Notes under the pieces: generated by a model
What the model saw: only the letters and a program-made list of their open reading frames with translations
Database searches by the model: none
Told to the model about the DNA's origin: nothing
Shown here: positions 1-64,000 of the stretch, piece after piece
How positions within the stretch are numbered: position 1 is the stretch's first letter
Layout of the letters: every line of letters begins with the position of its first letter
Origin: an uncultured Elusimicrobia bacterium
Lineage (GTDB): Bacteria > Elusimicrobiota > Endomicrobiia > DTEH01
Reading direction: 5' to 3'
Length of the DNA stretch: 64,000 nucleotides
NCBI GenBank assembly: GCA_964561135.1
Contig: CAZLOB010000038.1
Coordinates: 6,427 to 70,426, forward strand
Made by a program: the position numbers and the translations under genes

Positions 1-603
1 TTCTTTATAAGGTCTTGGTTTTCTTACAGGCCATTTGTGATACATTTTAAGTTCTCTAACAACACCATTTTTTGTTTTTAGTTTACATATTACATCTTCA
101 ACAGTAAATTTGCCAGTTTTAATTTCTATAATTTCAGACTCTCCGACATCTGGTGGTATCAAGATATAATGTTTCGCTATTGGTGTTTCTTGTACGTATC
201 CAATAATATCTCCACCTGCAACTTTATCATTTACCTTTTTTGTAGGCACAAAATCCCAAAGCTTTCCCCTATCCAAAGCCACTGCAGACACACCTCGTGA
301 GATAAAAAAACCAGAAATACTTTCAATTGTTTTTAATGGTCTTTGTATACCATCATATATAGTAGTAATCAACCCGGGACCTAGCTCTACACATAAAGGT
401 TCTCCTGTTGTTTCAATTTCATCGCCAACTGATAGTCCTGTAGTTGGTTCATATACTTGGACAAAAAATTTGTCTTCATATAATCTAATCACTTCGCCAA
501 TCAATTTTTCTTTACCTACACGGACTACATCATACATTTTTATCTCCGGGATACCTGTACCAACAACTAAAGGACCTGAAACTTTTACTATCCTTCCTTT
601 CAT
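1..603 (-). CDS. atpA: V-type (A/V) ATP synthase catalytic subunit A, N-terminal ~200 aa. Partial; the gene continues past the window start.
   Basis: The ORF track missed this because it has no in-window stop. The minus-strand reading frame is open from the ATG (rc of 601-603) to position 1. Translation begins MKGRIVKVSGPLVVGTGIPEIKMYDVVRVGKEKLIGEVIRLYEDKFFVQVYEPTTGLSVGDEIETTGEPLCVELGPGLITTIYDGIQRPL, which matches the conserved V-ATPase A N-terminal beta-barrel region (SGPLV...IYDGIQRPL). Confidence 0.7.
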   Translation of the reverse strand, partial: MKGRIVKVSGPLVVGTGIPEIKMYDVVRVGKEKLIGEVIRLYEDKFFVQVYEPTTGLSVGDEIETTGEPLCVELGPGLITTIYDGIQRPLKTIESISGFFISRGVSAVALDRGKLWDFVPTKKVNDKVAGGDIIGYVQETPIAKHYILIPPDVGESEIIEIKTGKFTVEDVICKLKTKNGVVRELKMYHKWPVRKPRPYKE

Positions 604-606
604 AAA

Positions 607-924
607 TTATACTTCCTCTAATTTTATACTTGTAGCAATTGTTACTAATTTTTTATATTTTTGTTTGGCAACATTTTTTATTCCATAAACATCCGAGAAA
701 GGGATAACAATTTTTTCTTTATCAAAATCTGGATATGTTTTTATTAATATTTGATAAACACTTTCAGTAACAAAAATTTTTTCATACTCAACATCTTTAG
801 CAACATTTTTGAAAATTTCAACAACTTCATCTTCATTTGCTAAATTTACATAAAACATATCCCAACTAAAAGGTTTGTATATCACAATTGATTCATAGTC
901 ACCTATAACAGCTATTTTTTTCAT
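607..924 (-). CDS. atpF: V-type ATP synthase subunit F
   Basis: I used the internal start MKKIAVIGDYESIVIYKPFSWDMFYVNL (~105 aa), which is typical of V-ATPase subunit F in size and N-terminus. It lies 4 nt upstream of subunit A. The longer 135-aa ORF-track version would run through the adjacent tRNA-Glu, so I rejected it. Confidence 0.55.
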   Translation of the reverse strand: MKKIAVIGDYESIVIYKPFSWDMFYVNLANEDEVVEIFKNVAKDVEYEKIFVTESVYQILIKTYPDFDKEKIVIPFSDVYGIKNVAKQKYKKLVTIATSIKLEEV

Positions 925-937
925 AACCAAAAAAATT

Positions 938-1012
938 TGGCTCCAACGGGATTTGAACCCGTGCTTGCGGCTTGAGAGACCGCTGACCTGAACCAGGCTA
1001 GTCGATGGAGCC
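938..1012 (-). tRNA. tRNA-Glu (anticodon CUC)
   Basis: The reverse complement folds as a cloverleaf. Acceptor stem GGCTCCA/TGGAGCC with discriminator A; D stem GACT/GGTC; anticodon stem GCGGT/GCCGC with loop CTCTCAA (anticodon CTC); T arm ACGGG-TTCAAAT-CCCGT. No encoded CCA. Confidence 0.8.
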
Positions 1013-1120
1013 ATATAATGTTTGTAAGTTTAATTTATTAAAATCATTAAACAAATTCAAGACTTAACTAAAAAACATCATTATGTTGAAAAATTATTTC
1101 AAAATTTTATAAAATTAAAT

Positions 1121-3013
1121 TTGTCAAAAATGATAATAATGAAAAAGTTTAAAAAATTTTCTTTTCTTATTCTTATTATTTATTTAATATTTTTTTCTCC
1201 CATTTTTTCGATATATCTTTTTGGTGTTGTTCCTCATATCACTGGAGAATTTATAAAAGGCCAACCAAGAAGTAGAGTTAAAATCTGCAATGAAGCAAAT
1301 ATTCTTCGTAAAAAGGGAGCCCCTTCTATAGAAATTGCGAGAACTTTAGGTACCATTGGCACAAAAAAAATTGCTGTTATTATTGTTGACTTCTCAGATC
1401 AAGAATTTACTGAATTACCCCAATCAAACATAACTTTTCAAAAGCTAAAAGAATATTACAATGAAGTCTCATATGGCAAATTACAACTTGATATTACATT
1501 TTTCCATCAAAATGGTTCAACAAAAATAATAACAGGACAAGAAATACCATTTAGAATGCCAAAACCCATGGAATATTATGGTCGAGATACAGATAATACC
1601 TTAGCACAATTAGTGAAAGATGCAATCAAAGCTACAAATGGTACTGTAGACAAAAGATCTTATGATTATGTGATGGTATTACATGCTGGATATGGTAACG
1701 AGTCAACAAATAATAAAGAAGATATTTGGTCTGTATATGTTGATTGGGATGACGCTATAAATGGTTTTACAGACGGTACTATTGTCCCTGAAAAAGAGCT
1801 TTATGCTTCTGCAGTAGGTGTCGTTTGTCATGAATTTGGACATCAGTTAGGATTGCCAGATTTGTATTATGGTCAAGAAAGTATTGTAGGTAGATGGTGT
1901 CTAATGGATTATGGTGTTTGGAATGGAGAACCACAAGGTTCATCACCAGCTCACTTGTCTGCTTGGTGTAAACAATTTTTAGGTTGGCTTGAAGTTGAAA
2001 CCGTTACTTCTACTAAAAAGAACATATCGTTGCCTTATATAGAAAGAAATTCTTCAGCAATAAAAATCTTAATTAAAACAGCTAGTAATCCACAAAAAGA
2101 ATATTTTTTATTAGAGTATAGAAGAAAAATTGGATTTGATGCATTCCTCCCAGCAGAAGGATTATTAATTTGGTATATTGATGATAACATTGCTTCTGAC
2201 GAAAATAGGCTAAAAGATAACAATATAAATTCAGGGGAACCGCATTATGGAGTTGATCTAATTGAAGCAGATATGACACCAGCTGGAAAAGACATTGAAA
2301 ATGAAGGTGATCCTTTTCCTGGAGATAAAAATATTACACAGTTCTTCCCACAAGAATATAACATCACAGCTTATAATGGAAATCCTATTAACATGATTAT
2401 ATCTGATATTGAGTTAGACAAAAATAATGCTTATTTTAACATAATTTGTTTTTCAGGTTTATATGTTAAAGTAACTCGCTTAGATGCAATTCCATTAAAC
2501 AATGTTAGAATTGATTTATATAAATATAAAGAAAATATTTCTACCTATACTTATACTTCATTGCAAGGAAGTACAGCAATAGAATTATCTACAGGTATTT
2601 GGAGCGTAACTTATTCATTACAAAATTACACAACTTATTATGAAACTATAGAAATTTTTCCTGAACAACTTATAATAAAAAAAGTCATTTTAAGATACGA
2701 TCCAAGTTTAGTTTTATCAAAAAATGAGTTTATTGTTGGTAATAACTATCTCGATTATACTACACTGAACAAAATTGTATTTAGATATAATGTTGAAGGG
2801 CCAACTGATGTGAAAATTATCGTTTATACTATTTCAGGTAATGTTATTAAAACTTTTGAAAAATATCACGAAAAAGAAGGTTATTATGAAGAAATTTGGG
2901 ATAATGTAAAAGACAAAAATGGTAATGAGTTACCAAGTGGAGTGTATTTTGTAGTCTTTAAGTCGAAGTATTTCAGTAAAGTAGAAAAATTTATTGTAAA
3001 ACAAAAATTATGA
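1121..3013 (+). CDS. Secreted zinc metalloprotease, M6 (immune-inhibitor-A)-like, with C-terminal T9SS/FlgD-Ig-like sorting domain
   Basis: N-terminal signal peptide (MKKFKKFSFLILIIYLIFFSPIFS). Zinc motif VVCHEFGHQLGLPDLYY (HExxHxxGxxD). The C-terminal ~75 aa (KIIVYTISGNVIKTFEKYHEKEGYYEEIWDNVKDKNGNELPSGVYFVVFKS...) matches the T9SS type-A CTD pattern. Confidence 0.6.
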   Translation: MSKMIIMKKFKKFSFLILIIYLIFFSPIFSIYLFGVVPHITGEFIKGQPRSRVKICNEANILRKKGAPSIEIARTLGTIGTKKIAVIIVDFSDQEFTELPQSNITFQKLKEYYNEVSYGKLQLDITFFHQNGSTKIITGQEIPFRMPKPMEYYGRDTDNTLAQLVKDAIKATNGTVDKRSYDYVMVLHAGYGNESTNNKEDIWSVYVDWDDAINGFTDGTIVPEKELYASAVGVVCHEFGHQLGLPDLYYGQESIVGRWCLMDYGVWNGEPQGSSPAHLSAWCKQFLGWLEVETVTSTKKNISLPYIERNSSAIKILIKTASNPQKEYFLLEYRRKIGFDAFLPAEGLLIWYIDDNIASDENRLKDNNINSGEPHYGVDLIEADMTPAGKDIENEGDPFPGDKNITQFFPQEYNITAYNGNPINMIISDIELDKNNAYFNIICFSGLYVKVTRLDAIPLNNVRIDLYKYKENISTYTYTSLQGSTAIELSTGIWSVTYSLQNYTTYYETIEIFPEQLIIKKVILRYDPSLVLSKNEFIVGNNYLDYTTLNKIVFRYNVEGPTDVKIIVYTISGNVIKTFEKYHEKEGYYEEIWDNVKDKNGNELPSGVYFVVFKSKYFSKVEKFIVKQKL

Positions 3014-3888
3014 AAAAATTTATTTATCTAATTTTTATTATTCTTACAATGTTAACATTCTCTTTATCTAATGAAATTAATAATGTGTCAATATCCAACA
3101 GCTATATGCTATCTTCTGAGCAATCTGTTACAGACAATCATAGTTTCAACGCAATCTCAAATCCTGCAATGTTAGCATTCAACTCACAAATTGGGTATTT
3201 ATTAGAATACAACAAACTATTTTATTATGCTCAATCAAATTTTGACAGTATTGGTTTCCTAATTGGTAAAAAAGCTTTTGGTATAGTTATCAACAATTTC
3301 TCATCAGGAAAAATAAGTATAAAAGATATTGAAGGAATTAATACAGGTCAAACTATAGATTATTCTTTAACATCATTTAATTTTGCAGCTGCAATAAGAT
3401 TTACTTTTAATAAATCTGGTAACCTTGCCGGAGGAATTACAGGAATTGTAAACTGGGAAAGAATAAACGTCGAAACAATTACCTATGATGCTAACTTTGG
3501 ACTAGTTTATAACTACGAAAATAAAAACGCTTGTCTTCGATTAGGAACAGTAATCAAAAACATATCTTCAAAAAATACAGCTACCTATCACTGTGGTGTA
3601 TCGATTAAAAGTGGTTCTTTATTTATTATTTGTGGTTATGAAAATAAATTTATAAATAGTTTAAATGAGAAAATAAAATTAGCTGCTATGCTTGATCTAC
3701 CAGTTTTTTATTCTATAATCAAAAATATATCTTTTGGAGTAGGTTATCTTTTCAGTACACAAAATTATATACAACAATTAACATTTGGTTTAAGTATAAA
3801 TTTCAAAATTGTAAGCTTGAACTATTCTTTTGCAACTCATCAATATTTAGGTTCTTCACAAAATTTTCGAATTGGAATAGAACTATAA
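3010..3888 (+). CDS. Outer-membrane beta-barrel protein, possibly PorP/SprF- or PorV-like T9SS-associated
   Basis: Signal peptide and an N-terminal NPA motif (SFNAISNPAMLAF). Alternating hydrophobic beta-strand pattern. Sits immediately downstream of, and overlapping by 4 nt, a CTD-bearing cargo gene. Confidence 0.35.
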   Translation: MKKFIYLIFIILTMLTFSLSNEINNVSISNSYMLSSEQSVTDNHSFNAISNPAMLAFNSQIGYLLEYNKLFYYAQSNFDSIGFLIGKKAFGIVINNFSSGKISIKDIEGINTGQTIDYSLTSFNFAAAIRFTFNKSGNLAGGITGIVNWERINVETITYDANFGLVYNYENKNACLRLGTVIKNISSKNTATYHCGVSIKSGSLFIICGYENKFINSLNEKIKLAAMLDLPVFYSIIKNISFGVGYLFSTQNYIQQLTFGLSINFKIVSLNYSFATHQYLGSSQNFRIGIEL

Positions 3889-4974
3889 ATACTTTCTTGT
3901 ATACAACACAGTACCTATTAGAAAAAATATGATATTAGGTATCCAAACACTTAAATAAGGATTAATTACCCCTGTTTCTCCCAATGTACGCAAAAAGGAT
4001 AAAAATGTCCAATAAACTATAAATACTAATATTACATAAACAAGACTATTTAACTTACCATGCTGAGAAGAAGAAATCTGACCCAATGCAATAGCAAAAA
4101 AAACTATAATAAAATTAAGAAAAGCAATCGAATATCTAAAACTTATCTCTGTAAGAATTCTGTTTGAAGATTCTCCTCTAAATTTACAAATTTTTACTAC
4201 TTGTTTTAATTGATTTAAATTCAGTTGATCAAGTTGCATTGTAGAAAAATTATATTTAAAGTTTTCAACATCAACTGGAAGCAAATATCTATAATTTTTT
4301 ACAATCTTTTCTACGACTGAAGCATTATTGTAGAATTGTTGTATTATAGCATTAGAAAGAATTAGCGAAAGATTATCTTTTATGCCTTCGTTAGAAAAAA
4401 TTTGAAATTTAATTCTCCCATTTTGATATTGCTGCATCAAAAATGAATAAACTTTGTTATTGGTTTTATCATATTTATCTATAAAAATATAAGTCAAAAG
4501 ATCTCCATGATAAAAATAATAAAATAAATCTTTAAGAAAATCTTTCTCGAATTTTTCTTTTTTTATCTTAGTATAAAAAATTTCTTGTGCTTTATAAAAA
4601 TTTTTTGTTGCAACTTTATCATTTACAAAAAATGAAAAAATACTAAAAAGTAACCCCATAACCAACCAAGTTACAAAAAATTGTTTTGTGTCAATCCCCA
4701 AAGTTTTAATCGCTATAATTTCTCTATAATATGTAAAAAAAGAAACGGATAATACAGTTGATAACATTAACGAAATTGGAAGTGTTTGAACGAACCAAAG
4801 AGAAACATGTAATGACAGAAAATTTATTACATCAACGAATTTTGGCTTATGCAAAATAAAATCACCAAATCGCCAAAAAACTTCTGATAAAGCAAAAACA
4901 AATATAAAAAATACCTGTACAGGAAAAAAAATAGATAAAAACTCTTTTAAAAAATATATTTGTAACTTTTTCAT
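3883..4974 (-). CDS. LptF/LptG-family (YjgP/YjgQ) LPS export permease
   Basis: ~360 aa. N-terminal KKLQIYFLKEFLSIFF... TM bundle, then a large periplasmic domain and C-terminal TMs; matches the LptF/G family pattern. Second gene of a tandem pair. Confidence 0.5.
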   Translation of the reverse strand: MKKLQIYFLKEFLSIFFPVQVFFIFVFALSEVFWRFGDFILHKPKFVDVINFLSLHVSLWFVQTLPISLMLSTVLSVSFFTYYREIIAIKTLGIDTKQFFVTWLVMGLLFSIFSFFVNDKVATKNFYKAQEIFYTKIKKEKFEKDFLKDLFYYFYHGDLLTYIFIDKYDKTNNKVYSFLMQQYQNGRIKFQIFSNEGIKDNLSLILSNAIIQQFYNNASVVEKIVKNYRYLLPVDVENFKYNFSTMQLDQLNLNQLKQVVKICKFRGESSNRILTEISFRYSIAFLNFIIVFFAIALGQISSSQHGKLNSLVYVILVFIVYWTFLSFLRTLGETGVINPYLSVWIPNIIFFLIGTVLYTRKYL

Positions 4975-4976
4975 TT

Positions 4977-6080
4977 TTACAAAATTATAGACAAAATAAA
5001 AGACAAAATTAGTAAAAATATATTTGGCAAGTACATAATAAACGCTATAGTAACAAAATTCGGAGAAATATTAGCATTTTCAACAAAAGACATACTTCCA
5101 ATAAGCAAAAAATAATACACACAAATAATAACAATTGCAAAAACAAAACTAAGTGATTTAGCATTTCTTTTAATCCTAGATCCAACTACAATTCCTATAA
5201 TCGTAAACACAACTATACTTAAAGATATTGTATGCCTTAAAAAATATTCGGCCAAAATAAATTTTTTATAATTTATAATGGTTGTTTTATAAAATTCTTG
5301 TAGAAGTTCTTTATTAGACAATTCACGCAAATTTAAAGATTCTGTAACAATTTTTTTAATTTGGCTGTTAGGTATTACAAATTTATAACTATCAAAATTA
5401 ATGTATGTCAACTGAGATGGAAGAGTTTTATCAAAAGTTAAAATTTCTCCTTGGTGCAAATTAAATATGATGTCCACATTACTATTTATAAAAACTTCAG
5501 CAACTTTGGCAAATATTGTTTGGATTATATCTTTTTCAATTGGACTAAAAATATATACGTTATATAAGACAAACTCATTCTTTTTTTGTTCAACAAATTT
5601 TTGATATACAATTTTTTTATTTTGCAAAACAACACTATAACTATTAAAACTCACATAGGGTTTTGATATAACATAATTTATGAACGTATACCTAAATTGT
5701 TTATAACTTTTTGGAACATAAACTGTATTAAAATAAAAGATAATTATTGTAAGCAAAACTGATAAAATAACTAAATTTTTAAAATAAAAACTTTTTTTAA
5801 CACCCATTGTTTGTAAAATTACACTTTCACTCGTCTCATTTAACATAGAAAAAGTAAACAGCACAGATATCAATAAACTTATCGGTATAGTCAATGAAAA
5901 AATAGAAGGTAAAAGATATAAACAAAGCTTTATACTTGTTACAAATTCTGTTTTGTAAGTTAGTAGAGAACTAATTAATTGATATATGTAACTTAATAAA
6001 AACAACAAAGAAGTTACACCAAAATAAATAAAAAAATAAGAAAAAAATGTTTTCAAAATATATTTATTGATTATTTTCAT
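4977..6080 (-). CDS. LptF/LptG-family (YjgP/YjgQ) LPS export permease
   Basis: MKIINKYILKTFFSYFFIYFGVTSLLFLLSYIYQLISSLL...LPSIFSLTIPISLLISVLFTFSMLNETSESVILQTMGV: characteristic permease N-terminus. Paired with the adjacent paralog. Confidence 0.5.
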   Translation of the reverse strand: MKIINKYILKTFFSYFFIYFGVTSLLFLLSYIYQLISSLLTYKTEFVTSIKLCLYLLPSIFSLTIPISLLISVLFTFSMLNETSESVILQTMGVKKSFYFKNLVILSVLLTIIIFYFNTVYVPKSYKQFRYTFINYVISKPYVSFNSYSVVLQNKKIVYQKFVEQKKNEFVLYNVYIFSPIEKDIIQTIFAKVAEVFINSNVDIIFNLHQGEILTFDKTLPSQLTYINFDSYKFVIPNSQIKKIVTESLNLRELSNKELLQEFYKTTIINYKKFILAEYFLRHTISLSIVVFTIIGIVVGSRIKRNAKSLSFVFAIVIICVYYFLLIGSMSFVENANISPNFVTIAFIMYLPNIFLLILSFILSIIL

Positions 6081-6192
6081 TATTTATATTTCAAAAAATT
6101 TTTTAAAAATATGTAAAAATCTTGTGTATTTTTATATATAACTATACACAATTTGTAAAGAATTATCCACAAAATATAAAAAAATCAAACAC

Positions 6193-9100
6193 ATGTTAAA
6201 AGGAAAGATTTTCTTATTCATATTTATAATACTTTCCTACAATATTTTATTTTCACAAGAAAACGTAGAGGAAAACAAAATTAAATTTGACCAAAAAAAA
6301 TGGAATCGAATAAGAGAATGTATAGAAAACAATCTCCCATTATACGAGGAAGAAAAATCAACAAAAGTAGTTACAAAACCTTCTGTTGCTACTCCAACAA
6401 CTATAGAGTTTATTGAAGGAACACAACTTACTATTAATGGACGGAAACTTATTGGTATGGAAATCACATCAGTCAACTATCCATACAAACCTAATTATAA
6501 TAGAACAGATATAAATATGCGACAAGAATTACAAGTATCAGTGAAAGGAAAAGTAGGAAAGAATATAGATGTAAATATAGACATAGATGACACACAACCT
6601 GATAAACGAGATATATCTATTATATATCGTGGTGAAGGAGTAGACGTAACGCCTGGAGCTGTTGGGTACAAAGCAAAGCCTGGAGCTTTTATCCAAGAAA
6701 TAGCTTTTGGAGATATTCAACTTAGCCTACCAAACACAGAATTTGTAGGTTATTCAAGACAAGTTTTTGGGATAAAAGCTATTGTTCAATATGATCGTGC
6801 ACGAATGTATTTAATCGCTTCACAATCAAAAGGTAATTTTGAAACAAAAAGATTTACAGGAAAAACTGAGTTTGAACGAAAAATTATTTCTGACACATCG
6901 TATATACGAAGAAAATACTACAAAATTTTATTCGGTAATCATAAAATTAAAAGAGAAACAGTCAAAGTTTACTTAGATACTTTAGATCCGCAACGAGATC
7001 CTGCAACACTTATTGAACTTACAGCACAAGCTTTTCATATATCAACTTTTACTTATTCTGGTAAATTTGAACAGTTAGCTTTAGGGAAAGATTATGTTAT
7101 CGATTATTCCTTAGGTATTATAACTTTTTATAGACACATACAACCGAATTATATAATTGCAATTGACTACTTTGATGAGAACTCTGGTCTTACTTTAAGA
7201 GAACTTGCTAATACAACAAATTATATCCTAATAAAAGATAAAGATGAGACACCAAATATTACAACCGAATTGTTAAACAGATATTATATTGGTAGGACAA
7301 ACATTATCCGTGATGATGGCACAGGTAATTTTTTGTTAAGAATTATCGACAAAAGTGGCCGTATTTTAAATCCTGAAATAGATAAAATTCAACCTGACGA
7401 CAAAGACATCCCTGTTTATAAAACAGGAAATGTTGGTGATATTAAAGTTGATTTTGAAAACGGAATCATATATTTTGACCAAGAAAAACCTTTTGCAGAG
7501 GATTGTTATTATAAAACTCCAATAAGTAGATATGATATTCTTGTGGAGTATAGATATAAGTCTAAAACATATTTTTTAAAACCATTTATTGTACCTTATT
7601 CAGAACGTGTTGTTGTTGATGGAAAACTTCTACAACGTAATGTTGACTATTGGTTAGATTATGATTCTGGAATACTTTCCTTTTTGCGTGAAGAAGACAT
7701 AAAAGAAAATAGTATAATTGAAGTAAGTTATGAATACAGTATGTTAGGATTACAAGGTGGTGAAACAATATTAGGAAGTAGGTTAGAATTACCTTTGTCA
7801 AACAAATTATTTATAGGTGGAAGCTGGATCGGCAATCTACCTTCAAAAGGTTCTTCAGTGCCTGATATAAGAACAACGCCTTCATCATTGCAAATCTGGG
7901 AAACAGATGCAAGAATCACTTCTGTTAAAATTCCTCTTTTACCTTTACAGATAAATTCTATCTCTGCTGAATATGCTGAAAACGAAAAAAATCCTAATAT
8001 ATGGGACAAAGCCGTTGTTGAAAACATGGAAGGGATAACTTTAGAAGATAGTGTTTCAACATATAGACATATGTGGTATTATAGTTCTTGTAGTGATATA
8101 TATATTCCTGGAAGGTATGACGATAAAACTGATAAACTTGTTGAAGGAGAATTAAACTGGGAAAACGAAGATGTTCCTGTACAAGAAATAAACCCAAATA
8201 GACAAACTACTTACGATAAACAACAAGTGTTGAAAATAAATTATAATTTGTATTCATCACAAGAAGTTGCTATGGCATATTTATTCTCAAAATATGGTCT
8301 TGATTTCTCAAAAAAGTTATATTTAGAAATGGAGTATTATAGCAATGCTGGTGGTGGCGAGTTATATCTTGATCTTGGTCATCCTAGTGAAGACATTGAT
8401 GGTGACGGAGTTTTAGATACGGAAGACAAAAATTCTAACGGTAGATTAGATTTTAATGAAGATACAGGTTTTGAGTATAACAGAGATAACAAGATATACT
8501 ATATAGGCGGAAGTAATGGTAAACTGGACACTGAAGACATTGATGGTGATGGTATACTAAATACAAATGATATTCTCGCTGGGACATACAAAATTTCTGA
8601 TTTAAATTTTACTGGATGGGTATCAACCATCGTTCCTATATCAATAACAGACAAAACAATGTGGACATCTATAAAACAAGTGAGATTAAGAATAAAAGGA
8701 AAAGGAAAAAATGGTGTTGTGAAAATAGCAAAGATTTCTGTTGTAGGAAATAAGTTTGAAATTCATACTCCTCAAAATACAGAAATCTATGCTGTCAACA
8801 ACGAAAATGATCCTACTTATAAAAAACTTTCAGAACTTGAAGAATATACTTCTATATACGGTACACAATATAAAGAGAGACTAGTTGAACAAGCATTAGC
8901 TGTAAAATATAATCTTGACCCAACTTATTCTTCATCAGTTATAACTTTATCATTTTCTCGTGGACAAGATTTTACTTATCACCGTAAATTTAATTTCTTT
9001 TTATTTAATAAAACTGGCAATGAAATTGTATTTAAATTACGTATCTATACGGACCAAAATAACTATCTTGAGTTTTCTACACAAACTATAAGATGGACAA

Positions 9101-11346
9101 ATGAATGGAAAAAATTTAGTATAGAACAAATAGATATAAATAATGACCATGTACCTGATAAATGGGAAATACTAGAAAATTCGGCTTCAGGTGGATCTTG
9201 CCATACTTACGGGACGCCAAACTTGCGCGGTATAACAAAAATTGAGTTTATTATTGAAAACCCACTTAATTCTTCTCAAGAAGGAATTCTTTATATTAAT
9301 GATGTATACCTTTCTGAAAGTTGGAAACGAAAAGGTATCGCAAGAAAAATAGAAACAAGTTTGTCTATTCCGGGATGGATAAACTTTGGTGGGTATAGCC
9401 GTTCTGTAGACAGAAAGTTTGAAACGTTTACCAGTGCTATAACAAACCAAGATAATATATCAGTGAACAGTTTCTTTGATTTTATAAAATTAAAATTTAT
9501 GCCGATAAGTTTTAAAGGAAAACAAGAAAAAACAGTCACTCCGTCAGCATTGAAATCAGGTGAACTTGTTTCAACTCTTGAAGAAGGTAAAAGAATTTAT
9601 ACTGAAGGAAGTATAAACACTTCCATAAATGTCAAACATCTACCCCAAATCGGACTAACATATTCAAAATCTATTAGTTCAGCAACAGCGTTAAATCGTA
9701 CAGATATAAAAGATAACTATCAAACTACAATAAGCTACTACAATCCATTAAAAAAATATATACCATTAACTAGTATATCCTTATCTTATGGTGAAGAAAA
9801 ATTATTGTTATACCCATGGGAAGTAGGGTCTTCCACTCCACCAATCATGGATAATACAAAAAATATAAGAATACATTTACCATTTGAATTTTGGAATAAA
9901 CTGAGTTTAGATGCAAGATTTTCTACAAAAAATATATTTTCTGAAAATAGAATATTTTATAAAAAACCCGCTGAAGAGTTTATAATACCAGAACTTGACT
10001 CTAAAACAGATATTTTTGACTACTACACAAAACTTACTTTTTTTACCCTTTATAATTTACAAAAAACATACCAGTTGTATTACACAACAAATTCTATAGT
10101 TACAGATCGATACGAAAAAAGAAATGAATATGCTACCGAATTAAATTCTTCAATAAATTTATTAAAGTTTTTCTCACCAAACATTGGGTACAGAATGAAT
10201 ATTTACGAAGATTTCAACTTTCCTGTTTCCGACAAAAAGGATATAACACGGAACGCATCTGGTAATTTCTCAGTAAATTTTATGCCTAAAGATGTACTAA
10301 ACATTAAACCTATCCAGACACTGCGATTGTATTATTCTTTTAACATAACTGCCGGTGATAGATACGAAAAAATACCTAAAAACGAAAAATATATAGATCT
10401 TTATAATTTTAAAAACATTGATTTGTTTTGGTACAAAACCGAAGTTTCTACAATTACAGAGCTAAGAAGGAATATGTTTGAACGAAAAGAACAAAGAATT
10501 ACAAGTAGTTGGAAATTATTTGAAGGTCTTTCATTAAAAGGTAATCTAAGCTTTCTTGCGAAAACAGACATAAATCTCACTTATTTTGATTCTGTTGAAG
10601 AAAAGGAGGAAACCTTATCAAAATCTATCGTTTATACAAAAATGTGGCCTGATTTAACCTCTACTTTATACGATATAGAAAATATAATAAATCTCTTTGT
10701 TAAACAAAACAAGATAAAAAATACTAGATTGGATTTGTCATACTCATACAAAATAACCGAAACTAAAAAAGTAAATCTTGAACAAAATATAAAACATAAA
10801 GAAGTTCTAAGCTTTAGTTTATTTGACGACTATCAAATTGTTTCAAGTTATGAAAGAAATTATTTAGATACCTACAGTTTTATTCATTCTTTAAAAACTC
10901 TTATGTCATTTACAGATATAATTGGATTCCAAATAAGTTTCCCCTTTTTCGGACAAAGATTAACACCAAAATATGAGTTTAGAAAAGATTACGCTGAAGA
11001 TGCTCGTAAATTACCAACTAAAAATATAACTACTCATTCACTAACTCTAACTTATTACGCTGACATTACTCCTCAACAAGGAATAAAATTGTTTGGCAAA
11101 ACTATCCCATTGCAAAACAGATTAAGAATAAATTCTAACTTATCATATACACGAAAAGAAAGTCCTATTGATATTACACATAATAACACGGACAACTTCT
11201 CTTTTTCTGCACGTGGTGATTACGATGTGTCAAAATATATTAACCTCACTGTTGAATTAGCAACAAATGTCAATATAAACCGTGTAGTAAAAACAGAAAC
11301 AAACTATAGGTTTTCTTTAAAAGGGCAAGTTATCATAAGATTCTAA
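6193..11346 (+). CDS. Giant (1717 aa) secreted outer-membrane protein with thrombospondin-type-3-like Ca-binding repeats and a C-terminal beta-barrel signature. Candidate SprA/Sov-like T9SS translocon or novel OM protein.
   Basis: Signal peptide MLKGKIFLFIFIILSYNILFSQ. Aspartate-rich repeats DIDGDGVLDTEDKNSNGRLDFNEDTG and DTEDIDGDGILNTNDI. The terminal sequence ...NYRFSLKGQVIIRF ends in Phe, as is typical of OM beta-barrels. Confidence 0.5.
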   Translation: MLKGKIFLFIFIILSYNILFSQENVEENKIKFDQKKWNRIRECIENNLPLYEEEKSTKVVTKPSVATPTTIEFIEGTQLTINGRKLIGMEITSVNYPYKPNYNRTDINMRQELQVSVKGKVGKNIDVNIDIDDTQPDKRDISIIYRGEGVDVTPGAVGYKAKPGAFIQEIAFGDIQLSLPNTEFVGYSRQVFGIKAIVQYDRARMYLIASQSKGNFETKRFTGKTEFERKIISDTSYIRRKYYKILFGNHKIKRETVKVYLDTLDPQRDPATLIELTAQAFHISTFTYSGKFEQLALGKDYVIDYSLGIITFYRHIQPNYIIAIDYFDENSGLTLRELANTTNYILIKDKDETPNITTELLNRYYIGRTNIIRDDGTGNFLLRIIDKSGRILNPEIDKIQPDDKDIPVYKTGNVGDIKVDFENGIIYFDQEKPFAEDCYYKTPISRYDILVEYRYKSKTYFLKPFIVPYSERVVVDGKLLQRNVDYWLDYDSGILSFLREEDIKENSIIEVSYEYSMLGLQGGETILGSRLELPLSNKLFIGGSWIGNLPSKGSSVPDIRTTPSSLQIWETDARITSVKIPLLPLQINSISAEYAENEKNPNIWDKAVVENMEGITLEDSVSTYRHMWYYSSCSDIYIPGRYDDKTDKLVEGELNWENEDVPVQEINPNRQTTYDKQQVLKINYNLYSSQEVAMAYLFSKYGLDFSKKLYLEMEYYSNAGGGELYLDLGHPSEDIDGDGVLDTEDKNSNGRLDFNEDTGFEYNRDNKIYYIGGSNGKLDTEDIDGDGILNTNDILAGTYKISDLNFTGWVSTIVPISITDKTMWTSIKQVRLRIKGKGKNGVVKIAKISVVGNKFEIHTPQNTEIYAVNNENDPTYKKLSELEEYTSIYGTQYKERLVEQALAVKYNLDPTYSSSVITLSFSRGQDFTYHRKFNFFLFNKTGNEIVFKLRIYTDQNNYLEFSTQTIRWTNEWKKFSIEQIDINNDHVPDKWEILENSASGGSCHTYGTPNLRGITKIEFIIENPLNSSQEGILYINDVYLSESWKRKGIARKIETSLSIPGWINFGGYSRSVDRKFETFTSAITNQDNISVNSFFDFIKLKFMPISFKGKQEKTVTPSALKSGELVSTLEEGKRIYTEGSINTSINVKHLPQIGLTYSKSISSATALNRTDIKDNYQTTISYYNPLKKYIPLTSISLSYGEEKLLLYPWEVGSSTPPIMDNTKNIRIHLPFEFWNKLSLDARFSTKNIFSENRIFYKKPAEEFIIPELDSKTDIFDYYTKLTFFTLYNLQKTYQLYYTTNSIVTDRYEKRNEYATELNSSINLLKFFSPNIGYRMNIYEDFNFPVSDKKDITRNASGNFSVNFMPKDVLNIKPIQTLRLYYSFNITAGDRYEKIPKNEKYIDLYNFKNIDLFWYKTEVSTITELRRNMFERKEQRITSSWKLFEGLSLKGNLSFLAKTDINLTYFDSVEEKEETLSKSIVYTKMWPDLTSTLYDIENIINLFVKQNKIKNTRLDLSYSYKITETKKVNLEQNIKHKEVLSFSLFDDYQIVSSYERNYLDTYSFIHSLKTLMSFTDIIGFQISFPFFGQRLTPKYEFRKDYAEDARKLPTKNITTHSLTLTYYADITPQQGIKLFGKTIPLQNRLRINSNLSYTRKESPIDITHNNTDNFSFSARGDYDVSKYINLTVELATNVNINRVVKTETNYRFSLKGQVIIRF

Positions 11347-11394
11347 ATATTGAATTTTTGTGAACTAAATTTTATATTTTAGAAGGAGAATCAC

Positions 11395-11877
11395 ATGAAG
11401 TATACCATTAATAAAGCAACTGTATTTGATGTATCACACATTTATAACCTTATTAATAAGTATGCTAAAAAAAATTTGATGTTACCAAGGGTTATTAACG
11501 AAATCTATGAACGACTACAAGAATTTTTTGTTGCACGAATTAAGAAAAAAAATATTATTATTGGTTGCGCATCGTTGCATATTATATGGACCGGTAAAAA
11601 AGATGAAGTTCTTGCAGAAATACGTTCTTTAGCAGTAGAGAAAAGGTATCAAAACAGAGGTATTGGGACAGCACTTGTTAAAAAATTAGAAGAAGAAGCA
11701 AAAAAATTAGGTATCAAAAAAATATTTGCTCTAACTTATATACCCGATTTTTTTCATAAACTTGGATATGAAACAATTTCACGAGAACTCCTCCCCTACA
11801 AAATTTGGACCGAATGTATAAACTGTCCCTTTTTTATAAACTGTAAAGAAGTACCAGTTATCAAAGTGTTAAAATGA
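11395..11877 (+). CDS. GNAT-family N-acetyltransferase (ArgA short-form-like)
   Basis: Acetyl-CoA-binding motif AEIRSLAVEKRYQNRGIGTALVKKLEEEAKKLGIKKIFALT. RBS GGAGA upstream. Confidence 0.7.
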   Translation: MKYTINKATVFDVSHIYNLINKYAKKNLMLPRVINEIYERLQEFFVARIKKKNIIIGCASLHIIWTGKKDEVLAEIRSLAVEKRYQNRGIGTALVKKLEEEAKKLGIKKIFALTYIPDFFHKLGYETISRELLPYKIWTECINCPFFINCKEVPVIKVLK

Positions 11878-13922
11878 AATTCTTAGATACAAAAGAACAA
11901 CTTTTATCTTTGATAGAAGAAATTTTTATAAATATCTTACCTCAATACCTTCCTTCTTCTGAAATACGTGAACAACAAATAAATATGGCTAAACAAATAT
12001 TGCTAAGTTTTATTGAAAACAAAAAAATTGTTGTTGAAGCACCAACTGGTATCGGCAAAAGTTTGGCTTATCTTGTACCTGCTGTAGTTTATCTTAAAGA
12101 ATTACAAAAAAATACAAGAATTATTGTGTCAACATATACAAAAACTTTGCAACAACAATTACAAAAAAAAGATCTTCCTTTAATAGAGAAAATTGTTGAT
12201 TACTTATATAAAGATAAAATTTGGTACACAACATTTTTTGGCAGCGAAAATTATATTTGTCTTTTCAAATTTTATGAACTAAAAAAAGATTTACTTACAC
12301 AAGACGAAATTCTTAAAATTATAAATATAGAAAACTGGCTTAAAACAACTCAAACAGGTTGTGTTGAAGAGATAGAGGTTGAACAAGACTTTTGGCATGA
12401 GATAAACCGTGAAAGTGATTTGTGTAGAGCTAAACATTGCAAGTTTTACTCAGAATGCTTTTATTATAAAAATTTAAAACAACTTAAAAACATGGATATT
12501 ATTATCATAAATCACCATTTGTTTTTTGCAAACATATTAGCACTAAACAACTTAGTTCCAAAAAGAAATAAAGAAACAGAAGAAATTATCATTTTTGACG
12601 AAGCCCATAATTTAGAAAATGTTATTTATCAATGGTTTGGTGAAGAAATTTCAAACAATCAAATCAAGTTTTTATGTAAACAGGTATATAACATAAAAAA
12701 ACAACGTGGATTAGTTACAAAACTACATTCACTACCCGAAAACTTAAAACAAAATATAATAGATTCTGTAATATCAGTCTTAGAACAAACTGAGGAATTT
12801 TTTGCACAAATAAATCTCAAATTGTTACAAGCTAAACCCGAAGTAAGGATCTTTGTACCAAACATTGTTGAGAATACTTTAATACCAGAGTTAAGCAAAC
12901 TTTTTAACTTGTTAAGTTCAGCAAAGAATTTAGTCTCAAAACGTGAAGAAGTTTTTAAACTAACTGTTTTTACAAAACGTATAGTAAAATTTATAAAAAT
13001 TATTGCAATGTGGCTAAAATGTGAAGATACAAAAAATTATATCTACTGGGTTGAAAAAGAAGAAACAAAAAGAAAAAAATTAAAAATAATACTAAGAATT
13101 ACACCTATTGACCTTACTAAAGAGATGCAGGAATACGTATATTCTGTATACGACAAAATTGTTTTCACATCAGCTACATTATGTGTAAACTACGACTTTA
13201 AATTTTTTAAATCTTCTGTAGGTTTATTTCCAGAAATAATACCAAATTCTACAACATCTAACGAACTTATTCTTAGTTCCTCGTTTGATTATAAAAATAA
13301 TGTAGTAATTTATCTCCCAGAAGGTGTTCCTAATCCAAAACATGAGTATGAAGAATTTAAAGAAGTGATTATTGATATAATAGAAAAACTTATTAAACTT
13401 ACAGAAGGCAACACATTTGTTTTGTTTACAAGTTTTGAACTTATGAACTGGGTTGTTGAACATTTCAAACTAGATTATAAATTATTTGTTCAAACAACTT
13501 CAAAGTACAAATTGTTAGAACAATATAAAAAGACTGAAAACTCAGTTTTGTTTGGTGTAAACACTTTTTGGCAAGGAGTTGATATCCCTGGCGAAAAACT
13601 TATCTCTATAATTATACCGAAACTGCCTTTTGATGTCCCAGACCATCCTATCATAGAAGCAAAAACTGAAAAAATTGAATCAGAAGGAAAAGATTCTTTT
13701 AAAGAATATCTTTTACCAAATGCTATTTTAAAACTTAAACAAGGGTTTGGTAGGTTGATACGACGTAAAACAGACTGGGGTATAATAAGTATATTAGACC
13801 CTAGAATAACAACTCAATGGTATGGTAAATATTTTCTAAAATCATTACCTGAATGTAAAATTACAACTGATTTTAATACATTAAAAGATTTTTTTTATAC
13901 TAAAAAAGGTTATAAAAAATGA
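11874..13922 (+). CDS. dinG: DinG/Rad3(XPD)-family ATP-dependent DNA helicase with Fe-S cluster
   Basis: Walker A APTGIGKSLAYLVPA; DEAH box IIFDEAHNLE; four-Cys Fe-S insertion CRAKHCKFYSECFYY; C-terminal helicase motifs. Confidence 0.75.
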   Translation: MKFLDTKEQLLSLIEEIFINILPQYLPSSEIREQQINMAKQILLSFIENKKIVVEAPTGIGKSLAYLVPAVVYLKELQKNTRIIVSTYTKTLQQQLQKKDLPLIEKIVDYLYKDKIWYTTFFGSENYICLFKFYELKKDLLTQDEILKIINIENWLKTTQTGCVEEIEVEQDFWHEINRESDLCRAKHCKFYSECFYYKNLKQLKNMDIIIINHHLFFANILALNNLVPKRNKETEEIIIFDEAHNLENVIYQWFGEEISNNQIKFLCKQVYNIKKQRGLVTKLHSLPENLKQNIIDSVISVLEQTEEFFAQINLKLLQAKPEVRIFVPNIVENTLIPELSKLFNLLSSAKNLVSKREEVFKLTVFTKRIVKFIKIIAMWLKCEDTKNYIYWVEKEETKRKKLKIILRITPIDLTKEMQEYVYSVYDKIVFTSATLCVNYDFKFFKSSVGLFPEIIPNSTTSNELILSSSFDYKNNVVIYLPEGVPNPKHEYEEFKEVIIDIIEKLIKLTEGNTFVLFTSFELMNWVVEHFKLDYKLFVQTTSKYKLLEQYKKTENSVLFGVNTFWQGVDIPGEKLISIIIPKLPFDVPDHPIIEAKTEKIESEGKDSFKEYLLPNAILKLKQGFGRLIRRKTDWGIISILDPRITTQWYGKYFLKSLPECKITTDFNTLKDFFYTKKGYKK

Positions 13923-14797
13923 AAATAGGTGTTCATTGTTCAATTAGAAACGGTTATAAACATGCGTTAGAAGAAGCAAACTATCTTGGTTGCAACTGTC
14001 TACAAATGTTTACTCATTCACCCCGTATATGGAAAACTTCGTTGCCAACTATTCAAGAAATCGAAGAATTTAAATTGTTAAGAAAGAAACTAAATTTATC
14101 ACCCTTAGTACTACACACAGCTTATCTTCCTAATCCTGCAAGTTCTAACGAAGAGATTTATCAAAAAACAAAAAAGTTGTTAAAATTAGAATTTGAATTA
14201 TCTTTTCTTTTCGATGCGGATTATATTGTAATGCATCCGGGTAGTTATTCTGAAGGTAAAACTTTTAAAAATGGTGTCTTGCAAATAGTAAAATGTATAG
14301 ATTATTGTTTTGAATATATTTTGGGAAAATACAACAAAATAACTTTTATGTTATTATTAGAAAATGTTTGTGGCAATGGTCGCAAAATTGGCAGAACTTT
14401 TACTGAGTTAGCAGAGATAATACATAAAAGCAAATTCAGTAGATACATCGGCATTTGTATTGACACAGCACACGCTTTTTCTTACGGATACAACATAAAA
14501 ACAGAAGATGGAATTAAGTCTATGTTGGAAGAAATAAACCAAACCATAGGAACAAAAAAAATAAAAGTAATTCATTTAAACGATTCAAAAACACCTTTAG
14601 GAAGCAAAATTGATCAACATTACCATATAGGGAAAGGATACATTGGTAATGGTGGTTTTAAACACATACTAAAATACTTTTCTAATTATCCTCTTATCCT
14701 TGAAACACCAAAAGAGTGTCCTTTTGACCAAACTTCTTATATGGATATAAAAAACATAGCGGTAGTAAAGAAAATAATAGAAAAACTTACTACCTAA
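13919..14797 (+). CDS. nfo: Endonuclease IV (AP endonuclease, TIM-barrel)
   Basis: MKIGVHCS...; LENVCGNGRKIGRTFTELAEII; CIDTAHAF; HLNDSK. These match conserved Nfo metal-binding blocks. Confidence 0.8.
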   Translation: MKIGVHCSIRNGYKHALEEANYLGCNCLQMFTHSPRIWKTSLPTIQEIEEFKLLRKKLNLSPLVLHTAYLPNPASSNEEIYQKTKKLLKLEFELSFLFDADYIVMHPGSYSEGKTFKNGVLQIVKCIDYCFEYILGKYNKITFMLLLENVCGNGRKIGRTFTELAEIIHKSKFSRYIGICIDTAHAFSYGYNIKTEDGIKSMLEEINQTIGTKKIKVIHLNDSKTPLGSKIDQHYHIGKGYIGNGGFKHILKYFSNYPLILETPKECPFDQTSYMDIKNIAVVKKIIEKLTT

Positions 14798-14857
14798 ATA
14801 TAACACTTTCCAACCAACTTTACTTTTAAAAAATTACTTAAAAAATTTTTTTACCTA

Positions 14858-14903
14858 TTGACATTTTGTGTACAAAGTGGTATAAAGTGGTATAAAATGG
14901 TAA
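14858..14903 (+). promoter_or_regulatory. dcw-cluster promoter with MraZ operator (three 10-bp-spaced direct repeats)
   Basis: -35 TTGACA (14858-14863), 17-nt spacer, -10 TATAAA (14881-14886). Overlapping direct repeats: AAAGTGGTAT (14874-14883), AAAGTGGTAT (14884-14893), AAAATGGTAA (14894-14903). Confidence 0.5.
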
Positions 14904-14905
14904 CA

Positions 14906-15334
14906 ATGAAAAAAGTTTTTATTGGTATATCGTATCTCACATTGGATAAGAAAGGAAGAATTTTTTTACCTCAAAAATTTAGGTTTAAAAAAAAGTATGT
15001 CCTCACCTATGGTATTGACAACTGTGTTGCGATTTATCCTTATCAGGAATGGCTTAAGACAACAAAAAAAATTGAAAATATATCTTTAAAAGATAAATCA
15101 TACCAAAGAATTTTTAACAGAATATTTTTTGCTCAAGCAGAAATTGTAGAACTTGATAACCAAGGTAGGCTACTCATCCCTAAAAAATTTAAAGACAAAT
15201 ACTCTTTATCAAACGAAGTTGTGTTAGTAGGAAACAGAAACAAAGTTGAACTTTGGTCAAAAGAAGAATGGGAAAAATATTATAAAAATGCAGAAAAAAT
15301 TTTAAATCAAATAAAATCACAAATCGAAATCTAA
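14906..15334 (+). CDS. mraZ: Transcriptional regulator MraZ
   Basis: MKKVFIGISYLTLDKKGRIFLPQKFR and a second repeat LDNQGRLLIPKKFK (tandem DxxGR motifs). First gene of the dcw cluster. I chose the start after the operator repeats. Confidence 0.8.
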   Translation: MKKVFIGISYLTLDKKGRIFLPQKFRFKKKYVLTYGIDNCVAIYPYQEWLKTTKKIENISLKDKSYQRIFNRIFFAQAEIVELDNQGRLLIPKKFKDKYSLSNEVVLVGNRNKVELWSKEEWEKYYKNAEKILNQIKSQIEI

Positions 15335-15342
15335 TCCATTAA

Positions 15343-16245
15343 ATGCATATACCTGTATTTGCAGACAAAATTGTTGAATTTTTACAACCAGAAAATGGCA
15401 AAATTTATGTTGATGCAACGATAGGTTGTGGTGGTCATACTAAAAAAATTTTCTCTGTAGCACCAAAATGTATTGTTGTTGGCATTGACTTTGATGAACA
15501 AGCAGTAAAATATTGTCAACAACATCTTAGCCAATTTTTGGACCAAAAAAATTTATTTATTTTCAAAGACAACTTTGTCAATATAAAAGAAATTCTTAAA
15601 AAAATAAATATAGAAAAAGTTGATGGTGTGATATTTGATTTTGGTATCTCAACTTTACAATTAAAAACGAACCGTGGTTTTAGTTTCAATGACGATAATT
15701 TAGATATGAGGATGGATACAAATCTATTGTTAACAGGTTACGATGTAGTAAATACTTTTCCCCAAGATGAGTTAACAAAAATTTTTCTAGAATACGGTGA
15801 AGAAAAGCATAGTAAACTTATAGCAAAAAAAATTGTTGAATATAGAAAAACAAAAAAGATATCTTCTGCGAAAGAACTTGCTGAAGTAGTTTGCTCTATA
15901 CTTAAACAAAAATGTAAAAAAGTTTTTCTTAGAGATATAAAACAAGAAATCAAATATAAATTTCATCCTGCAACAAAAATCTTTCAGGCATTGAGAATTT
16001 ATATAAACAACGAACTCAAAAATATATATGATGGCGTAAATAACGCTATTGATATCCTTGCTCCAAACGGAAAAATAATAACAATATGTTATCATTCGTT
16101 AGAAGATAGAATTGTTAAAAACATTTTTAAAACAAGAAAAGATATAAAGGTTTTAACAAAAAAACCTTTAACACCACAAACAGAAGAAATACTGTTAAAC
16201 AGATCTGCTCGTAGTGCTAAACTTCGTGTTGCACAAAAAGTATGA
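15343..16245 (+). CDS. rsmH: 16S rRNA m4C1402 methyltransferase RsmH (MraW)
   Basis: HIPVFADKIVEFL...YVDATIGCGGHTKKI matches the SAM-binding motif of MraW; position in the dcw cluster. Confidence 0.85.
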   Translation: MHIPVFADKIVEFLQPENGKIYVDATIGCGGHTKKIFSVAPKCIVVGIDFDEQAVKYCQQHLSQFLDQKNLFIFKDNFVNIKEILKKINIEKVDGVIFDFGISTLQLKTNRGFSFNDDNLDMRMDTNLLLTGYDVVNTFPQDELTKIFLEYGEEKHSKLIAKKIVEYRKTKKISSAKELAEVVCSILKQKCKKVFLRDIKQEIKYKFHPATKIFQALRIYINNELKNIYDGVNNAIDILAPNGKIITICYHSLEDRIVKNIFKTRKDIKVLTKKPLTPQTEEILLNRSARSAKLRVAQKV

Positions 16246-16523
16246 AAAAACATAAAAAAGAAAATAATGTTAGAAGAATTTATATAATCACGAGTATATT
16301 TTTAGCTATTGCAGTACTATTCTATTTAAGGCAACAATATATTATAATTAAACTTCAAAAAGAAATAAATAATTTATATGAACAGCTTCTTGTAGAAAGA
16401 AACAGAAACAAAGAATTAGTTTTAACTTTTCAAGCACTTATTAGTACACAACGGCTCCAAGATTATGCTAAAAAATTAAATTTTGTTCCTGTTAAACAAA
16501 ACGATTATATTTTTGTTAAATAA
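16242..16523 (+). CDS. ftsL: Cell division protein FtsL-like (small bitopic coiled-coil)
   Basis: 93 aa, single TM (IYIITSIFLAIAVLFYL) followed by a coiled coil; located between rsmH and ftsI. Confidence 0.5.
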   Translation: MKKHKKENNVRRIYIITSIFLAIAVLFYLRQQYIIIKLQKEINNLYEQLLVERNRNKELVLTFQALISTQRLQDYAKKLNFVPVKQNDYIFVK

Positions 16524-16528
16524 TTATT

Positions 16529-18238
16529 ATGGATAAGAAACGGTTTTATATTTTAAAGATTTTCTTAATTGTTGTGTTACCTTTGATACTTATATTTAGA
16601 GTATTTGTTATTCAAGTCTGGCAACGGGAAGTTTTCCTTCCTGTTGTCGAAAAACAACTAACATCAAAAATCAAAATCAACATACCACGTGGCGATATTT
16701 TAGATAGAACAAATAAAATATTAGCAACTTCAATAGAAGTAGCTCGTATTTATCTTAACTCAAAAGAATTTTTGGATGGTGTACAAAAATTAAAAAAATC
16801 TAACCCTTCAGCAAATCAATATAATATCTCTCTTATTTGTTCAACATTTAACATTCCTAAAGAAACACTTTTCTCAATATGTAAAAAACATAGAAGGTTT
16901 TGTTTGGCAAAAGAGGTGGATTTAGATGTCGCTTTTAAACTTAAACATATTCCTGGTATTGAAATAGATACATATCTGAAACGTTTATATCCTTATTCTC
17001 CTATTGAAAGTCATGTTGTTGGAAGAGTAAATTATGAACACAAAGGATATTCTGGTATAGAATATGAATATGATAATATATTGTCTACTTTAAGAAAAAA
17101 AGAGCTTGTTGTTTATAAAAGTGGTACTTTACAAAAACGTGTTGCTCGTTTAGCTAATATCGCTGATTTATCAGATTTTGTAAATGATAAACAAAATTGT
17201 TCAATAGTTTTGACAATTGATATAAATCTTCAAAGTAAAATAGCAGATATATTAAAAAAGTATTACAAAACATACTCCCCCGCATCAATTATGTGCATTA
17301 TTCAAGATTCTAACACAGGTGAAATTCTTGTGTTATCAATCTTGCCAGAAACAGATGCACCTTTAATAAATCAAACAATAAATTGTATCTATGAACCAGG
17401 GTCTGTCTTCAAGATTTTTCCTATGGCAGTATTTTTAGAAGAACGAAAAATCAATCCGGATGACATAATTGATTGTGAAGATGGTAAGTTTTCATATTCT
17501 GGTATAACTATTAAAGATGTTAAACCCTATAAATTCTTAACTGTTAAAGATATAATTGTTTTTTCTTCCAATATAGGTATGGCAAAACTATATCTGAAAT
17601 ATGCTAATTTAAAAAAGTTTTTAGAATACCAAAATTTGTTTGGATTTGGAAACCAAACAGGAATAGAACTTCCTCAAGAAGCACAGGGTTTCTTGCCTTC
17701 TTATGAAAAATGTAATTCTCTAACACCGCTATATATTAGTTTTGGTCATGGATGTGCAACTACACCTCTCCAAATAGTAAATGGTTATACAATGGTGGCA
17801 AATAATGGTGAGTTATTACAACCATTTATTGTAAAAGCTATTTTAACAAAAAACAAGGTTATTTACAAAGGACAAAGACAAGTGATACGAAAAGTTATTT
17901 CAGAAAAGACAACCAATGTAATTAAAGAGATGCTCTATCAAACTGTAGAACGTGGTACTGCACAAAAAACAAAAATACCCGGTATAAAAATTTGTGCAAA
18001 AACTGGTACTGCCCAAAAGTTTGATTTTCAATTACAAAAATATTCACCTACAAAGTTTTTCATGAGTTGTTGCGGTTTTTTCCCAAAAGAAAAACCTCTC
18101 TTCACGATAGGTGTATTTGTTGACGAACCTCAAGGTGTTCAATTAGCTTCAGAAATTGCTGTACCAATATTTAAAGAAGTCGTGCTTGAACTAATAAACT
18201 ATTATAATAACACAAAATTTTATGCAAAAGCATATTAA
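16529..18238 (+). CDS. ftsI: Penicillin-binding protein 2 / FtsI transpeptidase
   Basis: N-terminal TM. Transpeptidase motifs SVFK (PGSVFKIFP), SSN (FSSNIGMAKL), KTG (KTGTAQK). Confidence 0.8.
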   Translation: MDKKRFYILKIFLIVVLPLILIFRVFVIQVWQREVFLPVVEKQLTSKIKINIPRGDILDRTNKILATSIEVARIYLNSKEFLDGVQKLKKSNPSANQYNISLICSTFNIPKETLFSICKKHRRFCLAKEVDLDVAFKLKHIPGIEIDTYLKRLYPYSPIESHVVGRVNYEHKGYSGIEYEYDNILSTLRKKELVVYKSGTLQKRVARLANIADLSDFVNDKQNCSIVLTIDINLQSKIADILKKYYKTYSPASIMCIIQDSNTGEILVLSILPETDAPLINQTINCIYEPGSVFKIFPMAVFLEERKINPDDIIDCEDGKFSYSGITIKDVKPYKFLTVKDIIVFSSNIGMAKLYLKYANLKKFLEYQNLFGFGNQTGIELPQEAQGFLPSYEKCNSLTPLYISFGHGCATTPLQIVNGYTMVANNGELLQPFIVKAILTKNKVIYKGQRQVIRKVISEKTTNVIKEMLYQTVERGTAQKTKIPGIKICAKTGTAQKFDFQLQKYSPTKFFMSCCGFFPKEKPLFTIGVFVDEPQGVQLASEIAVPIFKEVVLELINYYNNTKFYAKAY

Positions 18239-19757
18239 AAAAATTATAGAAAATCTAAGTATTACAAAAATTTATAATAAAGAACTGTTGGACACTACGG
18301 TCGTTTCTGGAATCAAATATAACTCAAAAGAAGTCAAAGAAGGCGATATTTTTGTATGTTTAACTGGTGAACATACGGACGGTAATTTGTTTATAAACGA
18401 AGCTGTATCTAAAGGAGCAAAGGCTATTATTACACAAAAAGAAGTAATACAACAAAAAATTAATTGTCCTATAATTGTGGTAGCTGATATAAACTCTGCT
18501 TTAGCACAAATTTCAAACAGTTTTTACGATTATCCATCAAAGAAAATTTTGTTGATAGGTGTTACTGGTACAAACGGAAAAACAACTGTTTGTTATTTGT
18601 TAGAATCGATTTTTTCAGCAGCTGGATACAAAACTGGAGTTATTGGAACAATTAATTATAGATACAATACAAAATTGTTCGAAGCTATACACACAACACC
18701 GTTTTCTTGCGACCTTCAAAAGATTCTTTATGAGATGGTCAAAGAAAAAATAGAAGTTGTGATAATGGAAGTGTCTTCTCATTCTTTAGTTCAGAAACGT
18801 GTTGAAGGATGTGAATTTGATATTGCTATTTTCACGAATTTGTCTTCGGAACATTTGGATTATCATAAAACAATGGAGAACTATTTTGAAGCAAAAAGTT
18901 TGTTGTTTAAAAACCTAAAAGAAGAAAAAAAAGAAATTTTTGCTAATTCAAGCTTAGGTAATAAAACTTGTGTAATAAATTATAAAGATGAATATGGAAA
19001 AAAACTTATAAATCTGTGTAGCATAAAGAATATTTTACTTTATCGTATAAACAATAAAAATAATAAAAATGGTAACTATCCAATATTTTCTGCAATAAAT
19101 ATAAAATATTCTCCTCTATCAACAGAATTTGAAATTATTAACTGTTTAAACAAAATAAAAATTTATTCAAACCTTATTGGGAAATTCAATGTTGAGAATA
19201 TCTTAGCTGCGTTTGTAGCTGCTTATTCACAAAAAATTGATGTAAATACTATTGTAGAAGGTATAAAAAATGTGAAGTGTATTCCTGGAAGATTAGAAAA
19301 GGTTGAAATACCAGCAAATTTTTCTGTAATAATTGATTATGCTCACACTCCTGATGCTTTAGAAAAAGTACTTAAAACATTAAAATCTATCCCACATAGA
19401 AAACTAATTGTTGTTTTTGGTTGTGGAGGAGACAGAGATAGAAGTAAACGGCCAATAATGGGCTCAATCGCTACAACAATAGCTGATTATGTTATTGTAA
19501 CTTCTGATAATCCAAGGACAGAAGATCCTAACAAAATTTTATTAGATATAGAACTTGGTATTAAGAAAGCAGGAAATACAAATTATGAAATCATACCTAA
19601 TAGAAAAGACGCGATATTTAAAGCGTTATCTATTGCTTCAGATAATGATATAGTTCTTTTAGCTGGTAAAGGACACGAAACCTACCAAATTATTGGTACA
19701 CAAAAAATACATTTTGATGAACGCGAAGTTGTCTACGAATTTTTTAACAAAAAATGA
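18222..19757 (+). CDS. murE: UDP-MurNAc-L-Ala-D-Glu:meso-diaminopimelate ligase MurE
   Basis: GVTGTNGKTT P-loop; DNPRTEDP (the DNPR motif specific to meso-DAP-adding MurE); cluster position. Confidence 0.85.
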   Translation: MQKHIKKIIENLSITKIYNKELLDTTVVSGIKYNSKEVKEGDIFVCLTGEHTDGNLFINEAVSKGAKAIITQKEVIQQKINCPIIVVADINSALAQISNSFYDYPSKKILLIGVTGTNGKTTVCYLLESIFSAAGYKTGVIGTINYRYNTKLFEAIHTTPFSCDLQKILYEMVKEKIEVVIMEVSSHSLVQKRVEGCEFDIAIFTNLSSEHLDYHKTMENYFEAKSLLFKNLKEEKKEIFANSSLGNKTCVINYKDEYGKKLINLCSIKNILLYRINNKNNKNGNYPIFSAINIKYSPLSTEFEIINCLNKIKIYSNLIGKFNVENILAAFVAAYSQKIDVNTIVEGIKNVKCIPGRLEKVEIPANFSVIIDYAHTPDALEKVLKTLKSIPHRKLIVVFGCGGDRDRSKRPIMGSIATTIADYVIVTSDNPRTEDPNKILLDIELGIKKAGNTNYEIIPNRKDAIFKALSIASDNDIVLLAGKGHETYQIIGTQKIHFDEREVVYEFFNKK

Positions 19758-21190
19758 ATTTTAAACTAAAAAATAAAATATCGATCAGCAAATTTTTAGA
19801 AATAACATCAGCTAATATTTTGTCTCCATTAAAACAAAACTATTATATTTCAAAAGTTGTCACTGATACACGAACATATGAAGGTAAAGGAGGTATATTT
19901 TTTGCAATAAAAGGAAAAAAATTTGATGGTCATAATTTTATAAATCAAATAATTGACAAAATAGATTTTGTTGTAATTTCTGACCCAAATTTTATTATTG
20001 AAAGAAAAAAACAGAAGTTTATTATTGTAAAAGACACGGTTTTAGCATTAGATAATTTAGCTCAATTATACAAAAATTCCTTTCCAAATGTAAAAACTAT
20101 AGCTGTTGTTGGAAGTAATGGCAAAACTACTACAAAAGAATTGATCAAATTTGTTTTATCAAAAAAATATGATGTGGTTTCAACATACCAAAATCAAAAC
20201 AACTTAATTGGTACTGCTTACACTTTATTCTCAATTTCTTCTAAAACTGAATATTGTATATTAGAACTTGGCATATCACTTCCAGAAGAAATGGATATTC
20301 TTGGTAAAACTGTCCAACCAGATTGTGTTGTCATGACAAACATTGGCAGAGAGCATCTTGAATTTTTAAAAACAATAGAAAATGTTTTCCAAGAAGAAAA
20401 AAAAATAATAAATTATTTAAAAGAGAATGGTATCTTAATTTTAAACAAAGACGATGCTTATCTAAAAACCATCCATTGGACTGGTAATAAAAAGTGTTAT
20501 GGAATATATAATTTTGCAAATAATTTAGATGTTTACACTGAAGATATTAAATTTTATTCATCACATACAGAAATCAAAGTCGTTCTACATGACATTTTGG
20601 GACTAATATTTAGACTGCCAACTATTAAAACAAAACTTATGGGTATCTATAATGTATACAACATTCTTGCTTGCATAACTTGTACATATTTTTTCTGCAC
20701 AGAAGATCTAAATTTTATTTGTGAATCTATAAATGAATTCGAACCCATTCTAATGCGTGGCACACGTTTTGAACTTAATGGTAACATAATTATTGATGAA
20801 AGTTACAATGCCAACCCTGATTCTATGCAAATCACAATAACTGAATTTCTTAAAATTTTCAAAGATAAACAAAAAATTTTAGTATTGGGTGATATGTTAG
20901 AACTTGGAGAACATTCTGTTGGTGAACATTTGAAACTTAAAAACTACATTGATTTTGATCGTATTCATTCTCTTTATTTGATTGGTGAAAATATGAAACT
21001 ATTATACGACAGTTTACCACAAAAATATAAAGAAATAACAAAGCATTACTTTGACAAAAATTCTTTATTAAACGATTTAAAAAATCTTGTTTTAACAAAC
21101 AAAGGATTATATATATTATTTAAATCATCTCATGCGGTAGGTTTATCAGAAGTTGTTGAAAATTTAAAAAAATTGAAACAACAAACATGA
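19754..21190 (+). CDS. murF: UDP-MurNAc-tripeptide:D-Ala-D-Ala ligase MurF
   Basis: AVVGSNGKTTTKE P-loop; Mur ligase middle and C-terminal domains; cluster position. Confidence 0.85.
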   Translation: MNFKLKNKISISKFLEITSANILSPLKQNYYISKVVTDTRTYEGKGGIFFAIKGKKFDGHNFINQIIDKIDFVVISDPNFIIERKKQKFIIVKDTVLALDNLAQLYKNSFPNVKTIAVVGSNGKTTTKELIKFVLSKKYDVVSTYQNQNNLIGTAYTLFSISSKTEYCILELGISLPEEMDILGKTVQPDCVVMTNIGREHLEFLKTIENVFQEEKKIINYLKENGILILNKDDAYLKTIHWTGNKKCYGIYNFANNLDVYTEDIKFYSSHTEIKVVLHDILGLIFRLPTIKTKLMGIYNVYNILACITCTYFFCTEDLNFICESINEFEPILMRGTRFELNGNIIIDESYNANPDSMQITITEFLKIFKDKQKILVLGDMLELGEHSVGEHLKLKNYIDFDRIHSLYLIGENMKLLYDSLPQKYKEITKHYFDKNSLLNDLKNLVLTNKGLYILFKSSHAVGLSEVVENLKKLKQQT

Positions 21191-22266
21191 TATACTATTT
21201 GTCGAACTTATCAACAATATTTTTTGCATTTAATATTTTTAGATATATTACTTTTAGAGCATTTTTAGGATTTTTGATTGGTTTTATTATTTGTATAATT
21301 ATTATGCCTAAATTTATAAAATATGTAAAATCAAAACAGTTTGTACAAACCATACGTGAAGACGGTCCAAAAACACATTTTTCTAAACAACACACACCTA
21401 CGATGGGTGGTGTTGTTATTCTTGTTTCGTTAGTTATATCTATTATTCTAACAGCTAGATTGAATAGGTTCGTAATATGGTGTATTTTAACCATAATTTA
21501 TCTTGGAATATTAGGTTTCATTGACGATTATTTAAAGATTATAAAAAAACATCCCCGCGGTGTCTCTGCAAAATATAAACTTTTATTCCAAACAATTTTT
21601 GCTTTAATTTTATGTATATACTTATATATTCATCCAGCTAACTACCACTACATGTCTCATCTACATATCCCTTATCTAAAACAAACATTTATCAATTTAG
21701 GCATTTTTTATTTTTTAATAATAATGCTTACTTTTATTGGTGCATCTAACGGTATAAATCTTGCTGATGGTCTTGACGGGTTAGCTATAGGTAATATAAT
21801 TTTTGTAAGTATAACATATGCAATTTTAAGTTATGTTGCAGGAAACTACAAAATCTCTTCTTACTTAAAATTAATTTATGTAGCGGGAAGCGGTGAGTTA
21901 TCTATTGTTTTAGCATGTCTAGCTGGAGTTGGATTAGGATTTTTGTGGTACAATTCGTATCCAGCATCAATTTTTATGGGCGATACTGGATCACTTTTTT
22001 TAGGTGGACTTATAGGCATTATAGCTGTTTTTATAAAACAAGAGCTGCTACTTATAATTGCAGGAGGTATTTTTGTTGCCGAGGCTTTATCTGTTATTCT
22101 ACAAGTAGTTTATTACAAAAAAACAAAAAGACGTATTTTCCTTATGGCACCGTTACACCATCATTATGAACTTAAAGGTTATCCTGAACCAAAAATTACA
22201 GTAAGATTTTGGATAATAAGTATATTATTATCAGTAATTGCCTTAGCTTCGTTAAAAATACGATAA
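21187..22266 (+). CDS. mraY: Phospho-MurNAc-pentapeptide translocase MraY
   Basis: ASNGINLADGLDGLAIG; DTGSLFLGG; PLHHHYELKG. Hallmark MraY motifs. Confidence 0.9.
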   Translation: MIYYLSNLSTIFFAFNIFRYITFRAFLGFLIGFIICIIIMPKFIKYVKSKQFVQTIREDGPKTHFSKQHTPTMGGVVILVSLVISIILTARLNRFVIWCILTIIYLGILGFIDDYLKIIKKHPRGVSAKYKLLFQTIFALILCIYLYIHPANYHYMSHLHIPYLKQTFINLGIFYFLIIMLTFIGASNGINLADGLDGLAIGNIIFVSITYAILSYVAGNYKISSYLKLIYVAGSGELSIVLACLAGVGLGFLWYNSYPASIFMGDTGSLFLGGLIGIIAVFIKQELLLIIAGGIFVAEALSVILQVVYYKKTKRRIFLMAPLHHHYELKGYPEPKITVRFWIISILLSVIALASLKIR

Positions 22267-22268
22267 AA

Positions 22269-23633
22269 ATGATTGAAACATACAAAAAAATAGGATTATT
22301 AGGTTTAGGGATTAGTAATTTATATCTTGCGAACTATTTAGCTAAGTTGGGATACAAAGTTTTTGTAACTGAAGAATTACATAAAGAAAAAATAAAAAAA
22401 CAAATTGATAAACTTGACCCAACAGTTGAATATGAATGTGGAGGACATAGCGAAAAAATTTTGAATTGTGACTTAATAATAAGGTCGCCTAGTATCCCAT
22501 ACCACCACTTCTTAATCGAACAAGCAATAAAAAAAGGCATTCCTATTTTTACAGAACTTGAGTTCACATATCAGATACTAAAATATAAAACAAAAAAACA
22601 TCCGATAATCGTTGCAATAACAGGTACTAACGGAAAAACAACAACAGTATCTTTATTAAGTAACATCTGTCAAAACTATAAAAAAACTGTTGTTTGTGGA
22701 AATATTGGAGAACCATTTGTAAAATTTATCAATGATATTGACAACGAAACAATTGTAGTAATTGAAGTTTCAAGTTATCAATTAGAAGATATCATAGAAT
22801 TTAAGCCTGACATAGGTTGTATTCTAAATATTACAGAAGATCATTTGGAACATCACAAATCAATGCAAAACTATATTAATGCAAAATTTAATCTTTTCAA
22901 AAACCAAGATAATAATAACTTTGCTGTAGTAAACTATGACGATGAAAACATAAAAAAATTTATCCACAGAATTGAAAAATCTAACATATTTTTTTTCAGT
23001 ACAGAAACTTATATTAGCAATGGTGCATGGTTGGACAAAAAAAATATGCAGGTTATAATAAATTCAAAATTTGACAACTCTTGCGTCAAAATAGAAACAT
23101 CTCTTGTTGGAGAACATAATTTACAAAATCTTACAGCAGCAGTATGTTGTAGTAGATTATTAAAAATTCCTACAAATATTATTGAGGAAACAATAAAAAA
23201 TTTCAAAGGTGTAGAACACAGGTTGGAATTTGTCCGCAAATTAAACGATGTTATTTTTATTAATGATTCAAAATCTACTAATGTTAATTCTACACTTGTT
23301 GCTTTAAAAAGTTTTTCTAAACCAATCCATTTAATACTTGGTGGTAGAGACAAAGGTTCACCATATACGCCGCTTATCCCTTTTATTAAAGAAAAAGTGA
23401 AAAGCATCCTTCTTATTGGTGAAGCAACTGAAATTATATATAGTCAATTAAAAAATGTTGAATCTTGTTCTATTTACAAATGTGAAACTTTAGAAAATGC
23501 AGTTAAAAAAGCTTATGAAATTGCAAAAGCAGGTGATATAGTCCTTTTATCTCCGGCATGCAGTTCGTTTGACCAGTTTGAAAATTTTGAACATCGTGGC
23601 AGGATTTTTAAACAATTAGTAAATTCGTTATGA
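22269..23633 (+). CDS. murD: UDP-MurNAc-L-Ala:D-Glu ligase MurD
   Basis: Start at internal MIETYKKIGLLGLGISN (the ORF-track start at 22209 would overlap mraY). ITGTNGKTTT P-loop. Confidence 0.85.
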   Translation: MIETYKKIGLLGLGISNLYLANYLAKLGYKVFVTEELHKEKIKKQIDKLDPTVEYECGGHSEKILNCDLIIRSPSIPYHHFLIEQAIKKGIPIFTELEFTYQILKYKTKKHPIIVAITGTNGKTTTVSLLSNICQNYKKTVVCGNIGEPFVKFINDIDNETIVVIEVSSYQLEDIIEFKPDIGCILNITEDHLEHHKSMQNYINAKFNLFKNQDNNNFAVVNYDDENIKKFIHRIEKSNIFFFSTETYISNGAWLDKKNMQVIINSKFDNSCVKIETSLVGEHNLQNLTAAVCCSRLLKIPTNIIEETIKNFKGVEHRLEFVRKLNDVIFINDSKSTNVNSTLVALKSFSKPIHLILGGRDKGSPYTPLIPFIKEKVKSILLIGEATEIIYSQLKNVESCSIYKCETLENAVKKAYEIAKAGDIVLLSPACSSFDQFENFEHRGRIFKQLVNSL

Positions 23634-24745
23634 CAAAATTACAATCTGAATTAAATAAAATTCCCAAATTGTATTGCTATAATGGGTTATTTTTTATTTC
23701 AATAATTTTATCTATTTTTGGTTGCTTAATGTTGTTTTCAGCAACTGTGTGTAAAACAACTCCAACATATATATTTATCAAAAAACAAATAATCGCGTTT
23801 GTTATCGGGATATCGATATGTATTATTTTTGCAAATATTAATCACACCACTGTTTTAAAAAAGCTAACATACCCTTTATGTGTTTTTACCTTTTTATTAC
23901 TTATCATTGTCTTATTTTTCCCAAAGGTAAAAGGTGCTCATAGATGGATACAAATACCGTTTTTTGGTTCATTTCAACCTTCAGAACTTGCTAGGATAAC
24001 TTCGGTGTTGCTCACAGCAAAATTTTTAGATAAATACAGAAGTAAAATAACAAATGGTAAAAAAGAATTTTGGATTTTAAACAGTATAATTTTTTTATTT
24101 TGTTTTTTAATTTTGCTTCAACCTGATGCTGGCATACCAATGATAATTTTTATTACAACTTTTTCACTTTTTTTCTGTTATTCTGTAAAAATAAGACATT
24201 TGTTTAAGATAGGAATGGTGATTATTTTAATATTTTTAATTGCTTTATCTTCGCAACGATATAGAGTTGAAAGAATTTTATCTTTAGACGATTCAAAAAA
24301 CCCTTATTCTTATCAAATTAAACAATCAATTTTTGCGTTATCTAAAGGAGGTTTTTTAGGTTGTGGTATTGGAAAAGGTTTGTTTAAAGAGTACTACTTA
24401 CCCGAGTACCATACTGATTTTATGTTCTCGATGATAGGTGAAGAAATTGGTTTCATAGGAAGTGTTGCAACTATTATTTTTTATGTTATTTTATCAATAC
24501 TTGGATTTTCTATTGCATATAAAACATCTTTAACATATCAAGGATATTACGGCAGTATATTATCTTTAGGACTAACCTTAAACATTATAATACAAGCTTT
24601 TATGAGCATAGCGGTAGCAACAAAGATTTTTTTACCAAAAGGTATTGGTCTTCCGTTTATTTCTTATGGTGGTACTTCGTTAATTATGAACTTTTTAAGT
24701 ATAGGAATTATTTTAAATATTTGTAAGACAAAGTTGTTAAAATGA
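23630..24745 (+). CDS. ftsW: SEDS-family peptidoglycan glycosyltransferase FtsW
   Basis: Ten predicted TMs and a SEDS-like layout; located between murD and murG. Confidence 0.8.
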   Translation: MTKLQSELNKIPKLYCYNGLFFISIILSIFGCLMLFSATVCKTTPTYIFIKKQIIAFVIGISICIIFANINHTTVLKKLTYPLCVFTFLLLIIVLFFPKVKGAHRWIQIPFFGSFQPSELARITSVLLTAKFLDKYRSKITNGKKEFWILNSIIFLFCFLILLQPDAGIPMIIFITTFSLFFCYSVKIRHLFKIGMVIILIFLIALSSQRYRVERILSLDDSKNPYSYQIKQSIFALSKGGFLGCGIGKGLFKEYYLPEYHTDFMFSMIGEEIGFIGSVATIIFYVILSILGFSIAYKTSLTYQGYYGSILSLGLTLNIIIQAFMSIAVATKIFLPKGIGLPFISYGGTSLIMNFLSIGIILNICKTKLLK

Positions 24746-25863
24746 AACTTCTTGTTGTTACCTCTCCTACAGGCGGACATTTTTATCCTGCTATAGAAGT
24801 TTGTAAGAAACTTCTACCTTATTGTGAACAAATAATTTTTGTAGTCCAAAAAAGTACTAAATTTCTTAATATAATTCAGCAAGAATTTAAAGAGTTACAA
24901 AAAATAAAAATTGAATTTGTAACAGCTCCAAAGTTTCCTCGTAAAAATTTATTATTATTTTTCAAATTTTTCTTTTTGTTTTTCTCTTCGTTAATAGAAA
25001 CTTTCGTAATCTTGTTGAAATACAAACCAGAAATAATTTTTTCTACAGGCGGATATACTTCAGTCCCTGTAATTTTAAGTAGTAAACTTTTATTCCCATT
25101 TATACCAATTGTGATACATGAACAGAATTGTGTTGCAAGTTTAACAACAAAGTTTTTATCAATCATAGCAACTAAAGTATGTACAGGTTTTGAAATTAAA
25201 AAAAATAAAAAATATATTTATACTGGAAACCCTATTAGAGAGAAATTTCTTTTAAAAGTTTCAAAGGAAGAAACTATAAAACAAATAAATTTTGATGAAA
25301 ACAAACTTATTTTATTAGTTTTTGGTGGCTCTCAAGGTGCTCAAAGTATAAATAATGTTGTAACAAAATTCCTTAAAGAAAATAAAGAACTTAATTTACA
25401 AGTTGTTCATATTACTGGACAATTTGATTTCTCTAATGTAATAACAAAATATCAAACAATAAATATCAAAAATTTGGTGTTGCCTTATACTGAAAATATT
25501 CATAAGTTTTACACAATTGCAGATCTTGTTATATGTCGTGCAGGTGCTATGACTATCACAGAACTTATCTACTTTAAAAAACCAGCAATATTAATCCCGC
25601 TACCAATAGCAGCTGAGTTACATCAAAATTATAACGCTGAATTTTTAAGAAAACATGGATGCGCAAAAATTGTATATCAACGTGGCAACTGGTATACAAA
25701 ATTTAGCAAAGTTTTATTAGATTTAATCACAAATCCTCAAAAGATAACTGAAATGCAAAAAAATTATGATTCAATTCAACAACCATTTGTTAGTATTGAC
25801 ACCGTAATAAAAAAAATATATAACAAAAAATATGCAAAAAGAACAAAATGTAATAATTTATAA
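24742..25863 (+). CDS. murG: UDP-GlcNAc:lipid I GlcNAc transferase MurG
   Basis: N-terminal TSPTGGHFYPAIEV (G-loop); C-terminal ICRAGAMTITEL. Confidence 0.85.
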   Translation: MKLLVVTSPTGGHFYPAIEVCKKLLPYCEQIIFVVQKSTKFLNIIQQEFKELQKIKIEFVTAPKFPRKNLLLFFKFFFLFFSSLIETFVILLKYKPEIIFSTGGYTSVPVILSSKLLFPFIPIVIHEQNCVASLTTKFLSIIATKVCTGFEIKKNKKYIYTGNPIREKFLLKVSKEETIKQINFDENKLILLVFGGSQGAQSINNVVTKFLKENKELNLQVVHITGQFDFSNVITKYQTINIKNLVLPYTENIHKFYTIADLVICRAGAMTITELIYFKKPAILIPLPIAAELHQNYNAEFLRKHGCAKIVYQRGNWYTKFSKVLLDLITNPQKITEMQKNYDSIQQPFVSIDTVIKKIYNKKYAKRTKCNNL

Positions 25864-26476
25864 CAAAAAACTGTTAGAAACTTTACAAAAAAATCTTATT
25901 AAAAACGGTTTTGAAACAAAAGTTTTTGACGATATTGATTCTGCCAAAACATATATTTGTTCTAAAATAGGAAAAGACAAAACAATTGGTATTGGTGGGT
26001 CACAAACAGTACGCAGTATTGGTTTATTAGATGAACTTAAATCTTTAGGAAATAAAATCATAACCCACACTTCTGAAATGGACGCTCAAACAAGAATTAA
26101 TGTTTGGCTTGAAGCACAAAGAGCAGATTTTTATCTTGCCTCACCACAGGCTGTCACGATAAACGGAGAACTTATTTTCATTGATGCTTATGGTAACAGA
26201 GTAGCAGCTTGTATTTTTGGTCCTAAAAAAGTTTTTCTTATATGTGGTGTTAATAAAATAGTAAAAGATATAGAAACTGGCATTTGGCGTGCAAGAAATG
26301 TTTCTGCTGTTATAAACAACATTCGTCTTAAACGTAACAATCCATGTATCACAACAGGTTTTTGCCAAGATTGTGATTCAAAAACAAGAATATGTAATAT
26401 TCTTGTTGTACTTTATAAGAGACCTCAATATACAGATTATGAAATACTTTTAATAAACGAAAATTTAGGATTCTGA
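25832..26476 (+). CDS. LUD-domain (LutC/YkgG-like) protein
   Basis: FYLASPQAVTINGELIFIDAYGNRVAACIFGPKKVFLICGVNKIVKDIE resembles the LUD/DUF162 core. Cys-rich C-terminus. Overlaps the murG 3' end by 32 nt. Confidence 0.4.
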   Translation: MQKEQNVIIYNKKLLETLQKNLIKNGFETKVFDDIDSAKTYICSKIGKDKTIGIGGSQTVRSIGLLDELKSLGNKIITHTSEMDAQTRINVWLEAQRADFYLASPQAVTINGELIFIDAYGNRVAACIFGPKKVFLICGVNKIVKDIETGIWRARNVSAVINNIRLKRNNPCITTGFCQDCDSKTRICNILVVLYKRPQYTDYEILLINENLGF

Positions 26477-26478
26477 AA

Positions 26479-27006
26479 ATGAAAGTGATACTAAAAGAAG
26501 AACAAATTAAAAAGATAATTCATACACTTGCAAAAAAAGTTATAAAAAAATATAAAAATCTTAACAACCTTGTTATTATTGGAATACATACAAATGGAGT
26601 ATATATTGCCCAACGTCTTATAGAGAAAATTAAAAAATTAACAAAAAAGACAATAAAATTAGGTTATCTTGACATAACTTTTTATCGTGATGATATTGGA
26701 TATAAGAAAGAAATACTTCAACCAAAAGAAACAAAAATTGATTTTGATATAACAGACAAAGATGTTCTTTTAGTAGATGATGTTATTTATACCGGAAGGA
26801 CGATTCGTGCAGCAATGGACCAAATACTTGAAGTTGGTCGTCCAAAAAGTATTTCTGTATTAGTTTTAATTGACCGTGGTTTAAGAGAATTACCAATTTT
26901 TGCAGAATTTGTGGGTAAAAAAATTAAAACTACACACACACAACAAATTGAACTATTGTTAAAAGAAACCGGTGGCAATGACACGATAGTTTTATATAAA
27001 AAATAA
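26479..27006 (+). CDS. pyrR: Bifunctional pyrimidine operon regulator / uracil phosphoribosyltransferase PyrR
   Basis: PRPP-binding motif [19 protein letters not shown]. Confidence 0.85.
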
Positions 27007-27007
27007 T

Positions 27008-27955
27008 ATGTTGAAACAAACCTACAAGTTTAATCACAAACATCTATTAGGTTTAGAACATCTATCAAAAGAAGATATTGAACTTATCCTTGAGACTGCG
27101 AAACCTTTTAAAACAATTTTTACAAGAACTATAAAAAAAGTTCCTACTTTAAGAGGTAGAAGTGTTGTCTTGTTGTTTTATGAACCTTCTACAAGAACAC
27201 GAACTTCTTTTGAACTCGCTGCAAAACGTCTTTCTGCTGATACTGTCAACATAGCAGTACAAACATCAAGTGTACAAAAAGGTGAGTCATTAATAGATAC
27301 AGCAAAAACATTAGAATCAATGAAAGCAGATTTTATTGTTATTCGTCATTTTTTTTCAGGTGCACCATATCTTTTAGCAGAAAATGTTTCTTCTTCTATA
27401 ATCAACGCTGGAGATGGGTTTCATGAACATCCGACACAGGGACTTCTTGATATTTTTACAATAAAAGAAAAAAAGGGTAAAATTGAAAATTTAAAAATAG
27501 TTATTGTTGGCGATATTTTACACAGTCGTGTTGCAAGGTCTAATCTCTGGGGGTTAACAAAACTTAAAGCTAAGATAGTTCTTTGTGGTCCTCCAACACT
27601 TATACCAAAAGATATTGACAAAATTTTTCCACAAATTGATATTGAATATAATTTAGACAAAGCTATAAAAGATGCTGATGTGATTAATATCTTAAGAGTA
27701 CAGTTTGAACGACAGCTTGAACATTTATTTCCTTCAGTAAGAGAATATAGTTTGCTTTATGGTATGACAAAAGAACGTCTTGCTAAAGCAAAAAATAATG
27801 TATTGATCCTTCATCCGGGACCGATGAACCGCGGAATAGAAATTACGACTGATGTAGCAGATAGTATAAACTCAGTGATAAATGAACAAGTAACAAATGG
27901 AATAGCTGTACGTATGTCTGTTTTGTATCTTTTATCTTTAACACAACAAAAATGA
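27008..27955 (+). CDS. pyrB: Aspartate carbamoyltransferase catalytic subunit
   Basis: STRTR ([11 protein letters not shown]), HPTQ ([11 protein letters not shown]), HPGP ([10 protein letters not shown]). Confidence 0.9.
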
Positions 27956-29232
27956 AGCTTTTAATCAAAAATGGTATTGTAGTAGAACCTTCAAAAAAAT
28001 TGCAGCAACAATTAGATGTATTAATAGATAATGGTAAAATTGTAAAAATAGCAAAAAAAATTGATTTAAAAGAAAAAACAGAAATAATAAATGCAAAAAA
28101 TTGTATTGTATGTCCAGGACTGATAGATATTCATACACATCTTCGTGAACCTGGTAACGAAGAAGAAGAAACAATTGCTACCGGAACAAAATCAGCAGCA
28201 GCTGGTGGGTTTACAACTGTATTTTGTATGCCAAATACTAACCCACCTATAGACAATCAAGCAACAGTAGAACTTGTAATGCTTAAAGCAAAAAATGAAG
28301 GAGTAATAAATGTTCTCCCTATTGGATGTATAACAAAACAACGTAAAGGTGAAGAACTTACTGAAATTGGCGAACTTAAGAACGCTGGTGTTGTAGCAAT
28401 TTCTGATGATGGTTCACCAGTGAAAAATTCTAAAATAATGCGTCGTGCTTTAGAATATGCGAAAATGTTTGATTTGGTTGTTATCTCGCATTGTGAAGAT
28501 ACTGATTTAAGTAAAGATGGAGTTATAAACGAAGGAAAAGTTTCAACACAACTTGGTCTTCGTGGTATACCTAAAGAAGCAGAAGAAATTATGGTAATTC
28601 GTGATATAATTTTAGCATCTTTAACACAAAGCAGGCTTCATATTACCCATGTCTCAACAAAAGGAGCAATAGAATTTATTCGTCAAGCTAAAAAAAATGG
28701 TGTAAAAATTACCTGCGACGTCACACCACACCATTTTGTGTTAACTGAAGAGAAACTTTTAGAACGACCATATGATACAAATTTAAAGATGAACCCTCCA
28801 CTTAGAACACAGGAAGATGTCAATGCTATAATTGATGGGTTAAAAAATGATGTTATTGATTGTATATCTTCTGACCATGCACCACATACTATAGAAGAAA
28901 AAAACAAAGAATTTGATTTAGCCCCTTTTGGTATTATTGGATTGGAAACAGTTCTACCTTTATGTATTACTTATCTTTATCACTTACATAAAATTCCTTT
29001 AATAAAACTATTAGAAAAATTAACAACAAATCCAGCAAAAATCTTTAACTTGAAAACTAAAGGAAGAATAGATGAAGGTTTTGATGCTGATATAACAATT
29101 TTTTCTTTAGACGAAGAGTTTGTTGTTAAAAAATTTTATTCAAAAAGTACTAACTCACCTTTTATCGGATGGAAACTAAAAGGTAAAATAAAATATACGA
29201 TTTGTAACGGAAAAGTTGTTTTTAAAGACTAA
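27952..29232 (+). CDS. pyrC: Dihydroorotase (class I)
   Basis: [10 protein letters not shown]; [10 protein letters not shown]; size and order after pyrB. Confidence 0.9.
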
Positions 29233-29237
29233 AAGAT

Positions 29238-30815
29238 TTAATTCGTTTCTTTTTCTAAACATTCTTGTAAACGTTTTTCTGCCTGGGGCGATAAGTTTAA
29301 AAATTCTATTCCCGTTCTGTATTGATTATAATTGTTCTCTAATCTTGTAGAATGTTTAACTTTGGCTATTGTCTCTATAGTAAAGTTAGGTAAATAAAGT
29401 TCGACTTCAAGAAATGTACCAACAGGAAGATCTTCGTTTGATATAAATTGTAATCCTCTTAAAGATATATTTCTTGTTTTTGCTAATATGGGAAATACAG
29501 CTTTCATATCTTCAGCTGTAAGTTTTTTATATGCAAATGAGATTTCTTTGTTCACACGAACAAATTTTCGTTCTTCAATAGAAAACAATTTTTTTGAAAC
29601 AAAAATGTCTACTATATTTTTGTCTATTTTTCCTTGGTCTGCCATTTCATAAAGTGTTTTTATTGCATCTTGTTGTGAGAAAGGTGGTTTATAAGGACGG
29701 TCATAACTTATCAGTGCATCATAAATATCTGCAACACATAAAATCCGTGCTAATAAAGGTATCTGTTCACCTTTAAGACCGTACGGATATCCGCTACCGT
29801 CCATAAATTCGTGGTGTAAAGAAGCTATATATGGTACATCTTTATATTCTTGTGGAAAATGTATTTTTGACAGTATGTCATAAGTTAGTGTAGCATGTGT
29901 TTTCATAATTTCATATTCTTCAGGAGTAAACCTACCTTGTTTTAATAAAATACTATCAGGGACACCAATTTTGCCTATATCATGTAATATTGCAGCATAT
30001 TCTAAAACTTTTTTTTCAGAAATATCTAAATTCATTGCTTTAGCAATATTTATAGCGTATCTCATAACACGTAATGAATGACCTTTAGTGGCTGGGTCGC
30101 GTGCATCAACTACTGCTGCAAAAGATTTTAATAGACTTTCAAGTAACAACTGTATTTGTCCATAAAGCTGTGCGTTAATTATAACATTAGTAATTTCATT
30201 ACACAACAACACTAATATTTCTTCATCTTTTTTTGAAAACCCTTTTTTACTTTTCTTGTTCAAAACTTCAATCACACCAATAACATTGTTAGATTTATCA
30301 AATACTGGGACAGAAAGAATCGTTTTTGTCCTAAATTTTATTTTTTGATCTATAATTGGAGAAAACCTTTTATCTTTATAAACATCGTCATTTATTCTCA
30401 CAATTTGGCCTGTCTTAGCAACATATCCTGCAATACCTTCACCTATTGGTAACACAATTTCTTCAACGAATTCTTCAGCAACTATTGTCCATAAAATGTT
30501 CGCTTCTTTATTAACTAAAAAAATGCTGCTTCGTTCAGCGTTTAATAAATCTGAAATTGAATGAGCAATAAAATTAAATAATACATTTATATCAGTACAA
30601 TAGATTAATTGTGATATAACGTTGTACACATTTTTATAAAACAACAAAGAACTTATTTTGAAGTTGAAATAAAGAAAAACAAATGTAATGATAAGTAAAA
30701 ATAAAAGAAAAGATAAAACAATCGAATGTTTTGAAACAAATATTATCAATATGTAGAAAATGATACCAAAAAGAAAAAAGAACAGCAAAAAATTTTTTTT
30801 ATGCATTTTATGCAT
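29238..30815 (-). CDS. Membrane-anchored GAF / HD-GYP c-di-GMP phosphodiesterase with C-terminal PilZ domain
   Basis: Two N-terminal TMs. GAF block (LLNAERSSIFLVNKEANILWT...GIAGYVAKTGQIVRINDD). HD-GYP block (HSLRVMRYA...ILHDIGKIGVPD...HHEFMDGSGYPYGLKG). C-terminal PilZ motifs RKFVR (RxxxR) and NISLRGLQF (D/NxSxxG). Confidence 0.7.
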   Translation of the reverse strand: MHKMHKKNFLLFFFLFGIIFYILIIFVSKHSIVLSFLLFLLIITFVFLYFNFKISSLLFYKNVYNVISQLIYCTDINVLFNFIAHSISDLLNAERSSIFLVNKEANILWTIVAEEFVEEIVLPIGEGIAGYVAKTGQIVRINDDVYKDKRFSPIIDQKIKFRTKTILSVPVFDKSNNVIGVIEVLNKKSKKGFSKKDEEILVLLCNEITNVIINAQLYGQIQLLLESLLKSFAAVVDARDPATKGHSLRVMRYAINIAKAMNLDISEKKVLEYAAILHDIGKIGVPDSILLKQGRFTPEEYEIMKTHATLTYDILSKIHFPQEYKDVPYIASLHHEFMDGSGYPYGLKGEQIPLLARILCVADIYDALISYDRPYKPPFSQQDAIKTLYEMADQGKIDKNIVDIFVSKKLFSIEERKFVRVNKEISFAYKKLTAEDMKAVFPILAKTRNISLRGLQFISNEDLPVGTFLEVELYLPNFTIETIAKVKHSTRLENNYNQYRTGIEFLNLSPQAEKRLQECLEKETN

Positions 30816-30926
30816 TTTTAAAAAACCAACTAGCCTGTATTTTCTTACTTATATACAAAATTAAAATTTTTTTGTCAATTACTTATTGAATTTGAAAAGA
30901 AAATAAAGTATAAAACAAAAAATAAC

Positions 30927-30999
30927 GGGGTGGTAGTTCAGTTGGGAGAACATCCGCTTGGCGTGCGGAAGGTCGGGGGTTCAACTCCCCTCCACTCCA
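30927..30999 (+). tRNA. tRNA-Ala (anticodon GGC)
   Basis: Acceptor GGGGTGG/CCACTCC with a G3:U70 wobble (the Ala identity element). D arm GTTC-AGTTGGGA-GAAC; anticodon stem TCCGC/GCGGA with loop TTGGCGT; T arm GGGGG-TTCAACT-CCCCT; discriminator A. Confidence 0.85.
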
Positions 31000-31231
31000 A
31001 AATAAGTTTGTTTAGTTGATAAGTGAATGTGTTAATGGAAGGGATTATAGGGTTTGTTGAGTTATAGAGTTTTGTTTTTTTGTTTGAAATCTGCGGTTTT
31101 TTAATAGGTGTCATCCTTGATTGTTCTTTTATCCATGGGACCCTTAGTAGCGTATAGTGGTCAGATTTATCCAACAAAATATGGTATGATATAACTTACT
31201 GCTACCAATTTGATATTTACATACAAAATTT

Positions 31232-32173
31232 TTACTTTACAAATTCGAAAACTAAAGAAATCCTGTGAATATAACCTAACTCTTCACCAAAATATGTAAC
31301 CGCATAATCTAAAGAAGATCTAACACCAATAGCCGAGATTTTTTCCCACGAAGTTTCTTTACCTATTTCTGTTTTTACTCCAACTCCGAAACACCATCCT
31401 TTTTGAAGATCAACATTGTCTATTTGGTTATATCCAACACGAACAAAATATTTGTCTTGATATATATATTCTGCACCTGTATAAAACTTAATATTTGCAT
31501 CTTGTGGTTTTTCAATATCTAACCCAATAGATATATTATTTTTAGGTTTATATCCAGCACCAAATCTTATACTGAAAGGCAAGTTGTTTACTACATCCGA
31601 AACAATTATTTGTGTCCCTAAATTCTGCACATTAAGACCAAAAGAAAATTTTTCTATTAAAAACAATCCTGAAATATCAGCTGCGAAACCGTTTGCATTA
31701 TATTGACCATATTTTTGTAGAATACTTTTAACACTAATACCAAGGTTTAAATTTTTTGTAAAACTTCTCGCAAAAGTTAATACAATAGCAGCGTTGTATA
31801 TATCTTGTGCGTTTTCAATAAGACCACCGTTCTCATCACGAAATTCAAACCCACCACCAAAAGACAAGTAGTTCACAGCAACACCTACTGATTGTTTACC
31901 GAAAGGATATACAAAACCTAAGTAAGTACTATTTATTCCTTCAAACCATTGTAGATACGAAATAAATAATTCTGGATAAAGAACCAGAGTTGTCCCTGCA
32001 GGATTAAAATATATACTATTAACATCATCTGATATCCCAACGAACGCATTTCCCATACCAGCAGGTCTGCTACCAGGTGTAATTTTTAAAAACAATGCTG
32101 TTGAAGAACTTTTGTTATCTCCAGCAAAAAGAAAATAAACAAAAATAAGAATTATAATTAAGTATTTCTTCAT
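31232..32173 (-). CDS. Outer-membrane beta-barrel protein (PorV/PorP-SprF/FadL-like), downstream of giant T9SS-CTD cargo
   Basis: Internal start MKKYLIIILIFVYFLFAG avoids overlap with the upstream gene. Conserved N-terminal block PGSRPAGMGNAFVGISDDVNSIYFNPAGT. Terminal ...SLVFEFVK. Confidence 0.4.
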   Translation of the reverse strand: MKKYLIIILIFVYFLFAGDNKSSSTALFLKITPGSRPAGMGNAFVGISDDVNSIYFNPAGTTLVLYPELFISYLQWFEGINSTYLGFVYPFGKQSVGVAVNYLSFGGGFEFRDENGGLIENAQDIYNAAIVLTFARSFTKNLNLGISVKSILQKYGQYNANGFAADISGLFLIEKFSFGLNVQNLGTQIIVSDVVNNLPFSIRFGAGYKPKNNISIGLDIEKPQDANIKFYTGAEYIYQDKYFVRVGYNQIDNVDLQKGWCFGVGVKTEIGKETSWEKISAIGVRSSLDYAVTYFGEELGYIHRISLVFEFVK

Positions 32174-32192
32174 ACATTTTATTTTTATAATT

Positions 32193-35100
32193 TTATTTTT
32201 TAATAACAACTTGTTTTTTAGTAACAACATATTTCTTTCCTGACATTTCTTCAACTATAATTTTGCAAACATATACACCACTACCAACTTTTTGTTTTGC
32301 TTGGTTATCACATAACCATTCATATTGTTTATTTTCACCAGCAGAAGGATCAAGTTCTTCTTCTTTTACAAGTTCACCTAAAATGTTATAAATTCTTAAA
32401 GTAACTTTTTTTGCTGGATTTAATAATGAATATCTTAAAGTCACTTTACCAATTGAAGATGGATTAGGAAAAGTATACACACTATCTTTAAAAACTTCCT
32501 CTGCTGTAATAATATTTATGAAAAATTTCGATATATAAGTTGGCGAGGTGTTACCTGCGTTATCAACCAATGTTATATTTATTCTATATTCTCCATTAAT
32601 ATTCTGCTCGGGAAATGATAACAAAATAAGATAAGTAGTTGCGCTAATCTGTGTTAGTGATTTTATTGTTGAAACTTCTTTACCATCGGGACGATAAAGT
32701 CTAACATTTTGTGCTGAAAGATTTACTCCTGAACCACCTGTTTCTGTAAAAATTATTTGAATAGAACTAACTGCAACAGTAAATTTAGCGCCATCTTGTG
32801 GCCAAACAGATATAACTATTGGTGATGAAGTATCAGTTGCATATAGCTCTTGTAATTTCTTAAAGTTCACAGTAACAGAGGAAACAAGTGTGAGATCAAA
32901 ATCTATAACTTTTGCAAAAAAAGTCCTTGTTCCAGGTATGTTGCCAGTGTATACTGCTTTCACTTGACCATTAACATCTGTATAACTTGATAAAATAATA
33001 AACATATCATCTTGTGGTTTACTATCAACATATATTAAAACTTGTTTTTGTCCGATAGAAGGTATAGATGAAGAAATGATATTTCCGTATTGATCTTTAA
33101 GTGTCACCGTTATAATCACAGAACTTCCTATTAAAACATCATACGCAGTTGATTCTATTGTTGAGACAGTAGGTGACGGTTTCCCAGCAATAAGATCACT
33201 ACCTGGTAAAAACATAACAGCTGCTGTCGATAAAATTGTTTGGTTATCTGTTATATTATAAGCAGTGATAAATTTTAATTCTGCTTTTGTAGATGACAAC
33301 GTAGCAAAAGTTTGTCCTAAACTATTTGTTTTATCCTGTGGTTGAATAATTATATTCTGGGAACCAGTTACTGAAATTGACGCATCTTTATTAGCAACGG
33401 GTTGATTTGCAACATCTTTTAATGTTATAACAACATTTATTGTTGAACCAACAACAGCTTCATAATATTTTGTATAACTATCAATAATAGTCACACTTGA
33501 GAAAAATACACTTACTGCCCTTGTTATCCAAAACGTTTGTGATGCAGATTGTAATCCAGGATAAAAAACTGTAATGTTTTGTACGCCTGCTTCATTATCT
33601 CTGTATCTAAAACGCGCTTCTCCTAACACCATATTTACAGAATTACCTATCTCTACATTCGCTGTTGAACTTATAAAAGCATAATCTGAAGATGTTGTCT
33701 CTAAATAAACAATTCCTTCAATATCAACATCTTTATTTCCTTTTTCATCCTGTGCTTGGACAATAATTATTTGTGATGAAGACCCAGTAAGCAATTCCTG
33801 CCCAGCAGTAATAAATACAAGTTTTGTTGCAATAATATTATCAACTTGGAAACTCCCTGTTTGAACTGTTAAACCTACACCGTCTTCATCTTCAGGTGTA
33901 ATACGTATAGCTGTGGACACATCTTTATTGGGAAGGTCTTTTGTTGAATCCCAAATGAATGTATGTTCTTCACCTGATAAAGAAGCAAGTAAGTTTTCTG
34001 TTGGTTCTGAAGCGATCCATCTTGTAGCTGGTTTCCAATTACCATCTGTATCACGAAATTCTACTTTTATTTTACAATAATTATACGGCTCAGGTTTATC
34101 ATCTTCATCTATCAACCAATACTTTATTGTTACCAACCCTGTTTGTTCAGTAGATGGTGTTTCAATGACAACTTTTGGTGGTGTCCCTCTTACAACAAAT
34201 GTCTTAATTTCTGTGGCTTGTCCTGACGCTTCGTTTATTGATAAAACTACTGGTAAAGAAGTAGAATATATGTTATATGAATACGTTGCAATAGTTATAC
34301 TATATGGATTTTCAGCATAGAACCTATATTTTATTCTACCACCACTCCTACCAATACTACCAAACGGATAATTTATATTACTTAACACAAAATGGTATAT
34401 CTCACCATTAGTATAATCGCCATCATTACCCACACCTACTTTAAGTTGCATACCAAATTGTTCTGTTGTTTGGAATATAAGGTCATCGTTCAAATCAACC
34501 CATACTTGGACAGTAGTCGGCGGGTTACCATTACTTGCTAACCCAAGGTCAAAATATTTCACCTGAAATTCAACAGAACCAAATCTATCTATATAATTTG
34601 GTTCAACACCATCATCTACAAAACCACTAAAACCGCTATATACAATAGTAGGATCCCAATAAATTATGCTGTTAACCAAATCATCAGGTAAAAATGGTCT
34701 TGTATAATCTCTAAATGTTAAAACAGAATTTTTTGCACGAACATTAAAACATGCAGAAATTGTTGCTGTGTTTGTGTCAAGAACAATATTATCAAAAGTA
34801 TGTATGATATTGTTTGCAGTAATAAATGTAGTATATGTGGTAGCGGGTTGCAAGTTAGCAATATAAATTTTGTTTGTATTATTGAGTGGTGAACTATTAA
34901 ATGTGAGACCATTTGAATTTAAGAAAGTGAAACTTGTATATTCAATTTTAGTAATAGTTCCACCTAATGATAGTCCGTAATAAAAAAATTCTGTTCCAGA
35001 AACTATGTCATAACTTTTATCTTCAGCAAGTTTTCGCGTTACAATAGTAGGGGCTGCAGGATGACCAACAAATTCTATTGTTGCACCATCTTTGTTTTCA

Positions 35101-37475
35101 AAACATGCCCCAATATAATTGGGGTCTGAAAAATCGCATAAGTTAACTATTTTTTGTACATTTTTATCTTTTGATTCCGCGATTGTTACAAAAACATACT
35201 GTTCTCCTGGTGATATAGGTGATGCTCTATGTGTTAACCTAAACTTAACTTCTCCATTATCACTTATATAATCCTCATCATGAGTTAACAACCTTGACTG
35301 TACACCTGATTTTGTTCCATAAACTTGCCATTTATCTCCATCAGGTCCGTAACCATAACTTACAATCCATACTTCTGATTTTGTTGTAGAACTTGTTGTA
35401 ACAGATGTTATATCATTTGTCCCACCAGGGCCATCAACACCACCATCGTCGTAACGTAACATTGGTGTGTCATAAGAAAACAGTATAGTATTCCACCCAT
35501 GTGATTTTGTTTCATAAAGTTGATCTAAATAATTAAATTTTAACATATTTGAGGTATGCCAAGCATGAGCCGCTTGCGGCATTGAAAATTGTCCCCAGAT
35601 TCTTGTAAGACCCGGAATTCTATCATGATTTTGACTTATAACCCAAGAATTTTCTTTTGTAAATTCTTGTTTATATGGTGTATTGGCAAATTCTGTTGCA
35701 GAACCTAAGAAACAATTTTTCAACCATATTTGTGAAACATATCCTGTATTTTCTTCACCTTCTATATAAATATCACCACATTTGTTATCACTATAGTATT
35801 CATCAACACATAAATTGTCTATTGATGAATGTGACGCAAAACCATAACCTACATCATAACCAACATCGCCAGCATTACCAGTAGACACGTTCATCACAAA
35901 AATATTACCGTCAGAACCATATCTTACACGTATACCACCAACCTTGTTTGACCAACACTTGTTTGCACCTACATAGTTATATTTTGAACTTGACTCCAAA
36001 GCAATACCATACACACGATTGTTAAAACATTCATTGTTTATAATTACATTTTTGTTTGACCTAATTAGCGAAATACCTTCTTCTGCAAGTTGGTTATATA
36101 CTTTGTTTGAAGCAACTAAGTTTTTGTTAGAATCTTCAAAATATATCCCACGGATTTTGTTGTTATAAATCTCGTTGTATGAAATTTCGTTTTCAGAAGA
36201 ATTATCAAATCTTATCCCATATCCAACATTGCCACCTATATTTGAATAAATTTTGTTATTTCTTATATCTGACTTTTCTGTATTTTTAAACCACACACCA
36301 GCACGAACACAACTTCTTATTATATTTGATACTATCCCTTGAGAATACCACCAACGATTTATTCTTTTACAATTCTTAAACAATATCCCTGTATCAGGTG
36401 AAGAAGAAATGTCACAATTATAAAATTTTATATAATCTTTTGTACCATCAATAGGAGCACCAACACCAATGAAAACTATCCCATACAATTCATATCCTTC
36501 TGGTGTCGTTGTATCCCACAATCCTGTATGATGAACAACCACATTTTCCATTCTCATACCTACAGATGTTTCTTTATTTCGCTTCAAAGTTAAAATATAA
36601 TCAGCACTAATACTTATTGTCCTTTTAACAAATTCAGGATCAGGTTTGTCATGATTTGCCGGATTAGGATCGATTCCTACAATTTCCATATACCCTAAAT
36701 TTGTAGCGGCACCTAAATACAAATCTAATGTTGTATTGATAATTGGATTATAGAAATATATGTTTTTATTATTTTCTATTTCTTCAAAAATAAAACTACC
36801 CGGCGTGTTTATTAAAAGCATACCGTTGTTTATTAGCTTACCAGAACCATATACAGAAAAATTTACAATTGTAGATGAAACTACCTTAAATATACAATCT
36901 TTATCTATAGTAAGATTTAAAGTGTTAATAACAACATTTGAGTTTAAAGAATTACTACCAAAAACAACTTCAAACTTTGACCCATTATACTCATTTTTTG
37001 CAAGTTCTATATCTGAAAAGATGTTGATATCTACCCTTACATCTGATGTATCTATATTGATTACAAAATCGTTATTTTCTACCAACTTAAGCTTTTGGCA
37101 GGAAAGGTAGAACTTATCGTTTTCATTAGATGAATTTATTATTATTTGAGCAGCATTCCCACAATATATATCACCACTTATTGTTAAAGTGCTTCCTGTA
37201 ACACCATCAGAAACAAATCTTAATGTAGCATATTTATCTAAAGTTAATGATGCTGCAGAACATATTGCAGTAGTATCAATTATAATTATAAATCCTTGTG
37301 AAATTACAACATCATCACCTACTGTAGGAATAGTCCCGCTATCCCAAGTATTAGGTGAATTCCATAAAAGTGGTACTCCAGCTGTTCCCGTAGAAGTTAT
37401 AACTGCTGTATACCCTATTGAAGAAAATAATATGTAAAAAAGTAAAAAAGATATGAATAACTTTGTTTCTTTCAC
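32193..37475 (-). CDS. Giant (1760 aa) cell-surface protein: right-handed beta-helix (PbH1) repeats plus multiple Ig-like domains plus T9SS C-terminal sorting domain
   Basis: Signal peptide MKETKLFISFLLFYILFSSIGYTAV. Beta-helix repeats (NNKIYSNIGGNVGYGIRFDNSSENEISYNEIYNNKIRGIYFEDSNKNLVASNKVYN...). C-terminal CTD (KVTLRIYNILGELVKEEELDPSAGENKQYEWLCDNQAKQKVGSGVYVCKIIVEE...). Confidence 0.7.
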   Translation of the reverse strand: MKETKLFISFLLFYILFSSIGYTAVITSTGTAGVPLLWNSPNTWDSGTIPTVGDDVVISQGFIIIIDTTAICSAASLTLDKYATLRFVSDGVTGSTLTISGDIYCGNAAQIIINSSNENDKFYLSCQKLKLVENNDFVINIDTSDVRVDINIFSDIELAKNEYNGSKFEVVFGSNSLNSNVVINTLNLTIDKDCIFKVVSSTIVNFSVYGSGKLINNGMLLINTPGSFIFEEIENNKNIYFYNPIINTTLDLYLGAATNLGYMEIVGIDPNPANHDKPDPEFVKRTISISADYILTLKRNKETSVGMRMENVVVHHTGLWDTTTPEGYELYGIVFIGVGAPIDGTKDYIKFYNCDISSSPDTGILFKNCKRINRWWYSQGIVSNIIRSCVRAGVWFKNTEKSDIRNNKIYSNIGGNVGYGIRFDNSSENEISYNEIYNNKIRGIYFEDSNKNLVASNKVYNQLAEEGISLIRSNKNVIINNECFNNRVYGIALESSSKYNYVGANKCWSNKVGGIRVRYGSDGNIFVMNVSTGNAGDVGYDVGYGFASHSSIDNLCVDEYYSDNKCGDIYIEGEENTGYVSQIWLKNCFLGSATEFANTPYKQEFTKENSWVISQNHDRIPGLTRIWGQFSMPQAAHAWHTSNMLKFNYLDQLYETKSHGWNTILFSYDTPMLRYDDGGVDGPGGTNDITSVTTSSTTKSEVWIVSYGYGPDGDKWQVYGTKSGVQSRLLTHDEDYISDNGEVKFRLTHRASPISPGEQYVFVTIAESKDKNVQKIVNLCDFSDPNYIGACFENKDGATIEFVGHPAAPTIVTRKLAEDKSYDIVSGTEFFYYGLSLGGTITKIEYTSFTFLNSNGLTFNSSPLNNTNKIYIANLQPATTYTTFITANNIIHTFDNIVLDTNTATISACFNVRAKNSVLTFRDYTRPFLPDDLVNSIIYWDPTIVYSGFSGFVDDGVEPNYIDRFGSVEFQVKYFDLGLASNGNPPTTVQVWVDLNDDLIFQTTEQFGMQLKVGVGNDGDYTNGEIYHFVLSNINYPFGSIGRSGGRIKYRFYAENPYSITIATYSYNIYSTSLPVVLSINEASGQATEIKTFVVRGTPPKVVIETPSTEQTGLVTIKYWLIDEDDKPEPYNYCKIKVEFRDTDGNWKPATRWIASEPTENLLASLSGEEHTFIWDSTKDLPNKDVSTAIRITPEDEDGVGLTVQTGSFQVDNIIATKLVFITAGQELLTGSSSQIIIVQAQDEKGNKDVDIEGIVYLETTSSDYAFISSTANVEIGNSVNMVLGEARFRYRDNEAGVQNITVFYPGLQSASQTFWITRAVSVFFSSVTIIDSYTKYYEAVVGSTINVVITLKDVANQPVANKDASISVTGSQNIIIQPQDKTNSLGQTFATLSSTKAELKFITAYNITDNQTILSTAAVMFLPGSDLIAGKPSPTVSTIESTAYDVLIGSSVIITVTLKDQYGNIISSSIPSIGQKQVLIYVDSKPQDDMFIILSSYTDVNGQVKAVYTGNIPGTRTFFAKVIDFDLTLVSSVTVNFKKLQELYATDTSSPIVISVWPQDGAKFTVAVSSIQIIFTETGGSGVNLSAQNVRLYRPDGKEVSTIKSLTQISATTYLILLSFPEQNINGEYRINITLVDNAGNTSPTYISKFFINIITAEEVFKDSVYTFPNPSSIGKVTLRYSLLNPAKKVTLRIYNILGELVKEEELDPSAGENKQYEWLCDNQAKQKVGSGVYVCKIIVEEMSGKKYVVTKKQVVIKK

Positions 37476-37577
37476 AATAAAAGTCCTTACTAAAATACCT
37501 AATGGCGACTAATAATAAACTTAAATATTTTTTGAAATTTTTAGTTTAACAAAATCTTTAGTTAATCTTTATTAAAT

Positions 37578-37817
37578 TTATTTTTTACCTTTTTTCCCTT
37601 TACGTGCCATTTTTGCTCTTGATATATCACCATTTTTATCTATAAAATAAAGATAACCATCTTCTTTTTTTACACCAACTTTTGCTACTTTTTGTGGTTT
37701 ACCAGCTTTTTTTCTACCGCGAGCCATCTTCACTCTTGATACATCACCATCTTTATCCACATAGTACAAATATCCTTCTTCTTTTTTTACACCAACTTTT
37801 GCTACTTTTTCCGCCAT
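37578..37817 (-). CDS. Small basic protein consisting of two tandem ~37-aa repeats (unknown family; possible nucleic-acid-binding)
   Basis: MAEKVAKVGVKKEEGYLYYVDKDGDVSRVKMARGRKKAGKPQ | KVAKVGVKKEDGYLYFIDKNGDISRAKMARKGKKGKK. The duplication is also visible at the nucleotide level (shared ccatcttctttttttacaccaacttttgctactttttg). Lys-rich tails. Confidence 0.5.
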   Translation of the reverse strand: MAEKVAKVGVKKEEGYLYYVDKDGDVSRVKMARGRKKAGKPQKVAKVGVKKEDGYLYFIDKNGDISRAKMARKGKKGKK

Positions 37818-37853
37818 TTTTTTGTACCTCCTTTTTTAGAATTTTTTAATTTT

Positions 37854-38978
37854 TTAAAGTTTGATTTCAGGATAAACAAAAATGTTGTCATTAAAATCTT
37901 TTATTATCACAGAATTTCTTGTTTTCGAAATTATAGTTGAAGGTTCAACAATAGATTTACTCATTTCTGTTGTATGAACAACAAGATTAGGTATTGCAAA
38001 CCAAGAAATTTGGCTTCTTAACTGTCTTATAATTTTTACCCCTACTGAAAAAGGTGTCCTAAAATGGGAAGTTCCTTCAACAATGTCACACTGTAATAAC
38101 TGATAAGGTCTTATTCTTAATCTTAAAAGTTTATTAAACAGCTCTGTTAAAATTTGAACTTTATCATTTATTCCTTTAAGCAAAACAGTGTTTGAAGAAA
38201 GTACAATACCATTCTCACAAAGTTGGTGACAAACATATTCAGTATAACTGTTTAACTCTTTTGGATGGTTTACCATGATGTTCAAATATATGGGTTGATA
38301 TTTTTTCAGAATATTACATAATTTAGATGTAATTCTTTGAGGCAGAACAATAGGTATTCTTGTTTCTATTCTAATAACAAATATATGTGAAATTTGTCTT
38401 AGATGTTTCAAAATATATTCTAATTTTTCGTCAGACAAAGTTAAAGGATCACCTCCTGAAAGTATTACATGATTAATTTCTTGATGTTGTTTAAGATATC
38501 TTAATACAAACTGAAATTCGTTATTTGTTATTTCATATTCTTCTTTTCCAACAAAATTTTTAAACGAGCAAAACCTACAATATGCAGCACAACGGTTTGT
38601 TAACAAAATTGTAATTCTGTCTGGATAAAAATGAATCACTTCTGGTGGTAGAAAAGGATTATTTTTTTTATTATCACTTTGTATTTTTTGAGTAGTCAAT
38701 TCTTCGGGCAAGATTTTTATTTCATTTATTGTAGGAATAAATTGTTTTCTTATAGGACAGTTAGGATCATTTTTGTCAATAATAGATAAAAGATAGTTTG
38801 TGACAGCAAATTTAAACTTGGTATGTAGAAGACCTCTTTGTTCTTCAATTGTAAGATTTATTTCGCGGATAAGTTTATGATAATCTGAAATTCTATTTTT
38901 AAGTTGTATAAACCAATTTAGTGAAAAACTTTGATGAACTTTTTGTAAACTAGTTTTGTAACTTGTTTCTAAACTCAT
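37854..38978 (-). CDS. KamA-family radical-SAM aminomutase (lysine 2,3-aminomutase-like)
   Basis: Radical SAM CxxxCxxC in the KamA arrangement (LLTNRCAAYCRFCSFKN) and the SGGDPL motif. Confidence 0.8.
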   Translation of the reverse strand: MSLETSYKTSLQKVHQSFSLNWFIQLKNRISDYHKLIREINLTIEEQRGLLHTKFKFAVTNYLLSIIDKNDPNCPIRKQFIPTINEIKILPEELTTQKIQSDNKKNNPFLPPEVIHFYPDRITILLTNRCAAYCRFCSFKNFVGKEEYEITNNEFQFVLRYLKQHQEINHVILSGGDPLTLSDEKLEYILKHLRQISHIFVIRIETRIPIVLPQRITSKLCNILKKYQPIYLNIMVNHPKELNSYTEYVCHQLCENGIVLSSNTVLLKGINDKVQILTELFNKLLRLRIRPYQLLQCDIVEGTSHFRTPFSVGVKIIRQLRSQISWFAIPNLVVHTTEMSKSIVEPSTIISKTRNSVIIKDFNDNIFVYPEIKL

Positions 38979-39215
38979 TTATTTTTTAAAAAATTTGTCT
39001 AACGAATATTGCAAATTTTCTCTTGTAATAAGATTTTCTTTAAGCCAACTGTCAATAACAGACTTTGAAAACCTGTACTGTCTACCAATTTTTGAAGCAG
39101 GAATTTTTTTTTCTCTAATAAGTTTATAAATTTTTGATTTACCAATGCCTAAATATTTTGAAAGTTCTTTTACATCCATTATTTCTTTAAATGTTGCAGA
39201 ATCATTTTGTTTCAT
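38979..39215 (-). CDS. Excisionase/MerR-superfamily helix-turn-helix (HTH_17-like) small DNA-binding protein
   Basis: VKELSKYLGIGKSKIYKLIREKKIPASKIGRQYRFSKSVIDSWL follows the HTH_17 pattern. Its stop abuts the kamA-like start (0-nt gap). Confidence 0.6.
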   Translation of the reverse strand: MKQNDSATFKEIMDVKELSKYLGIGKSKIYKLIREKKIPASKIGRQYRFSKSVIDSWLKENLITRENLQYSLDKFFKK

Positions 39216-39344
39216 AGTTTAAAAAATTTTTGATTTTATATTAGAAATTAAATTTTTATCTTTTTGTTATATTTACCAAATTTTATTTTCTTTTGTCAAT
39301 AGTTGCCAAAATTTTTTAAAAATTATTATCTTTTATACAAAAAT

Positions 39345-39992
39345 TTAGTAATATGTGTGTCTAATATATAATGGAACAAGTTGTTTATAATCTATGACTT
39401 CATATAAATTCTCATATTTGCTTAAAAACAGTTGTATAATTTGCTTTGATGAAAAGTTAAGCTTGACAAAAAGGTTTGCATTAATTTCAACAAAGTTAGG
39501 TATTATAAAAAAGTCAGCATTTTTAAAATTTATCTTGTTCTGTTTTACATATCCGTATTTTAATATTTTTTGTACCTTCTTGTTTTTTATTATATAATCA
39601 CAAAAATAAAACTCGTTTTTTACCGATGGAAACAAAATCGTTATTTTAGTAGTATCTTCAATTTCATATTTTTTAACAAATTCGTACAACAACATTGAAA
39701 ACGAAGTTGTTGTAACAATTTTTACTTTTAAATATTTTGCCAACAATTTAATGAAACTAAGTCCTATTCGTAATCCAGTAAAACTTCCAGGACCAACATT
39801 AACTGCTAATAAATTTAAATCGTCTAAAGAAAGTTTTGATTTGTTCAATATTTTATCTAAAATTTTCGTTAAATTTTCAGAATGGTCTAACGAATTTTTT
39901 GAAAAACAAAAAATCTTGCCATTTTTGTATACAGCCATTGAAAGAAGATGTGTTGAAGTATCTACTGCAAGAATTGTATTTCTAACTTTCAT
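39345..39992 (-). CDS. tsaB: tRNA t6A37 biosynthesis protein TsaB (YeaZ)
   Basis: ILAVDTSTHLLSMAVYKNGKI and VNVGPGSFTGLRIGLSFIK. Confidence 0.75.
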   Translation of the reverse strand: MKVRNTILAVDTSTHLLSMAVYKNGKIFCFSKNSLDHSENLTKILDKILNKSKLSLDDLNLLAVNVGPGSFTGLRIGLSFIKLLAKYLKVKIVTTTSFSMLLYEFVKKYEIEDTTKITILFPSVKNEFYFCDYIIKNKKVQKILKYGYVKQNKINFKNADFFIIPNFVEINANLFVKLNFSSKQIIQLFLSKYENLYEVIDYKQLVPLYIRHTYY

Positions 39993-40455
39993 TTACAATA
40001 ATTTCTCTTTTTGAAGAAGAAACTATTTTCAAGTTAATTTTAACTATTTTTGAATTTTTGATATTTCTCAACAAAGATTCTGTTTTGAAAGAAATTTTGT
40101 TCGCCCATTCAAAACAAAATACTTGGTTTCTTTTTTCCAAATCAACATTTTCTATTAGATCATAAATTATGTCTCTAACAAATTTTTTTTCAATACGGTA
40201 AAAATCAATATGAAAAAGTTTATTTTTTTTATTAATGATTTCTGTGACATACAAAAAGGTTGGACTTTTAATTTGTCTTTCATTAAAACCAAGCCCTTTT
40301 GCTATACCTTTAACAAACTCTGTTTTCCCGCTTCCTAAATTTCCGTATAATAAAAAAAATAAAACTTTGTTATTTTTAAGATAAGACTTTAAGATTTTGT
40401 TTGCAACGATATGTGTTTGTACAGTAGAAGATGTAATATAATGCATTCTATTCAA
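39982..40455 (-). CDS. tsaE: tRNA t6A37 biosynthesis ATPase TsaE (YjeE)
   Basis: LYGNLGSGKTEFVKGIAKGLG P-loop; overlaps the tsaB start by 11 nt. Confidence 0.8.
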   Translation of the reverse strand: MNRMHYITSSTVQTHIVANKILKSYLKNNKVLFFLLYGNLGSGKTEFVKGIAKGLGFNERQIKSPTFLYVTEIINKKNKLFHIDFYRIEKKFVRDIIYDLIENVDLEKRNQVFCFEWANKISFKTESLLRNIKNSKIVKINLKIVSSSKREIIVNES

Positions 40456-40699
40456 TCACTTTATATACGACATCTCCTTTGCGACAACGTTGTTCAACTT
40501 TGATCCCTACGGAATCACCTTTTTTTGCAACATCAACTTGTTTATGTTCCATCTGCATTGAATCTACTGTTTGTACAAAATCAGTTGTATGTCCTATTAT
40601 ATGAATTTTATCTCCTACTTTGAGTTCTCCTTCAAGTTTCACTGCTATAACAGAAATTTTTGCATAATAATCTTCAACTACACCTATCCTTTCTTCCAT
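40448..40699 (-). CDS. Small beta-barrel protein resembling EF-Tu domain 2
   Basis: 83 aa. VGDKIHIIGHTTDFVQTVDSMQMEHKQVDVAKKGDSVGIKV...KGDVVYKV follows the EF-Tu domain-II pattern. Confidence 0.3.
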   Translation of the reverse strand: MEERIGVVEDYYAKISVIAVKLEGELKVGDKIHIIGHTTDFVQTVDSMQMEHKQVDVAKKGDSVGIKVEQRCRKGDVVYKVIE

Positions 40700-40735
40700 A
40701 AATTTTGTTCACCTCCTTTTTAGTAGAACAATTTT

Positions 40736-41344
40736 TTAAGTAATTTTTACTAAAATATCACTTATAATATTTGCGGCTTCGTCAGCACGGTCAGCTGCGT
40801 TTGACAGATGTCTATATACTTCTCTTGTTTTTAAAATTTTTTTAATATCATCTGACTCAAACAATTTAGCAAGTGCTTCACGATATTTATGTTCAACAAA
40901 ATTTTCTGTTTTCTTTGCACGAACAATATGTTCAGCACAAACGGCCGGATGCGATTTTATACATTTTAACGCTAAAACAATTTCTTTTGCAGCATTGTTT
41001 ATTGCTTCCACCATTTCTTTCATATACTCATCTGCTTCTATTTTAAACAACATCATTTCTTCAACAGTACTTTTTGCATAATCAACAATATCGTCAATTG
41101 CACGTGATAGCGCAAAAATATCTTCTCTATCAAAAGGTGTAATAAACGCACGGTTCAAATCGTCAATAATAATACGTCTTAATTCATCTGCTTCTTCTTC
41201 AGCTTTAGCAACTTTTTTCATATTTTCATCATTTATATTATTTAAGAACTCTAACAAATACTCAGTCCCCTGTTGAACTTTTTCTGCTTGTTGTATCAGC
41301 ATACCTAAAAAATCTTTACTTTTAGGAAACAAATTTATCCCCAT
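40736..41344 (-). CDS. DUF47/PhoU-like (YkaA, TIGR00153) protein
   Basis: Start at MGINLFPKSKDF with an AAGGAGA SD 7 nt upstream. ITPFDREDIFALSRAIDDIVDYAKS is the DUF47 signature. Confidence 0.65.
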   Translation of the reverse strand: MGINLFPKSKDFLGMLIQQAEKVQQGTEYLLEFLNNINDENMKKVAKAEEEADELRRIIIDDLNRAFITPFDREDIFALSRAIDDIVDYAKSTVEEMMLFKIEADEYMKEMVEAINNAAKEIVLALKCIKSHPAVCAEHIVRAKKTENFVEHKYREALAKLFESDDIKKILKTREVYRHLSNAADRADEAANIISDILVKIT

Positions 41345-41379
41345 TTTGTTTCTCCTTTTTATCACAATACAACTTATTT

Positions 41380-42648
41380 TTATAAACTCCCAGGTTCTAC
41401 GAAACCTGCTTCTTTTATATCTAAAGATAGTTTTAGAGAACCAAACTGAATTATTTTAATGTTCTTATTTAAATTTTCCTTTGGTATATATATATAAATC
41501 TTTCTATTCGCAAAATCAATTTTTTCAATTATACCTAAACTAATAACCTCATGTGTTTCGTCTAACAATGCTACCATGACTTCGTTAAAATTGTTTTTTA
41601 TTACATTCTTAATTTTTTTAACACCATAAATTTTTTTTATTTCTTCTATTTCTTTTTGGTTTAAAAATTTTTCAGAAACAACATATAAACCTTCAACCCC
41701 TGACAGTTTTTCTATCCACAAAACATTGGATGATATTTCTTTTTGTATTTGAAGTTGTTCTCCTGTAAGAAAATACACGCGGTCTGTTTTTATATCATCA
41801 AAATTAAACATAATCTTTTCAAGTTGTGAAAAATATTTTTTATAAACAAACTCGCGTAACTTCTTTCGTTCTTCAGCAGAAGTAGGTGTTACTTTTTTTG
41901 ACACAGTAAGTTTTATAACCTTATCTTTTGGTAAGGTTGTAACTAAATGTTCAACTTCGTTTTTCCTTTGAAGAAGAACCACAGCAAAGTTTGTACCTAA
42001 AGCTCTTAAAAGTTCTATTTCTGAATTTCTTAATATCCTTCCACCATCACCTAAAACCCATCCTGGCGTATCTATAATTATAATATCAGAATTTTCAATA
42101 CCGTATTTGACCAGCTTTGTAAATCCACATAAATAATATAGAAAATGTTCTGATGGAGAATGAGAACCCACAAAATAAAGTTTTTGTGGTTCAACTTCAG
42201 TCATAAAAAGGACTGGTTTTTTAATTATCGCAACTCCTAATGTGGAAGGAGGACCTATATCTGACTGTCCTGTGTCACAGTCTAAAACTGACGGAATTAA
42301 ATTTTTTGCTAAAAGTTTGTTCACTATATACGTAGTGAGAAATGTCTTACCAGTGTCAACTTCACCAAAAATTATCATTGAATTAATTTTCTTGGATATC
42401 AAATAATCAACAACTTTATCCCAATCTTCAGGTATGGTTCTTGCTTGCAATTTCTCAACTAAATCTAAATTTTCAATTTCAAACACTGCTTCCGTATGTA
42501 CTTCAATAGGTATTCTCTTCCCTGTAGGAATAAAAATTTCTTCATTTTGAAATTTTTTACCAATTGCTTCAACCTCTCCTGAGACAATTTTTATTCTGTT
42601 TGGACCAGAAACTAAATATAGACCTTTTTGAAAAACTTCTCTCTTCAT
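41380..42648 (-). CDS. Clp1/Grc3-like P-loop NTPase (COG1341-type polynucleotide kinase-like)
   Basis: N-terminal beta domain; Walker A FGEVDTGKTFLTTYI; Walker B-like IIIIDTPGWV; C-terminal domain. The layout resembles archaeal/eukaryotic Clp1. Confidence 0.45.
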   Translation of the reverse strand: MKREVFQKGLYLVSGPNRIKIVSGEVEAIGKKFQNEEIFIPTGKRIPIEVHTEAVFEIENLDLVEKLQARTIPEDWDKVVDYLISKKINSMIIFGEVDTGKTFLTTYIVNKLLAKNLIPSVLDCDTGQSDIGPPSTLGVAIIKKPVLFMTEVEPQKLYFVGSHSPSEHFLYYLCGFTKLVKYGIENSDIIIIDTPGWVLGDGGRILRNSEIELLRALGTNFAVVLLQRKNEVEHLVTTLPKDKVIKLTVSKKVTPTSAEERKKLREFVYKKYFSQLEKIMFNFDDIKTDRVYFLTGEQLQIQKEISSNVLWIEKLSGVEGLYVVSEKFLNQKEIEEIKKIYGVKKIKNVIKNNFNEVMVALLDETHEVISLGIIEKIDFANRKIYIYIPKENLNKNIKIIQFGSLKLSLDIKEAGFVEPGSL

Positions 42649-42661
42649 TTTTTAAAACTTA

Positions 42662-43060
42662 TTATTTTTTAAACCTTAACGAAGGCAAAAGTTTATAAAG
42701 GATATCTTTTTCAATTTTATAGATTTTCTGTTTATTATTGATGCGAAGTTTTAATTTTTTACTATTAGACATAACTTTAACATTTCTCAAATATATGTTA
42801 TTTTTATCAATCTTTTCAACAACTGCTTCATAGGTGTTAATTTTATCTTTTACAATTACATGGTCTCCTTTTTTTATCTCACTAACTTCTTGTTCCTTTA
42901 TTAAATTTTCTAAACACATGTTCACAATACCAATATAAATAGGTACTTTTTTATATAAATTATAAGCTTGTTCCACGATTTCTTCAGCAGGTATCCCTTT
43001 TTTGATATAATTAACCAAAATCTCTAACATTTGTGGAAATTCAGATTCTTTATATGTCAT
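42662..43060 (-). CDS. Hypothetical protein (132 aa)
   Basis: Intact ORF, co-directional with downstream genes; no recognizable motif. Confidence 0.3.
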   Translation of the reverse strand: MTYKESEFPQMLEILVNYIKKGIPAEEIVEQAYNLYKKVPIYIGIVNMCLENLIKEQEVSEIKKGDHVIVKDKINTYEAVVEKIDKNNIYLRNVKVMSNSKKLKLRINNKQKIYKIEKDILYKLLPSLRFKK

Positions 43061-43099
43061 AACTTTTTTAAATCTTCAATGCTAAACTTAAAAATATGA

Positions 43100-43916
43100 T
43101 CCAAATCAATATTTCATACGTTCATATAAATTTTCTAATAGGAGGATATTTAATATCTCTCACTATTTGTGTTAATTTATAACATTACAGAACTATCTTT
43201 AACAAATTCCATTATTTTTTATATATTTTTATCCCATCTCCAATTCTTTTCGCAGCAAACTATATCGTATGATAAACTTCCTGTGATTCCCTTGCTTTAC
43301 TAGCATGACATATAATGGACATTCTGTATTCTTTCGCATATTCAAAAAATTTTTTAAACAAAGCAACACTATATTTTGACTCATCTCCAACTAAATCTAT
43401 CCCCTACAACACTGTCACCAAAATATTTCTCAGCAATTTTCGTTGTTTTCCAATTTTGTTTTTTCAATAATTGTGTACCTATATAGACACAAAATTATTC
43501 CAACTTTTTCAGCAAACTTTTTTCTCAGTATTTGACACCGGTAAGAACATTTCTAACAACATCTATCTTTTTCTGAAGAATTCTATTTGTTTGCAAAGTT
43601 AAAGCGAAACTTATTTCTAAATACTTAATATTTTTTCTCTGCTGCCTTTTCACAAACTTCTTAACTTACACGTTCTAACACACCTGGAAATTTTATTATA
43701 TCATAAAAAAGTCAAAAGTTTTAAGAAACTCTATAAGTGATTTACATTTTGTGATACTTGAACATATTCACGAAGTTTATCAACATAGTATGTTGGCAGT
43801 TTAAAATTATGTTTTATAGCTGACTCAAAAATCGTCTCAACTCGGGCAGAATCATCTAAATATTTATGTAGGTCAATTTTTGGTAGTAATGATATAATTT
43901 CCTTTTTTATACTCAT
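43100..43916 (-). pseudogene. add: Degraded adenosine deaminase (add) pseudogene
   Basis: Minus-strand N-terminal fragment MSIKKEIISLLPKIDLHKYLDDSARVETIFESAIKHNFKLP aligns to the ADA N-terminus (LPKxDLHxHLDGSxRxxT), but HxH has become HKY and DG has become DD. It is followed by a stop. Downstream, in other frames, remnants IDLVGDESKYSVALFKKFFEYAKEYRMSIICHAS (the GDE...HAGE block) and FAAKRIGDGIKI (RIGHG changed to RIGDG) are interrupted by stops and frameshifts. Confidence 0.5.
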
Positions 43917-44005
43917 AATAGGTGGGGGCAAAATTATACAAAATAAAAAATTAATTGTCAAGAAGAGTAAAAAAGTCAAAAGTTGAAGGTTAAAAGTTTT
44001 TTTCT

Positions 44006-44031
44006 GTAGCCGACCCTTAAGGGTCGGCTAC
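44006..44031. terminator. GC-rich perfect hairpin (11-bp stem, 4-nt loop) downstream of carB; terminator-like
   Basis: GTAGCCGACCC-TTAA-GGGTCGGCTAC. On the plus strand it is flanked by a 5' TTTTTTT run and a 3' U-rich TATAATTCTGCTATAATTCT. On the carB (minus) strand the 3' side is A-rich, so strand assignment is ambiguous. Confidence 0.35.
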
Positions 44032-44060
44032 TATAATTCTGCTATAATTCTACTATATAT

Positions 44061-47000
44061 CTACATATTTGTTTGGAACCATTTTTGTAATGGAAGGACA
44101 TCGAAATTTATCTTTTGTTTTTGCTCATTATAATTTTTTCTTAGTTCTTTAATAGATTCAACGACAGATTTTGCTGCTTCTAATGTTGTGATTACAGGAA
44201 TATTATTAACAGTAGCAGTTCTACGGATAAGGAAACCGTCTGAAAAAGATTTTCCTTTACCTGTAGGCGTGTTTATCACAAGTTGTACTTCATGGTTGGA
44301 AATTATATCAACTATATTTGGCCTTCCTTCGGAAAGTTTGTTTATTTTTTGACATTGGATACCATGTTTTGTAAAAAATTCGGCAGTACCTGAAGTAGCG
44401 ATAAGTTTAAAACCTAAATTAAAAAGTTCTTTTGCTATTTTTAAAGCTTTTGGTTTATCTTTATTATTTAAACTAAACAATATTTTACCGTTTAGTGGAA
44501 TGTTGCTGTTAGCAGCAAATTGTGATTTTGCATAGGCTAAAGGAAATGTTTTGTCAATACCCATAACTTCGCCAGTGGAACGCATCTCAGGTGATAAAAC
44601 TATATCTACATCAGCAAATTTTTGAAATGGTAAAACAACTTCTTTTACAGTGTAATATTTAAGGTTGAAAACTTTGTCTTGTGAAAAATTATATTTTTTT
44701 AATAAATCTTTAATCTTATGTCCCAACATTACTTTTGTAGCAACTTTTGCAATAGGTAATCCTACTGATTTTGAAACATAGGGCACAGTTCTTGAAGCAC
44801 GTGGGTTAACTTCTAATACATATATAACACCATCTTTGATTGCTAACTGTAAATTCATCAATCCCTTTACTTTTAACTCTTTTGATAGAACCTTTACATA
44901 TTTACATATTGTTTGTATTTGTTGACTTGTTAATGAAACTGGTGGTATCACGCACGCACTATCTCCAGAATGTACACCTGCAGCTTCAATATGTTCCATA
45001 ATACCTGCAATAAAAACTTCATCAATATCACATACTGCATCTACATCAAGTTCAATAGCTTCTTCTAAAAACCGATCAATTATTACAACATTTGAAACGT
45101 CTTTTGTTAACGAAGTTTCAAAAAGCTCTGATAAATACTCTTTTAAAGAATCTTCATCGTATATAACTTCCATTGCCCGTCCACCTAAAACATATGAAGG
45201 TCTTACAATAACAGGATATCCAATTTTTTGAACAATCATTAATGCTTCTTTATAACTTCTTGCATAACCATGTTCAGGATAAGGCAACTTAAGTTTCTTT
45301 AACACTTTTGCAAAAAGTTCTCTATCTTCAGCTAAAGCAATACTTTCAGGCTGTGTACCTAAAACTTTTACACCATAATCTTTTAATTTTTTTGATATAT
45401 TTAGTGGTGTTTGTCCTCCAAATTGTAACATGACACCTAAAAGTTTAGTTCTTGTCTTTTTAGCTATCTCTTCTTCTGTTTTATATACATTATATACATC
45501 TTCAAAAGTGATCGGTTCAAAATAAAGTTTGTCTGCTGTATCATAATCAGTTGATACTGTTTCAGGATTACAGTTAATCATAATCGCTTCATACCCTTCT
45601 TCTTTTATAGCCATAACAGCGTGAACACAACAATAATCAAATTCAATCCCTTGACCTATACGATTAGGTCCCGAACCTAAAACTATTACTTTGTCTTTAT
45701 TTTTATGATACTCTATTGATTCATTGAAGCAATGTATTAATTCTTCTTTATCAGATAAAGAATATTCTTCTCTATATAAAACACCGTCATATGTTGAATA
45801 AAAATATGGGGTATACGACTCAAACTCTGCTGCACAAGTGTCTACTACTTTATAATTCGGGAACAAATTGTTTTTTATTCTAAATTTGGCAATTCTATCT
45901 TCAGTAGTTTTAATCAAGTTTGCAATATGTCTATCTGAAAACCCAAAACTTTTTGCTTTAACTAAAACTTTAGTAAATTCTTTATTCTTTTTTTTGTTTT
46001 TTAAACTTTTAATCTCTTTTTCCAATTCGATAATTTCTTTAATTTGATATATAAACCATTTATCTATTTTTGAAAGTTCAAATATTTCTTCGGGTGTTTT
46101 ATTCAACATTAAGGCATATTTGATGTTAAAAATTCTGTCACAATTCGGGTTTCTTAATTTATATTCAATATTCTTAAGTATCTCTTGTTTTTTTTCTTCA
46201 GGTAAACTATCAAATTGTTCAATAAAATTTTCTGTATCTAAACCACTCCTTCCAATTTCTAACCCACGTAAAGCTTTCTGCAATGCTTCTTTAAATGTTC
46301 GTCCAATTGCCATTACTTCCCCAATAGATTTCATCTGTGAACCTAAAATTTGATAAGAATAGTCTTTTTTACCATCTTTTGAAACAGGCCTAAACTTTTC
46401 AAAAGCAAACTTCGGAATTTTTACAACAACATAATCTATTGTTGGTTCAAAACATGCAGGAGTTTTTTTAGTTATATCATTAGGAATTTCATCTAAAGTA
46501 TATCCAACAGCTAAAAGAGCAGCTATTTTCGCAATAGGGAAACCAGTTGCTTTTGACGCCAAAGCTGAAGATCTTGACACACGCGGATTCATCTCTATTA
46601 TAACGATCCTGCCTGTTTTAGGATTAACAGCAAACTGTATGTTTGACCCGCCAGTTTCAACTCCTACTGCACGAATACACTTAAACGCCATATCACGCAT
46701 CCTCTGATATTCTTTATCAGTTAATGTTTGTGCTGGAGCAACAGTTATTGAATCCCCTGTATGTACTCCCATTGGATCAAAATTTTCTATAGTGCAGACT
46801 ACAACACAGTTGTCTTTACAATCACGCATTACTTCAAGCTCATATTCTTTCCATCCATCAAGATATTCTTCAATAAGTATCTCTGAAATCATTGACGATT
46901 GTAACGCATTTTTTGCTGCTTCAACAAATTCTTCTTCATTAAAAACAATTTTTGAACCTGTCCCACCTAAAGTAAACGAAGGACGTATTATCAAAGGAAA

Positions 47001-47489
47001 ACCAATTTCTTTTGCAACTTTTACCGCTTCATCTAAACTATATGCGAAACCACTTTTCGGTAAATCAAGACCAGCTTTCATCATTGTTTCTTTAAACAAC
47101 TTTCTATCTTCACCACGACGTATCGCATCAACTTTTGCTCCAATAAGTTCAACATTATATTTTTCTAAAACCCCCATTTCGTAAAGTTTAACAGCTAGAT
47201 TTAAAGCTGTTTGTCCACCTAAGGTTGGTAATAACGCGTCAGGCCGTTCTTTCTCTATGATACGTTCTAAAATTTCAGGAATTAGAGGTTCAACATAAGT
47301 AGTATCAGCAAATTCAGGATCTGTCATAATTGTTGCAGGATTTGAATTGACAAGTACTACTTTGTATCCTTCCTTTTTTAAAGCTTTGATAGCCTGTGTA
47401 CCAGAATAATCAAATTCACATGCTTGCCCAATAACAATAGGGCCTGAACCAATAATAAGTATTTTTTTGATATCTTTACGTTTTGGCAT
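44061..47489 (-). CDS. carB: Carbamoyl-phosphate synthase large subunit
   Basis: 1142 aa. Duplicated ATP-grasp halves ([19 protein letters not shown]...; [19 protein letters not shown]...) and a C-terminal MGS-like domain. Confidence 0.95.
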
Positions 47490-48678
47490 TTTTGTATTTT
47501 TTGATTAATTCAACAAATTTATAAAACAAATATTTAGAATCGTTTGGTCCAGGAGCTGACTCTGGATGGTATTGTACTGCAAATATTGGTAATTTTTTAT
47601 GTTCGACTCCTTCACAAGAATAATCATTTAGATTAATATGTGTAACCCTTAAATCTTTATTACCCTTAACATAATAATTACCTTCATCCTCTTCAATTTC
47701 AACAGCAAAATTATGGTTTTGCGAAGTAATCTCAATTTTTTGCGTATCAAAATTTTTTACTGGATGGTTTATCCCATGATGACCAAATTTTAGTTTATAA
47801 GTTTTCCCACCAAAAGCTAAAGCTATCATCTGACAGCCTAAACAAATACCAAAAACAGGTAAATACTTATTGTAATTGACCATATACGAGATTAATTTTT
47901 CCAACATTTTATAAACATATGGCACACCTTCTGGATCACCGGGACCGTTTGAAAAAAATATCCCGTCCGGCATAAGATTGAGAATCTTATCCAATGAAGT
48001 ATCTGCAGGGACAACAACTAATTCACATCCTACTTTTCTTAGCCATCTTAATATGTTAAATTTACAACCACAATCTACAACCACAACTTTATATTTTTGT
48101 GTTTCATCATCAAAGTTAACAAATAAATTTTTGTTTAACGCATAGTTTATAATATCATCCTTACCTTTTTGTTTAAAAGGTTCATAAATTTCTTTACAAG
48201 TAACTTTTTTTACTAGATCTTGCCCTATGATAGGAGGAACTTTTTGAACTTTTTCATACAATTTTTTTAGATCTTTTTCTAACGAAATTATTCCTCGCAT
48301 TGACCCTTTAGTTCTAATATATTTTGTCAAAGCACGTGTATCCACACCTTCTAAACCAACGATTTTGTATTTTTTTAACAAAAATTCAATATTATGTTTT
48401 GCTTGCCAATTCGAAAAATTTTTCGAAAACTCTGATACTACAAAGGCTTCAACTTGTACCTCTACAGATTCAAAATCGTAATATGTAATACCATAATTAC
48501 CAATGTGTGGATAAGTCATAATAACAATTTGTCCTTTATATGAAGGATCTGTAAGAATTTCTTCGTATCCAACCATACCTGTATTAAAAATTACCTCGCC
48601 AGAGGCTTCTTTGGGAAAACCAAAAATTCTTCCTCTAAAATACACTCCCGTCTCTAACATTAGTACACCATCATACAT
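47476..48678 (-). CDS. carA: Carbamoyl-phosphate synthase small subunit (glutamine amidotransferase)
   Basis: GATase catalytic triad context [15 protein letters not shown] and HHGINHPV; overlaps the carB start. Confidence 0.9.
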
Positions 48679-48766
48679 ACTATTACTCCTCTATTGCAGA
48701 GATTAAACCTATGAAAAAAAGATGTGAAAAAACTAAACTAAAAAGGAAGGGATTTTTTTACTATCT

Positions 48767-49384
48767 TCAAATTTCTAATAATTTTTTAACTTTTTCTCTA
48801 AAAACTTTAAGATCAATAGGTTTTGCTAAATAATCCTCTGCACCTGCTGAAAAAATTTTTTGTCTGTGTTCAGGTGAATCGTATCCTGTAACAGCCAAAA
48901 TTTTTATTTCTTTAAGTTTTGGGTTATTTTTTATCTCTGTACACACTTTAAATCCGTCCACACCGGGTAAAAGAAGGTCTAAAACTATTAAATCTGGCAT
49001 GTATTCGTTAACAGTAATTCCTGCTGAAAACCCATCATATACTGATTTTACATCAATATTGTTAAAATCACTTAACGCTTCTTTAACAAAATCGTGAACA
49101 AAAGGTTCATCATCTACAACCAAGATTTTATATACGATTATTTTATCAATATTTTCTTTTATTTCCTTAATTGAATAATTTTGTGCCAACATCTCTTTTA
49201 TACGTTTTAACCTCAACAACGACTCTTTCTCATTATACAATCTAAACCCGCCTTCCATGTAATCTACCACACGTAGTAAACCTATATCTGTGTAATATTT
49301 TATTGTTGATATGGGGACGTTAGCACGTTCAGCAAGTTCTCCTATTTTTAATAAACCAAGTTGAAGACGTTTCTCTTTATTCAT
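48767..49384 (-). CDS. Unusual one-component regulator: N-terminal MerR-family HTH fused to a C-terminal receiver (REC) domain
   Basis: Start at MNKEKRLQLGLLKIGELAERANVPISTIKYYTDIGLL (MerR HTH). C-terminal REC block (ILVVDDEPFV...LIVLDLLLPGVDGF...ILAVTGYDSPEH...YLAKP) carries the conserved Asp and Lys positions. Confidence 0.6.
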   Translation of the reverse strand: MNKEKRLQLGLLKIGELAERANVPISTIKYYTDIGLLRVVDYMEGGFRLYNEKESLLRLKRIKEMLAQNYSIKEIKENIDKIIVYKILVVDDEPFVHDFVKEALSDFNNIDVKSVYDGFSAGITVNEYMPDLIVLDLLLPGVDGFKVCTEIKNNPKLKEIKILAVTGYDSPEHRQKIFSAGAEDYLAKPIDLKVFREKVKKLLEI

Positions 49385-49524
49385 TTTTAAACTTCTTACT
49401 TGTTTTTTGTAACTTTTATAAGACAATATATCAACAAACCTATAACTATACTCCAACTTATTAACATAAAAAATAATGAACTAAGTTTCATACTTTTTAT
49501 GATACAAAATCAGTCAGTATAATG

Positions 49525-50649
49525 TCAAGTTTTGATACGAGAGTTTATTTTTATAATATCTCCATCTTGCACAATATAATCCTTACCACAAATTTTGACA
49601 TCTCCATTTTGGTACAAAAGTTTTAAATCCGGCGTTTGTTTAAATTTTTCAAATGGTATAACTTCAGCATTGATAAACCCTTCTTTTAGATCTGAATGTA
49701 TTTTACCAGCTGCATCTAAAATTGATGAATTTTCTTTTATCAACCATGCTCGATGTTCATCCCCAACTATAGTATAAAAAGTTATAAGATGTAAAATTTT
49801 CACTGAATTTTTAATGAAATTTTTCAATTCTGAACTTGGCACACTATACTCTTTCCTTAAACTTTCTTTTTCTTCATTAGAAAAATCTGCTAAACTAAGT
49901 TCAAATTTCACACATAAAGGCAAAACTGAACAGTTAGTATAAGAACTGATTTCAACAATTTTTTTCTCAAGTTCTTTTCTGTCAACATTTTCATCATAGT
50001 TTAGCACATATAAAAAATTTTTTGTTATTAACAGTTGGTTAATAAATGACAGAAGTTCTTTATTTTGAAACTTTATTTTGTTTTTATTTATAAATTCTCT
50101 TATTTCAGCAAGATTTTTACTGTTTCCATAATTGTTACACAACTTAAAAATTTCTTCCAAAAACAGTATTTCTTCTTCTGTGACAGTTTTATTACCTACT
50201 TTTTGTCTATGTTTAAGTTTTTCAAGATGTTTGGATATAACTTCGATATCAGCAAGAACAAGTTCAAAATTTATAATGTCTATCTCTTCGATAGGATCTA
50301 TTTTCCCAATAGAACTTGGAACAGTGTCGTCAAAAAAATATCTTACCACATGTACCACTGCATCTACTTCACGAATGTTAGCTAAGAACCTGTTTCCCAA
50401 TCCTTCACCTTTTGATGCACCTTTCACTAACCCTGCAATATCTACAAACTTTATTATTGGGTAAACTTTTTTTTGCGGTTTTAAAACAGAAGTTATAAAT
50501 TCAAACCTTTCATCATAAACTTCAACAATACCTATATTAGGTTGTATAGTAGTGAAAGGGAATTTTTCTATTGACACAGAAATTTTGGTAAGTAAATAGA
50601 AGAGAGAAGACTTCCCTACATTTGGTAAACCTATTATACCAATTTCCAT
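49525..50649 (-). CDS. ychF: Ribosome-binding ATPase YchF (Obg-family)
   Basis: MEIGIIGLPNVGKSSLF G1 motif, ~370 aa, with a C-terminal TGS-like domain. Confidence 0.85.
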   Translation of the reverse strand: MEIGIIGLPNVGKSSLFYLLTKISVSIEKFPFTTIQPNIGIVEVYDERFEFITSVLKPQKKVYPIIKFVDIAGLVKGASKGEGLGNRFLANIREVDAVVHVVRYFFDDTVPSSIGKIDPIEEIDIINFELVLADIEVISKHLEKLKHRQKVGNKTVTEEEILFLEEIFKLCNNYGNSKNLAEIREFINKNKIKFQNKELLSFINQLLITKNFLYVLNYDENVDRKELEKKIVEISSYTNCSVLPLCVKFELSLADFSNEEKESLRKEYSVPSSELKNFIKNSVKILHLITFYTIVGDEHRAWLIKENSSILDAAGKIHSDLKEGFINAEVIPFEKFKQTPDLKLLYQNGDVKICGKDYIVQDGDIIKINSRIKT

Positions 50650-50652
50650 TTT

Positions 50653-51759
50653 TTATTTTTTTACAACCACAAGATTATCTGCGTGTACAACTTCTTCATA
50701 AACAAACTGTGGATATAATTTTTTAATCTGTTGTGTTTTCTTTTGTTTAAGTAATTCAACTTCTTGAGCGTCATAATTTACAATACCGCGAGCAATCTCT
50801 TCTCCATCGATAGAACAAATACTTATAACATCGCCTTTGTTAAAAAAACCTTCAACTTTTTTTATTCCCACAGGAAGTAAACTCTTCCTTTGTTCCAGTA
50901 TAGCCTTTGCAGCACCGTTATCTATAAAAATTTTTCCTTTAGGTCTACTGATATATTTTATCCATTTTTCCCGTGATGATATTTTAGAAGCAGACATTAC
51001 TAAAAATCTGCTACCAACTTTTTTACCATCAACAATGTCTACAACAACATCTTTTTTTAATCCGTTTGCAATAACTACTTCCACACCGTTTAAAACGCAT
51101 ATTTTTGCAGCTTCAAGTTTTGTTTTCATCCCGCCTGTACCACAGAAAAATTTTGTTTTAGAAGAAATTATACATCTTTTTTCTATTTCTTCAATATTAT
51201 CTATTTCTTCAACAATTTTTGCGTCAGGATATTTGTTAGGATCTTTGTCATAGATACCATCTACATCCGTCAACAATATTAACATATCAGCATCGAGTTT
51301 TGCTGCAACAACAGCTGATAATGTATCATTATCGCCAACCTTGATTTCTTCAACTGCAACAGTATCATTTTCGTTTATTATAGGCACAACATCCATTTTT
51401 ATTAAATTTTTTAAAGTATTTCTTATATTCAGATATCTTTGACGGATATCAAAATCTTCTCTTGTTAACAAAACTTGTGCTACTTTTATACCATATGGTC
51501 TAAACACATCAATATATTTGTTCATTAACAATGGTTGACCTATCGCCGCGTATGACTGTTTCTCAACAACACTTTTAGGTTTCACAGCAACTTTATATTC
51601 TTTAAGGCCCATAGCAATAGCACCTGAAGATACTATAATTACTTGATGACCGTTATCTTTTAGTTTTTTAACTTGTCCAGCAATAGATTTTAAAAAATCG
51701 TCCCCACCTTTTATTATCAAATGGGAACCAATTTTTATAACTATAAGCTTTTTATTCAT
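50653..51759 (-). CDS. proB: Glutamate 5-kinase with C-terminal PUA domain
   Basis: LIVIKIGSHLI... amino-acid-kinase fold, C-terminal PUA-like region, 368 aa. Confidence 0.8.
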   Translation of the reverse strand: MNKKLIVIKIGSHLIIKGGDDFLKSIAGQVKKLKDNGHQVIIVSSGAIAMGLKEYKVAVKPKSVVEKQSYAAIGQPLLMNKYIDVFRPYGIKVAQVLLTREDFDIRQRYLNIRNTLKNLIKMDVVPIINENDTVAVEEIKVGDNDTLSAVVAAKLDADMLILLTDVDGIYDKDPNKYPDAKIVEEIDNIEEIEKRCIISSKTKFFCGTGGMKTKLEAAKICVLNGVEVVIANGLKKDVVVDIVDGKKVGSRFLVMSASKISSREKWIKYISRPKGKIFIDNGAAKAILEQRKSLLPVGIKKVEGFFNKGDVISICSIDGEEIARGIVNYDAQEVELLKQKKTQQIKKLYPQFVYEEVVHADNLVVVKK

Positions 51760-51780
51760 AATTTAAACTATATAAACTTT

Positions 51781-53106
51781 TTACCTTTTATTCAACTTAT
51801 ACAAAAAAGGATAAAACAATTCTTTACTAAAATCTAAAACGGATTTTATTCCTAAAACTGTCAAAAGAAACTCTTTTGTATCAACATGTTCGACTTCTTT
51901 TACCTCATAAAATTTGTTTCTAAAAATAAAAACGACTATTGTTCTTAATAAACTTGATAACAAAAATAAAGTTAACAACTTAGAACCGTTTACTATAGCT
52001 GGTAAATGGTTTGCCAACCAACCTGAAAGCATTGTACCAAAAAATATAAACAATCCATTTGTAAAATTAAAATACCCTACACAACGTGTTCTTGTTTCTT
52101 GAGATGCTACATCAAAAATAAAATTCACAGTTGATAAGTTAAATCCTGCCCAAACATATCCTGCAAAGCTATTGATCAAAATCAAATATAAAAAATTTTT
52201 TGAAAAAATCCATAATATCGGTAATATACAAATTAACAATCCACTTACTTTAATCACTTTAGCATTACCAATTTTATCTGCAGTTTTGCCCCAAAACGGC
52301 AAAAATATCAATCCTGTTAACACTGCTGATAATGACACAATTGTATATTCTAAATATGACATCTTTAACTCTCTTAACATATATACATAAAAAAATGGAG
52401 CTGCAATAAAAACTGAAAAGTTTAACAGTGACACAAAAAATACATATTTTACAAAATTACTCTCTTTAATCCTTCTAACAAAATCAAAATATGAAAAAGT
52501 TTTTTCTGGTAAAATTCTTATTTCAATATCATCCATTTTGCTAATAAAATAACCTGAAATCAACCTTGCAATACCAGCTAAAAAAAATAAAACTACAAAT
52601 CCTAAAAACTTATCTTTTACAACAGATAAAAACCATCCTGCCACAAAGGATGCAGTTAAACTAATAAATCCTAAAACTTTACCACGCCAAGAAAAATACT
52701 TGCCATACTTATCTTTGTCAACAGTATCACTCATTAAAGACCACCAAGCTGGGGCTGCCGCTGAAGTTGCAGTAGAAGAAATTATAGTTAAGATTATAAA
52801 CCAAATTATTCTAACATTTTGTGGAACAAAAAGCAAACTTATAATAAACACATAACTTATTCCATGTATGAATACAAACCGTGTTATAATTTTTAATCTA
52901 CTTTTTAATCTGTCAACTATTTCACCAACTTTCAATTGAACAATAGAACCAAATAGTTGAGGTAATGCATTTAATAAAGCAATATGAATATTTTTTGCAC
53001 CTAATATCAACCCAAACGGAATAATATAGTTCATTGTAAAACCCATCATTATAGAAGCAAAAATACCATCCAAAAATGAGTAATATAAACTTCTTGAATT
53101 ATTCAT
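51781..53106 (-). CDS. MFS-type transporter
   Basis: About 12 hydrophobic segments in a 6+6 arrangement with a central loop; 441 aa. Confidence 0.55.
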   Translation of the reverse strand: MNNSRSLYYSFLDGIFASIMMGFTMNYIIPFGLILGAKNIHIALLNALPQLFGSIVQLKVGEIVDRLKSRLKIITRFVFIHGISYVFIISLLFVPQNVRIIWFIILTIISSTATSAAAPAWWSLMSDTVDKDKYGKYFSWRGKVLGFISLTASFVAGWFLSVVKDKFLGFVVLFFLAGIARLISGYFISKMDDIEIRILPEKTFSYFDFVRRIKESNFVKYVFFVSLLNFSVFIAAPFFYVYMLRELKMSYLEYTIVSLSAVLTGLIFLPFWGKTADKIGNAKVIKVSGLLICILPILWIFSKNFLYLILINSFAGYVWAGFNLSTVNFIFDVASQETRTRCVGYFNFTNGLFIFFGTMLSGWLANHLPAIVNGSKLLTLFLLSSLLRTIVVFIFRNKFYEVKEVEHVDTKEFLLTVLGIKSVLDFSKELFYPFLYKLNKR

Positions 53107-53141
53107 ATGAAGAGAAAAGCGATGGGTAATTAAATTATTAA

Positions 53142-54446
53142 TTATTTAAGAAATTCTTCCATTTCTTCTTCAGTTAATTTTTCACTTATTGACTTTAAAA
53201 ATTCAGCATTAGATTTTGTTTGTTTCAACGCAGCAATCAATTTTTCCATAGCCTCGATAGGTGGCAACTGCATTAAGACTTTCCTTAACACCCATATTTT
53301 CTTAAGATCTTTTTCAGGTATCAAAAGTTCTTCTTTTCTTGTCCCAGAACGAGTGATATCAATAGCTGGGAACACACGTCTATCAGCTAATCTTCTATCA
53401 AGGTAAATCTCCATATTACCAGTACCTTTGAACTCTTCAAAAATAACATCATCCATTCTTGACCCTGTTTCTACTAGCGCAGTTGCTATAATAGTTAAAG
53501 AACCGCCTTCCTCAACATTCCTTGCAGAACCAAAGAATCTTTTTGGCCGTTGTAGAGCAGTTGAATCTAACCCGCCAGAAAGAACACGACCACTTGAAGG
53601 GGTTACTGTATTATATGCTCGTGCTAACCTCGTAATAGAGTCAAGTAAAATAACTACATCATACTTATGTTCTACCAAACGTTTTGCTTTTTCTAAAACC
53701 ATTTCTGCAACTTGTATGTGTCTATCAGCAGGCTCGTCAAAAGTTGAAGATATAACCTCACATTTTACTGACCTCATCATATCGGTTACTTCTTCAGGTC
53801 GTTCATCAATAAGTAATGCTATAAGTTTTATCTCAGGATGGTTCTTTGTTATTGCATTTGCAATTTTTTGTAATAGTACTGTTTTTCCGGTTCTTGGTGG
53901 TGCGTTAATTAGAGCACGTTGTCCTTTACCTAAAGGAGTCAACAGATCTATAATACGTGTTGAAATTTCATCAGGTGTGGTTTCCAATACAATACGTTTG
54001 TTTGGATACAAAGGTGTTAGATTATCAAACAAAGGTCTTCCACGAAGTTCTTCAGGTTCAATTCCATTAACAGTTTTTATTTGTAATAAAGCATAATATT
54101 TTTCATCATTTTTTGGTGGCCTAACATAACCACCAACAGTATCACCTTTTCTTAATCCAAAACGTTTTATTTGAGAAGGCGAGATATAAATATCTTCATC
54201 ACTTTGTAGATAATTAAAGTTTGGTGATCTTAAAAAACCGAACCCGTCAGGTAAAATTTCTAACACACCTTCAGAGTACATAAGACCGTTTGTCTGTGAT
54301 TGTACTTCTATAATTTTTGATATTAGCTGTTGTTTTCTTAATCCTTCAATATTTTCTATTTTAAGTTCTTTAGCAAGTTTTGTAAGTTCTTGCATCTTCA
54401 TCTTTGCTAAAGATGACATATCAAAGGTTACTTGTTGCATTGGCAT
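53142..54446 (-). CDS. rho: Transcription termination factor Rho
   Basis: N-terminal RNA-binding OB (FGFLR..., [11 protein letters not shown]); Walker [15 protein letters not shown]; Q-loop and R-loop blocks; 434 aa. Confidence 0.9.
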
Positions 54447-54735
54447 AATTTTTTACCCCCTGATAAGAAAGTTTATATAAAAACTAGTTTTGACAAGATT
54501 TTTCAACCACATTGCTTATACCTTTTGGAAGGTTCATCTTTTATGAAAACTTTTGTTAAATCTTTTAAAAACATTGTTAAGTCTGATTTATTTAGACATG
54601 ATATTCAAAAAATGAATAGAATAAATTTTTGTTTTCACACAAACTAAAAATTATAAGGAAAGAAATTATTAAGTTATATACTTTTTAGAAAATACAAAAT
54701 AAATTTTTTTTTGTCAATAGGTAAAAAAAAATTAT

Positions 54736-54772
54736 AAAAGCAGGGGGTACTTTTTAGATACCCCCTGCTTTT
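54736..54772 (-). terminator. Rho-independent terminator downstream of the 54780..55604 gene
   Basis: AAAAGCAGGGGGTA-loop-TACCCCCTGCTTTT, 14-bp stem. On the minus-strand transcript it is followed by AUAAUUUUUUUUUACC. It lies 8 nt after the stop codon. Confidence 0.55.
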
Positions 54773-54779
54773 ATCTAAA

Positions 54780-55604
54780 TTATTGTTGCATTTCACCCTG
54801 CTGATATTGCTGATGGTCCTGTTGATATTGTTGATCACCCTGCAGATATTGCTGATAGTCCTGTTGATATTGTTGTTCACCTTGCTGATATTGCTGATGG
54901 TAATACTCTAATTGTTGCTGATTTTGAATTTGTTTTTGTTCTAAGAGTTGTTCTTGAATTTGAGCTTGAGTTTGTATACGTAGCTGAATTTGTGCCATAA
55001 TTTCTTCTTTTAGTTCAACAGGTAATTCGATTTTTCCTTCCTTTATATCAGAAAGAATTTTTTGTCTTGCAACAACATCAACATCTCCTTCCTCACCTTT
55101 CATTGTCTCTTTAACTACTGCCAAAGCATGTTCCACAGGAATACCTTGTTCTACAAGAGATTCCAATACTTCAACAGACTTAGATGTTCTCTCACCTTTA
55201 TGTTTTTTTATCTCTTTTTCTAACTCAAGTTTTGCTTTATCAATTTGTCTTTTTATCATATTTGTTGTCTTCTCAATATCTTTCTCACATTTTTTAACAT
55301 CATTAGTACCAACCCATTTTTCCACACGTTCACAAATCTTTACAGCAAGTTGAACTGGTGGCACTTCTGCTTGTTCAATTTTTTCTTTTAGTTTTGCAAT
55401 GATTTGTTCTTTTTGTTCCTCAGTTAATTTTGTTTTTTCTAACCTTGCTTCAACTATTTTTACTATTTCATCAACATCTACTTTAAACTGCTGAGGTTCA
55501 ACAATTACATCAACATCTACATCAACATCTATATCAGCTTCGGTACTAAATAATAGTAAAGATGTCAATAACATTGTTAAACTTAGTGTAATTATTTTTT
55601 TCAT
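54780..55604 (-). CDS. Secreted coiled-coil protein with D/V N-terminal repeat and a C-terminal Gln/Tyr-rich tandem repeat (last gene of the ECF sigma operon)
   Basis: Signal peptide MKKIITLSLTMLLTSLLLFS; DIDVDVDVDV; one LTEEQ (LTxxQ-like) motif. C-terminus (Q,Y) repeat array QQYQQGEQQYQQDYQQYLQGDQQYQQDHQQYQQGEMQQ, encoded by ~18-21-bp DNA repeats. Strong SD AAGGAGGT. Confidence 0.5.
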   Translation of the reverse strand: MKKIITLSLTMLLTSLLLFSTEADIDVDVDVDVIVEPQQFKVDVDEIVKIVEARLEKTKLTEEQKEQIIAKLKEKIEQAEVPPVQLAVKICERVEKWVGTNDVKKCEKDIEKTTNMIKRQIDKAKLELEKEIKKHKGERTSKSVEVLESLVEQGIPVEHALAVVKETMKGEEGDVDVVARQKILSDIKEGKIELPVELKEEIMAQIQLRIQTQAQIQEQLLEQKQIQNQQQLEYYHQQYQQGEQQYQQDYQQYLQGDQQYQQDHQQYQQGEMQQ

Positions 55605-55628
55605 TTTTGGCTACCTCCTTTTTTATTA

Positions 55629-55709
55629 GTCTACTTTTTCTTCCGAAGTGGATTTATAAAACTTTCATCACCTCCTTTCCCCACTATAAATTGGAAGAAA
55701 AAAGTAGAC
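55629..55709 (-). promoter_or_regulatory. Long imperfect inverted repeat (16/17-bp arms, 48-nt loop) in the leader of the 54780..55604 gene; loop carries SD plus mini-ORF MKVL
   Basis: Arms GTCTACTTTTTCTTCC (55629-55644) and GGAAGAAAAAAGTAGAC (55693-55709). On the minus-strand RNA the loop contains GGAGGTG then ATGAAAGTTTTATAA (55654-55668). Confidence 0.3.
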
Positions 55710-55714
55710 AAAAA

Positions 55715-56401
55715 TTACATTCTTACAACATTAACTTTCTTAACCACATCTTTTTCAAAAGAACCTTTTTTGATCCTAATCTTTACTGGAAATTCTCCTT
55801 CTTTAACAGCTCTTACTTTAATCACCAAATAATTTTCTTGAGGTTTCAAATCTCCCTCCCAATAAACCACTCTCTTTCCTTCAGAAGTAACAATTCCCTC
55901 AGGAAGTTCTATTTCAACTTTTGCATTTTTTAACTCTTTTTTAGCAGTAAGCTTTATCCTTATATATCCCCTTTCTTGAAGTAACAAATTATCCCTAATT
56001 TCATAACCTGCCAAATTGTACTCTCCATATGAATATCTTAGGTATGAGTAAGGTTGCACAAAAGTTATTCTATCTTTGTTTAGAAATATCGCAAAAATAA
56101 TTACAAAAATAATCACCATAACAACAGCATATCTTAAAAACAACACACCTAACTTTTTCTCTAACATGCTTTCATAACTTAACTGCCTCAATTTTGAATG
56201 AAGAACATAAGAAAAATTTTCTTTTAATTGAGGAACTTTTAAAAACGACAAATTTTCTTTGATTTTTAAATAATAATCCAATTCTTGCCTACAATCATCA
56301 CATTTTTCTAAATGCTGTTTTAAAAAAACTTCTTGTTGTTGAGTAAGCTCTTTGTCAAGATATTTTTGTATAAGAAACTTTATTTTTTTACATTCTTTCA
56401 T
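55715..56401 (-). CDS. Zinc-binding (ZAS-type) anti-sigma factor, single-pass membrane protein
   Basis: Start MKECKK with a GGAGG SD. HxxxCxxC motif QHLEKCDDCRQE. TM LFLRYAVVMVIIFVIIFAIFL. Periplasmic C-domain. Confidence 0.6.
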   Translation of the reverse strand: MKECKKIKFLIQKYLDKELTQQQEVFLKQHLEKCDDCRQELDYYLKIKENLSFLKVPQLKENFSYVLHSKLRQLSYESMLEKKLGVLFLRYAVVMVIIFVIIFAIFLNKDRITFVQPYSYLRYSYGEYNLAGYEIRDNLLLQERGYIRIKLTAKKELKNAKVEIELPEGIVTSEGKRVVYWEGDLKPQENYLVIKVRAVKEGEFPVKIRIKKGSFEKDVVKKVNVVRM

Positions 56402-56458
56402 TTTCTTCCTCCTTTCCACTATAATAGACAAGAAATCTTTTAAAAATGTTCCCAGAGA

Positions 56459-57751
56459 TTAAAAATATAAACCTATCCCAAAAGAATAGTTTTGTGTTTT
56501 GTAAGAATACAAAGCGTTAGATGAGTCTGATGTTGAATTAGTGTAATTGAAACTAACCTCAAACTGATTTGTTAGTTTTATTCGTAGGGAGCTATAAAAT
56601 GAATTAATTTTATCCTTTCTGTCAACTTTAAATGATTTGTCTATGATATTAGCACCTATTGAAATTGAAACTTTTTTAAATCTTTTTTCTATTCTGCTAT
56701 TGAGAAACAAACTAGTATAGGAATATAAATCTGACTGTGTATTTTTTATCTTATAACCAGCATCTGCTTTTAAAAGACCAATTTTGAAAGATAAGATATA
56801 TTCTGTTGTTACGCCATTTAACAACTTATAATTAGTATCAAGATATTCATCTGTATTACAACCTGCAGAAATTTCTAAAATTAAATCATCTAAATACATT
56901 TCAGTTTTTATCTTTGAAGCAAGATTTCTTAGCAATGGTCTATCTTCAATATAATACCCTCCAGATAGGACCAAATCAATATTAAACTTAGGTATTAATT
57001 CAAACTTTAAACTTCCAAAAAAATTTTTGAAATTATAGTTATTATATTTCAAATAATTTTTTAAAACTGAACTTAAAGAAACACTAACAGTCTCATCAAA
57101 AAATAAAACTGAAACATAAGTTGAGTATGAAGAATCGCTTAAACCTAATAACTCATAATACATTTCTGGAACATAGTTTATATTTGTTTCGTATCCATAG
57201 CTTCCCTGTAGATATATCACAACATTTTTAGCAACATATTTTCTGTAATCAATTCCAAATTTTTCTAACACATCTTGTGCTTTAAGTAAGTTTATAGAGT
57301 AAGGATAATTTTTTTGCAGAACTTTATATTTTTCAATTGCGGCTTTTTTATCCTTTAATTTCAAATAAGAAACAATCATAAGATACAAACTTTGATCATA
57401 AATAAACCTATCAGTATGTGTTTTTTCTAAAAATCCAATAGCTTCTTTGTATTTTTTAAGTTTAAATTTTGTCACACCCAAATTATAGAATAAACTTGAC
57501 GAAGAATAACCGCAATAATAAGATTTTTCAAAATACTCTTCTGCTAAAGTATAATTCCCAATTTTAAAATAACAAATGCCCAAATAATATCCTATCTTAG
57601 GATCTTCCTCTATTTTGCTTTTCTTAGAAGAAAGAATTCGAATAGCTTCTTCATATCTTTGCGATTTTATCAAACCTTCTATATAAGAAGAATCATCTTG
57701 GCTAGAAAACAAATAAGAAACAAATACCAAAAAAAACATCAAAACTTTCAT
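56459..57751 (-). CDS. TPR-repeat N-domain fused to C-terminal outer-membrane beta-barrel
   Basis: Signal peptide. TPR-like repeats (AIRIL...YYLGICYFKIGNYTLAEEYFEKS...AIGFLEK). C-terminal alternating pattern ending in ...NYSFGIGLYF (terminal Phe). Confidence 0.5.
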   Translation of the reverse strand: MKVLMFFLVFVSYLFSSQDDSSYIEGLIKSQRYEEAIRILSSKKSKIEEDPKIGYYLGICYFKIGNYTLAEEYFEKSYYCGYSSSSLFYNLGVTKFKLKKYKEAIGFLEKTHTDRFIYDQSLYLMIVSYLKLKDKKAAIEKYKVLQKNYPYSINLLKAQDVLEKFGIDYRKYVAKNVVIYLQGSYGYETNINYVPEMYYELLGLSDSSYSTYVSVLFFDETVSVSLSSVLKNYLKYNNYNFKNFFGSLKFELIPKFNIDLVLSGGYYIEDRPLLRNLASKIKTEMYLDDLILEISAGCNTDEYLDTNYKLLNGVTTEYILSFKIGLLKADAGYKIKNTQSDLYSYTSLFLNSRIEKRFKKVSISIGANIIDKSFKVDRKDKINSFYSSLRIKLTNQFEVSFNYTNSTSDSSNALYSYKTQNYSFGIGLYF

Positions 57752-58305
57752 TATTCTAAAAGTTCCTTCGCTTCTTTTAATATTAAACTTTTTAAAATCT
57801 GCCTTGCACGATATAACCTTGTTTTAACAGTATTCAAATTCTTTCCCAAAATTTCCGCAATCTCTTCGTATGATTTTCCTTCAAATTCATAAAGTATTAA
57901 TACTATTTGAAACTTATGTGGAATTTTAAGAATTAATTTTCTTAACTTTTCTGCTTTTATTTTTTTATCTAAATCTTCATCAAATTTTTCACTTTCATAT
58001 ACCTCATGACCAACATTTTCAAAACTAATTTCTGCAACAGACCTAAATTTTTTGGCAATATTATTTATCACATTACAAGTGACTCTATAAACCCATCTAT
58101 CAAAAGGACCACGGAACTTATATAAATTTATTTTTTTAAAAATTCTTAATATTACTTCTTGGCAAATATCTTCTGCAAGGTGTAAATCTTGAGTTTTAAA
58201 ATATGCTATGTTATAAATTTTTTGCTGATATATTGAGATAAGTTCTTCAAAAGCGTTTATATCTCCTTTTTGGGAACGAATTATTAATTCTTTTTCTTTA
58301 TCCAT
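57751..58305 (-). CDS. ECF (sigma-24 family) RNA polymerase sigma factor
   Basis: Region 2 (YNIAYFKTQDLHLAEDICQEVILRIF) and region 4 HTH (SYEEIAEILGKNLNTVKTRLYRARQIL). Its stop overlaps the next start. Confidence 0.85.
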   Translation of the reverse strand: MDKEKELIIRSQKGDINAFEELISIYQQKIYNIAYFKTQDLHLAEDICQEVILRIFKKINLYKFRGPFDRWVYRVTCNVINNIAKKFRSVAEISFENVGHEVYESEKFDEDLDKKIKAEKLRKLILKIPHKFQIVLILYEFEGKSYEEIAEILGKNLNTVKTRLYRARQILKSLILKEAKELLE

Positions 58306-58347
58306 GCATTTAAATTATAGACAGAAAAAAAACTCAAAATGTTCCTA

Positions 58348-58377
58348 TTGACTTTAGAATTTTTTATTTTGTATAAT
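58348..58377 (+). promoter_or_regulatory. Sigma-70-like promoter for ndk
   Basis: TTGACT, 18-nt spacer, TATAAT; ~38 nt upstream of the ndk ATG. Confidence 0.4.
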
Positions 58378-58414
58378 TTTATATAGAAAATTACCTTAAT
58401 TAATTTCAACAGCT

Positions 58415-58930
58415 ATGAAAAAACATCAATACACTTTAGTAATAATTAAACCTGATGCACTAGTAAAATCTTTGACTGGTAACATATTAACAAGGTTATC
58501 AGAAGCAAAATTAAGAATAATAGGTGCAAAAGTAGTAAAAGTTACAAGAGAACTTGCAGAAAAACACTATGCTCATTTAAAAGACAAACCATTTTTTGAA
58601 GATCTTTACGAATATTTTTCTGGCAAAGCATATGGTCCTGAATATGAGCGCATTTTAGTGTTTGTTTATGAAGGTGAAGATGCTATTGAACGTGTAAGGA
58701 AAATAGCAGGAGCTACAAACCCGCTTGAAGCAGATCCTACTACAATACGCGGTGCTTATGGTAGGATAAATAAAAAGGGTATTATGGAAAATGTGATACA
58801 TTGTTCTGACTCAGAAGAAGCTGCTGAAAGAGAAATAAAGTTGTGGTTTAAACCAGACGAAATTGTTGAACCTATATATCCTACAAAAGTTGTATATAAA
58901 GATAATTATCCAGTTGTTGAATGGGCATAA
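58415..58930 (+). CDS. ndk: Nucleoside diphosphate kinase
   Basis: TLVIIKPDAL and NVIHCSDSEEAAEREIKLWF (active-site His region). Confidence 0.9.
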   Translation: MKKHQYTLVIIKPDALVKSLTGNILTRLSEAKLRIIGAKVVKVTRELAEKHYAHLKDKPFFEDLYEYFSGKAYGPEYERILVFVYEGEDAIERVRKIAGATNPLEADPTTIRGAYGRINKKGIMENVIHCSDSEEAAEREIKLWFKPDEIVEPIYPTKVVYKDNYPVVEWA

Positions 58931-59099
58931 CAGTAGTAGTTTAGAAAAAAGTTAAAGGTTAAAAGTAGAAAGTTTTAATTTTAGTTGCAAACCATACTTT
59001 GTGATAAAAAAGTAAAAAAACTGTAAGCCGTACCTTTTAAGGAGCCTAGTAATATTTTATCAGATTAAGCTTCTGCAACAACAAAAATAAATAACCGTA

Positions 59100-60161
59100 A
59101 TGAAATTTATTATCCGAATTATTTTTATATCAATCTTATCTTTAATACTTTCTGCAGAAGAACTATATTACCCCACATATATTACAGGCAGTGGTGTACC
59201 TATAAATGAATACACTTTATTTGCAAACAGTGGTTGGGATGGTAACTGGTATGTTGGGTCTAATATGTGTTGGATAAAAAAGTTTGATAAAACTTTACTT
59301 CCTGATAAAAAATTTTTTTCAAGATTTTTTATTGGTGCAAAACTTGGCAGAGCTAAGACAAAATCAAAACCTGCTTCACCACCATGGGAAAAAGATTATA
59401 TTGATGGTAACATTTATGTAGGTGTATCTTCAACACCAGCCTGGCGTGCAGATCAACGATATTTTTTATGTAAAGTATCAGATATACCTACTGAAGGTGA
59501 CTGGGAAAATGCAATTACAACAACTGGTGAGGCAAGATGGTTTTATACAGAAATTCCTATTGAAAAAGTTGATTTTGAAAAAGACATTTGGGTTTGTATT
59601 TATTCAAATACAGAATATTTAAACTCAGCCTCATCTTCACCTATACTTGCAGGTGCTTGGCGTGAACGTCCTCAAAGAAATTTTAATGTTTGGCTAAACA
59701 ACGAAATTCACTGTGCACCACCTATAGATCCTTCAACTTCACTGAAGACAGAAATACGTGCATTTGACCCTGCAATAATTATAAAACTTGTTCCTTTAGG
59801 TGCTGAGAATCTTCCTGTGAATATACAAGTTGTAAGTATTCAAGATGGTAGGCAACAAGATGATGAAAAAATTTTTTATGTAACATCATTAACACCCAAC
59901 ATTGAACGTATGTATATGGAAATTTCACAGGATAACATAGAGTATAAAAAAATTTCCAAATATTTGTATTCACAACCATATGTATTCAACTTATCAATTT
60001 CAATGATACCACCGGAGATTTCCGGCGATTTTTATATTAGGTTTGCTGCAGAAGATATTTTTGAAAATAAAGGGACTACACAAGAAATAAAACTCTCTAT
60101 CACAAGAGAAAAAGAAGAAATAATACAACAACCTGAAGGAAAAAAGAAGAAAAAGAAATAA
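59100..60161 (+). CDS. Secreted hypothetical protein (353 aa) with poly-Lys C-terminus
   Basis: Signal peptide MKFIIRIIFISILSLILSA; no recognizable catalytic motif; ends ...QQPEGKKKKKK. Confidence 0.35.
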   Translation: MKFIIRIIFISILSLILSAEELYYPTYITGSGVPINEYTLFANSGWDGNWYVGSNMCWIKKFDKTLLPDKKFFSRFFIGAKLGRAKTKSKPASPPWEKDYIDGNIYVGVSSTPAWRADQRYFLCKVSDIPTEGDWENAITTTGEARWFYTEIPIEKVDFEKDIWVCIYSNTEYLNSASSSPILAGAWRERPQRNFNVWLNNEIHCAPPIDPSTSLKTEIRAFDPAIIIKLVPLGAENLPVNIQVVSIQDGRQQDDEKIFYVTSLTPNIERMYMEISQDNIEYKKISKYLYSQPYVFNLSISMIPPEISGDFYIRFAAEDIFENKGTTQEIKLSITREKEEIIQQPEGKKKKKK

Positions 60162-60162
60162 G

Positions 60163-60900
60163 TTGCTGATTAAAAAAAACTTTTCAAAACTAATGATACC
60201 ATTAAAAGATAATATTCCATCATATAGAAAACCTTTTGTAAACTATCTTATAATTATAGCAAATACTTTAGTTTTTATCTACCAATATTTTTTACTTCCT
60301 TCAAAACATGAGATTCAACAATTAGTATATAATTACGGCTTTATCCCTTATAGGTTTATAACAGAATTTAATAATTCATGGTATACATTATTTTCTTGTA
60401 TGTTTCTCCATGGTGGATTTTTACATTTTTTAGGCAACATGTGGTTTTTATACATTTTCGGTGACAATGTTGAAGATATATACGGTCATATTAAGTTTCT
60501 ATTAATTTATATCATATGCGGTATTTCAGCAACGTTTGTTCAATTCATTTTCTCACCAACATCTACAATACCTATTATAGGTGCCTCAGGCGCTATCTCC
60601 GGTGTTTTAGGTTCATACTTTATATTCTTTCCTACAGCAGGTGTGTTAACTTTGATACCTTTTGGTATTTTTTCACGAATTGTGGTTTTACCAGCAGTGA
60701 TATTTTTAGGTTTTTGGTTCATATTTCAACTATTTAGTGGTACACAAACTTATGCATTACAAGTTGTTACAGGCAGAGACATTGGAGGCGTTGCATATTG
60801 GGCACATATAGGTGGGTTTATTGCAGGACTTTCTATTGCAATGTTTACTAAAAAGAAAAGAAAAATAAGAAGAATTAAAACTTATTGGTACTACTTATGA
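60163..60900 (+). CDS. Rhomboid-family intramembrane serine protease
   Basis: Catalytic GxSG (IGASGAISGVLGSYF) and a downstream His (AHIGGFIAG); six predicted TMs. Confidence 0.75.
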   Translation: MLIKKNFSKLMIPLKDNIPSYRKPFVNYLIIIANTLVFIYQYFLLPSKHEIQQLVYNYGFIPYRFITEFNNSWYTLFSCMFLHGGFLHFLGNMWFLYIFGDNVEDIYGHIKFLLIYIICGISATFVQFIFSPTSTIPIIGASGAISGVLGSYFIFFPTAGVLTLIPFGIFSRIVVLPAVIFLGFWFIFQLFSGTQTYALQVVTGRDIGGVAYWAHIGGFIAGLSIAMFTKKKRKIRRIKTYWYYL

Positions 60901-61247
60901 TACAACATTATGAATTTGGAAAAATAATAGTTAACAACAAAATCTATACCTCAGATATAATCATTTGTAAAGAAGAAGTTTTACCAAACTGGTTAAGAAA
61001 AGAAGGGCATCAACTTTGCTTAGACGATATAAAAGATGTGCTTAATAAAGCTAAACCAAAACTTTTGGTGATTGGCTGTGGGGCAAATTCTGTAATGTCT
61101 GTTTTAGAAGAAGTTAAAACATACTGTGCACAAAACAAAATTGAATTATATATATTAAATTCATACGATGCTGTGAATTTATACAACAAATTTGTCCAAG
61201 AAAATAAACATAAAGAATGTGTTTTTTGTTGCCACCTTACATGTTAG
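60885..61247 (+). CDS. Mth938-like (DUF498) domain protein
   Basis: MIQHYEFGKIIVNNKIYTSDIII...PKLLVIGCGANSVMSVLEEV...IELYILNSYDAVNLYN matches the Mth938-like fold signature. Confidence 0.45.
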   Translation: MVLLMIQHYEFGKIIVNNKIYTSDIIICKEEVLPNWLRKEGHQLCLDDIKDVLNKAKPKLLVIGCGANSVMSVLEEVKTYCAQNKIELYILNSYDAVNLYNKFVQENKHKECVFCCHLTC

Positions 61248-61255
61248 GTATGTTT

Positions 61256-61729
61256 TTACAACAGTAAACTAATCTCCAGCTTTGGCAGTGGAAGTTTTAC
61301 GAACTCAATTTTTGCTTCTTCAAACAACGGTTTAAAACTATCATCAGTATAATCTGTCGCAGTAACAAACCGTTTGATCTTTGCGTTAACAATCATTTTC
61401 GCACAAATGATACATGGTGAATGTGTACAATACATTGTTGAATCAGTAATATCTACACCATGTATTGCAGCTTGAATAATAGCGTTTTGTTCAGCATGTA
61501 CAGCACGACAAAGTTCGTGTCTTTGTCCTGAAGGAATACCAAGTTGTTCTCTTAAACAACCGAGTTCTAAACAATCTTTGGTACCAGATGGTGCACCGTT
61601 ATATCCTGTTGCCAATATTCTTTTATCTCTTACAATAACAGCACCAACATGATGCCTTTTACAAGTAGACCGTTCTGCAACTAGAAACGCTAATTTTAAA
61701 AAATATTCATCCCAAGAAATTCTTTGCAT
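61256..61729 (-). CDS. dCMP deaminase (ComEB-like cytidine/deoxycytidylate deaminase)
   Basis: Zinc motifs HAEQNAI and PCIICAKMI; 157 aa. Confidence 0.8.
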
Positions 61730-62311
61730 TTATGATTTTGAGTCAGAAAAAGAATTAAAAATTTTTAACAAAATCTTATCAATTTTTTTATATAAAGCAG
61801 AAATTGAGGAGTTGTTAAAAACAAAAAAATCAGCGTGTTTTTTACATAGATGTATTTGTTGTTGAGTTTTTTTGTTAGAACATTCTTTTTTTTCTATTTC
61901 TAAAAATTCTTTATAAGTTTTAGGATCGCCTTCACGAGCACGTTTTTTTAAAAATTTAAACCTTATTTTTTTTGGTGCAGTGATATATAAAAGAAAGAAT
62001 CTATCCTTAAATTTTTTCTTAAATTCTTTTATCTCACCCACAGTCCGTATGCTATCAACAACAATTTTGTCACAACTTTTTATTTTTTTTAAAAGTCGTT
62101 TAGCTAAATATCCACTACCATACTGTGCTCTTAGTTTATTACCAAGTAATATTAAATTTTCGCGTGAAAGAACAATATTTCTTTTAGAGGCTATTTCTCG
62201 TAATATGTCTGATAAAGAAAATACTGTAAAACCTTTCTTATTTAAATATTTACATACTTCTCCTTTACCAGCAGCATTAGGTCCACTAAGTCCTATCACT
62301 AATCTACTCAT
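61730..62311 (-). CDS. P-loop nucleoside-monophosphate-kinase-like protein
   Basis: GLSGPNAAGKGEV (GxxGxGKG P-loop as in adenylate/cytidylate kinases). Adjacent to dCMP deaminase, separated by 0 nt. Confidence 0.4.
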   Translation of the reverse strand: MSRLVIGLSGPNAAGKGEVCKYLNKKGFTVFSLSDILREIASKRNIVLSRENLILLGNKLRAQYGSGYLAKRLLKKIKSCDKIVVDSIRTVGEIKEFKKKFKDRFFLLYITAPKKIRFKFLKKRAREGDPKTYKEFLEIEKKECSNKKTQQQIHLCKKHADFFVFNNSSISALYKKIDKILLKIFNSFSDSKS

Positions 62312-62493
62312 TACATAAGATCTTCTGCACCTAAAGTTTTCTTTTTCCCCTCAGACTTAACTTTTTCAACAGCGTTTTTTACCATTTCTTCAACTTTTTT
62401 AGACAACGCTTCAATAAACCCTTCTGAAGTTCTCAATCCCTGCTCTTTTACCATCTTTTTTACTTTACTTACAACTACTAATACATCAGCCAT
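62311..62493 (-). CDS. 60-aa histone-fold protein (archaeal HMf-like; alpha3-truncated bacterial histone candidate)
   Basis: MADVLVVVSKVKKMVKEQGLRTSEGFIEALSKKVEEMVKNAVEKVKSEGKKKTLGAEDLM. Compare archaeal HMfB ...ERVSDDARITLAKILEEMGRDIASEAIKLARHAGRKTIKAEDIELAV. Shared R-x-S, EEM, G-(R/K)-K-T and AED(I/L) at the same spacing. The protein ends right after AEDLM. Confidence 0.5.
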   Translation of the reverse strand: MADVLVVVSKVKKMVKEQGLRTSEGFIEALSKKVEEMVKNAVEKVKSEGKKKTLGAEDLM

Positions 62494-62534
62494 AAATTTA
62501 TCCTCCTTTTAAGCAACAAATTTTATTATTTGAT

Positions 62535-63572
62535 TTATTTAAAGAAATGTTTCATGAACTGGATCCATTGAGATGAAACTGTCTTAAGTTGTCCAGTAGC
62601 TTCTTCTAACGGTACAGGAACAACTTCGTTACCTTTTAATGCCACCATATACCCAAACTTCCCTTCTAAAACAAGTTCTACTGCTTTTACTCCAACCCTT
62701 AGTCCTAATATACGGTCAAAAAGTGTTGGTGCACCACCGCGTTGGATATGCCCTATAACAGCAACTCTTGTTTCAATACCAGTATTTTTTTCAATAATAT
62801 CAGCAACTTGTTCTCCAATACCACGTTTTTTAAGTATCATATGGCCAAATTCATCAAGTTCTTCTTTTTCTGTTTTTAACCCAGGCAAAATAACACCTTC
62901 GGAAACAATCACTAAAGCAGTCTTTTTACGTTCATAAACTTTCTTTAGATGTTCACACATTTTTTCTATATTAACTTCTTCCTCAGGGATTAAGATCCAG
63001 TCAGCTGCTGATGCGATCCCTGTAAACAAAGCGACCCAACCTGCATGCCTCCCCATGACTTCTAATACCATAATCCTTCTATGTGATCTTCCAGTATCAA
63101 GAAGACGTTCTGCTGCGTCAACTGCAACAGTTACTGCTGTATCAAACCCAAATGTATAATCAGTTACACCAAGATCGTTATCCATTGTTTTAGGTACACC
63201 AACAACAGGAAAATTTTTTTCTTTATAAAGTTTTGTTGCAACACCAAGTGTATCTTCTCCGCCCATTGCAATAACAGCATCAAGTTGTAATTTTTTTAAT
63301 GTTTCAACACATTTTTCTGTCCCATTCTCTTTTTTATACGGATTTGTTCTTGAAGTACCGATAATTGTACCACCTTTGTTTATAATATACTCAACATCCT
63401 GTAATGTCAACGGAACACTTTTAGCTTCTAACATCCCCTTCCATCCATCTAAAATACCAACACATTCAATACCTTCTGACAAAGCTCTATAAACTACACC
63501 TCTTATTGCAGGGTTTAACCCAGGACAATCCCCACCACCTGTGAGTATACCAATTTTTTTTATTTTGTTCAT
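62535..63572 (-). CDS. 6-phosphofructokinase (PfkA family; residues suggest the PPi-dependent type)
   Basis: GILTGGGDCPGLNPAIRGVV; MGGEDT; PKTMDNDL (Lys in the TIDND block, Glu/Asp in the GGDG position, as in PPi-PFKs). Confidence 0.8.
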   Translation of the reverse strand: MNKIKKIGILTGGGDCPGLNPAIRGVVYRALSEGIECVGILDGWKGMLEAKSVPLTLQDVEYIINKGGTIIGTSRTNPYKKENGTEKCVETLKKLQLDAVIAMGGEDTLGVATKLYKEKNFPVVGVPKTMDNDLGVTDYTFGFDTAVTVAVDAAERLLDTGRSHRRIMVLEVMGRHAGWVALFTGIASAADWILIPEEEVNIEKMCEHLKKVYERKKTALVIVSEGVILPGLKTEKEELDEFGHMILKKRGIGEQVADIIEKNTGIETRVAVIGHIQRGGAPTLFDRILGLRVGVKAVELVLEGKFGYMVALKGNEVVPVPLEEATGQLKTVSSQWIQFMKHFFK

Positions 63573-63603
63573 AGTTGTTACTCCTCTTTTATTTAAAAAT
63601 TAC

Positions 63604-64000
63604 TTATGGTACTTCAATAGTGTTCAAAATTTGCTTTATTATATCTTCAGTTGTGATTTCTTCAGCCTCAGCTTCGTATGAAAGAATAATCCTATGTCTT
63701 AATACATCATAAGCAACTGATTTTATATCATCAGGTATAACATAACCCCTATGGTTTAAAAAAGCATAACATTTTGATGATAAAACTAAATATATTGATG
63801 CACGTGGTGAAGCTCCATACATTATAAAAGGTTTAATATCAGCGAGATTATAATCTTGTGGATTCCTTGTTGCATCAACAATGTTCAAAATATAATCTTT
63901 TAATTTCTCATCTATATAAATTTCGTCAATTATTTTTCTTACTCTTAAAATTTCTGCCGGTGAAATTATTGGTCTAACACTATTAAATTTTTCCTCTAAA
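63604..64000 (-). CDS. MoxR-like AAA+ ATPase, C-terminal part. Partial; the 5' end lies beyond the window.
   Basis: The minus-strand frame is open to the window edge (…LEEKFNSVRPIISPAEILRVRKIIDEIYIDEKLKDYILNIVDATRNP...YGASPRASIYLV...RGYVIPDDIKSVAYDVLRHRI), which is the MoxR lid-domain signature. The ORF track's 94-aa version starts at an internal TTG. Confidence 0.6.
   Translation of the reverse strand, partial: LEEKFNSVRPIISPAEILRVRKIIDEIYIDEKLKDYILNIVDATRNPQDYNLADIKPFIMYGASPRASIYLVLSSKCYAFLNHRGYVIPDDIKSVAYDVLRHRIILSYEAEAEEITTEDIIKQILNTIEVP

What the first reader, a model, noticed from the sequence alone, without database searches (positions are those of the whole stretch)
1121..3888. T9SS-type cargo (M6 protease) immediately followed by a ~290-aa OM barrel; same pairing seen again at 31232..37475
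Both CTD-bearing proteins (the M6-like protease, and the 1760-aa beta-helix/Ig surface protein) are followed within 0-20 nt by ~300-aa signal-peptide proteins. Each of those has an N-terminal NPA motif block and beta-barrel periodicity. This cargo-plus-PorP/SprF-like arrangement is known from Bacteroidota for type-B CTD cargo. Here the CTDs look type-A-like. That points to dedicated cargo-specific OM partners in a non-Bacteroidota lineage.
Basis: partly seen in the sequence, partly recalled or inferred. Interest (0 to 1): 0.5.

Follow-up and report, generated by a model that had tools for sequence, protein, structure and literature searches.

The report
Secreted proteins paired with private PorV-like carriers
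In a bacterium of the phylum Elusimicrobiota, two surface proteins carrying a type-IX-secretion-style tail are each encoded just before their own PorV-like outer-membrane barrel, near a shortened copy of the secretion pore SprA. The textbook rule is one shared PorV carrier for all such cargo, in a system thought confined to Bacteroidota and their relatives.

Summary
Two signal-peptide proteins with C-terminal tails are each followed by a ~300-aa barrel gene: an active-looking M6 metalloprotease (1121-3013) and a 1760-aa beta-helix/Ig protein (32193-37475). The gaps are a 4-nt overlap and 19 nt.

The tails are type-A-like, not type B. The organism is Elusimicrobiota (class Endomicrobiia), outside the FCB group. 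A true but shortened SprA translocon homolog (6193-11346; E 1e-85 to solved SprA) lies 2.3 kb from pair 1.

Orthologous cargo-barrel units persist down to 36-38 % barrel identity. Across about ten phyla, barrel-adjacent proteins are strongly enriched for such tails (p 1e-12).

Best reading: a T9SS-like pathway in which type-A-like cargo has dedicated PorV-family carriers or anchors. This is the genetic logic known for type-B cargo with PorP/SprF, and it resembles PorU-PorV and PorZ-PorQ. I could not test whether the motor and sortase genes exist. Verdict: new variant of a known kind, moderately high interest.

The parts
1121..3013 (+). Cargo 1: secreted M6-family zinc metalloprotease, 630 aa, with a signal peptide, catalytic domain at aa 86-352 and an intact HEFGH motif
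   Evidence: TIGR03296 171 bits (cut-off 110.8) and Pfam Peptidase_M6 E 3e-17. Orthologs precede barrel-1 orthologs in L001-L007 and L095/L096.
2693..3010 (+). C-terminal tail of cargo 1 (about aa 525-627): type-A-like T9SS sorting domain / FlgD-Ig-like beta-sandwich
   Evidence: Scanned alone: TIGR04183 30.4 bits (cut-off 23). Within the whole protein: 21.9 bits. FlgD_ig 25.6 bits (cut-off 27). No type-B hit. Own tail HMM E 1e-19, aa 525-627.
3010..3888 (+). Barrel 1: 292-aa divergent PorV/PorQ-family 14-strand outer-membrane barrel, translationally coupled to cargo 1 by an ATGA overlap
3883..6080 (-). lptG/lptF (LPS export permease genes). Conserved neighbour, divergent from the SprA homolog. 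Context only, not shown to be part of the system.
   Evidence: Pfam LptF_LptG in precomputed calls. The same divergent lptGF/sprA-like arrangement occurs in L009, L097 (Endomicrobium proavitum) and L098.
6193..11346 (+). Shortened homolog of the T9SS outer-membrane translocon SprA/Sov (1717 aa against 2403 aa in F. johnsoniae), with a signal peptide and a C-terminal ...IIRF
   Evidence: TIGR04189 E 4e-22, 77 bits, below the cut-off of 200. The family is conserved across Elusimicrobiota, and some members carry Pfam SprA_N. Family profile against PDB: SprA 6H3I_A, E 1e-85, profile 140-1370 aligned to SprA 150-1895.
32193..37475 (-). Cargo 2: 1760-aa secreted surface protein with parallel beta-helix repeats and Big_1 Ig-like domains (adhesin-like)
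   Evidence: Beta_helix E 6e-16, NosD, Big_1. Orthologs precede barrel-2 orthologs in L008 (82 %), L009 (45 %) and L015.
32199..32501 (-). C-terminal tail of cargo 2 (aa 1659-1759): type-A-like sorting domain
   Evidence: TIGR04183 19.9 bits (cut-off 23), FlgD_ig 26.7 bits (cut-off 27), Por_Secre_tail 19.5 bits, no type-B hit. Own tail HMM E 3e-22. Similarity score 0.54 to the tail of the L015 ortholog.
31232..32173 (-). Barrel 2: 313-aa PorV/PorQ-family outer-membrane barrel, 19 nt downstream of cargo 2
   Evidence: NF033709 163.6 bits (cut-off 90). PorQ 94 bits and PorV 74 bits, both below their equivalog cut-offs. Family profile against PDB: PorV 6H3I_F E 5.8e-33, FadL only E 0.04. Junction sequence.

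Best explanation
The window encodes parts of a T9SS-like outer-membrane export pathway in an Elusimicrobiota (Endomicrobiia) bacterium. In this pathway each type-A-like cargo brings its own PorV-family carrier.

Proposed steps:
1. The M6 protease and the beta-helix adhesin-like protein cross the inner membrane through Sec. Signal peptides are present (shown).
2. Their roughly 100-aa C-terminal beta-sandwich tail targets them to the SprA-type translocon encoded at 6193-11346. Homology of the tail and of the pore is shown; their interaction is inferred.
3. The barrel made from the same mRNA docks at the lateral opening of the pore and binds the tail with its extracellular loops, as PorV does in structure 8GL6. 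It then leaves the pore with the cargo (inferred by homology).
4. Carrier and cargo are made in fixed proportion from one transcript. The carrier therefore probably stays bound to an uncleaved tail and anchors the protein on the cell surface. Known parallels are PorV holding PorU, PorQ holding PorZ, and PorP/SprF holding type-B cargo (inferred).

In short, type-A-like signals and PorV-type barrels are used here with the one-cargo-one-carrier logic so far described only for type-B cargo.
For: Barrel identity:
- Barrel 2 passes the PorV/PorQ family cut-off, and its family profile hits solved PorV at E 6e-33.
- Barrel 1 links to that family by hhalign at 97 %, by its farthest sequence relatives and by fold.

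Tails:
- They are type-A-like and not type B.

Pore:
- A SprA homolog lies in the window.
- In L095 the SprA homolog directly follows the M6-barrel pair. It is also near cargo-barrel pairs in L009 and in the Aerophobetes locus L016.

Coupling:
- A 4-nt overlap and a 19-nt gap, with no terminator.

Conservation as a unit:
- The M6 + barrel-1 pair recurs in all relatives examined.
- The beta-helix + barrel-2 pair persists down to 36-38 % barrel identity.

Generality:
- 60 of 69 informative loci from about ten phyla have a same-strand ORF ending just before the barrel. 37 of those ORFs are at least 500 aa, and 36 of the 37 end in this tail by eye.
- FlgD_ig-type tails occur in 25/39 adjacent C-termini against 11/141 controls, p 1e-12.
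- 7 of 10 barrels not used to select the loci are paired.
- Two pairs occur within 6 kb in the Elusimicrobiota locus L010.
- The upstream partners are diverse passengers, not PorU or PorZ.
- Tail similarity tracks barrel similarity (Spearman 0.55, Mantel p 0.001).

Precedent:
- PorU-PorV and PorZ-PorQ retain their tails on PorV-like barrels (PMC10202324).
- Type-B shuttles are encoded immediately downstream of their cargo and are stoichiometric (PMC12618676).
Against:
- Both tails fall just under the curated cut-offs when scored within the whole protein. Barrel 1 and the SprA homolog are also below their NCBIfam cut-offs.
- Whether the genome encodes the GldKLMN/PorKLMN energy chain, PorU, PorZ or SprE is unknown. 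None is in the 64 kb or in the flanks I saw.
- A third PorV/PorQ-like barrel of the same organism (L001 1366-2271) follows a lipoprotein without a tail, so not every barrel is cargo-paired.
- 24 of 79 tail-bearing proteins in the loci have no barrel directly downstream.
- The tail-barrel similarity correlation is confounded by shared phylogeny.
- The barrel-1 model was built with PorV-like sequences in its alignment, which biases it towards that fold.
Confidence: 0.6

Rival explanations
1. The barrels are ordinary, interchangeable PorV paralogs, that is, general carriers. They sit next to highly expressed cargo only for co-regulation or gene dosage and have no cargo specificity and no lasting attachment.
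For: In Bacteroidota one PorV serves all type-A cargo, and recognition is structural and plastic (PMC12618676, PMC10994853). 24 of 79 tail-bearing proteins have no adjacent barrel, so some barrel must serve several cargos. A third barrel in the same organism has no tail-bearing partner.
Against: The two window barrels have diverged beyond BLASTP detection while each keeps its own cargo ortholog. Barrel 1 is a narrow family of 15 representatives; in every context I could examine (the exact protein, P0002 and P0004) it follows an M6 gene. Translational coupling by an ATGA overlap suggests fixed stoichiometry, which is the argument used for non-recycled type-B shuttles (PMC12618676).
Confidence: 0.15
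2. The two pairs are this lineage's attachment complex rather than cargo with private carriers. The M6 protease with barrel 1, next to the SprA homolog, would replace PorU-PorV as a metalloprotease tail-processing enzyme. The beta-helix protein with barrel 2 would replace PorZ-PorQ.
For: From my own knowledge, porU-porV are adjacent genes in Bacteroidota. PorU is a protease with a retained tail bound to PorV, and PorZ has a retained tail bound to PorQ (PMC10202324, PMC11285876). The M6 gene sits beside lptGF and the SprA homolog in the window, L095 and L098. The window barrels score slightly better on PorQ than on PorV.
Against: No homology of the passengers to PorU or PorZ; only the tails match. 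Many unrelated passengers are paired with barrels in other genomes, with two or more pairs per locus in L010, which fits a general cargo module better. M6 proteases with type-A tails are already classed as ordinary T9SS cargo in NCBIfam (NF052323).
Confidence: 0.07
3. The module works independently of the SprA homolog. The FlgD-Ig-like tail is simply a plug or anchor domain that inserts into or binds its FadL-type barrel, as in a two-gene surface-display device, and export uses another route.
For: The tails score about as well on FlgD_ig as on the T9SS model. No motor or sortase genes were seen. Endomicrobium proavitum keeps the SprA homolog but has no barrel or tail hits within 10 kb of it. 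Literature says T9SS genes are absent outside the FCB group (PMC11285876).
Against: A SprA homolog is conserved throughout the phylum and is repeatedly next to the pairs. The barrels are specifically PorV/PorQ-like by sequence, and PorV's only known role is at SprA. A 14-strand FadL-type barrel is too narrow to export a 1760-aa folded beta-helix protein (inference from the fold).
Confidence: 0.1
4. The barrels are FadL-type uptake channels for hydrophobic compounds, and their position next to the secreted proteins is coincidental.
Against: No hit to FadL/Toluene_X models. The barrel-2 profile hits PorV at E 6e-33 and FadL at E 0.04. Adjacency is far beyond chance in the window (2e-4) and across phyla (p 1e-12).
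Confidence: 0.03

Closest known systems
PorV (LptO), the general type-A carrier of the Bacteroidota T9SS (solved in 6H3I and 8GL6)
   Same: Same protein family and fold: a 14-strand FadL-type barrel with an N-terminal NPA region. The barrel-2 profile hits PorV at E 6e-33, and the barrel-1 model is closest to PorV. It is associated with type-A-like tails and with a SprA homolog.
   Different: In Bacteroidota one PorV serves all type-A cargo and is thought to be recycled (PMC12618676). Here there are at least three paralogs within about 45 kb. Two are encoded immediately after a specific cargo and have diverged from each other beyond BLASTP detection. Neither reaches the PorV equivalog cut-off (74 and under 36 bits against 250).
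PorU-PorV and PorZ-PorQ sub-complexes of the P. gingivalis attachment complex
   Same: A protein with a type-A tail is held permanently on a PorV/PorQ-family barrel through an uncleaved tail. From my own knowledge, porU and porV are adjacent genes. The window barrels score best on PorQ among the equivalog models.
   Different: The partners here are an M6 metalloprotease and a beta-helix/Ig protein. They are not homologs of PorU (a C25-like cysteine peptidase) or PorZ beyond the tail. The same arrangement is used for many unrelated passengers in other genomes.
Type-B cargo with PorP/SprF-family shuttles (SprB-SprF, Fjoh_3952-Fjoh_3951)
   Same: Identical genetic logic: the cognate shuttle is encoded by the gene immediately downstream, expression is stoichiometric, and the shuttle anchors the cargo on the surface (PMC12618676, PMC9143113).
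   Different: A different tail class (TIGR04183-like, not TIGR04131) and a different barrel family (PorV/PorQ, with no PorP/SprF hit). The phylum is also different.
SprA/Sov translocon of Flavobacterium johnsoniae and P. gingivalis
   Same: Homologous over most of its length (profile E 1e-85 to 6H3I_A). It has a signal peptide and a beta-barrel-type C-terminus.
   Different: About 700 aa shorter (1717 against 2403 aa), below the NCBIfam equivalog cut-off, and annotated only as 'hypothetical protein' in Elusimicrobiota records. It is divergently paired with lptGF. Its partners (Plug, PPI, SprE, Skp) were not examined.

Membership tests
T9SS type-A sorting domain (TIGR04183 / PF18962) | Domain lies at the extreme C-terminus of a Sec-exported protein | tested here: met
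   Matches end 3 and 9-17 residues from the C-termini. Signal peptides are present.
T9SS type-A sorting domain (TIGR04183 / PF18962) | Score at or above the curated cut-off (23 bits for TIGR04183, 27 bits for PF18962) | tested here: inconclusive
   M6 tail: 21.9 bits within the whole protein but 30.4 bits scanned alone. Beta-helix tail: 19.9 bits. PF18962: 15.8-19.5 bits. FlgD_ig scores are similar (21.7-26.7 bits, cut-off 27).
T9SS type-A sorting domain (TIGR04183 / PF18962) | Seven-strand Ig-like beta-sandwich that binds PorV loops inside SprA | not tested
T9SS type-B sorting domain (TIGR04131) | HMM match at the C-terminus | tested here: not met
   Neither window cargo hits it at E <= 1. 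Only 4 of 39 barrel-adjacent tails in other genomes hit it.
PorP/SprF shuttle family (TIGR03519 / PF11751) | HMM match | tested here: not met
   Neither window barrel hits it at E <= 1. The only hit I saw is a weak 26-bit one on an L010 barrel.
PorV/PorQ family (NF033709) | Score at or above the cut-off of 90 bits | tested here: met
   Barrel 2 scores 163.6 bits. Barrel 1 scores only 35.6 bits (E 7e-9), so by this criterion alone barrel 1 fails.
PorV/PorQ family (NF033709) | Homology of barrel 1 to the family shown by more sensitive means | tested here: met
   hhalign 97 %, E 7e-11. Own barrel-2-family HMM E 3e-9. The farthest hits of the barrel-1 profile are family members at 107 and 186 bits. 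PorV is the top structural match.
PorV proper (NF033710) or PorQ proper (NF033711) or PorV2 (NF052325) | Score at or above the equivalog cut-off (250 / 220 / 325 bits) | tested here: not met
   Barrel 2 scores 74 / 94 / 60 bits. Barrel 1 does not hit any of them. They are family members, not orthologs of the named proteins.
SprA/Sov translocon (TIGR04189, PF14349) | Full-length homology to SprA | tested here: met
   Family profile against 6H3I_A: E 1e-85 over profile positions 140-1370. The single sequence scores only 77 bits (cut-off 200) on TIGR04189. Relatives carry PF14349.
SprA/Sov translocon (TIGR04189, PF14349) | 36-strand barrel with a lateral opening and cap | not testable with these tools
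   The protein (1717 aa) exceeds the 1200-aa limit of the structure tool.
Complete T9SS as defined in Bacteroidota | GldKLMN/PorKLMN energy chain, PorU sortase, PorZ, SprE/PorW and PorT in the genome | not testable with these tools
   Only 64 kb plus 6.6 kb of this organism are available. None of these genes is in that stretch or in the flanks of related loci.
FadL / Toluene_X transporters (PF03349) | Sequence match to the family | tested here: not met
   No Pfam hit. The barrel-2 profile hits FadL only at E 0.04-0.3. The fold is shared.
Peptidase M6 (TIGR03296 / PF05547) | Catalytic domain match and an intact HExxH motif | tested here: met
   171 bits (cut-off 110.8) and HEFGH present. This differs from the 'inactivated' M6-like T9SS cargo family NF052323, on which it scores 91 bits (cut-off 600).

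The most novel reading that the evidence does not exclude
The cargo-plus-private-PorV-type-carrier operon may be the widespread, possibly ancestral, form of SprA-dependent secretion. It occurs in Elusimicrobiota and in many other phyla: Aerophobetes, Poribacteria, Hydrogenedentota and Desantisbacteria outside the classical FCB list, and Zixibacteria, Ignavibacteria, Gemmatimonadota and others within or near it. On this reading the single recycled PorV of Bacteroidota is a derived simplification, and porU-porV and porZ-porQ are surviving relics. In Elusimicrobiota the pathway may run on a shortened SprA without the GldKLMN energy chain or a PorU sortase.
Probability: 0.25. Interest if true: 0.8.

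Novelty: new variant of a known kind. Interest (0 to 1): 0.62.

Why it matters
Current T9SS models rest on Bacteroidota. They state that all type-A cargo shares one PorV shuttle, that only type-B cargo has cognate shuttles (PMC12618676), and that T9SS genes are absent outside the FCB phyla (PMC11285876). This locus challenges those statements in three ways.
- It shows a SprA homolog, PorV-family barrels and type-A-like tails in Elusimicrobiota.
- The type-A-like cargo is wired genetically to private PorV-type barrels.
- The same wiring recurs across many candidate phyla.

If this holds, several things follow.
- It widens the known range of SprA-based secretion.
- It offers a natural set of diverged tail-carrier pairs for working out how carriers recognise tails.
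- It explains hundreds of 'hypothetical' barrel genes sitting next to giant surface proteins in metagenome-assembled genomes.
- It gives an evolutionary origin for the PorU-PorV and PorZ-PorQ sub-complexes.

Tried and rejected
1. PorP/SprF identity of the barrels: no hits. Rejected.
2. Upstream partners being PorU or PorZ themselves, as in the canonical porU-porV pair: 31 of 39 tails match the PorU and PorZ C-termini, but full-length scans of nine partners match only in the last ~100 aa. Rejected.
3. A 'passenger swap' in L015, with the same tail and barrel but a different passenger: this was an artefact of an N-run that removed the ORF from my BLAST database. The passenger is homologous. Withdrawn.
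4. The idea that the 505-aa M6 protein in L098 lacks both tail and barrel: wrong. It has the tail, and a 527-aa barrel with the PorV signature lies upstream of it.
5. First AF2 model of barrel 1 from 5 sequences: pLDDT 47, not usable. It was replaced by a 22-sequence alignment.
6. Single-sequence phmmer of the SprA-like protein, and the barrel-1 profile, against PDB: no significant hits. The SprA link needed a family profile, and barrel 1 needed profile-profile and fold comparison.
7. Promoter and terminator scans: promoter-like hits are at or below shuffle expectation in this AT-rich DNA. The only use was to show no terminator inside the pairs.
8. Looking for motor or sortase genes near SprA homologs in large contigs (L094, L097, L098): none seen, but the flanks are only 10 kb.
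9. Literature searches for Elusimicrobia with T9SS, 'PorV2' and 'PorV-like': no description of this arrangement in the library searched.
Full report
OBSERVATION

The window is low-GC (about 29 %) chromosomal DNA carrying housekeeping clusters: dcw/mur, lptFG, carAB, pyr genes and two tRNAs.

Pair 1, on the + strand:
- A 630-aa protein at 1121-3013 has a signal peptide and an M6 metalloprotease domain. It scores 171 bits on TIGR03296 (cut-off 111) and has an intact HEFGH motif.
- Its stop overlaps by 4 nt the start of a 292-aa signal-peptide protein at 3010-3888.

Pair 2, on the - strand:
- A 1760-aa protein at 32193-37475 has parallel beta-helix and Big_1 domains.
- After 19 nt and no terminator comes a barrel gene whose likely start is the ATG at 32173. 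The mechanical ORF to 32254 is over-extended.

HMMs that I built from tails and barrels find exactly two tail-bearing proteins and two barrels in the 64 kb, and these are the two pairs. A gene-order permutation gives about 2e-4 for both adjacencies arising by chance.

WHAT THE PARTS ARE

Tails.
- Within the whole proteins the two C-termini fall just under the curated cut-offs. TIGR04183 gives 21.9 and 19.9 bits against 23, and FlgD_ig gives 21.7 and 26.7 bits against 27. There is no type-B (TIGR04131) hit.
- Scanned alone, the M6 tail reaches 30.4 bits on TIGR04183.
- I therefore call them type-A-like, and formal membership is borderline.

Barrels.
- Neither hits PorP/SprF at E <= 1.
- Barrel 2 passes the PorV/PorQ family model (163.6 bits, cut-off 90) but not the PorV, PorQ or PorV2 equivalogs. 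A profile of its family hits solved F. johnsoniae PorV (6H3I_F) at E 5.8e-33 and FadL only at E 0.04.
- Barrel 1 hits the family model weakly (35.6 bits, E 7e-9). It shows no BLASTP similarity to barrel 2, and its profile finds nothing in PDB.
- Caveat: that model's alignment included PorV-like sequences.
- Both families have an invariant NPA near the N-terminus.

Pore.
- The 1717-aa protein at 6193-11346 lies 2.3 kb from pair 1, across lptGF. It gave a partial sub-threshold hit to the SprA/Sov model (E 4e-22).
- Its family is conserved across Elusimicrobiota. The closest named members are Endomicrobiia MAGs at about 66 %, and Endomicrobium proavitum is at 30 %. Most are annotated 'hypothetical', and several carry Pfam SprA_N.
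- The family profile matches solved SprA (6H3I_A) at E 1e-85 over most of its length.
- So a core T9SS component is in the window, about 700 aa shorter than in Flavobacterium.

LINEAGE

The nearest species-representative genome for barrel 2 is an uncultured Elusimicrobia MAG at 79 %, followed by Elusimicrobia RIFOXYB2_FULL_48_7 at 38 %. SprA-like relatives are Endomicrobiia. The organism is therefore Elusimicrobiota, outside the FCB group.

IS THE PAIRING MEANINGFUL?

- Orthologous units persist. The M6 + barrel-1 pair occurs on all contigs carrying the identical barrel and in relatives at 54-59 % barrel identity. In L095 the SprA homolog follows directly.
- The beta-helix + barrel-2 pair occurs in L008 (passenger 82 % identical), L009 (45 %) and L015.
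- In L098 an M6-with-tail gene sits beside lptGF and the SprA homolog, with a 527-aa PorV-signature barrel immediately upstream. The partners are the same but the order is reversed.
- The pattern is general. I fetched 80 genomic loci with barrel-2 relatives from Elusimicrobiota, Aerophobetes, Poribacteria, Zixibacteria, Ignavibacteria, Gemmatimonadota, Cloacimonadota, Hydrogenedentota, KSB1, Calditrichota and others. Of the 69 with enough upstream sequence, 60 have a same-strand ORF ending just before the barrel. 37 of those ORFs are at least 500 aa, and 36 of the 37 end in the same kind of tail.
- Formal scans give FlgD_ig in 25/39 adjacent C-termini against 11/141 control C-termini from the same loci (Fisher p 1e-12). 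Type A hits 26/39 and type B hits 4/39.
- 7 of 10 barrels that were not used to select loci are paired, and 55 of 79 tail-bearing proteins are followed directly by a barrel.
- The Elusimicrobiota locus L010 has two pairs within 6 kb.
- The partners are not PorU or PorZ. Only their last ~100 aa match those models, and the passengers are varied: beta-propeller, delta-60 repeats, intimin-like and unknown.
- Tail similarity correlates with barrel similarity (Spearman 0.55, Mantel p 0.001; 0.26 among pairs with unrelated passengers). Shared ancestry contributes to this, so I count it only as supportive.

MECHANISM

The best-supported reading has four steps:
1. Sec export to the periplasm.
2. Tail-directed entry into the SprA-type pore.
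3. Capture of the tail by the co-expressed PorV-type barrel docked at the pore's lateral opening.
4. Lateral release of the barrel-cargo complex, with the barrel probably remaining as the surface anchor.

What is shown: homology of pore, barrels and tails; operon structure; conservation and enrichment of the pairing. What is inferred: the physical contacts, specificity and retention of the tail. These inferences rest on the PorV-substrate-SprA structures (PMC10994853), on PorU-PorV and PorZ-PorQ (PMC10202324, PMC11285876), and on the stoichiometry argument made for type-B shuttles (PMC12618676). I put this reading at about 0.6.

Rivals:
- Non-specific PorV paralogs kept nearby for co-regulation (0.15).
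- A SprA-independent display device (0.10).
- A lineage-specific attachment complex, with the M6 protease standing in for PorU (0.07).
- Unrelated FadL-type channels (0.03).

COMPARISON WITH WHAT IS KNOWN

- T9SSs are described as restricted to Bacteroidota (PMC4793230) or possibly present in other FCB phyla, with T9SS genes 'absent from other bacterial phyla' (PMC11285876).
- A review speculated that 'cognate PorV-like beta-barrels' may protect tails from cleavage, citing PorZ/PorQ (PMC10202324).
- NCBI's annotation pipeline already names some Elusimicrobiota barrels 'PorV/PorQ family protein', so the barrel family's presence there is visible in databases.
- In the library available I found no description of cargo-adjacent PorV-family barrels for type-A-like tails, or of a SprA homolog in Elusimicrobiota.
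- I therefore rate this a new variant of a known kind.

LIMITS

- Only about 70 kb of this organism could be read. The presence or absence of GldKLMN, PorU, PorZ and SprE is unknown, and no genome-wide count of pairs was possible.
- No complex prediction was available.
- A third PorV/PorQ-like barrel of the same organism, just left of the window (L001 1366-2271), follows a lipoprotein without a tail. It could be a general carrier.
- The locus around the SprA homolog of the cultured Endomicrobium proavitum shows no barrels or tails within 10 kb.

VERDICT

The barrel family was wrong, but the essential idea of dedicated carriers for type-A-like cargo outside Bacteroidota was right. Interest 0.62.

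Noticed in passing
L001 1366-2271 (- strand), about 5 kb left of window position 1 (L001 overlaps the window from L001 position 6599 at 99.8 % identity): A third PorV/PorQ-like barrel of the same organism: 301 aa, PorV_fam 82.7 bits, with an SNPAG motif. It follows a 399-aa predicted lipoprotein with List_Bact repeats and no T9SS tail. It may be a general carrier or a PorQ analog.
   Followed up: partly
window 3883-11346; also L009, L097 (Endomicrobium proavitum CP009498) and L098: The LPS-export permease genes lptG-lptF are divergently paired with the SprA homolog throughout Elusimicrobiota. This hints at co-regulation of LPS export with this outer-membrane pore.
   Followed up: partly
L048, L050, L051, L054, L057, L068, L076, L088 (upstream of the barrel in each): A tail-bearing protein family, mostly about 1050-1180 aa (663 aa in L054), with a conserved '...VVPNPY...GRGERxIYFxxLP...' C-terminus. 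It precedes the PorV-like barrel in Ignavibacteria, Caldithrix, KSB1, Gemmatimonadota and Delongbacteria. It occupies the porU position, but the five members I scanned (L048, L050, L054, L076, L088) gave no NCBIfam hit beyond one tail match to PorZ.
   Followed up: partly
L030, L038, L039, L041, L044, L052, L056, L063, L064, L065, L069 (just upstream of the barrel): In Zixibacteria and Cloacimonadota loci the PorV-like barrel is preceded by a conserved-size 155-170-aa ORF, often overlapping by 4 nt, instead of a large cargo. Its identity is unknown.
   Followed up: no
L009 9174-11015 and L098 4304-5887: Longer barrels (527-613 aa) with the PorV-family N-terminal signature (RPxGMGxAF...NPAG) sit next to lptFG and the SprA homolog in other Elusimicrobiota. 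The L098 barrel has a Pro/Val/Thr-rich C-terminal extension, and the L009 barrel carries Pfam TraF_2.
   Followed up: partly
window 55715-58305 (- strand): An ECF sigma factor (57751-58305), a 430-aa protein with N-terminal TPR repeats and a barrel-like C-terminus ending ...GIGLYF (56459-57751), and a zf-HC2 anti-sigma factor (55715-56431) form one cluster.
   Followed up: no
window 41380-42648 (- strand): A 422-aa protein with a Clp1-type polynucleotide-kinase P-loop domain (PF16575, E 2e-34). From my own knowledge this domain is best known from eukaryotes and archaea. It is conserved in the relative L008.
   Followed up: no
window 54780-55604 (- strand): A secreted 274-aa low-complexity protein with (DV)n repeats near the N-terminus and a Q/Y-rich C-terminus. 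It matches no family in Pfam or NCBIfam.
   Followed up: no
window about 29000-31200: Gene orientation switches from + to - (convergent), and cumulative GC skew peaks here, next to tRNA-Ala (30927-30999). This could be a replication terminus or simply a strand switch.
   Followed up: no
window 607-1014 (- strand) and tRNA-Glu 937-1013: The mechanical ORF is over-extended across the tRNA-Glu gene. The V-ATPase subunit F-like protein probably starts at Met31 (MKKIAVIG...), near position 924.
   Followed up: no
L007 3198-5116: In a relative at 54 % barrel identity the M6 gene is split into 379-aa and 203-aa ORFs, through a frameshift, pseudogenisation or assembly error. The barrel downstream is intact.
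   Followed up: no
window 29238-30815 (- strand): A membrane GAF / HD-type phosphodiesterase / PilZ protein lies downstream of pair 2, across tRNA-Ala. It keeps that position in L008, which suggests possible c-di-GMP-linked control of the surface protein.
   Followed up: no

What the first reader, a model, noticed from the sequence alone, without database searches (positions are those of the whole stretch)
6193..11346. 1717-aa outer-membrane protein with thrombospondin-type Ca-binding repeats and terminal Phe: candidate giant beta-barrel (SprA/Sov-like?)
The protein has a signal peptide, Asp-rich DxDxDGxxD repeats and a C-terminus ending ...KGQVIIRF, the OM beta-barrel targeting signature. The window contains at least two T9SS-CTD cargo proteins, so a T9SS translocon must exist. 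SprA/Sov is the only known barrel of comparable size, although canonical SprA is ~2400 aa. The gene is divergently transcribed from an lptF/lptG pair. The alternatives are a novel giant OM protein or an adhesin.
Basis: inference. Interest (0 to 1): 0.6.

Follow-up and report, generated by a model that had tools for sequence, protein, structure and literature searches.

The report
Compact SprA-like secretion barrel in Elusimicrobiota
This 1717-residue outer-membrane protein is a slimmed-down relative of SprA, the giant pore of the type 9 protein secretion system, and it is conserved throughout Elusimicrobiota, a phylum in which that system has not been described.

Summary
The ORF at 6193..11346 (+) is real. 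It has a signal-peptide-like N-terminus, two exact DxDxDGxxD loops plus one variant, and a family-invariant terminal Phe. A family profile hits F. johnsoniae SprA (6H3I) at E = 2e-29 in three collinear blocks. Profile–profile alignment to bona fide SprA proteins is end-to-end (E = 9e-178). Two high-confidence AlphaFold segments (pLDDT 87 and 83) each find only SprA chains as strong Foldseek matches (E = 1e-49 and 6e-36).

It is not a canonical SprA. It scores 77 bits against the 200-bit TIGR04189 cutoff and is about 600–700 residues shorter. The missing length is an N-terminal extension of about 160 residues and many small loop trims.

The family is phylum-wide in Elusimicrobiota, with at least 395 GTDB hits. 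It almost always lies divergent from lptF/lptG. The window also holds a bona fide PorV/PorQ-family barrel and two unrelated proteins that share a T9SS-like C-terminal tag, each followed by a PorV-like gene.

The most likely function is a T9SS-type translocon. No GldKLMN motor or track was seen in the window, and the rest of the genome could not be checked. I rate it a new variant of a known kind, of moderately high interest.

The parts
6193..11346 (+). Gene for the compact SprA-like outer-membrane translocon (1717 aa)
   Evidence: ORF. TIGR04189 E=4.3e-22, 77 bits. Family profile against PDB SprA 6h3i_A E=1.9e-29. hhalign against bona fide SprA E=9e-178. Foldseek top hits are SprA chains.
6193..6255 (+). 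Signal-peptide-like N-terminus (aa 1-21; putative cleavage LFS|QEN)
   Evidence: Read from the sequence. Similar N-termini occur across the family. No predictor was run.
6421..6891 (+). Barrel-wall block 1 (aa ~77-233), the most conserved N-terminal SprA-homology region
   Evidence: Aligns to SprA residues 149-266. Long strands in the AF2 model. Many invariant residues.
6910..7707 (+). Insert domain 1 (aa ~240-505), made of small beta elements and carrying the DYxIDYDxGxxTF motif
   Evidence: Aligns to SprA 437-780. The best TIGR04189 stretch is aa 446-547. DSSP.
7714..7992 (+). Barrel-wall block 2 (aa ~508-600)
   Evidence: Four strands of at least 10 aa in both AF2 models.
8008..9267 (+). 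Insert domain 2 (aa ~606-1025): beta-sandwich with Asp-rich loops, followed by a jelly-roll (CBM11/agarase-CBM-like) module. Presumed to be part of the cap.
8392..8577 (+). Asp-rich DxDxDG loops (aa 734-795), candidate Ca2+-binding sites
   Evidence: Motif scan. Invariant E733, E744, D745, D757, G759 and D782. No Pfam TSP_3 hit. Ca2+ binding is inferred only.
9277..11343 (+). Barrel-wall block 3 (aa 1029-1717): 28 consecutive long beta strands, a helical insert at aa 1259-1297, and the terminal ...VIIRF beta-signal
   Evidence: AF2 pLDDT 87.4. Strand count. Terminal Phe invariant.
4977..6080 (-). lptF, divergent from the SprA-like gene
   Evidence: TIGR04407 at 132.6 bits, below the equivalog cutoff of 230. 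LptF/LptG family genes lie at position -1 in 54/72 loci and at -2 in 54/67 loci. Pfam LptF_LptG is recorded on the E. proavitum orthologues.
3883..4974 (-). lptG
   Evidence: TIGR04408 at 107.5 bits, below the cutoff of 240. Synteny.
1121..3013 (+). Candidate cargo 1: M6-family metalloprotease (HEFGH at aa 237) with a C-terminal CTD (aa ~548-630; nt 2762-3010)
   Evidence: TIGR03296 171 bits (cutoff 110.8). TIGR04183 21.9 against 23. FlgD_ig. HEFGH and tail alignment. The family lies near the SprA-like gene in 22 loci.
3010..3888 (+). Possible PorV/PorQ-like barrel, start codon overlapping the stop of the M6 gene (tentative)
   Evidence: NF033709 35.6 bits, E=7e-9, below the cutoff of 90. No Pfam hit. 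Its profile has no PDB hit, and hhalign to the other PorV gene gives only 71% probability. Conserved in 7 close relatives.
32193..37475 (-). Candidate cargo 2: 1760-aa beta-helix/Big_1 surface protein with a C-terminal CTD (nt ~32196-32471)
   Evidence: Beta_helix, NosD, Big_1 and FlgD_ig. TIGR04183 19.9 against 23. The lineage CTD HMM gives E=2e-8. Its orthologue in L083 carries a weak Por_Secre_tail hit.
31232..32254 (-). PorV/PorQ-family outer-membrane carrier candidate, immediately downstream of cargo 2
   Evidence: NF033709 163.6 bits, above the cutoff of 90. Its only PDB hit is F. johnsoniae PorV 6h3i_F, E=8.4e-9. Homologues in Elusimicrobiota are named PorV/PorQ family by NCBI.

Best explanation
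[quoted passage not shown] Proposed mechanism, with each step marked as shown or inferred. (1) The protein is exported by Sec and inserted by BAM (inferred from the signal peptide and the invariant C-terminal Phe). (2) It folds into a very large beta-barrel, probably of about 36 strands, built from three sequence blocks (aa ~77-233, ~508-600 and 1029-1717). Two insert domains (aa ~240-505 and ~606-1025, the latter with Asp-rich, probably Ca2+-binding loops and a jelly-roll) form a cap. This rests on the structure predictions and SprA homology; barrel closure and topology were not verified. (3) Sec-exported proteins carrying a ~80-residue C-terminal beta-sandwich tag dock in the pore together with loops of a PorV/PorQ-family carrier barrel. 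In this window those proteins are an active-site-intact M6 metalloprotease and a 1760-aa beta-helix protein. They then leave laterally as cargo-carrier complexes. This step is inferred by analogy with F. johnsoniae (PMC10994853). It is supported here by the co-occurrence of all three component types and by repeated cargo-then-PorV-like gene pairs. (4) The energy source is unknown, because no GldLM/GldKN genes were seen in the window. (5) The phylum-wide divergent pairing with lptFG suggests co-regulation with outer-membrane/LPS biogenesis, and possibly LPS-linked anchoring of cargo (speculative).
For: Homology: TIGR04189 E=4.3e-22, and all 28 scanned family members hit it. The family profile matches PDB SprA at E=1.9e-29 in three collinear blocks. 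hhalign to an alignment containing bona fide SprA (879-1046 bits) gives probability 100%, E=9e-178, 1514 columns to the C-terminal end. A global hhalign shows the length difference is about 160 N-terminal residues plus 535 residues in many small insertions.

Fold: AF2 pLDDT is 87.4 and 83.2. In Foldseek the top four hits for each half are SprA chains (E=5.8e-36 and 1e-49), with the next hits at about 1e-6. By DSSP there are 4+4+28=36 strands of at least 10 aa in the three barrel blocks.

Partners: a PorV/PorQ-family protein above the curated cutoff whose only PDB match is PorV. A shared CTD sits on two unrelated proteins. The CTD has PNP/GxY motifs and a conserved Lys near the C-terminus, as described for type A CTDs. 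It gives weak matches to the CTDs of PorU, a SprA-bound endonuclease, PorZ and gingipain. Cargo-then-PorV-like gene pairs recur in L083 and L084.

Conservation: at least 395 relatives in GTDB genomes, and the best 80 are almost all Elusimicrobiota.
Confidence: 0.75

Rival explanations
1. The protein is a true SprA homologue by descent but has a different role in Elusimicrobiota. It could be a general outer-membrane biogenesis or LPS-related pore functionally tied to LptFG, and not a CTD-cargo translocon.
For: Divergent lptF/lptG adjacency is the most conserved context (54/72 loci at position -1 and 54/67 at -2), and it holds in E. proavitum at only 30% identity. The downstream neighbours are housekeeping genes (comF-like, gap, pgk). 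No T9SS motor genes were seen. The protein is below the SprA equivalog cutoff.
Against: No OstA/LptD-like or other LPS-handling domain is detected. The LptD matches are generic barrel hits, about 30 orders of magnitude weaker than SprA in Foldseek. PorV-family carriers and CTD-tagged proteins co-occur in the same genome, and the M6-CTD gene sits in the same conserved neighbourhood in 22 loci. Synteny indicates co-regulation, not a shared mechanism.
Confidence: 0.15
2. The protein is a giant surface adhesin or other non-pore OM protein with thrombospondin-type calcium-binding repeats.
For: There are two exact DxDxDGxxD motifs and one variant. A jelly-roll/CBM-like module lies in the middle of the protein.
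Against: Pfam TSP_3 gives no hit at E<=1. The Asp-rich block and the jelly-roll align to equivalent parts of SprA itself. About 36 long amphipathic strands and an invariant terminal Phe indicate an integral barrel. There is no repeat architecture typical of adhesins.
Confidence: 0.02
3. The gene is a recent horizontal acquisition or a decaying remnant of a Bacteroidota T9SS and is non-functional in this lineage.
For: It is much shorter than canonical SprA. No other core T9SS genes are seen nearby.
Against: It is present across classes and orders of Elusimicrobiota, with identities falling to 26-30% while length, dozens of invariant residues and synteny are preserved. It is intact in genome-reduced Endomicrobium lineages. 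The shortening is spread over many loop trims and is not a truncation. GC content matches the surrounding genome.
Confidence: 0.03

Closest known systems
SprA/Sov, the T9SS outer-membrane translocon (F. johnsoniae SprA, PDB 6H3I/6H3J/8GL6/8GL8; NCBIfam TIGR04189)
   Same: The two are collinear and homologous from about aa 75 to the last residue. SprA is the best and only strong Foldseek match for both halves. The layout is the same: barrel blocks interrupted by two insert regions, Asp-rich loops at the equivalent position, and a predicted count of 36 long strands against the published 36-strand barrel (PMC10994853). It co-occurs with a PorV-family protein and CTD-tagged proteins.
   Different: It is 1717 aa against 2286-2403 aa. 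It lacks about 160 N-terminal residues and about 535 residues of loop or insert material spread over many sites. It scores 77 bits against the 200-bit equivalog cutoff, and Pfam SprA_N does not hit. The host phylum is Elusimicrobiota, not Bacteroidota or the FCB group. It has conserved divergent synteny with lptFG. Partner subunits (PPI, Plug, SprE, PorD, SkpA) and the GldLM/GldKN energy chain were not identified.
PorV/PorQ carrier barrels and the type-B-CTD/PorP-SprF gene pairing of Bacteroidota
   Same: One window protein passes the PorV/PorQ family model and matches PorV from the SprA complex. Carrier-like genes sit directly downstream of the genes for CTD-tagged proteins (window; L083 and L084). 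In Bacteroidota, type B substrates leave the translocon on dedicated alternative carrier proteins (PMC10994853).
   Different: Here the paired tags look like type A/FlgD_ig-like CTDs, and the paired barrels are PorV/PorQ-like, not PorP/SprF-like. The second carrier candidate (3010..3888) is only weakly supported.
Intermediate-length SprA-like proteins of candidate phyla (for example FCPU426; P0086-P0091, 1977-2190 aa, several with fn3 domains)
   Same: These are the nearest non-Elusimicrobiota relatives (E from 1e-36 to 9e-60). P0088 just passes TIGR04189 (224.5 bits). They show a continuum between canonical and compact forms.
   Different: They are longer, some carry fn3 insertions, and they come from different lineages. 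They were not examined further.

Membership tests
SprA/Sov T9SS translocon (NCBIfam TIGR04189 equivalog) | Whole-protein score at or above the curated cutoff (200 bits) | tested here: not met
   77.3 bits, E=4.3e-22. All 28 family members tested hit the model; the best E-value is 3.6e-58, and per-member bit scores were not reported. Control SprA proteins score 879-1046 bits.
SprA/Sov T9SS translocon | Full-length collinear sequence homology to experimentally characterised SprA | tested here: met
   Profile against 6h3i_A gives E=1.9e-29 in three collinear stretches. hhalign against a bona fide SprA alignment gives E=9e-178 over 1514 columns to the C-terminus.
SprA/Sov T9SS translocon | Pfam PF14349 (SprA N-terminal domain) | tested here: not met
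   There is no hit at E<=1 for the window protein. About a dozen family members carry a precomputed PF14349 hit, and UniRef names the E. proavitum orthologue accordingly.
SprA/Sov T9SS translocon | Single-chain 36-strand capped beta-barrel with a lateral opening | tested here: inconclusive
SprA/Sov T9SS translocon | Typical size of about 2100-2500 aa and occurrence in Bacteroidota/FCB | tested here: not met
   The protein is 1717 aa. Relatives are Endomicrobiia/Elusimicrobiota.
Type 9 secretion system (whole system) | PorV-family carrier protein encoded in the genome | tested here: met
   ORF 31232..32254 (-) scores 163.6 bits on NF033709 against a cutoff of 90. Its only PDB hit is PorV.
Type 9 secretion system (whole system) | Substrates with a C-terminal sorting domain (TIGR04183/PF18962) | tested here: inconclusive
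   The scores are 21.9 and 19.9 bits against a cutoff of 23, and FlgD_ig scores 26.7 against 27. The tag is shared between unrelated proteins and has CTD-like motifs. It gives weak hits to solved CTDs but stronger ones to FlgD Ig domains.
Type 9 secretion system (whole system) | GldLM/PorLM motor and GldKN/PorKN track or ring | not testable with these tools
   None was found among the window ORFs scanned. The remaining window ORFs were judged housekeeping from position or sequence and were not scanned. The rest of the genome and whole relative genomes cannot be fetched, and no query sequences were available.
Type 9 secretion system (whole system) | PorU/PorZ attachment complex, SprE/PorW, Plug and PPI subunits | not tested
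   No hits among the window ORFs scanned. A genome-wide search was not possible.
Thrombospondin type 3 repeat (Pfam PF02412) | HMM match to TSP_3 | tested here: not met
   There is no Pfam hit at E<=1. Only two exact DxDxDGxxD motifs and one variant are present.
BAM-dependent outer-membrane beta-barrel proteins | N-terminal signal peptide and a C-terminal beta-signal ending in an aromatic residue | tested here: met
   The terminal Phe is invariant, with an alternating hydrophobic pattern (...VIIRF / ...LTIQF) in all 40 aligned sequences. The signal-peptide-like N-terminus was read from the sequence.

The most novel reading that the evidence does not exclude
Elusimicrobiota carry an ancient minimal type-9-like export module. 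It consists of a compact SprA barrel, cargo-specific PorV-like carriers and CTD tags. It would operate without the Bacteroidota GldLM motor and GldJKN/PorKN track, and would be genetically coupled to LPS export (lptFG). If so, the translocon-carrier mechanism predates or is independent of gliding machinery. [quoted passage not shown] It would also imply a different way of energising carrier release, or none.
Probability: 0.3. Interest if true: 0.85.

Novelty: new variant of a known kind. Interest (0 to 1): 0.6.

Why it matters
In the papers I could search, the T9SS is described as confined to Bacteroidota or the FCB superphylum. Its translocon is the largest known single-chain outer-membrane barrel.

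A phylum-wide version about 30% smaller, in an unrelated phylum, would matter in four ways. It defines a minimal SprA core, useful for structural and mechanistic work. It gives an outgroup for testing whether the translocon evolved from gliding machinery. It suggests how Elusimicrobiota, including termite-gut Endomicrobia, display proteases and adhesin-like proteins on their surface. It also flags hundreds of 'hypothetical proteins' for re-annotation.

The conserved lptFG linkage hints at a tie between secretion and LPS biogenesis that has not been explored.

Tried and rejected
- **phmmer against PDB:** the single sequence found nothing. Only the family profile reached SprA.
- **Pfam on the protein:** only a sub-threshold DUF6802 hit, with no TSP_3 and no SprA_N.
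- **The look-up of encoding contigs on the identical protein P0001:** nothing on record.
- **Promoter scan of the lptF/sprA-like intergenic region:** not above shuffles.
- **The 2018 SprA structure paper:** not held.
- **Literature searches linking Elusimicrobia or Endomicrobia with T9SS, SprA, PorV or gliding:** nothing relevant.
- **The weak PorV-like gene at 3010..3888:** it could not be firmed up. Its profile has no PDB hit, and hhalign gives only 71% probability.
- **Idea that the M6-CTD protease plus PorV-like pair is an analogue of the PorU-PorV attachment complex:** considered, but left as speculation for lack of any test.
- **LptD-substitute idea:** considered and judged unlikely, since there is no OstA-like domain and only generic barrel similarity.
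Full report
**1. Observation**

The ORF lies exactly at 6193..11346 on the + strand, starts with ATG and encodes 1717 residues. The window is about 29% G+C throughout, so a 5.1-kb open frame is not a chance event. The protein has 95 relatives in the large protein database, one of them identical.

The N-terminus (MLKGKIFLFIFIILSYNILFS|QEN) has the n-h-c layout of a Sec signal peptide. This is read from the sequence, since no predictor was available. Exact DxDxDGxxD motifs sit at residues 734 and 782, with a DxNxNG variant at 745. The protein ends ...KGQVIIRF. The terminal Phe and an alternating hydrophobic pattern are conserved in every aligned homologue.

Upstream on the opposite strand are LptF-like and LptG-like genes (4977..6080 and 3883..4974). 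Pfam's thrombospondin type-3 model gives no hit even at E<=1. The Asp-rich block aligns to the equivalent part of SprA, so it is a feature of the SprA family and not a thrombospondin module.

**2. Identity by sequence**

The score is only 77 bits against a curated cutoff of 200, and the best stretch is local (aa 446-547). A single-sequence search of PDB sequences found nothing.

A 40-sequence family alignment (A1) used as a profile hits F. johnsoniae SprA (6H3I/6H3J and the 8GL* entries) at E=1.9e-29. The hit comprises three collinear stretches: query 115-227 to SprA 149-266, 310-551 to 437-780, and 772-1280 to 1158-1784.

I then aligned the family profile to an alignment of ten 1977-2286-residue proteins. 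Three of those are bona fide SprA by TIGR04189 (879-1046 bits). The result is probability 100%, E=9e-178, with 1514 aligned columns running to the last residue of both.

A global hhalign against one bona fide SprA (P0093, 2286 aa) shows where the length difference lies. SprA has about 160 extra N-terminal residues. It also has 535 residues spread over many small insertions, the largest being 62 and 60 residues between C-terminal strands. The window protein has only 124 residues of its own insertions. There is no domain-sized deletion, so this is the same architecture with trimmed loops.

All 28 family members scanned hit TIGR04189; the best E-value is 3.6e-58. The tool did not report per-member bit scores.

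**3. Identity by structure**

The chain exceeds the 1200-residue limit, so I modelled aa 560-1717 and aa 22-1150, each with a 77-sequence alignment. Both models are confident, with mean pLDDT 87.4 and 83.2.

In Foldseek against the PDB, the top four hits for each half are the four SprA chains. The E-values are 5.8e-36 to 2.4e-29 for the C-terminal half and 1e-49 to 1.4e-35 for the N-terminal half. The next hit in each case is around 1e-6, followed by generic TonB-dependent and LptD barrels. TM-scores are modest (0.33-0.48), as expected for partial barrels.

Merging the DSSP strings gives strands of at least 10 residues as follows: 4 in aa 77-200, 4 in aa 525-600 and 28 in aa 1029-1715. That totals 36, the number reported for SprA (PMC10994853). 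Between these blocks lie two insert regions. The first (aa ~240-505) carries the highly conserved DYxIDYDxGxxTF motif. The second (aa ~606-1025) carries the Asp-rich loops and a jelly-roll with local similarity to CBM11 and agarase CBMs.

**4. Distribution and context**

Named relatives are Endomicrobiia/Elusimicrobiota MAGs and Endomicrobium proavitum. NCBI annotates them as 'hypothetical protein', and UniRef names one 'SprA N-terminal domain-containing'. The best 80 are almost all Elusimicrobiota of several classes and orders, with identities down to 27-30%.

I clustered the flanking ORFs of 82 loci. LptF/LptG-family genes occupy position -1 in 54/72 loci and position -2 in 54/67 loci, divergently oriented. 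This includes E. proavitum at only 30% protein identity. A ComF-like phosphoribosyltransferase follows at +1 in 41/73 loci, and then gap and pgk. A homologue of the window's M6 protease lies just beyond lptFG in 22 loci.

The gene is therefore an ancient, vertically maintained feature of the phylum, embedded among housekeeping and envelope genes.

**5. Partners in the window**

ORF 31232..32254 (-) passes the PorV/PorQ family model (163.6 bits against a cutoff of 90). Its only PDB match is PorV from the SprA complex (E=8.4e-9). NCBI already names some Elusimicrobiota homologues 'PorV/PorQ family protein'.

That gene lies immediately downstream of a 1760-residue beta-helix/Big_1 protein whose last ~90 residues resemble a T9SS CTD (TIGR04183 19.9 against 23; FlgD_ig 26.7 against 27). 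The M6 metalloprotease at 1121..3013 has an intact HEFGH site and carries the same kind of tail (21.9 against 23). It is followed, with overlapping stop and start codons, by a weak PorV-like ORF (35.6 bits, E=7e-9). I could not firm up that ORF.

An HMM built only from the tails of M6 orthologues finds the beta-helix protein's tail at E=2e-8. The tag is therefore shared by unrelated passengers. The tails show PNP, G..V, W(D/N)G.N..G..V.SG(V/I)Y and a conserved Lys a few residues from the C-terminus. This matches the near-invariant Lys described for type A CTDs.

Against PDB sequences the tail profile is closest to FlgD Ig-like domains. It also aligns, more weakly, to the extreme C-terminal CTDs of PorU, a SprA-bound endonuclease, PorZ and gingipain.

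Gene pairs consisting of a CTD-tagged protein followed by a PorV-like barrel recur in a syntenic contig (L083). They occur twice in a distant Elusimicrobiota contig (L084).

No GldK/L/M/N, PorU or other core T9SS genes were found among the window ORFs scanned.

**6. Mechanism**

The best-supported reading (confidence about 0.75) is a T9SS-type translocon. The barrel would be exported by Sec and inserted by BAM. CTD-tagged proteins would dock in its lumen against loops of a PorV-family carrier, then leave laterally as cargo-carrier complexes, as shown for F. johnsoniae.

Shown here are the homology, the predicted fold, the co-occurrence of the three component types and the conserved gene pairing. 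Inferred are the topology, the docking, the lateral exit and any calcium binding. The energy input is unknown.

The main rival (about 0.15) is that the barrel has been put to another envelope function linked to LptFG. The adhesin and remnant readings are effectively excluded by the full-length homology, the strand architecture and phylum-wide conservation.

**7. Comparison with what is known, and novelty**

The protein works like SprA and is homologous to it, but it fails several membership criteria for canonical SprA: the equivalog score, the Pfam SprA_N domain, size and taxon. I therefore file it as a compact SprA-like subfamily, a new variant of a known kind.

The papers I could search describe the T9SS as confined to Bacteroidota or the FCB group. 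None connects it with Elusimicrobia. This search covers only the held library. The databases already carry hints, in the form of the UniRef SprA_N name and the PGAP PorV/PorQ names.

The finding bears on a current question. Liu et al. 2025 infer that the T9SS arose within the Bacteroidota gliding machinery. A phylum-wide translocon-carrier-CTD set in Elusimicrobiota offers a way to test that inference, especially if the GldLM/GldKN energy chain proves absent.

**8. Verdict**

Interest is 0.6. The decisive missing pieces are a genome-wide census of T9SS components in complete Elusimicrobiota genomes and a full-length or complex structure prediction.

Noticed in passing
window 6193-6270, and the N-termini of homologues P0003, P0017, P0021, P0032, P0038, P0057, P0060, P0063, P0078 and P0079: In many members of the SprA-like family, the predicted signal-peptide cleavage site is followed by Gln (for example LFS|QEN, AQ, SQ). 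This recalls the Bacteroidetes 'Q-rule', which was reported as specific to that phylum (PMC5837995).
   Followed up: no
window 41380-42648 (-) and 40736-41365 (-); syntenic in L083 413-2324: A bacterial Clp1-like P-loop protein (PF16575 CLP1_P, 119 bits) lies next to a PhoU_div/DUF47 protein. The pair is conserved in a related contig.
   Followed up: partly
window 55715-58305 (-): A three-gene set: an ECF sigma factor (57751..58305), a 430-aa TPR protein with a signal peptide that ends ...GIGLYF and may carry an OM barrel (56459..57751), and a zf-HC2 anti-sigma factor (55715..56431).
   Followed up: partly
window 29238-30815 (-): A single protein combines GAF, HD-GYP-type HD_5 and PilZ domains. 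It would be a c-di-GMP phosphodiesterase with a built-in c-di-GMP receptor domain. It lies next to the PorV/cargo pair.
   Followed up: no
window 54780-55604 (-): A predicted secreted 274-aa protein with a (DV)n run near the N-terminus and a Gln/Tyr-rich tail (…QQYQQDHQQYQQGEMQQ). It has no Pfam or NCBIfam match.
   Followed up: partly
window 43060-44061: About 1 kb upstream of carB has no ORF of 90 aa or more, no Rfam family at gathering threshold and no tRNA. Only short ORFs of 82 aa or less are present.
   Followed up: partly
window 607-1014 (-) and 938-1012 (-): The 135-aa ORF overlaps a tRNA gene on the same strand (Rfam tRNA, 59.8 bits), so it is probably spurious or over-extended. A second tRNA lies at 30927-30999 (+).
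   Followed up: partly
P0100, P0101 and P0110; L083 10001-10945; L084 10001-10939 and 14622-15524: The PorV-like barrels of Elusimicrobiota also carry weak or faint hits to PF03687 (UPF0164).
   Followed up: no
window protein aa 480-516 (nt ~7630-7740); also P0093 and P0088: A weak, sub-threshold match to NF052337 (phage tail tube protein, 6XGR type) recurs at the conserved DYxIDYDxGxxTF region. It is seen in 15 of 28 family members and in bona fide SprA, and it may reflect a shared small beta-sandwich motif.
   Followed up: no
L025 and L029 (loci from GTDB Elusimicrobia MAGs): Two adjacent same-strand ORFs both cluster with the SprA-like family. They could be a split or frameshifted gene, or a tandem duplicate.
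   Followed up: no
L084 1257-3323: In a distant Elusimicrobiota contig rich in FlgD_ig-tailed proteins and PorV-like barrels, a 688-aa protein combines Big-like domains, FlgD_ig and an OmpA-family domain. This loosely recalls the peptidoglycan-binding T9SS accessory protein PorE.
   Followed up: no

What the first reader, a model, noticed from the sequence alone, without database searches (positions are those of the whole stretch)
29238..30815. Single polypeptide combining sensor GAF, HD-GYP c-di-GMP phosphodiesterase and PilZ c-di-GMP receptor domains
All three domain signatures can be read directly: HD...HHExxDGSGYP for HD-GYP, and RxxxR plus NxSxxG for PilZ. The protein sits behind two N-terminal TM helices. 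A degrading enzyme that carries its own c-di-GMP-binding PilZ domain implies product/substrate feedback or localized signalling. This architecture is uncommon.
Basis: seen in the sequence. Interest (0 to 1): 0.55.

Follow-up and report, generated by a model that had tools for sequence, protein, structure and literature searches.

The report
Membrane c-di-GMP phosphodiesterase with built-in PilZ
This gene encodes a membrane-anchored enzyme that should destroy the bacterial signal molecule c-di-GMP and that also carries its own c-di-GMP-binding PilZ domain; the combination is rare among such enzymes, conserved across several phyla, noted in domain surveys since 2006, and has never been tested in this active form.

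Summary
ORF 29238-30815 (minus strand, 525 aa) has two N-terminal hydrophobic helices, then GAF (58 bits), HD-GYP (HD_5, 142 bits) and PilZ (44.7 bits; cut-off 22.5).

- **HD-GYP:** Seven of PmGH's eight metal ligands, the GYP loop and the RxxK substrate motif are present and invariant in 30 homologs. Only the third-metal Glu is missing (Ala242), which places the enzyme in the binuclear class.
- **Rarity:** Only 28 of the top 150 clusters in a search matching about 69,000 HD-GYP clusters span both HD-GYP and PilZ. The fusion occurs in Elusimicrobiota/Endomicrobiia, Planctomycetota and Desulfobacterales. The HD-GYP-PilZ core also occurs behind HAMP or MFS modules, or with no sensor.
- **Context:** The gene is monocistronic, next to a conserved divergent tRNA-Ala among housekeeping genes.
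- **Prior knowledge:** PilZ/HD-GYP fusions were listed in 2006. The one studied example (ECA3548) has the reverse domain order and a dead HD-GYP.

Best reading: a PDE regulated in cis, probably activated by its own substrate. The direction of regulation is inferred. This is a new variant of a known kind, of moderate interest.

The parts
29238..30815 (-). Complete CDS, 525 aa plus stop codon: 2TM-GAF-HD-GYP-PilZ protein
   Evidence: ORF list. An identical protein exists in public assemblies (P0001; L085).
30735..30791 (-). Hydrophobic helix 1 (residues about 9-27), preceded by the Lys-rich N-terminus MHKMHKK
   Evidence: Kyte-Doolittle 19-residue window reaches 3.15. AlphaFold helix 2-28. Hydrophobic N-termini are conserved in the Endomicrobiia-type members.
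30666..30722 (-). Hydrophobic helix 2 (residues about 32-50). It follows helix 1 after a 4-residue loop (SKHS), so the pair forms a hairpin anchor with no periplasmic sensor domain
   Evidence: Hydropathy reaches 2.94. AlphaFold helix 32-70 continues into the GAF domain.
30186..30590 (-). GAF domain (residues 76-210) with an NK-x5-F-x3-DE motif (N186, K187, F193, D197, E198)
   Evidence: Pfam GAF 58.4 bits. Sequence matches to the CyaB2 (E 1e-31) and PDE2A/5/6 GAF domains. N, K, F and D are invariant and E is present in 25 of 30 homologs.
30099..30233 (-). Long connecting helix (residues 195-239) between GAF and HD-GYP
   Evidence: AlphaFold helix 195-239. Foldseek aligns the GAF-HD-GYP part (358 columns) with PmGH 4mcw, TM-score 0.83 normalised to the target.
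29613..30122 (-). HD-GYP catalytic domain (residues 232-401). Metal ligands: H246, H278, D279, H307, H334, H335, D363. GYP loop: 340-344. RxxK motif: R373/K376. Ala242 occupies the position of PmGH Glu185
   Evidence: Pfam HD_5 141.9 bits. Residue-by-residue alignment to PmGH 4mcw, E 1e-68. All listed residues are invariant in 30 homologs, and position 242 is V, A or T in all 30.
29556..29612 (-). Short conserved junction (residues 402-420). The last HD-GYP helix ends at 407 and the RxxxR motif begins at 416. F405 is invariant and Y411 (Phe in this protein) is at least 90% conserved
   Evidence: Alignment A1 and AlphaFold secondary structure.
29253..29570 (-). [quoted passage not shown]
30927..30999 (+). 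Divergent tRNA-Ala(GGC), which bounds the promoter region of the gene and separates it from the upstream minus-strand genes
   Evidence: Rfam, 65 bits. ARAGORN. The same tRNA lies in the same position in relatives L081, L083 and L085.

Best explanation
The gene encodes a cytoplasmic-membrane-anchored class II (HD-GYP) c-di-GMP phosphodiesterase with two allosteric modules flanking the catalytic domain.

What the sequence and models show:
- A two-helix hairpin tethers the protein to the membrane, with all domains in the cytoplasm.
- The GAF domain is of the cyclic-nucleotide-binding type and is joined to the catalytic domain by a long helix, as in PmGH.
- The HD-GYP has a complete binuclear metal site and the RxxK motif that contacts the substrate guanine.
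- A canonical PilZ follows. Its RxxxR arm starts only about 8 residues after the last catalytic helix.

What is inferred:
- c-di-GMP binds the PilZ through RxxxR and [D/N]hSxxG. As in other PilZ proteins, where the binding site lies in the inter-domain linker, this should reorient the PilZ barrel relative to the adjoining HD-GYP and change catalytic output in cis.
- I commit to activation. When c-di-GMP is high the PilZ is occupied and an autoinhibition is relieved, so the enzyme acts as a substrate-activated governor that caps c-di-GMP near the membrane. The precedents are c-di-GMP activation of BcsA through its PilZ and cGMP activation of PDE2/PDE5 through their GAF domains.
- The GAF supplies a second, independent input, possibly cAMP or cGMP as in Tlr0485.
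- The likely main product is pGpG, because the third-metal Glu is absent.

My probabilities: about 0.6 that PilZ occupancy regulates catalysis in cis in either direction, and about 0.4 that it does so by activation.
For: - All three domains score above Pfam's cut-offs.
- The alignment to PmGH (E 1e-68) maps H189, H221, D222, H250, H276, H277, D305, Y285, R314 and K317 onto identical residues. All of them are invariant in 30 homologs down to 35% identity. Residue roles come from Galperin & Chou, bioRxiv 10.1101/2021.11.05.467447.
- PilZ motif conservation in 30 homologs: R416 in 30, R420 in 29, D/N449 in 28, I/V450 in 29, S451 in 28, G454 in 28.
- The PilZ fold is confirmed by model and fold search.
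- The junction is short and conserved (F405, Y411, R416).
- The HD-GYP-PilZ pair persists while the N-terminal module varies: GAF, HAMP+GAF, MFS, HAMP alone, or none. This argues that the pair is the selected functional unit.
- No conserved operon partner exists, which argues that the PilZ's target is the enzyme it is attached to.
[quoted passage not shown] Ligand binding causes substantial conformational change, and fused PilZ domains can affect enzyme activity (PMC10333796).
- cAMP controls a GAF-HD-GYP enzyme, Tlr0485.
Against: - Nothing computed here shows the direction of regulation, or that any regulation occurs.
- The inter-domain geometry of the AlphaFold model is uncertain (pTM 0.60), and I could not inspect coordinates or the predicted aligned error.
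- Some family members (P0021, P0026, P0045) keep a PilZ-sized tail but have lost the binding motifs. The tail therefore has some role that does not need c-di-GMP.
- The region between the two PilZ motifs carries a variable, low-confidence insert (pLDDT 54-72).
- Some HD-GYPs that lack the third-metal Glu still make GMP, so the product prediction is soft.
- V-cGAP3, a cGAMP-specific enzyme, is the second-best PDB match, so substrate specificity is not proven.
Confidence: 0.4

Rival explanations
1. c-di-GMP bound at the PilZ inhibits the HD-GYP. This is substrate inhibition through a separate site. Once c-di-GMP rises above a threshold the enzyme shuts off, which gives positive feedback and a bistable high/low c-di-GMP switch.
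For: The structural evidence is the same as for the best explanation: intact PilZ motifs, a short conserved junction and an intact catalytic site. Sequence cannot distinguish the sign of regulation.
Against: The mechanistic precedents I know for a ligand-binding domain fused to the enzyme it regulates, with that enzyme's own substrate or activator as the ligand, are activating: BcsA-PilZ and cGMP-GAF in PDE2/PDE5 (established knowledge, not tested here). A PDE that switches off when its substrate accumulates would need another PDE to reset the system, and none is visible in this window. The window is only 64 kb, so this is weak.
Confidence: 0.2
2. The PilZ is an output or docking module rather than a regulator of catalysis. 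When loaded with c-di-GMP it binds a partner protein, such as a diguanylate cyclase or a membrane machine, and so places the phosphodiesterase next to a specific c-di-GMP source or target. This would be a fused version of the RpfG (HD-GYP)-GGDEF-PilZ complexes described in Xanthomonas.
For: The protein is membrane-anchored. Members with degenerate PilZ motifs keep the domain, as expected of a protein-interaction surface. Non-binding PilZ domains acting as adaptors are known, for example the Xanthomonas PilZ-FimX-PilB complex, and an HD-GYP/GGDEF/PilZ complex has been reported (reference list of PMC10333796; bioRxiv 10.1101/814665).
Against: No partner gene is conserved next to the gene in any lineage examined. 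In most members the c-di-GMP-binding residues are under strong constraint. The junction with the catalytic domain is short and conserved, which favours coupling within the molecule.
Confidence: 0.2
3. The protein is a c-di-GMP receptor rather than an enzyme. The HD-GYP would be catalytically silent, like ECA3548 or HnoD, and the protein would only sense c-di-GMP.
For: The only studied PilZ/HD-GYP fusion, ECA3548, is inactive. Inactive HD-GYP domains with regulatory roles are known.
Against: Inactive HD-GYPs have altered HD and HHE motifs. Here HD, HHE, GYP, D363 and RxxK are all intact and invariant in 30 homologs. The closest solved relative, PmGH, is an active PDE.
Confidence: 0.05
4. The PilZ is a substrate-capture antenna. 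It binds c-di-GMP with high affinity next to the active site and hands it over, which lowers the effective Km without any allosteric change.
For: The PilZ binding arm lies close to the catalytic domain and the binding motifs are intact.
Against: PilZ domains bind c-di-GMP tightly, wrapped by the RxxxR arm, which by established knowledge favours sequestration rather than hand-over. No precedent is known to me, and none turned up in the papers searched.
Confidence: 0.05

Closest known systems
PmGH of Persephonella marina (PDB 4mcw/4mdz), the structurally characterised GAF-HD-GYP c-di-GMP phosphodiesterase
   Same: The GAF, long helix and HD-GYP are arranged the same way. Sequence E-value is 1e-68 over residues 74-414. 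Foldseek E-value is 5e-32, with 37% identity and a TM-score of 0.83 normalised to the target. Seven of eight metal ligands, the GYP Tyr and RxxK are identical. PmGH ends almost exactly where the PilZ begins here (...MFSIK against ...LFSIEERKFVR).
   Different: PmGH has no membrane anchor and no PilZ. PmGH has Glu185 and a trinuclear iron site, whereas this protein has Ala242 and so belongs to the binuclear class.
ECA3548 of Pectobacterium atrosepticum (PilZN-PilZ-HD-GYP), the only PilZ/HD-GYP fusion with experimental data found in the literature searched
   Same: One polypeptide holds both a PilZ and an HD-GYP domain.
   Different: The domain order is reversed, with an N-terminal YcgR-like PilZN-PilZ pair. 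The ECA3548 HD-GYP is degenerate (HD to HT, HHE to ANE) and hydrolyses neither c-di-GMP nor pGpG. Here the HD-GYP is intact, the PilZ is C-terminal, and a GAF and a membrane anchor are present.
Tlr0485 of Thermosynechococcus vulcanus (GAF-HD-GYP), whose PDE activity depends on cAMP binding to the GAF
   Same: It has a GAF-HD-GYP architecture with an allosteric small-molecule input. The GAF here is of the cyclic-nucleotide type by its NKFDE motif and its PDB matches.
   Different: It has no PilZ. The ligand of the GAF here is unknown and was not tested.
BcsA cellulose synthase (catalytic domain followed by a C-terminal PilZ)
   Different: In BcsA, c-di-GMP is only a signal. Here it would also be the substrate of the regulated enzyme.
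Eukaryotic PDE2/PDE5/PDE6 (GAF-regulated cyclic-nucleotide phosphodiesterases)
   Same: The logic is the same: a phosphodiesterase with a non-catalytic binding site for its own substrate class. The GAF domain here matches their GAF domains (E 1e-20 to 1e-16).
   Different: The catalytic fold and the nucleotide are unrelated. The self-sensing site here is a PilZ rather than a GAF.

Membership tests
HD-GYP domain (class II c-di-GMP phosphodiesterase) | Profile match to the HD-GYP-type HD domain (Pfam HD_5, PF13487) | tested here: met
   141.9 bits, E 2e-41, cut-off 27.2, covering model positions 3-170 of 170.
HD-GYP domain (class II c-di-GMP phosphodiesterase) | HD dyad and the His/Asp metal ligands (PmGH H189, H221, D222, H250, H276, H277, D305) | tested here: met
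   H246, H278, D279, H307, H334, H335 and D363 align to them. All seven are invariant in 30 homologs.
HD-GYP domain (class II c-di-GMP phosphodiesterase) | HHExxDGxGYP motif, including the substrate-contacting Tyr | tested here: met
   HHEFMDGSGYP at 334-344. H, H, E, G, G, Y and P are invariant in 30 homologs.
HD-GYP domain (class II c-di-GMP phosphodiesterase) | RxxK (RxY[K/R]) motif, which gives guanine contact and c-di-GMP specificity | tested here: met
   DRPYK with R373 and K376, invariant in 30 homologs. Role taken. Caveat: the cGAMP-specific V-cGAP3 also keeps RxYR.
HD-GYP domain (class II c-di-GMP phosphodiesterase) | Metal-dependent hydrolysis of c-di-GMP | not testable with these tools
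   Needs a biochemical assay.
Trinuclear HD-GYP subclass (PmGH, TM0186, PA4108) | An acidic residue at the PmGH Glu185 position, which binds the third metal | tested here: not met
   Ala242 here; V, A or T in all 30 family members. The nearest PilZ-less relatives also mostly lack it. The protein is therefore filed under the binuclear subclass (PA4781-like).
Canonical PilZ domain (c-di-GMP receptor) | Profile match to Pfam PilZ (PF07238) above the gathering score | tested here: met
   44.7 bits against 22.5, E 1.8e-11, covering model positions 3-101 of 102.
Canonical PilZ domain (c-di-GMP receptor) | RxxxR motif in the N-terminal arm | tested here: met
   RKFVR at 416-420. R416 is present in 30 of 30 homologs and R420 in 29 of 30.
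Canonical PilZ domain (c-di-GMP receptor) | [D/N]hSxxG motif with a hydrophobic h | tested here: met
   NISLRG at 449-454. D/N in 28, I/V in 29, S in 28 and G in 28 of 30 homologs. Motif definition.
Canonical PilZ domain (c-di-GMP receptor) | [quoted passage not shown] | tested here: met
Canonical PilZ domain (c-di-GMP receptor) | Measured c-di-GMP binding | not testable with these tools
   Needs ITC, DRaCALA or MST.
Cyclic-nucleotide-type GAF domain | GAF profile match and the NKFDE signature | tested here: met
   Pfam GAF 58.4 bits. NK-x5-F-x3-DE at 186-198, with N, K, F and D invariant and E in 25 of 30 homologs. Best GAF matches are CyaB2 and PDE2A/5/6; Foldseek also matches the cAMP-bound Lcd1 GAF, 5w10. 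The NKFDE criterion comes from my own knowledge of the GAF literature.
Cyclic-nucleotide-type GAF domain | Binding of cAMP or cGMP | not tested
   I did not compare pocket residues. PmGH's own GAF ligand is unknown.
ECA3548-type PilZN-PilZ-HD-GYP receptors | N-terminal YcgR-like PilZN-PilZ pair with a degenerate HD-GYP | tested here: not met
   There is no PilZN hit, the PilZ is C-terminal and the HD-GYP motifs are intact.

The most novel reading that the evidence does not exclude
The HD-GYP-PilZ core is a self-contained c-di-GMP 'governor'. The PilZ reads the concentration of the enzyme's own substrate and switches the phosphodiesterase on cooperatively. That would make it the first bacterial c-di-GMP phosphodiesterase shown to be allosterically controlled by c-di-GMP through a dedicated receptor domain, and a prokaryotic counterpart of cGMP-stimulated PDE2/PDE5. 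Because the core is portable, it can be placed behind GAF, HAMP or even an MFS transporter body, so that different inputs set the threshold.
Probability: 0.35. Interest if true: 0.65.

Novelty: new variant of a known kind. Interest (0 to 1): 0.4.

Why it matters
How cells keep c-di-GMP within bounds, and how individual phosphodiesterases act locally, are open questions in second-messenger signalling. Product inhibition of the cyclases (the I-site) is well established. An equivalent built-in sensor on the degrading side has not been demonstrated for HD-GYP enzymes in the literature I could search. This family offers a compact test case: an apparently active HD-GYP with a canonical c-di-GMP receptor attached through a short conserved junction. 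Nature also supplies controls, in the form of members with degenerate PilZ motifs and members with different N-terminal sensors. In the Endomicrobiia-type lineage the gene sits at a fixed, syntenic, housekeeping locus, which suggests a core role rather than an accessory one.

Tried and rejected
1. **Species-genome scan.** I scanned the species-representative genomes with the junction profile A2.
2. **Word-indexed homolog search with the PilZ-only profile A3.** It returned only 7 proteins and missed the known family members, so it is uninformative.
3. **Sequence-only profile search of the PilZ against PDB chains.** Nothing was significant. The best hit was YpfA/MotI at E 0.3, which is a PilZ protein. 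I replaced this test with structure comparison.
4. **Foldseek on the full-length model.** The results are dominated by GAF and HD-GYP hits, with no PilZ in the top 50. I therefore modelled the PilZ alone.
5. **AFDB50 fold search.** The library was not available.
6. **Riboswitch idea.** I considered that the 416-bp upstream gap might hold a c-di-GMP riboswitch. Rfam finds only a tRNA there, so I rejected it.
7. **Operon idea.** I considered that the gene might be co-transcribed with the upstream PorV-like and 1760-aa genes. The conserved divergent tRNA-Ala lies between them, and those two genes are absent in syntenic relatives, so I rejected it.
8. **Third-metal Glu idea.** I considered that loss of the third-metal Glu might be specific to the PilZ-bearing clade. 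The nearest PilZ-less relatives also lack it, so I rejected it.
9. **Conserved partner gene idea.** I looked for a partner gene conserved across phyla and found none.
10. **Sigma-70 promoter scan.** It found no site in the 30816-30926 gap and fewer sites than in shuffled sequence, so it is uninformative for this lineage.
11. **Other c-di-GMP genes in the window.** A motif scan found no GGDEF, EAL or second HD-GYP or PilZ candidate. This was a regular-expression scan only.
12. **Paper look-ups.** Two papers were not held.
Full report
**1. The observation**

The ORF list shows a single ORF at exactly 29238..30815, on the minus strand, 525 aa from an ATG start. Pfam hmmscan gives three non-overlapping domains, all above their curated cut-offs:
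- GAF, residues 76-210: 58.4 bits against 22.4
- HD_5, the HD-GYP-type model, residues 232-401: 141.9 bits, E 2e-41
- PilZ, residues 416-521: 44.7 bits against 22.5, E 1.8e-11, covering almost the whole model

NCBIfam's best match is the catalytic part of a response-regulator c-di-GMP phosphodiesterase family, at 103.7 bits. That is far below the 400-bit full-length cut-off, as expected for a different architecture.

Two strongly hydrophobic segments (about residues 9-27 and 32-50) are joined by only four residues, SKHS, and follow a Lys-rich N-terminus. AlphaFold models them as two long helices. From the positive-inside rule and the short loop, I infer an N-in hairpin anchor with no periplasmic sensor and with all domains in the cytoplasm.

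**2. Is the HD-GYP catalytically competent?**

The closest solved structure is PmGH of Persephonella marina (4mcw), a GAF-HD-GYP enzyme. It matches at E 1e-68 over residues 74-414. Foldseek on my full-length model gives E 5e-32 and a TM-score of 0.83 normalised to PmGH.

I checked the PDB chain numbering, which runs 6 ahead of native numbering, against the published KPG (K235/G237) and RxxK (R314/K317) positions. The alignment then maps PmGH residues onto the query as follows:

| PmGH residue | Query residue |
|---|---|
| H189 | H246 |
| H221 / D222 | H278 / D279 |
| H250 | H307 |
| H276 / H277 | H334 / H335 |
| D305 | D363 |
| Y285 | Y343 |
| R314 / K317 | R373 / K376 |

All of these are invariant in an alignment of 30 family members reaching down to 35% identity.

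The one difference is PmGH Glu185, the ligand of the third metal. It is Ala242 here and V, A or T in all 30 members. According to Galperin & Chou (bioRxiv 10.1101/2021.11.05.467447), this separates binuclear from trinuclear HD-GYPs. It correlates, though not absolutely, with stopping at pGpG rather than going on to GMP. It is not a sign of inactivity. Inactive HD-GYPs have altered HD and HHE motifs, and those are intact here. The missing Glu is shared with the nearest PilZ-less relatives, so it is a trait of the branch and not of the fusion.

**3. Is the C-terminus really a PilZ?**

Four lines of evidence agree, and one test was uninformative:
- The HMM score is twice the cut-off.
- The binding residues are conserved across the family: R416 in 30 of 30, R420 in 29, D/N449 in 28, the hydrophobic h residue (I/V450) in 29, S451 in 28 and G454 in 28. 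This fits the refined [D/N]hSxxG motif.
- AlphaFold models show a beta-barrel followed by a terminal helix. This holds for the full-length model (pLDDT 85) and for the domain alone (pLDDT 81).
- Foldseek ranks the same structures first, but its best E-value is only 0.018. A sequence-only profile search of the PDB was not significant (YpfA/MotI, E 0.3). PilZ sequences diverge fast, so I give these two results little weight in either direction.

A low-confidence helical insert (residues 434-445) lies between the two motifs. In Desulfobacterales members this position expands by tens of residues.

**4. The GAF domain**

Its best matches are cyclic-nucleotide-binding GAF domains: CyaB2 at E 1e-31, PDE2A/5/6 at E 1e-20 to 1e-16 and, by Foldseek, the cAMP-bound Lcd1 GAF. 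It carries an NK-x5-F-x3-DE signature that is conserved in the family. One GAF-HD-GYP enzyme, Tlr0485, is known to be cAMP-dependent, while PmGH's GAF ligand is unknown. I did not test the ligand here.

**5. How common is the architecture, and what varies?**

Of the best 120 clusters at 90% identity found with the whole protein, 79 carry GAF+HD_5+PilZ, with identity running from 100% down to 35%. Source names place them in Elusimicrobiota/Endomicrobiia, Planctomycetota and Desulfobacteraceae/Desulfobacterales, and one comes from a TARA ocean sample. No source name mentions the PilZ.

There are three sub-architectures:
- 2TM-GAF-HD-GYP-PilZ, the type in this window and its Endomicrobiia-like relatives
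- 2TM-HAMP-GAF-HD-GYP-PilZ
- soluble GAF-HD-GYP-PilZ

I also ran an exhaustive HMM search of 1.84 billion representatives at 50% identity, using a profile of the HD-GYP C-terminal half plus the PilZ. It found 69,025 proteins at E <= 1e-10. Among the best 150, only 28 (29 with one fragment) match in one stretch through the PilZ. This is a lower bound, but it puts the fusion at roughly one in a few thousand HD-GYP clusters.

Among those hits, the HD-GYP-PilZ core also occurs behind an MFS transporter body (P0181), behind HAMP with two PilZ stretches (P0277), and with no recognised sensor (P0174). The pair is therefore the conserved unit, and the sensor in front of it is interchangeable.

Three members keep a PilZ-sized tail but have degenerate motifs (P0021, P0026, P0045).

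**6. Genomic context**

A tRNA-Ala(GGC) lies on the opposite strand at 30927-30999, about 110 bp upstream of the start codon. The same tRNA is in the same place in relatives. Downstream, the stop codon is 5 bp from the stop of a convergent pyrC. The gene is therefore monocistronic.

In Endomicrobiia-type relatives the locus is syntenic. On one side lie tsaE, a TsaD-family gene, an HTH gene and a radical-SAM gene; on the other lie pyrC, pyrB, pyrR, a LUD-domain gene, murG and ftsW. In this window a PorV-like gene and a 1760-aa surface protein are inserted on the upstream side. Distant members sit in unrelated neighbourhoods.

No riboswitch was found, and no other c-di-GMP gene was found in the window by motif scan. 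The organism is probably an Elusimicrobiota/Endomicrobiia-like bacterium with about 29% G+C. I infer this from homolog names, synteny and composition.

**7. Mechanism**

The analyses above show an intact binuclear HD-GYP site, intact PilZ binding motifs, a junction of about 8 residues between the last catalytic helix (399-407) and the RxxxR arm (416), and conservation of that junction (F405, Y411, R416).

The rest is inference. [quoted passage not shown] Occupancy of the PilZ should therefore reposition it against the HD-GYP and change catalysis in cis.

I favour activation, meaning relief of autoinhibition at high c-di-GMP. This rests on analogy with BcsA-PilZ and with cGMP-stimulated PDE2/PDE5, both from established knowledge. 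It would make the enzyme a membrane-proximal governor of c-di-GMP, with the GAF as a second input.

My probabilities are about 0.6 for cis regulation of catalysis in either direction and about 0.4 for activation specifically. The rivals are:
- inhibition, giving a bistable switch: 0.2
- c-di-GMP-dependent docking to a partner, a fused analogue of the Xanthomonas RpfG-GGDEF-PilZ complexes cited: 0.2
- a catalytically silent receptor: 0.05
- substrate capture: 0.05

The motif-degenerate members show that the tail has some function that does not need c-di-GMP. This fits either an autoinhibitory role or a docking role.

**8. Comparison with what is known, and novelty**

PilZ fusions with HD-GYP, GGDEF and EAL domains were listed in the original 2006 description of PilZ, as summarised in bioRxiv 10.1101/814665. 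The only such protein with experimental data that I could find is ECA3548. It has the reverse domain order and a dead HD-GYP. The 2021 survey of HD-GYP architectures mentions PilZ only in that context in its text, and its Table 3 is an image I could not read. Searches of the held library found nothing on GAF-HD-GYP-PilZ proteins or on c-di-GMP signalling in Endomicrobia.

The protein is a clear member of the HD-GYP, PilZ and GAF families. It is not a member of the trinuclear subclass or of the ECA3548 type. I rate it a new variant of a known kind. The parts and the bare domain combination are known, but an apparently active HD-GYP with a cis canonical PilZ, conserved as a portable core, has not been characterised.

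**9. Verdict**

The finding is real, correctly located and correctly interpreted at the domain level. The feedback idea is plausible but untested. Interest is moderate (0.4). A specialist would not be surprised that the fusion exists, but the family makes substrate-level self-regulation of a c-di-GMP phosphodiesterase directly testable.

Noticed in passing
window 30927-30999 (+); L081 5822-5898, L083 5775-5851, L085 2229-2301: A tRNA-Ala(GGC) lies divergently about 110 bp upstream of the gene, and the same arrangement is conserved in relatives. The gene and the tRNA therefore share a short divergent promoter region.
   Followed up: yes
window 31232-37475 (-): Two genes are present here but absent from the otherwise syntenic loci of relatives L081 and L083. 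One is a 340-aa outer-membrane-like protein with a weak PorV match (E 4e-4, below cut-off). The other is a 1760-aa protein with Beta_helix/NosD, Big_1 and C-terminal FlgD_ig matches. They look like a lineage-specific insertion of a surface protein with a possible type IX secretion-like partner. The two ORF calls overlap by 62 bp, so the TTG start of the smaller gene is doubtful.
   Followed up: partly
P0181 (717 aa), P0277 (804 aa), P0174 (401 aa), found: The HD-GYP-PilZ core also occurs fused to a complete MFS transporter body (MFS_1, residues 17-325), to HAMP with two PilZ stretches, and with no recognised sensor domain. The MFS fusion would couple a transporter-like membrane domain directly to c-di-GMP turnover.
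   Followed up: partly
P0021, P0026 (55-57% identical, Endomicrobiia-like clade) and P0045: These family members keep a PilZ-sized C-terminal tail but have lost the binding motifs. P0026 has KKFLR instead of RxxxR and no [D/N]xSxxG. P0021 and P0045 lack the second motif. None has a precomputed Pfam PilZ hit. They are natural variants that have probably lost c-di-GMP binding.
   Followed up: partly
window about 28000-30000: Cumulative GC skew peaks here. This is the same place where a long run of plus-strand genes (through pyrC) meets a long run of minus-strand genes, with the two stop codons 5 bp apart. It could be a replication terminus or simply coding-strand bias.
   Followed up: no
residue 415 of the protein (window 29571-29573) and alignment A1: The residue just before RxxxR is Glu here and Gln in the closest relatives, but Arg (RRxxxR) in most other clades. 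From memory of the PP4397 and VCA0042 work, this position influences whether a PilZ binds monomeric or dimeric c-di-GMP. I did not verify this here.
   Followed up: no
L022 (Gemmatimonadota MAG contig JASFUR010000145.1), match at 5050-5418: This is the clearest hit of the otherwise unproductive genome scan to extend well past the HD-GYP part (query residues 1-140 of the junction profile, 38% identity). It may be another phylum carrying the fusion.
   Followed up: no
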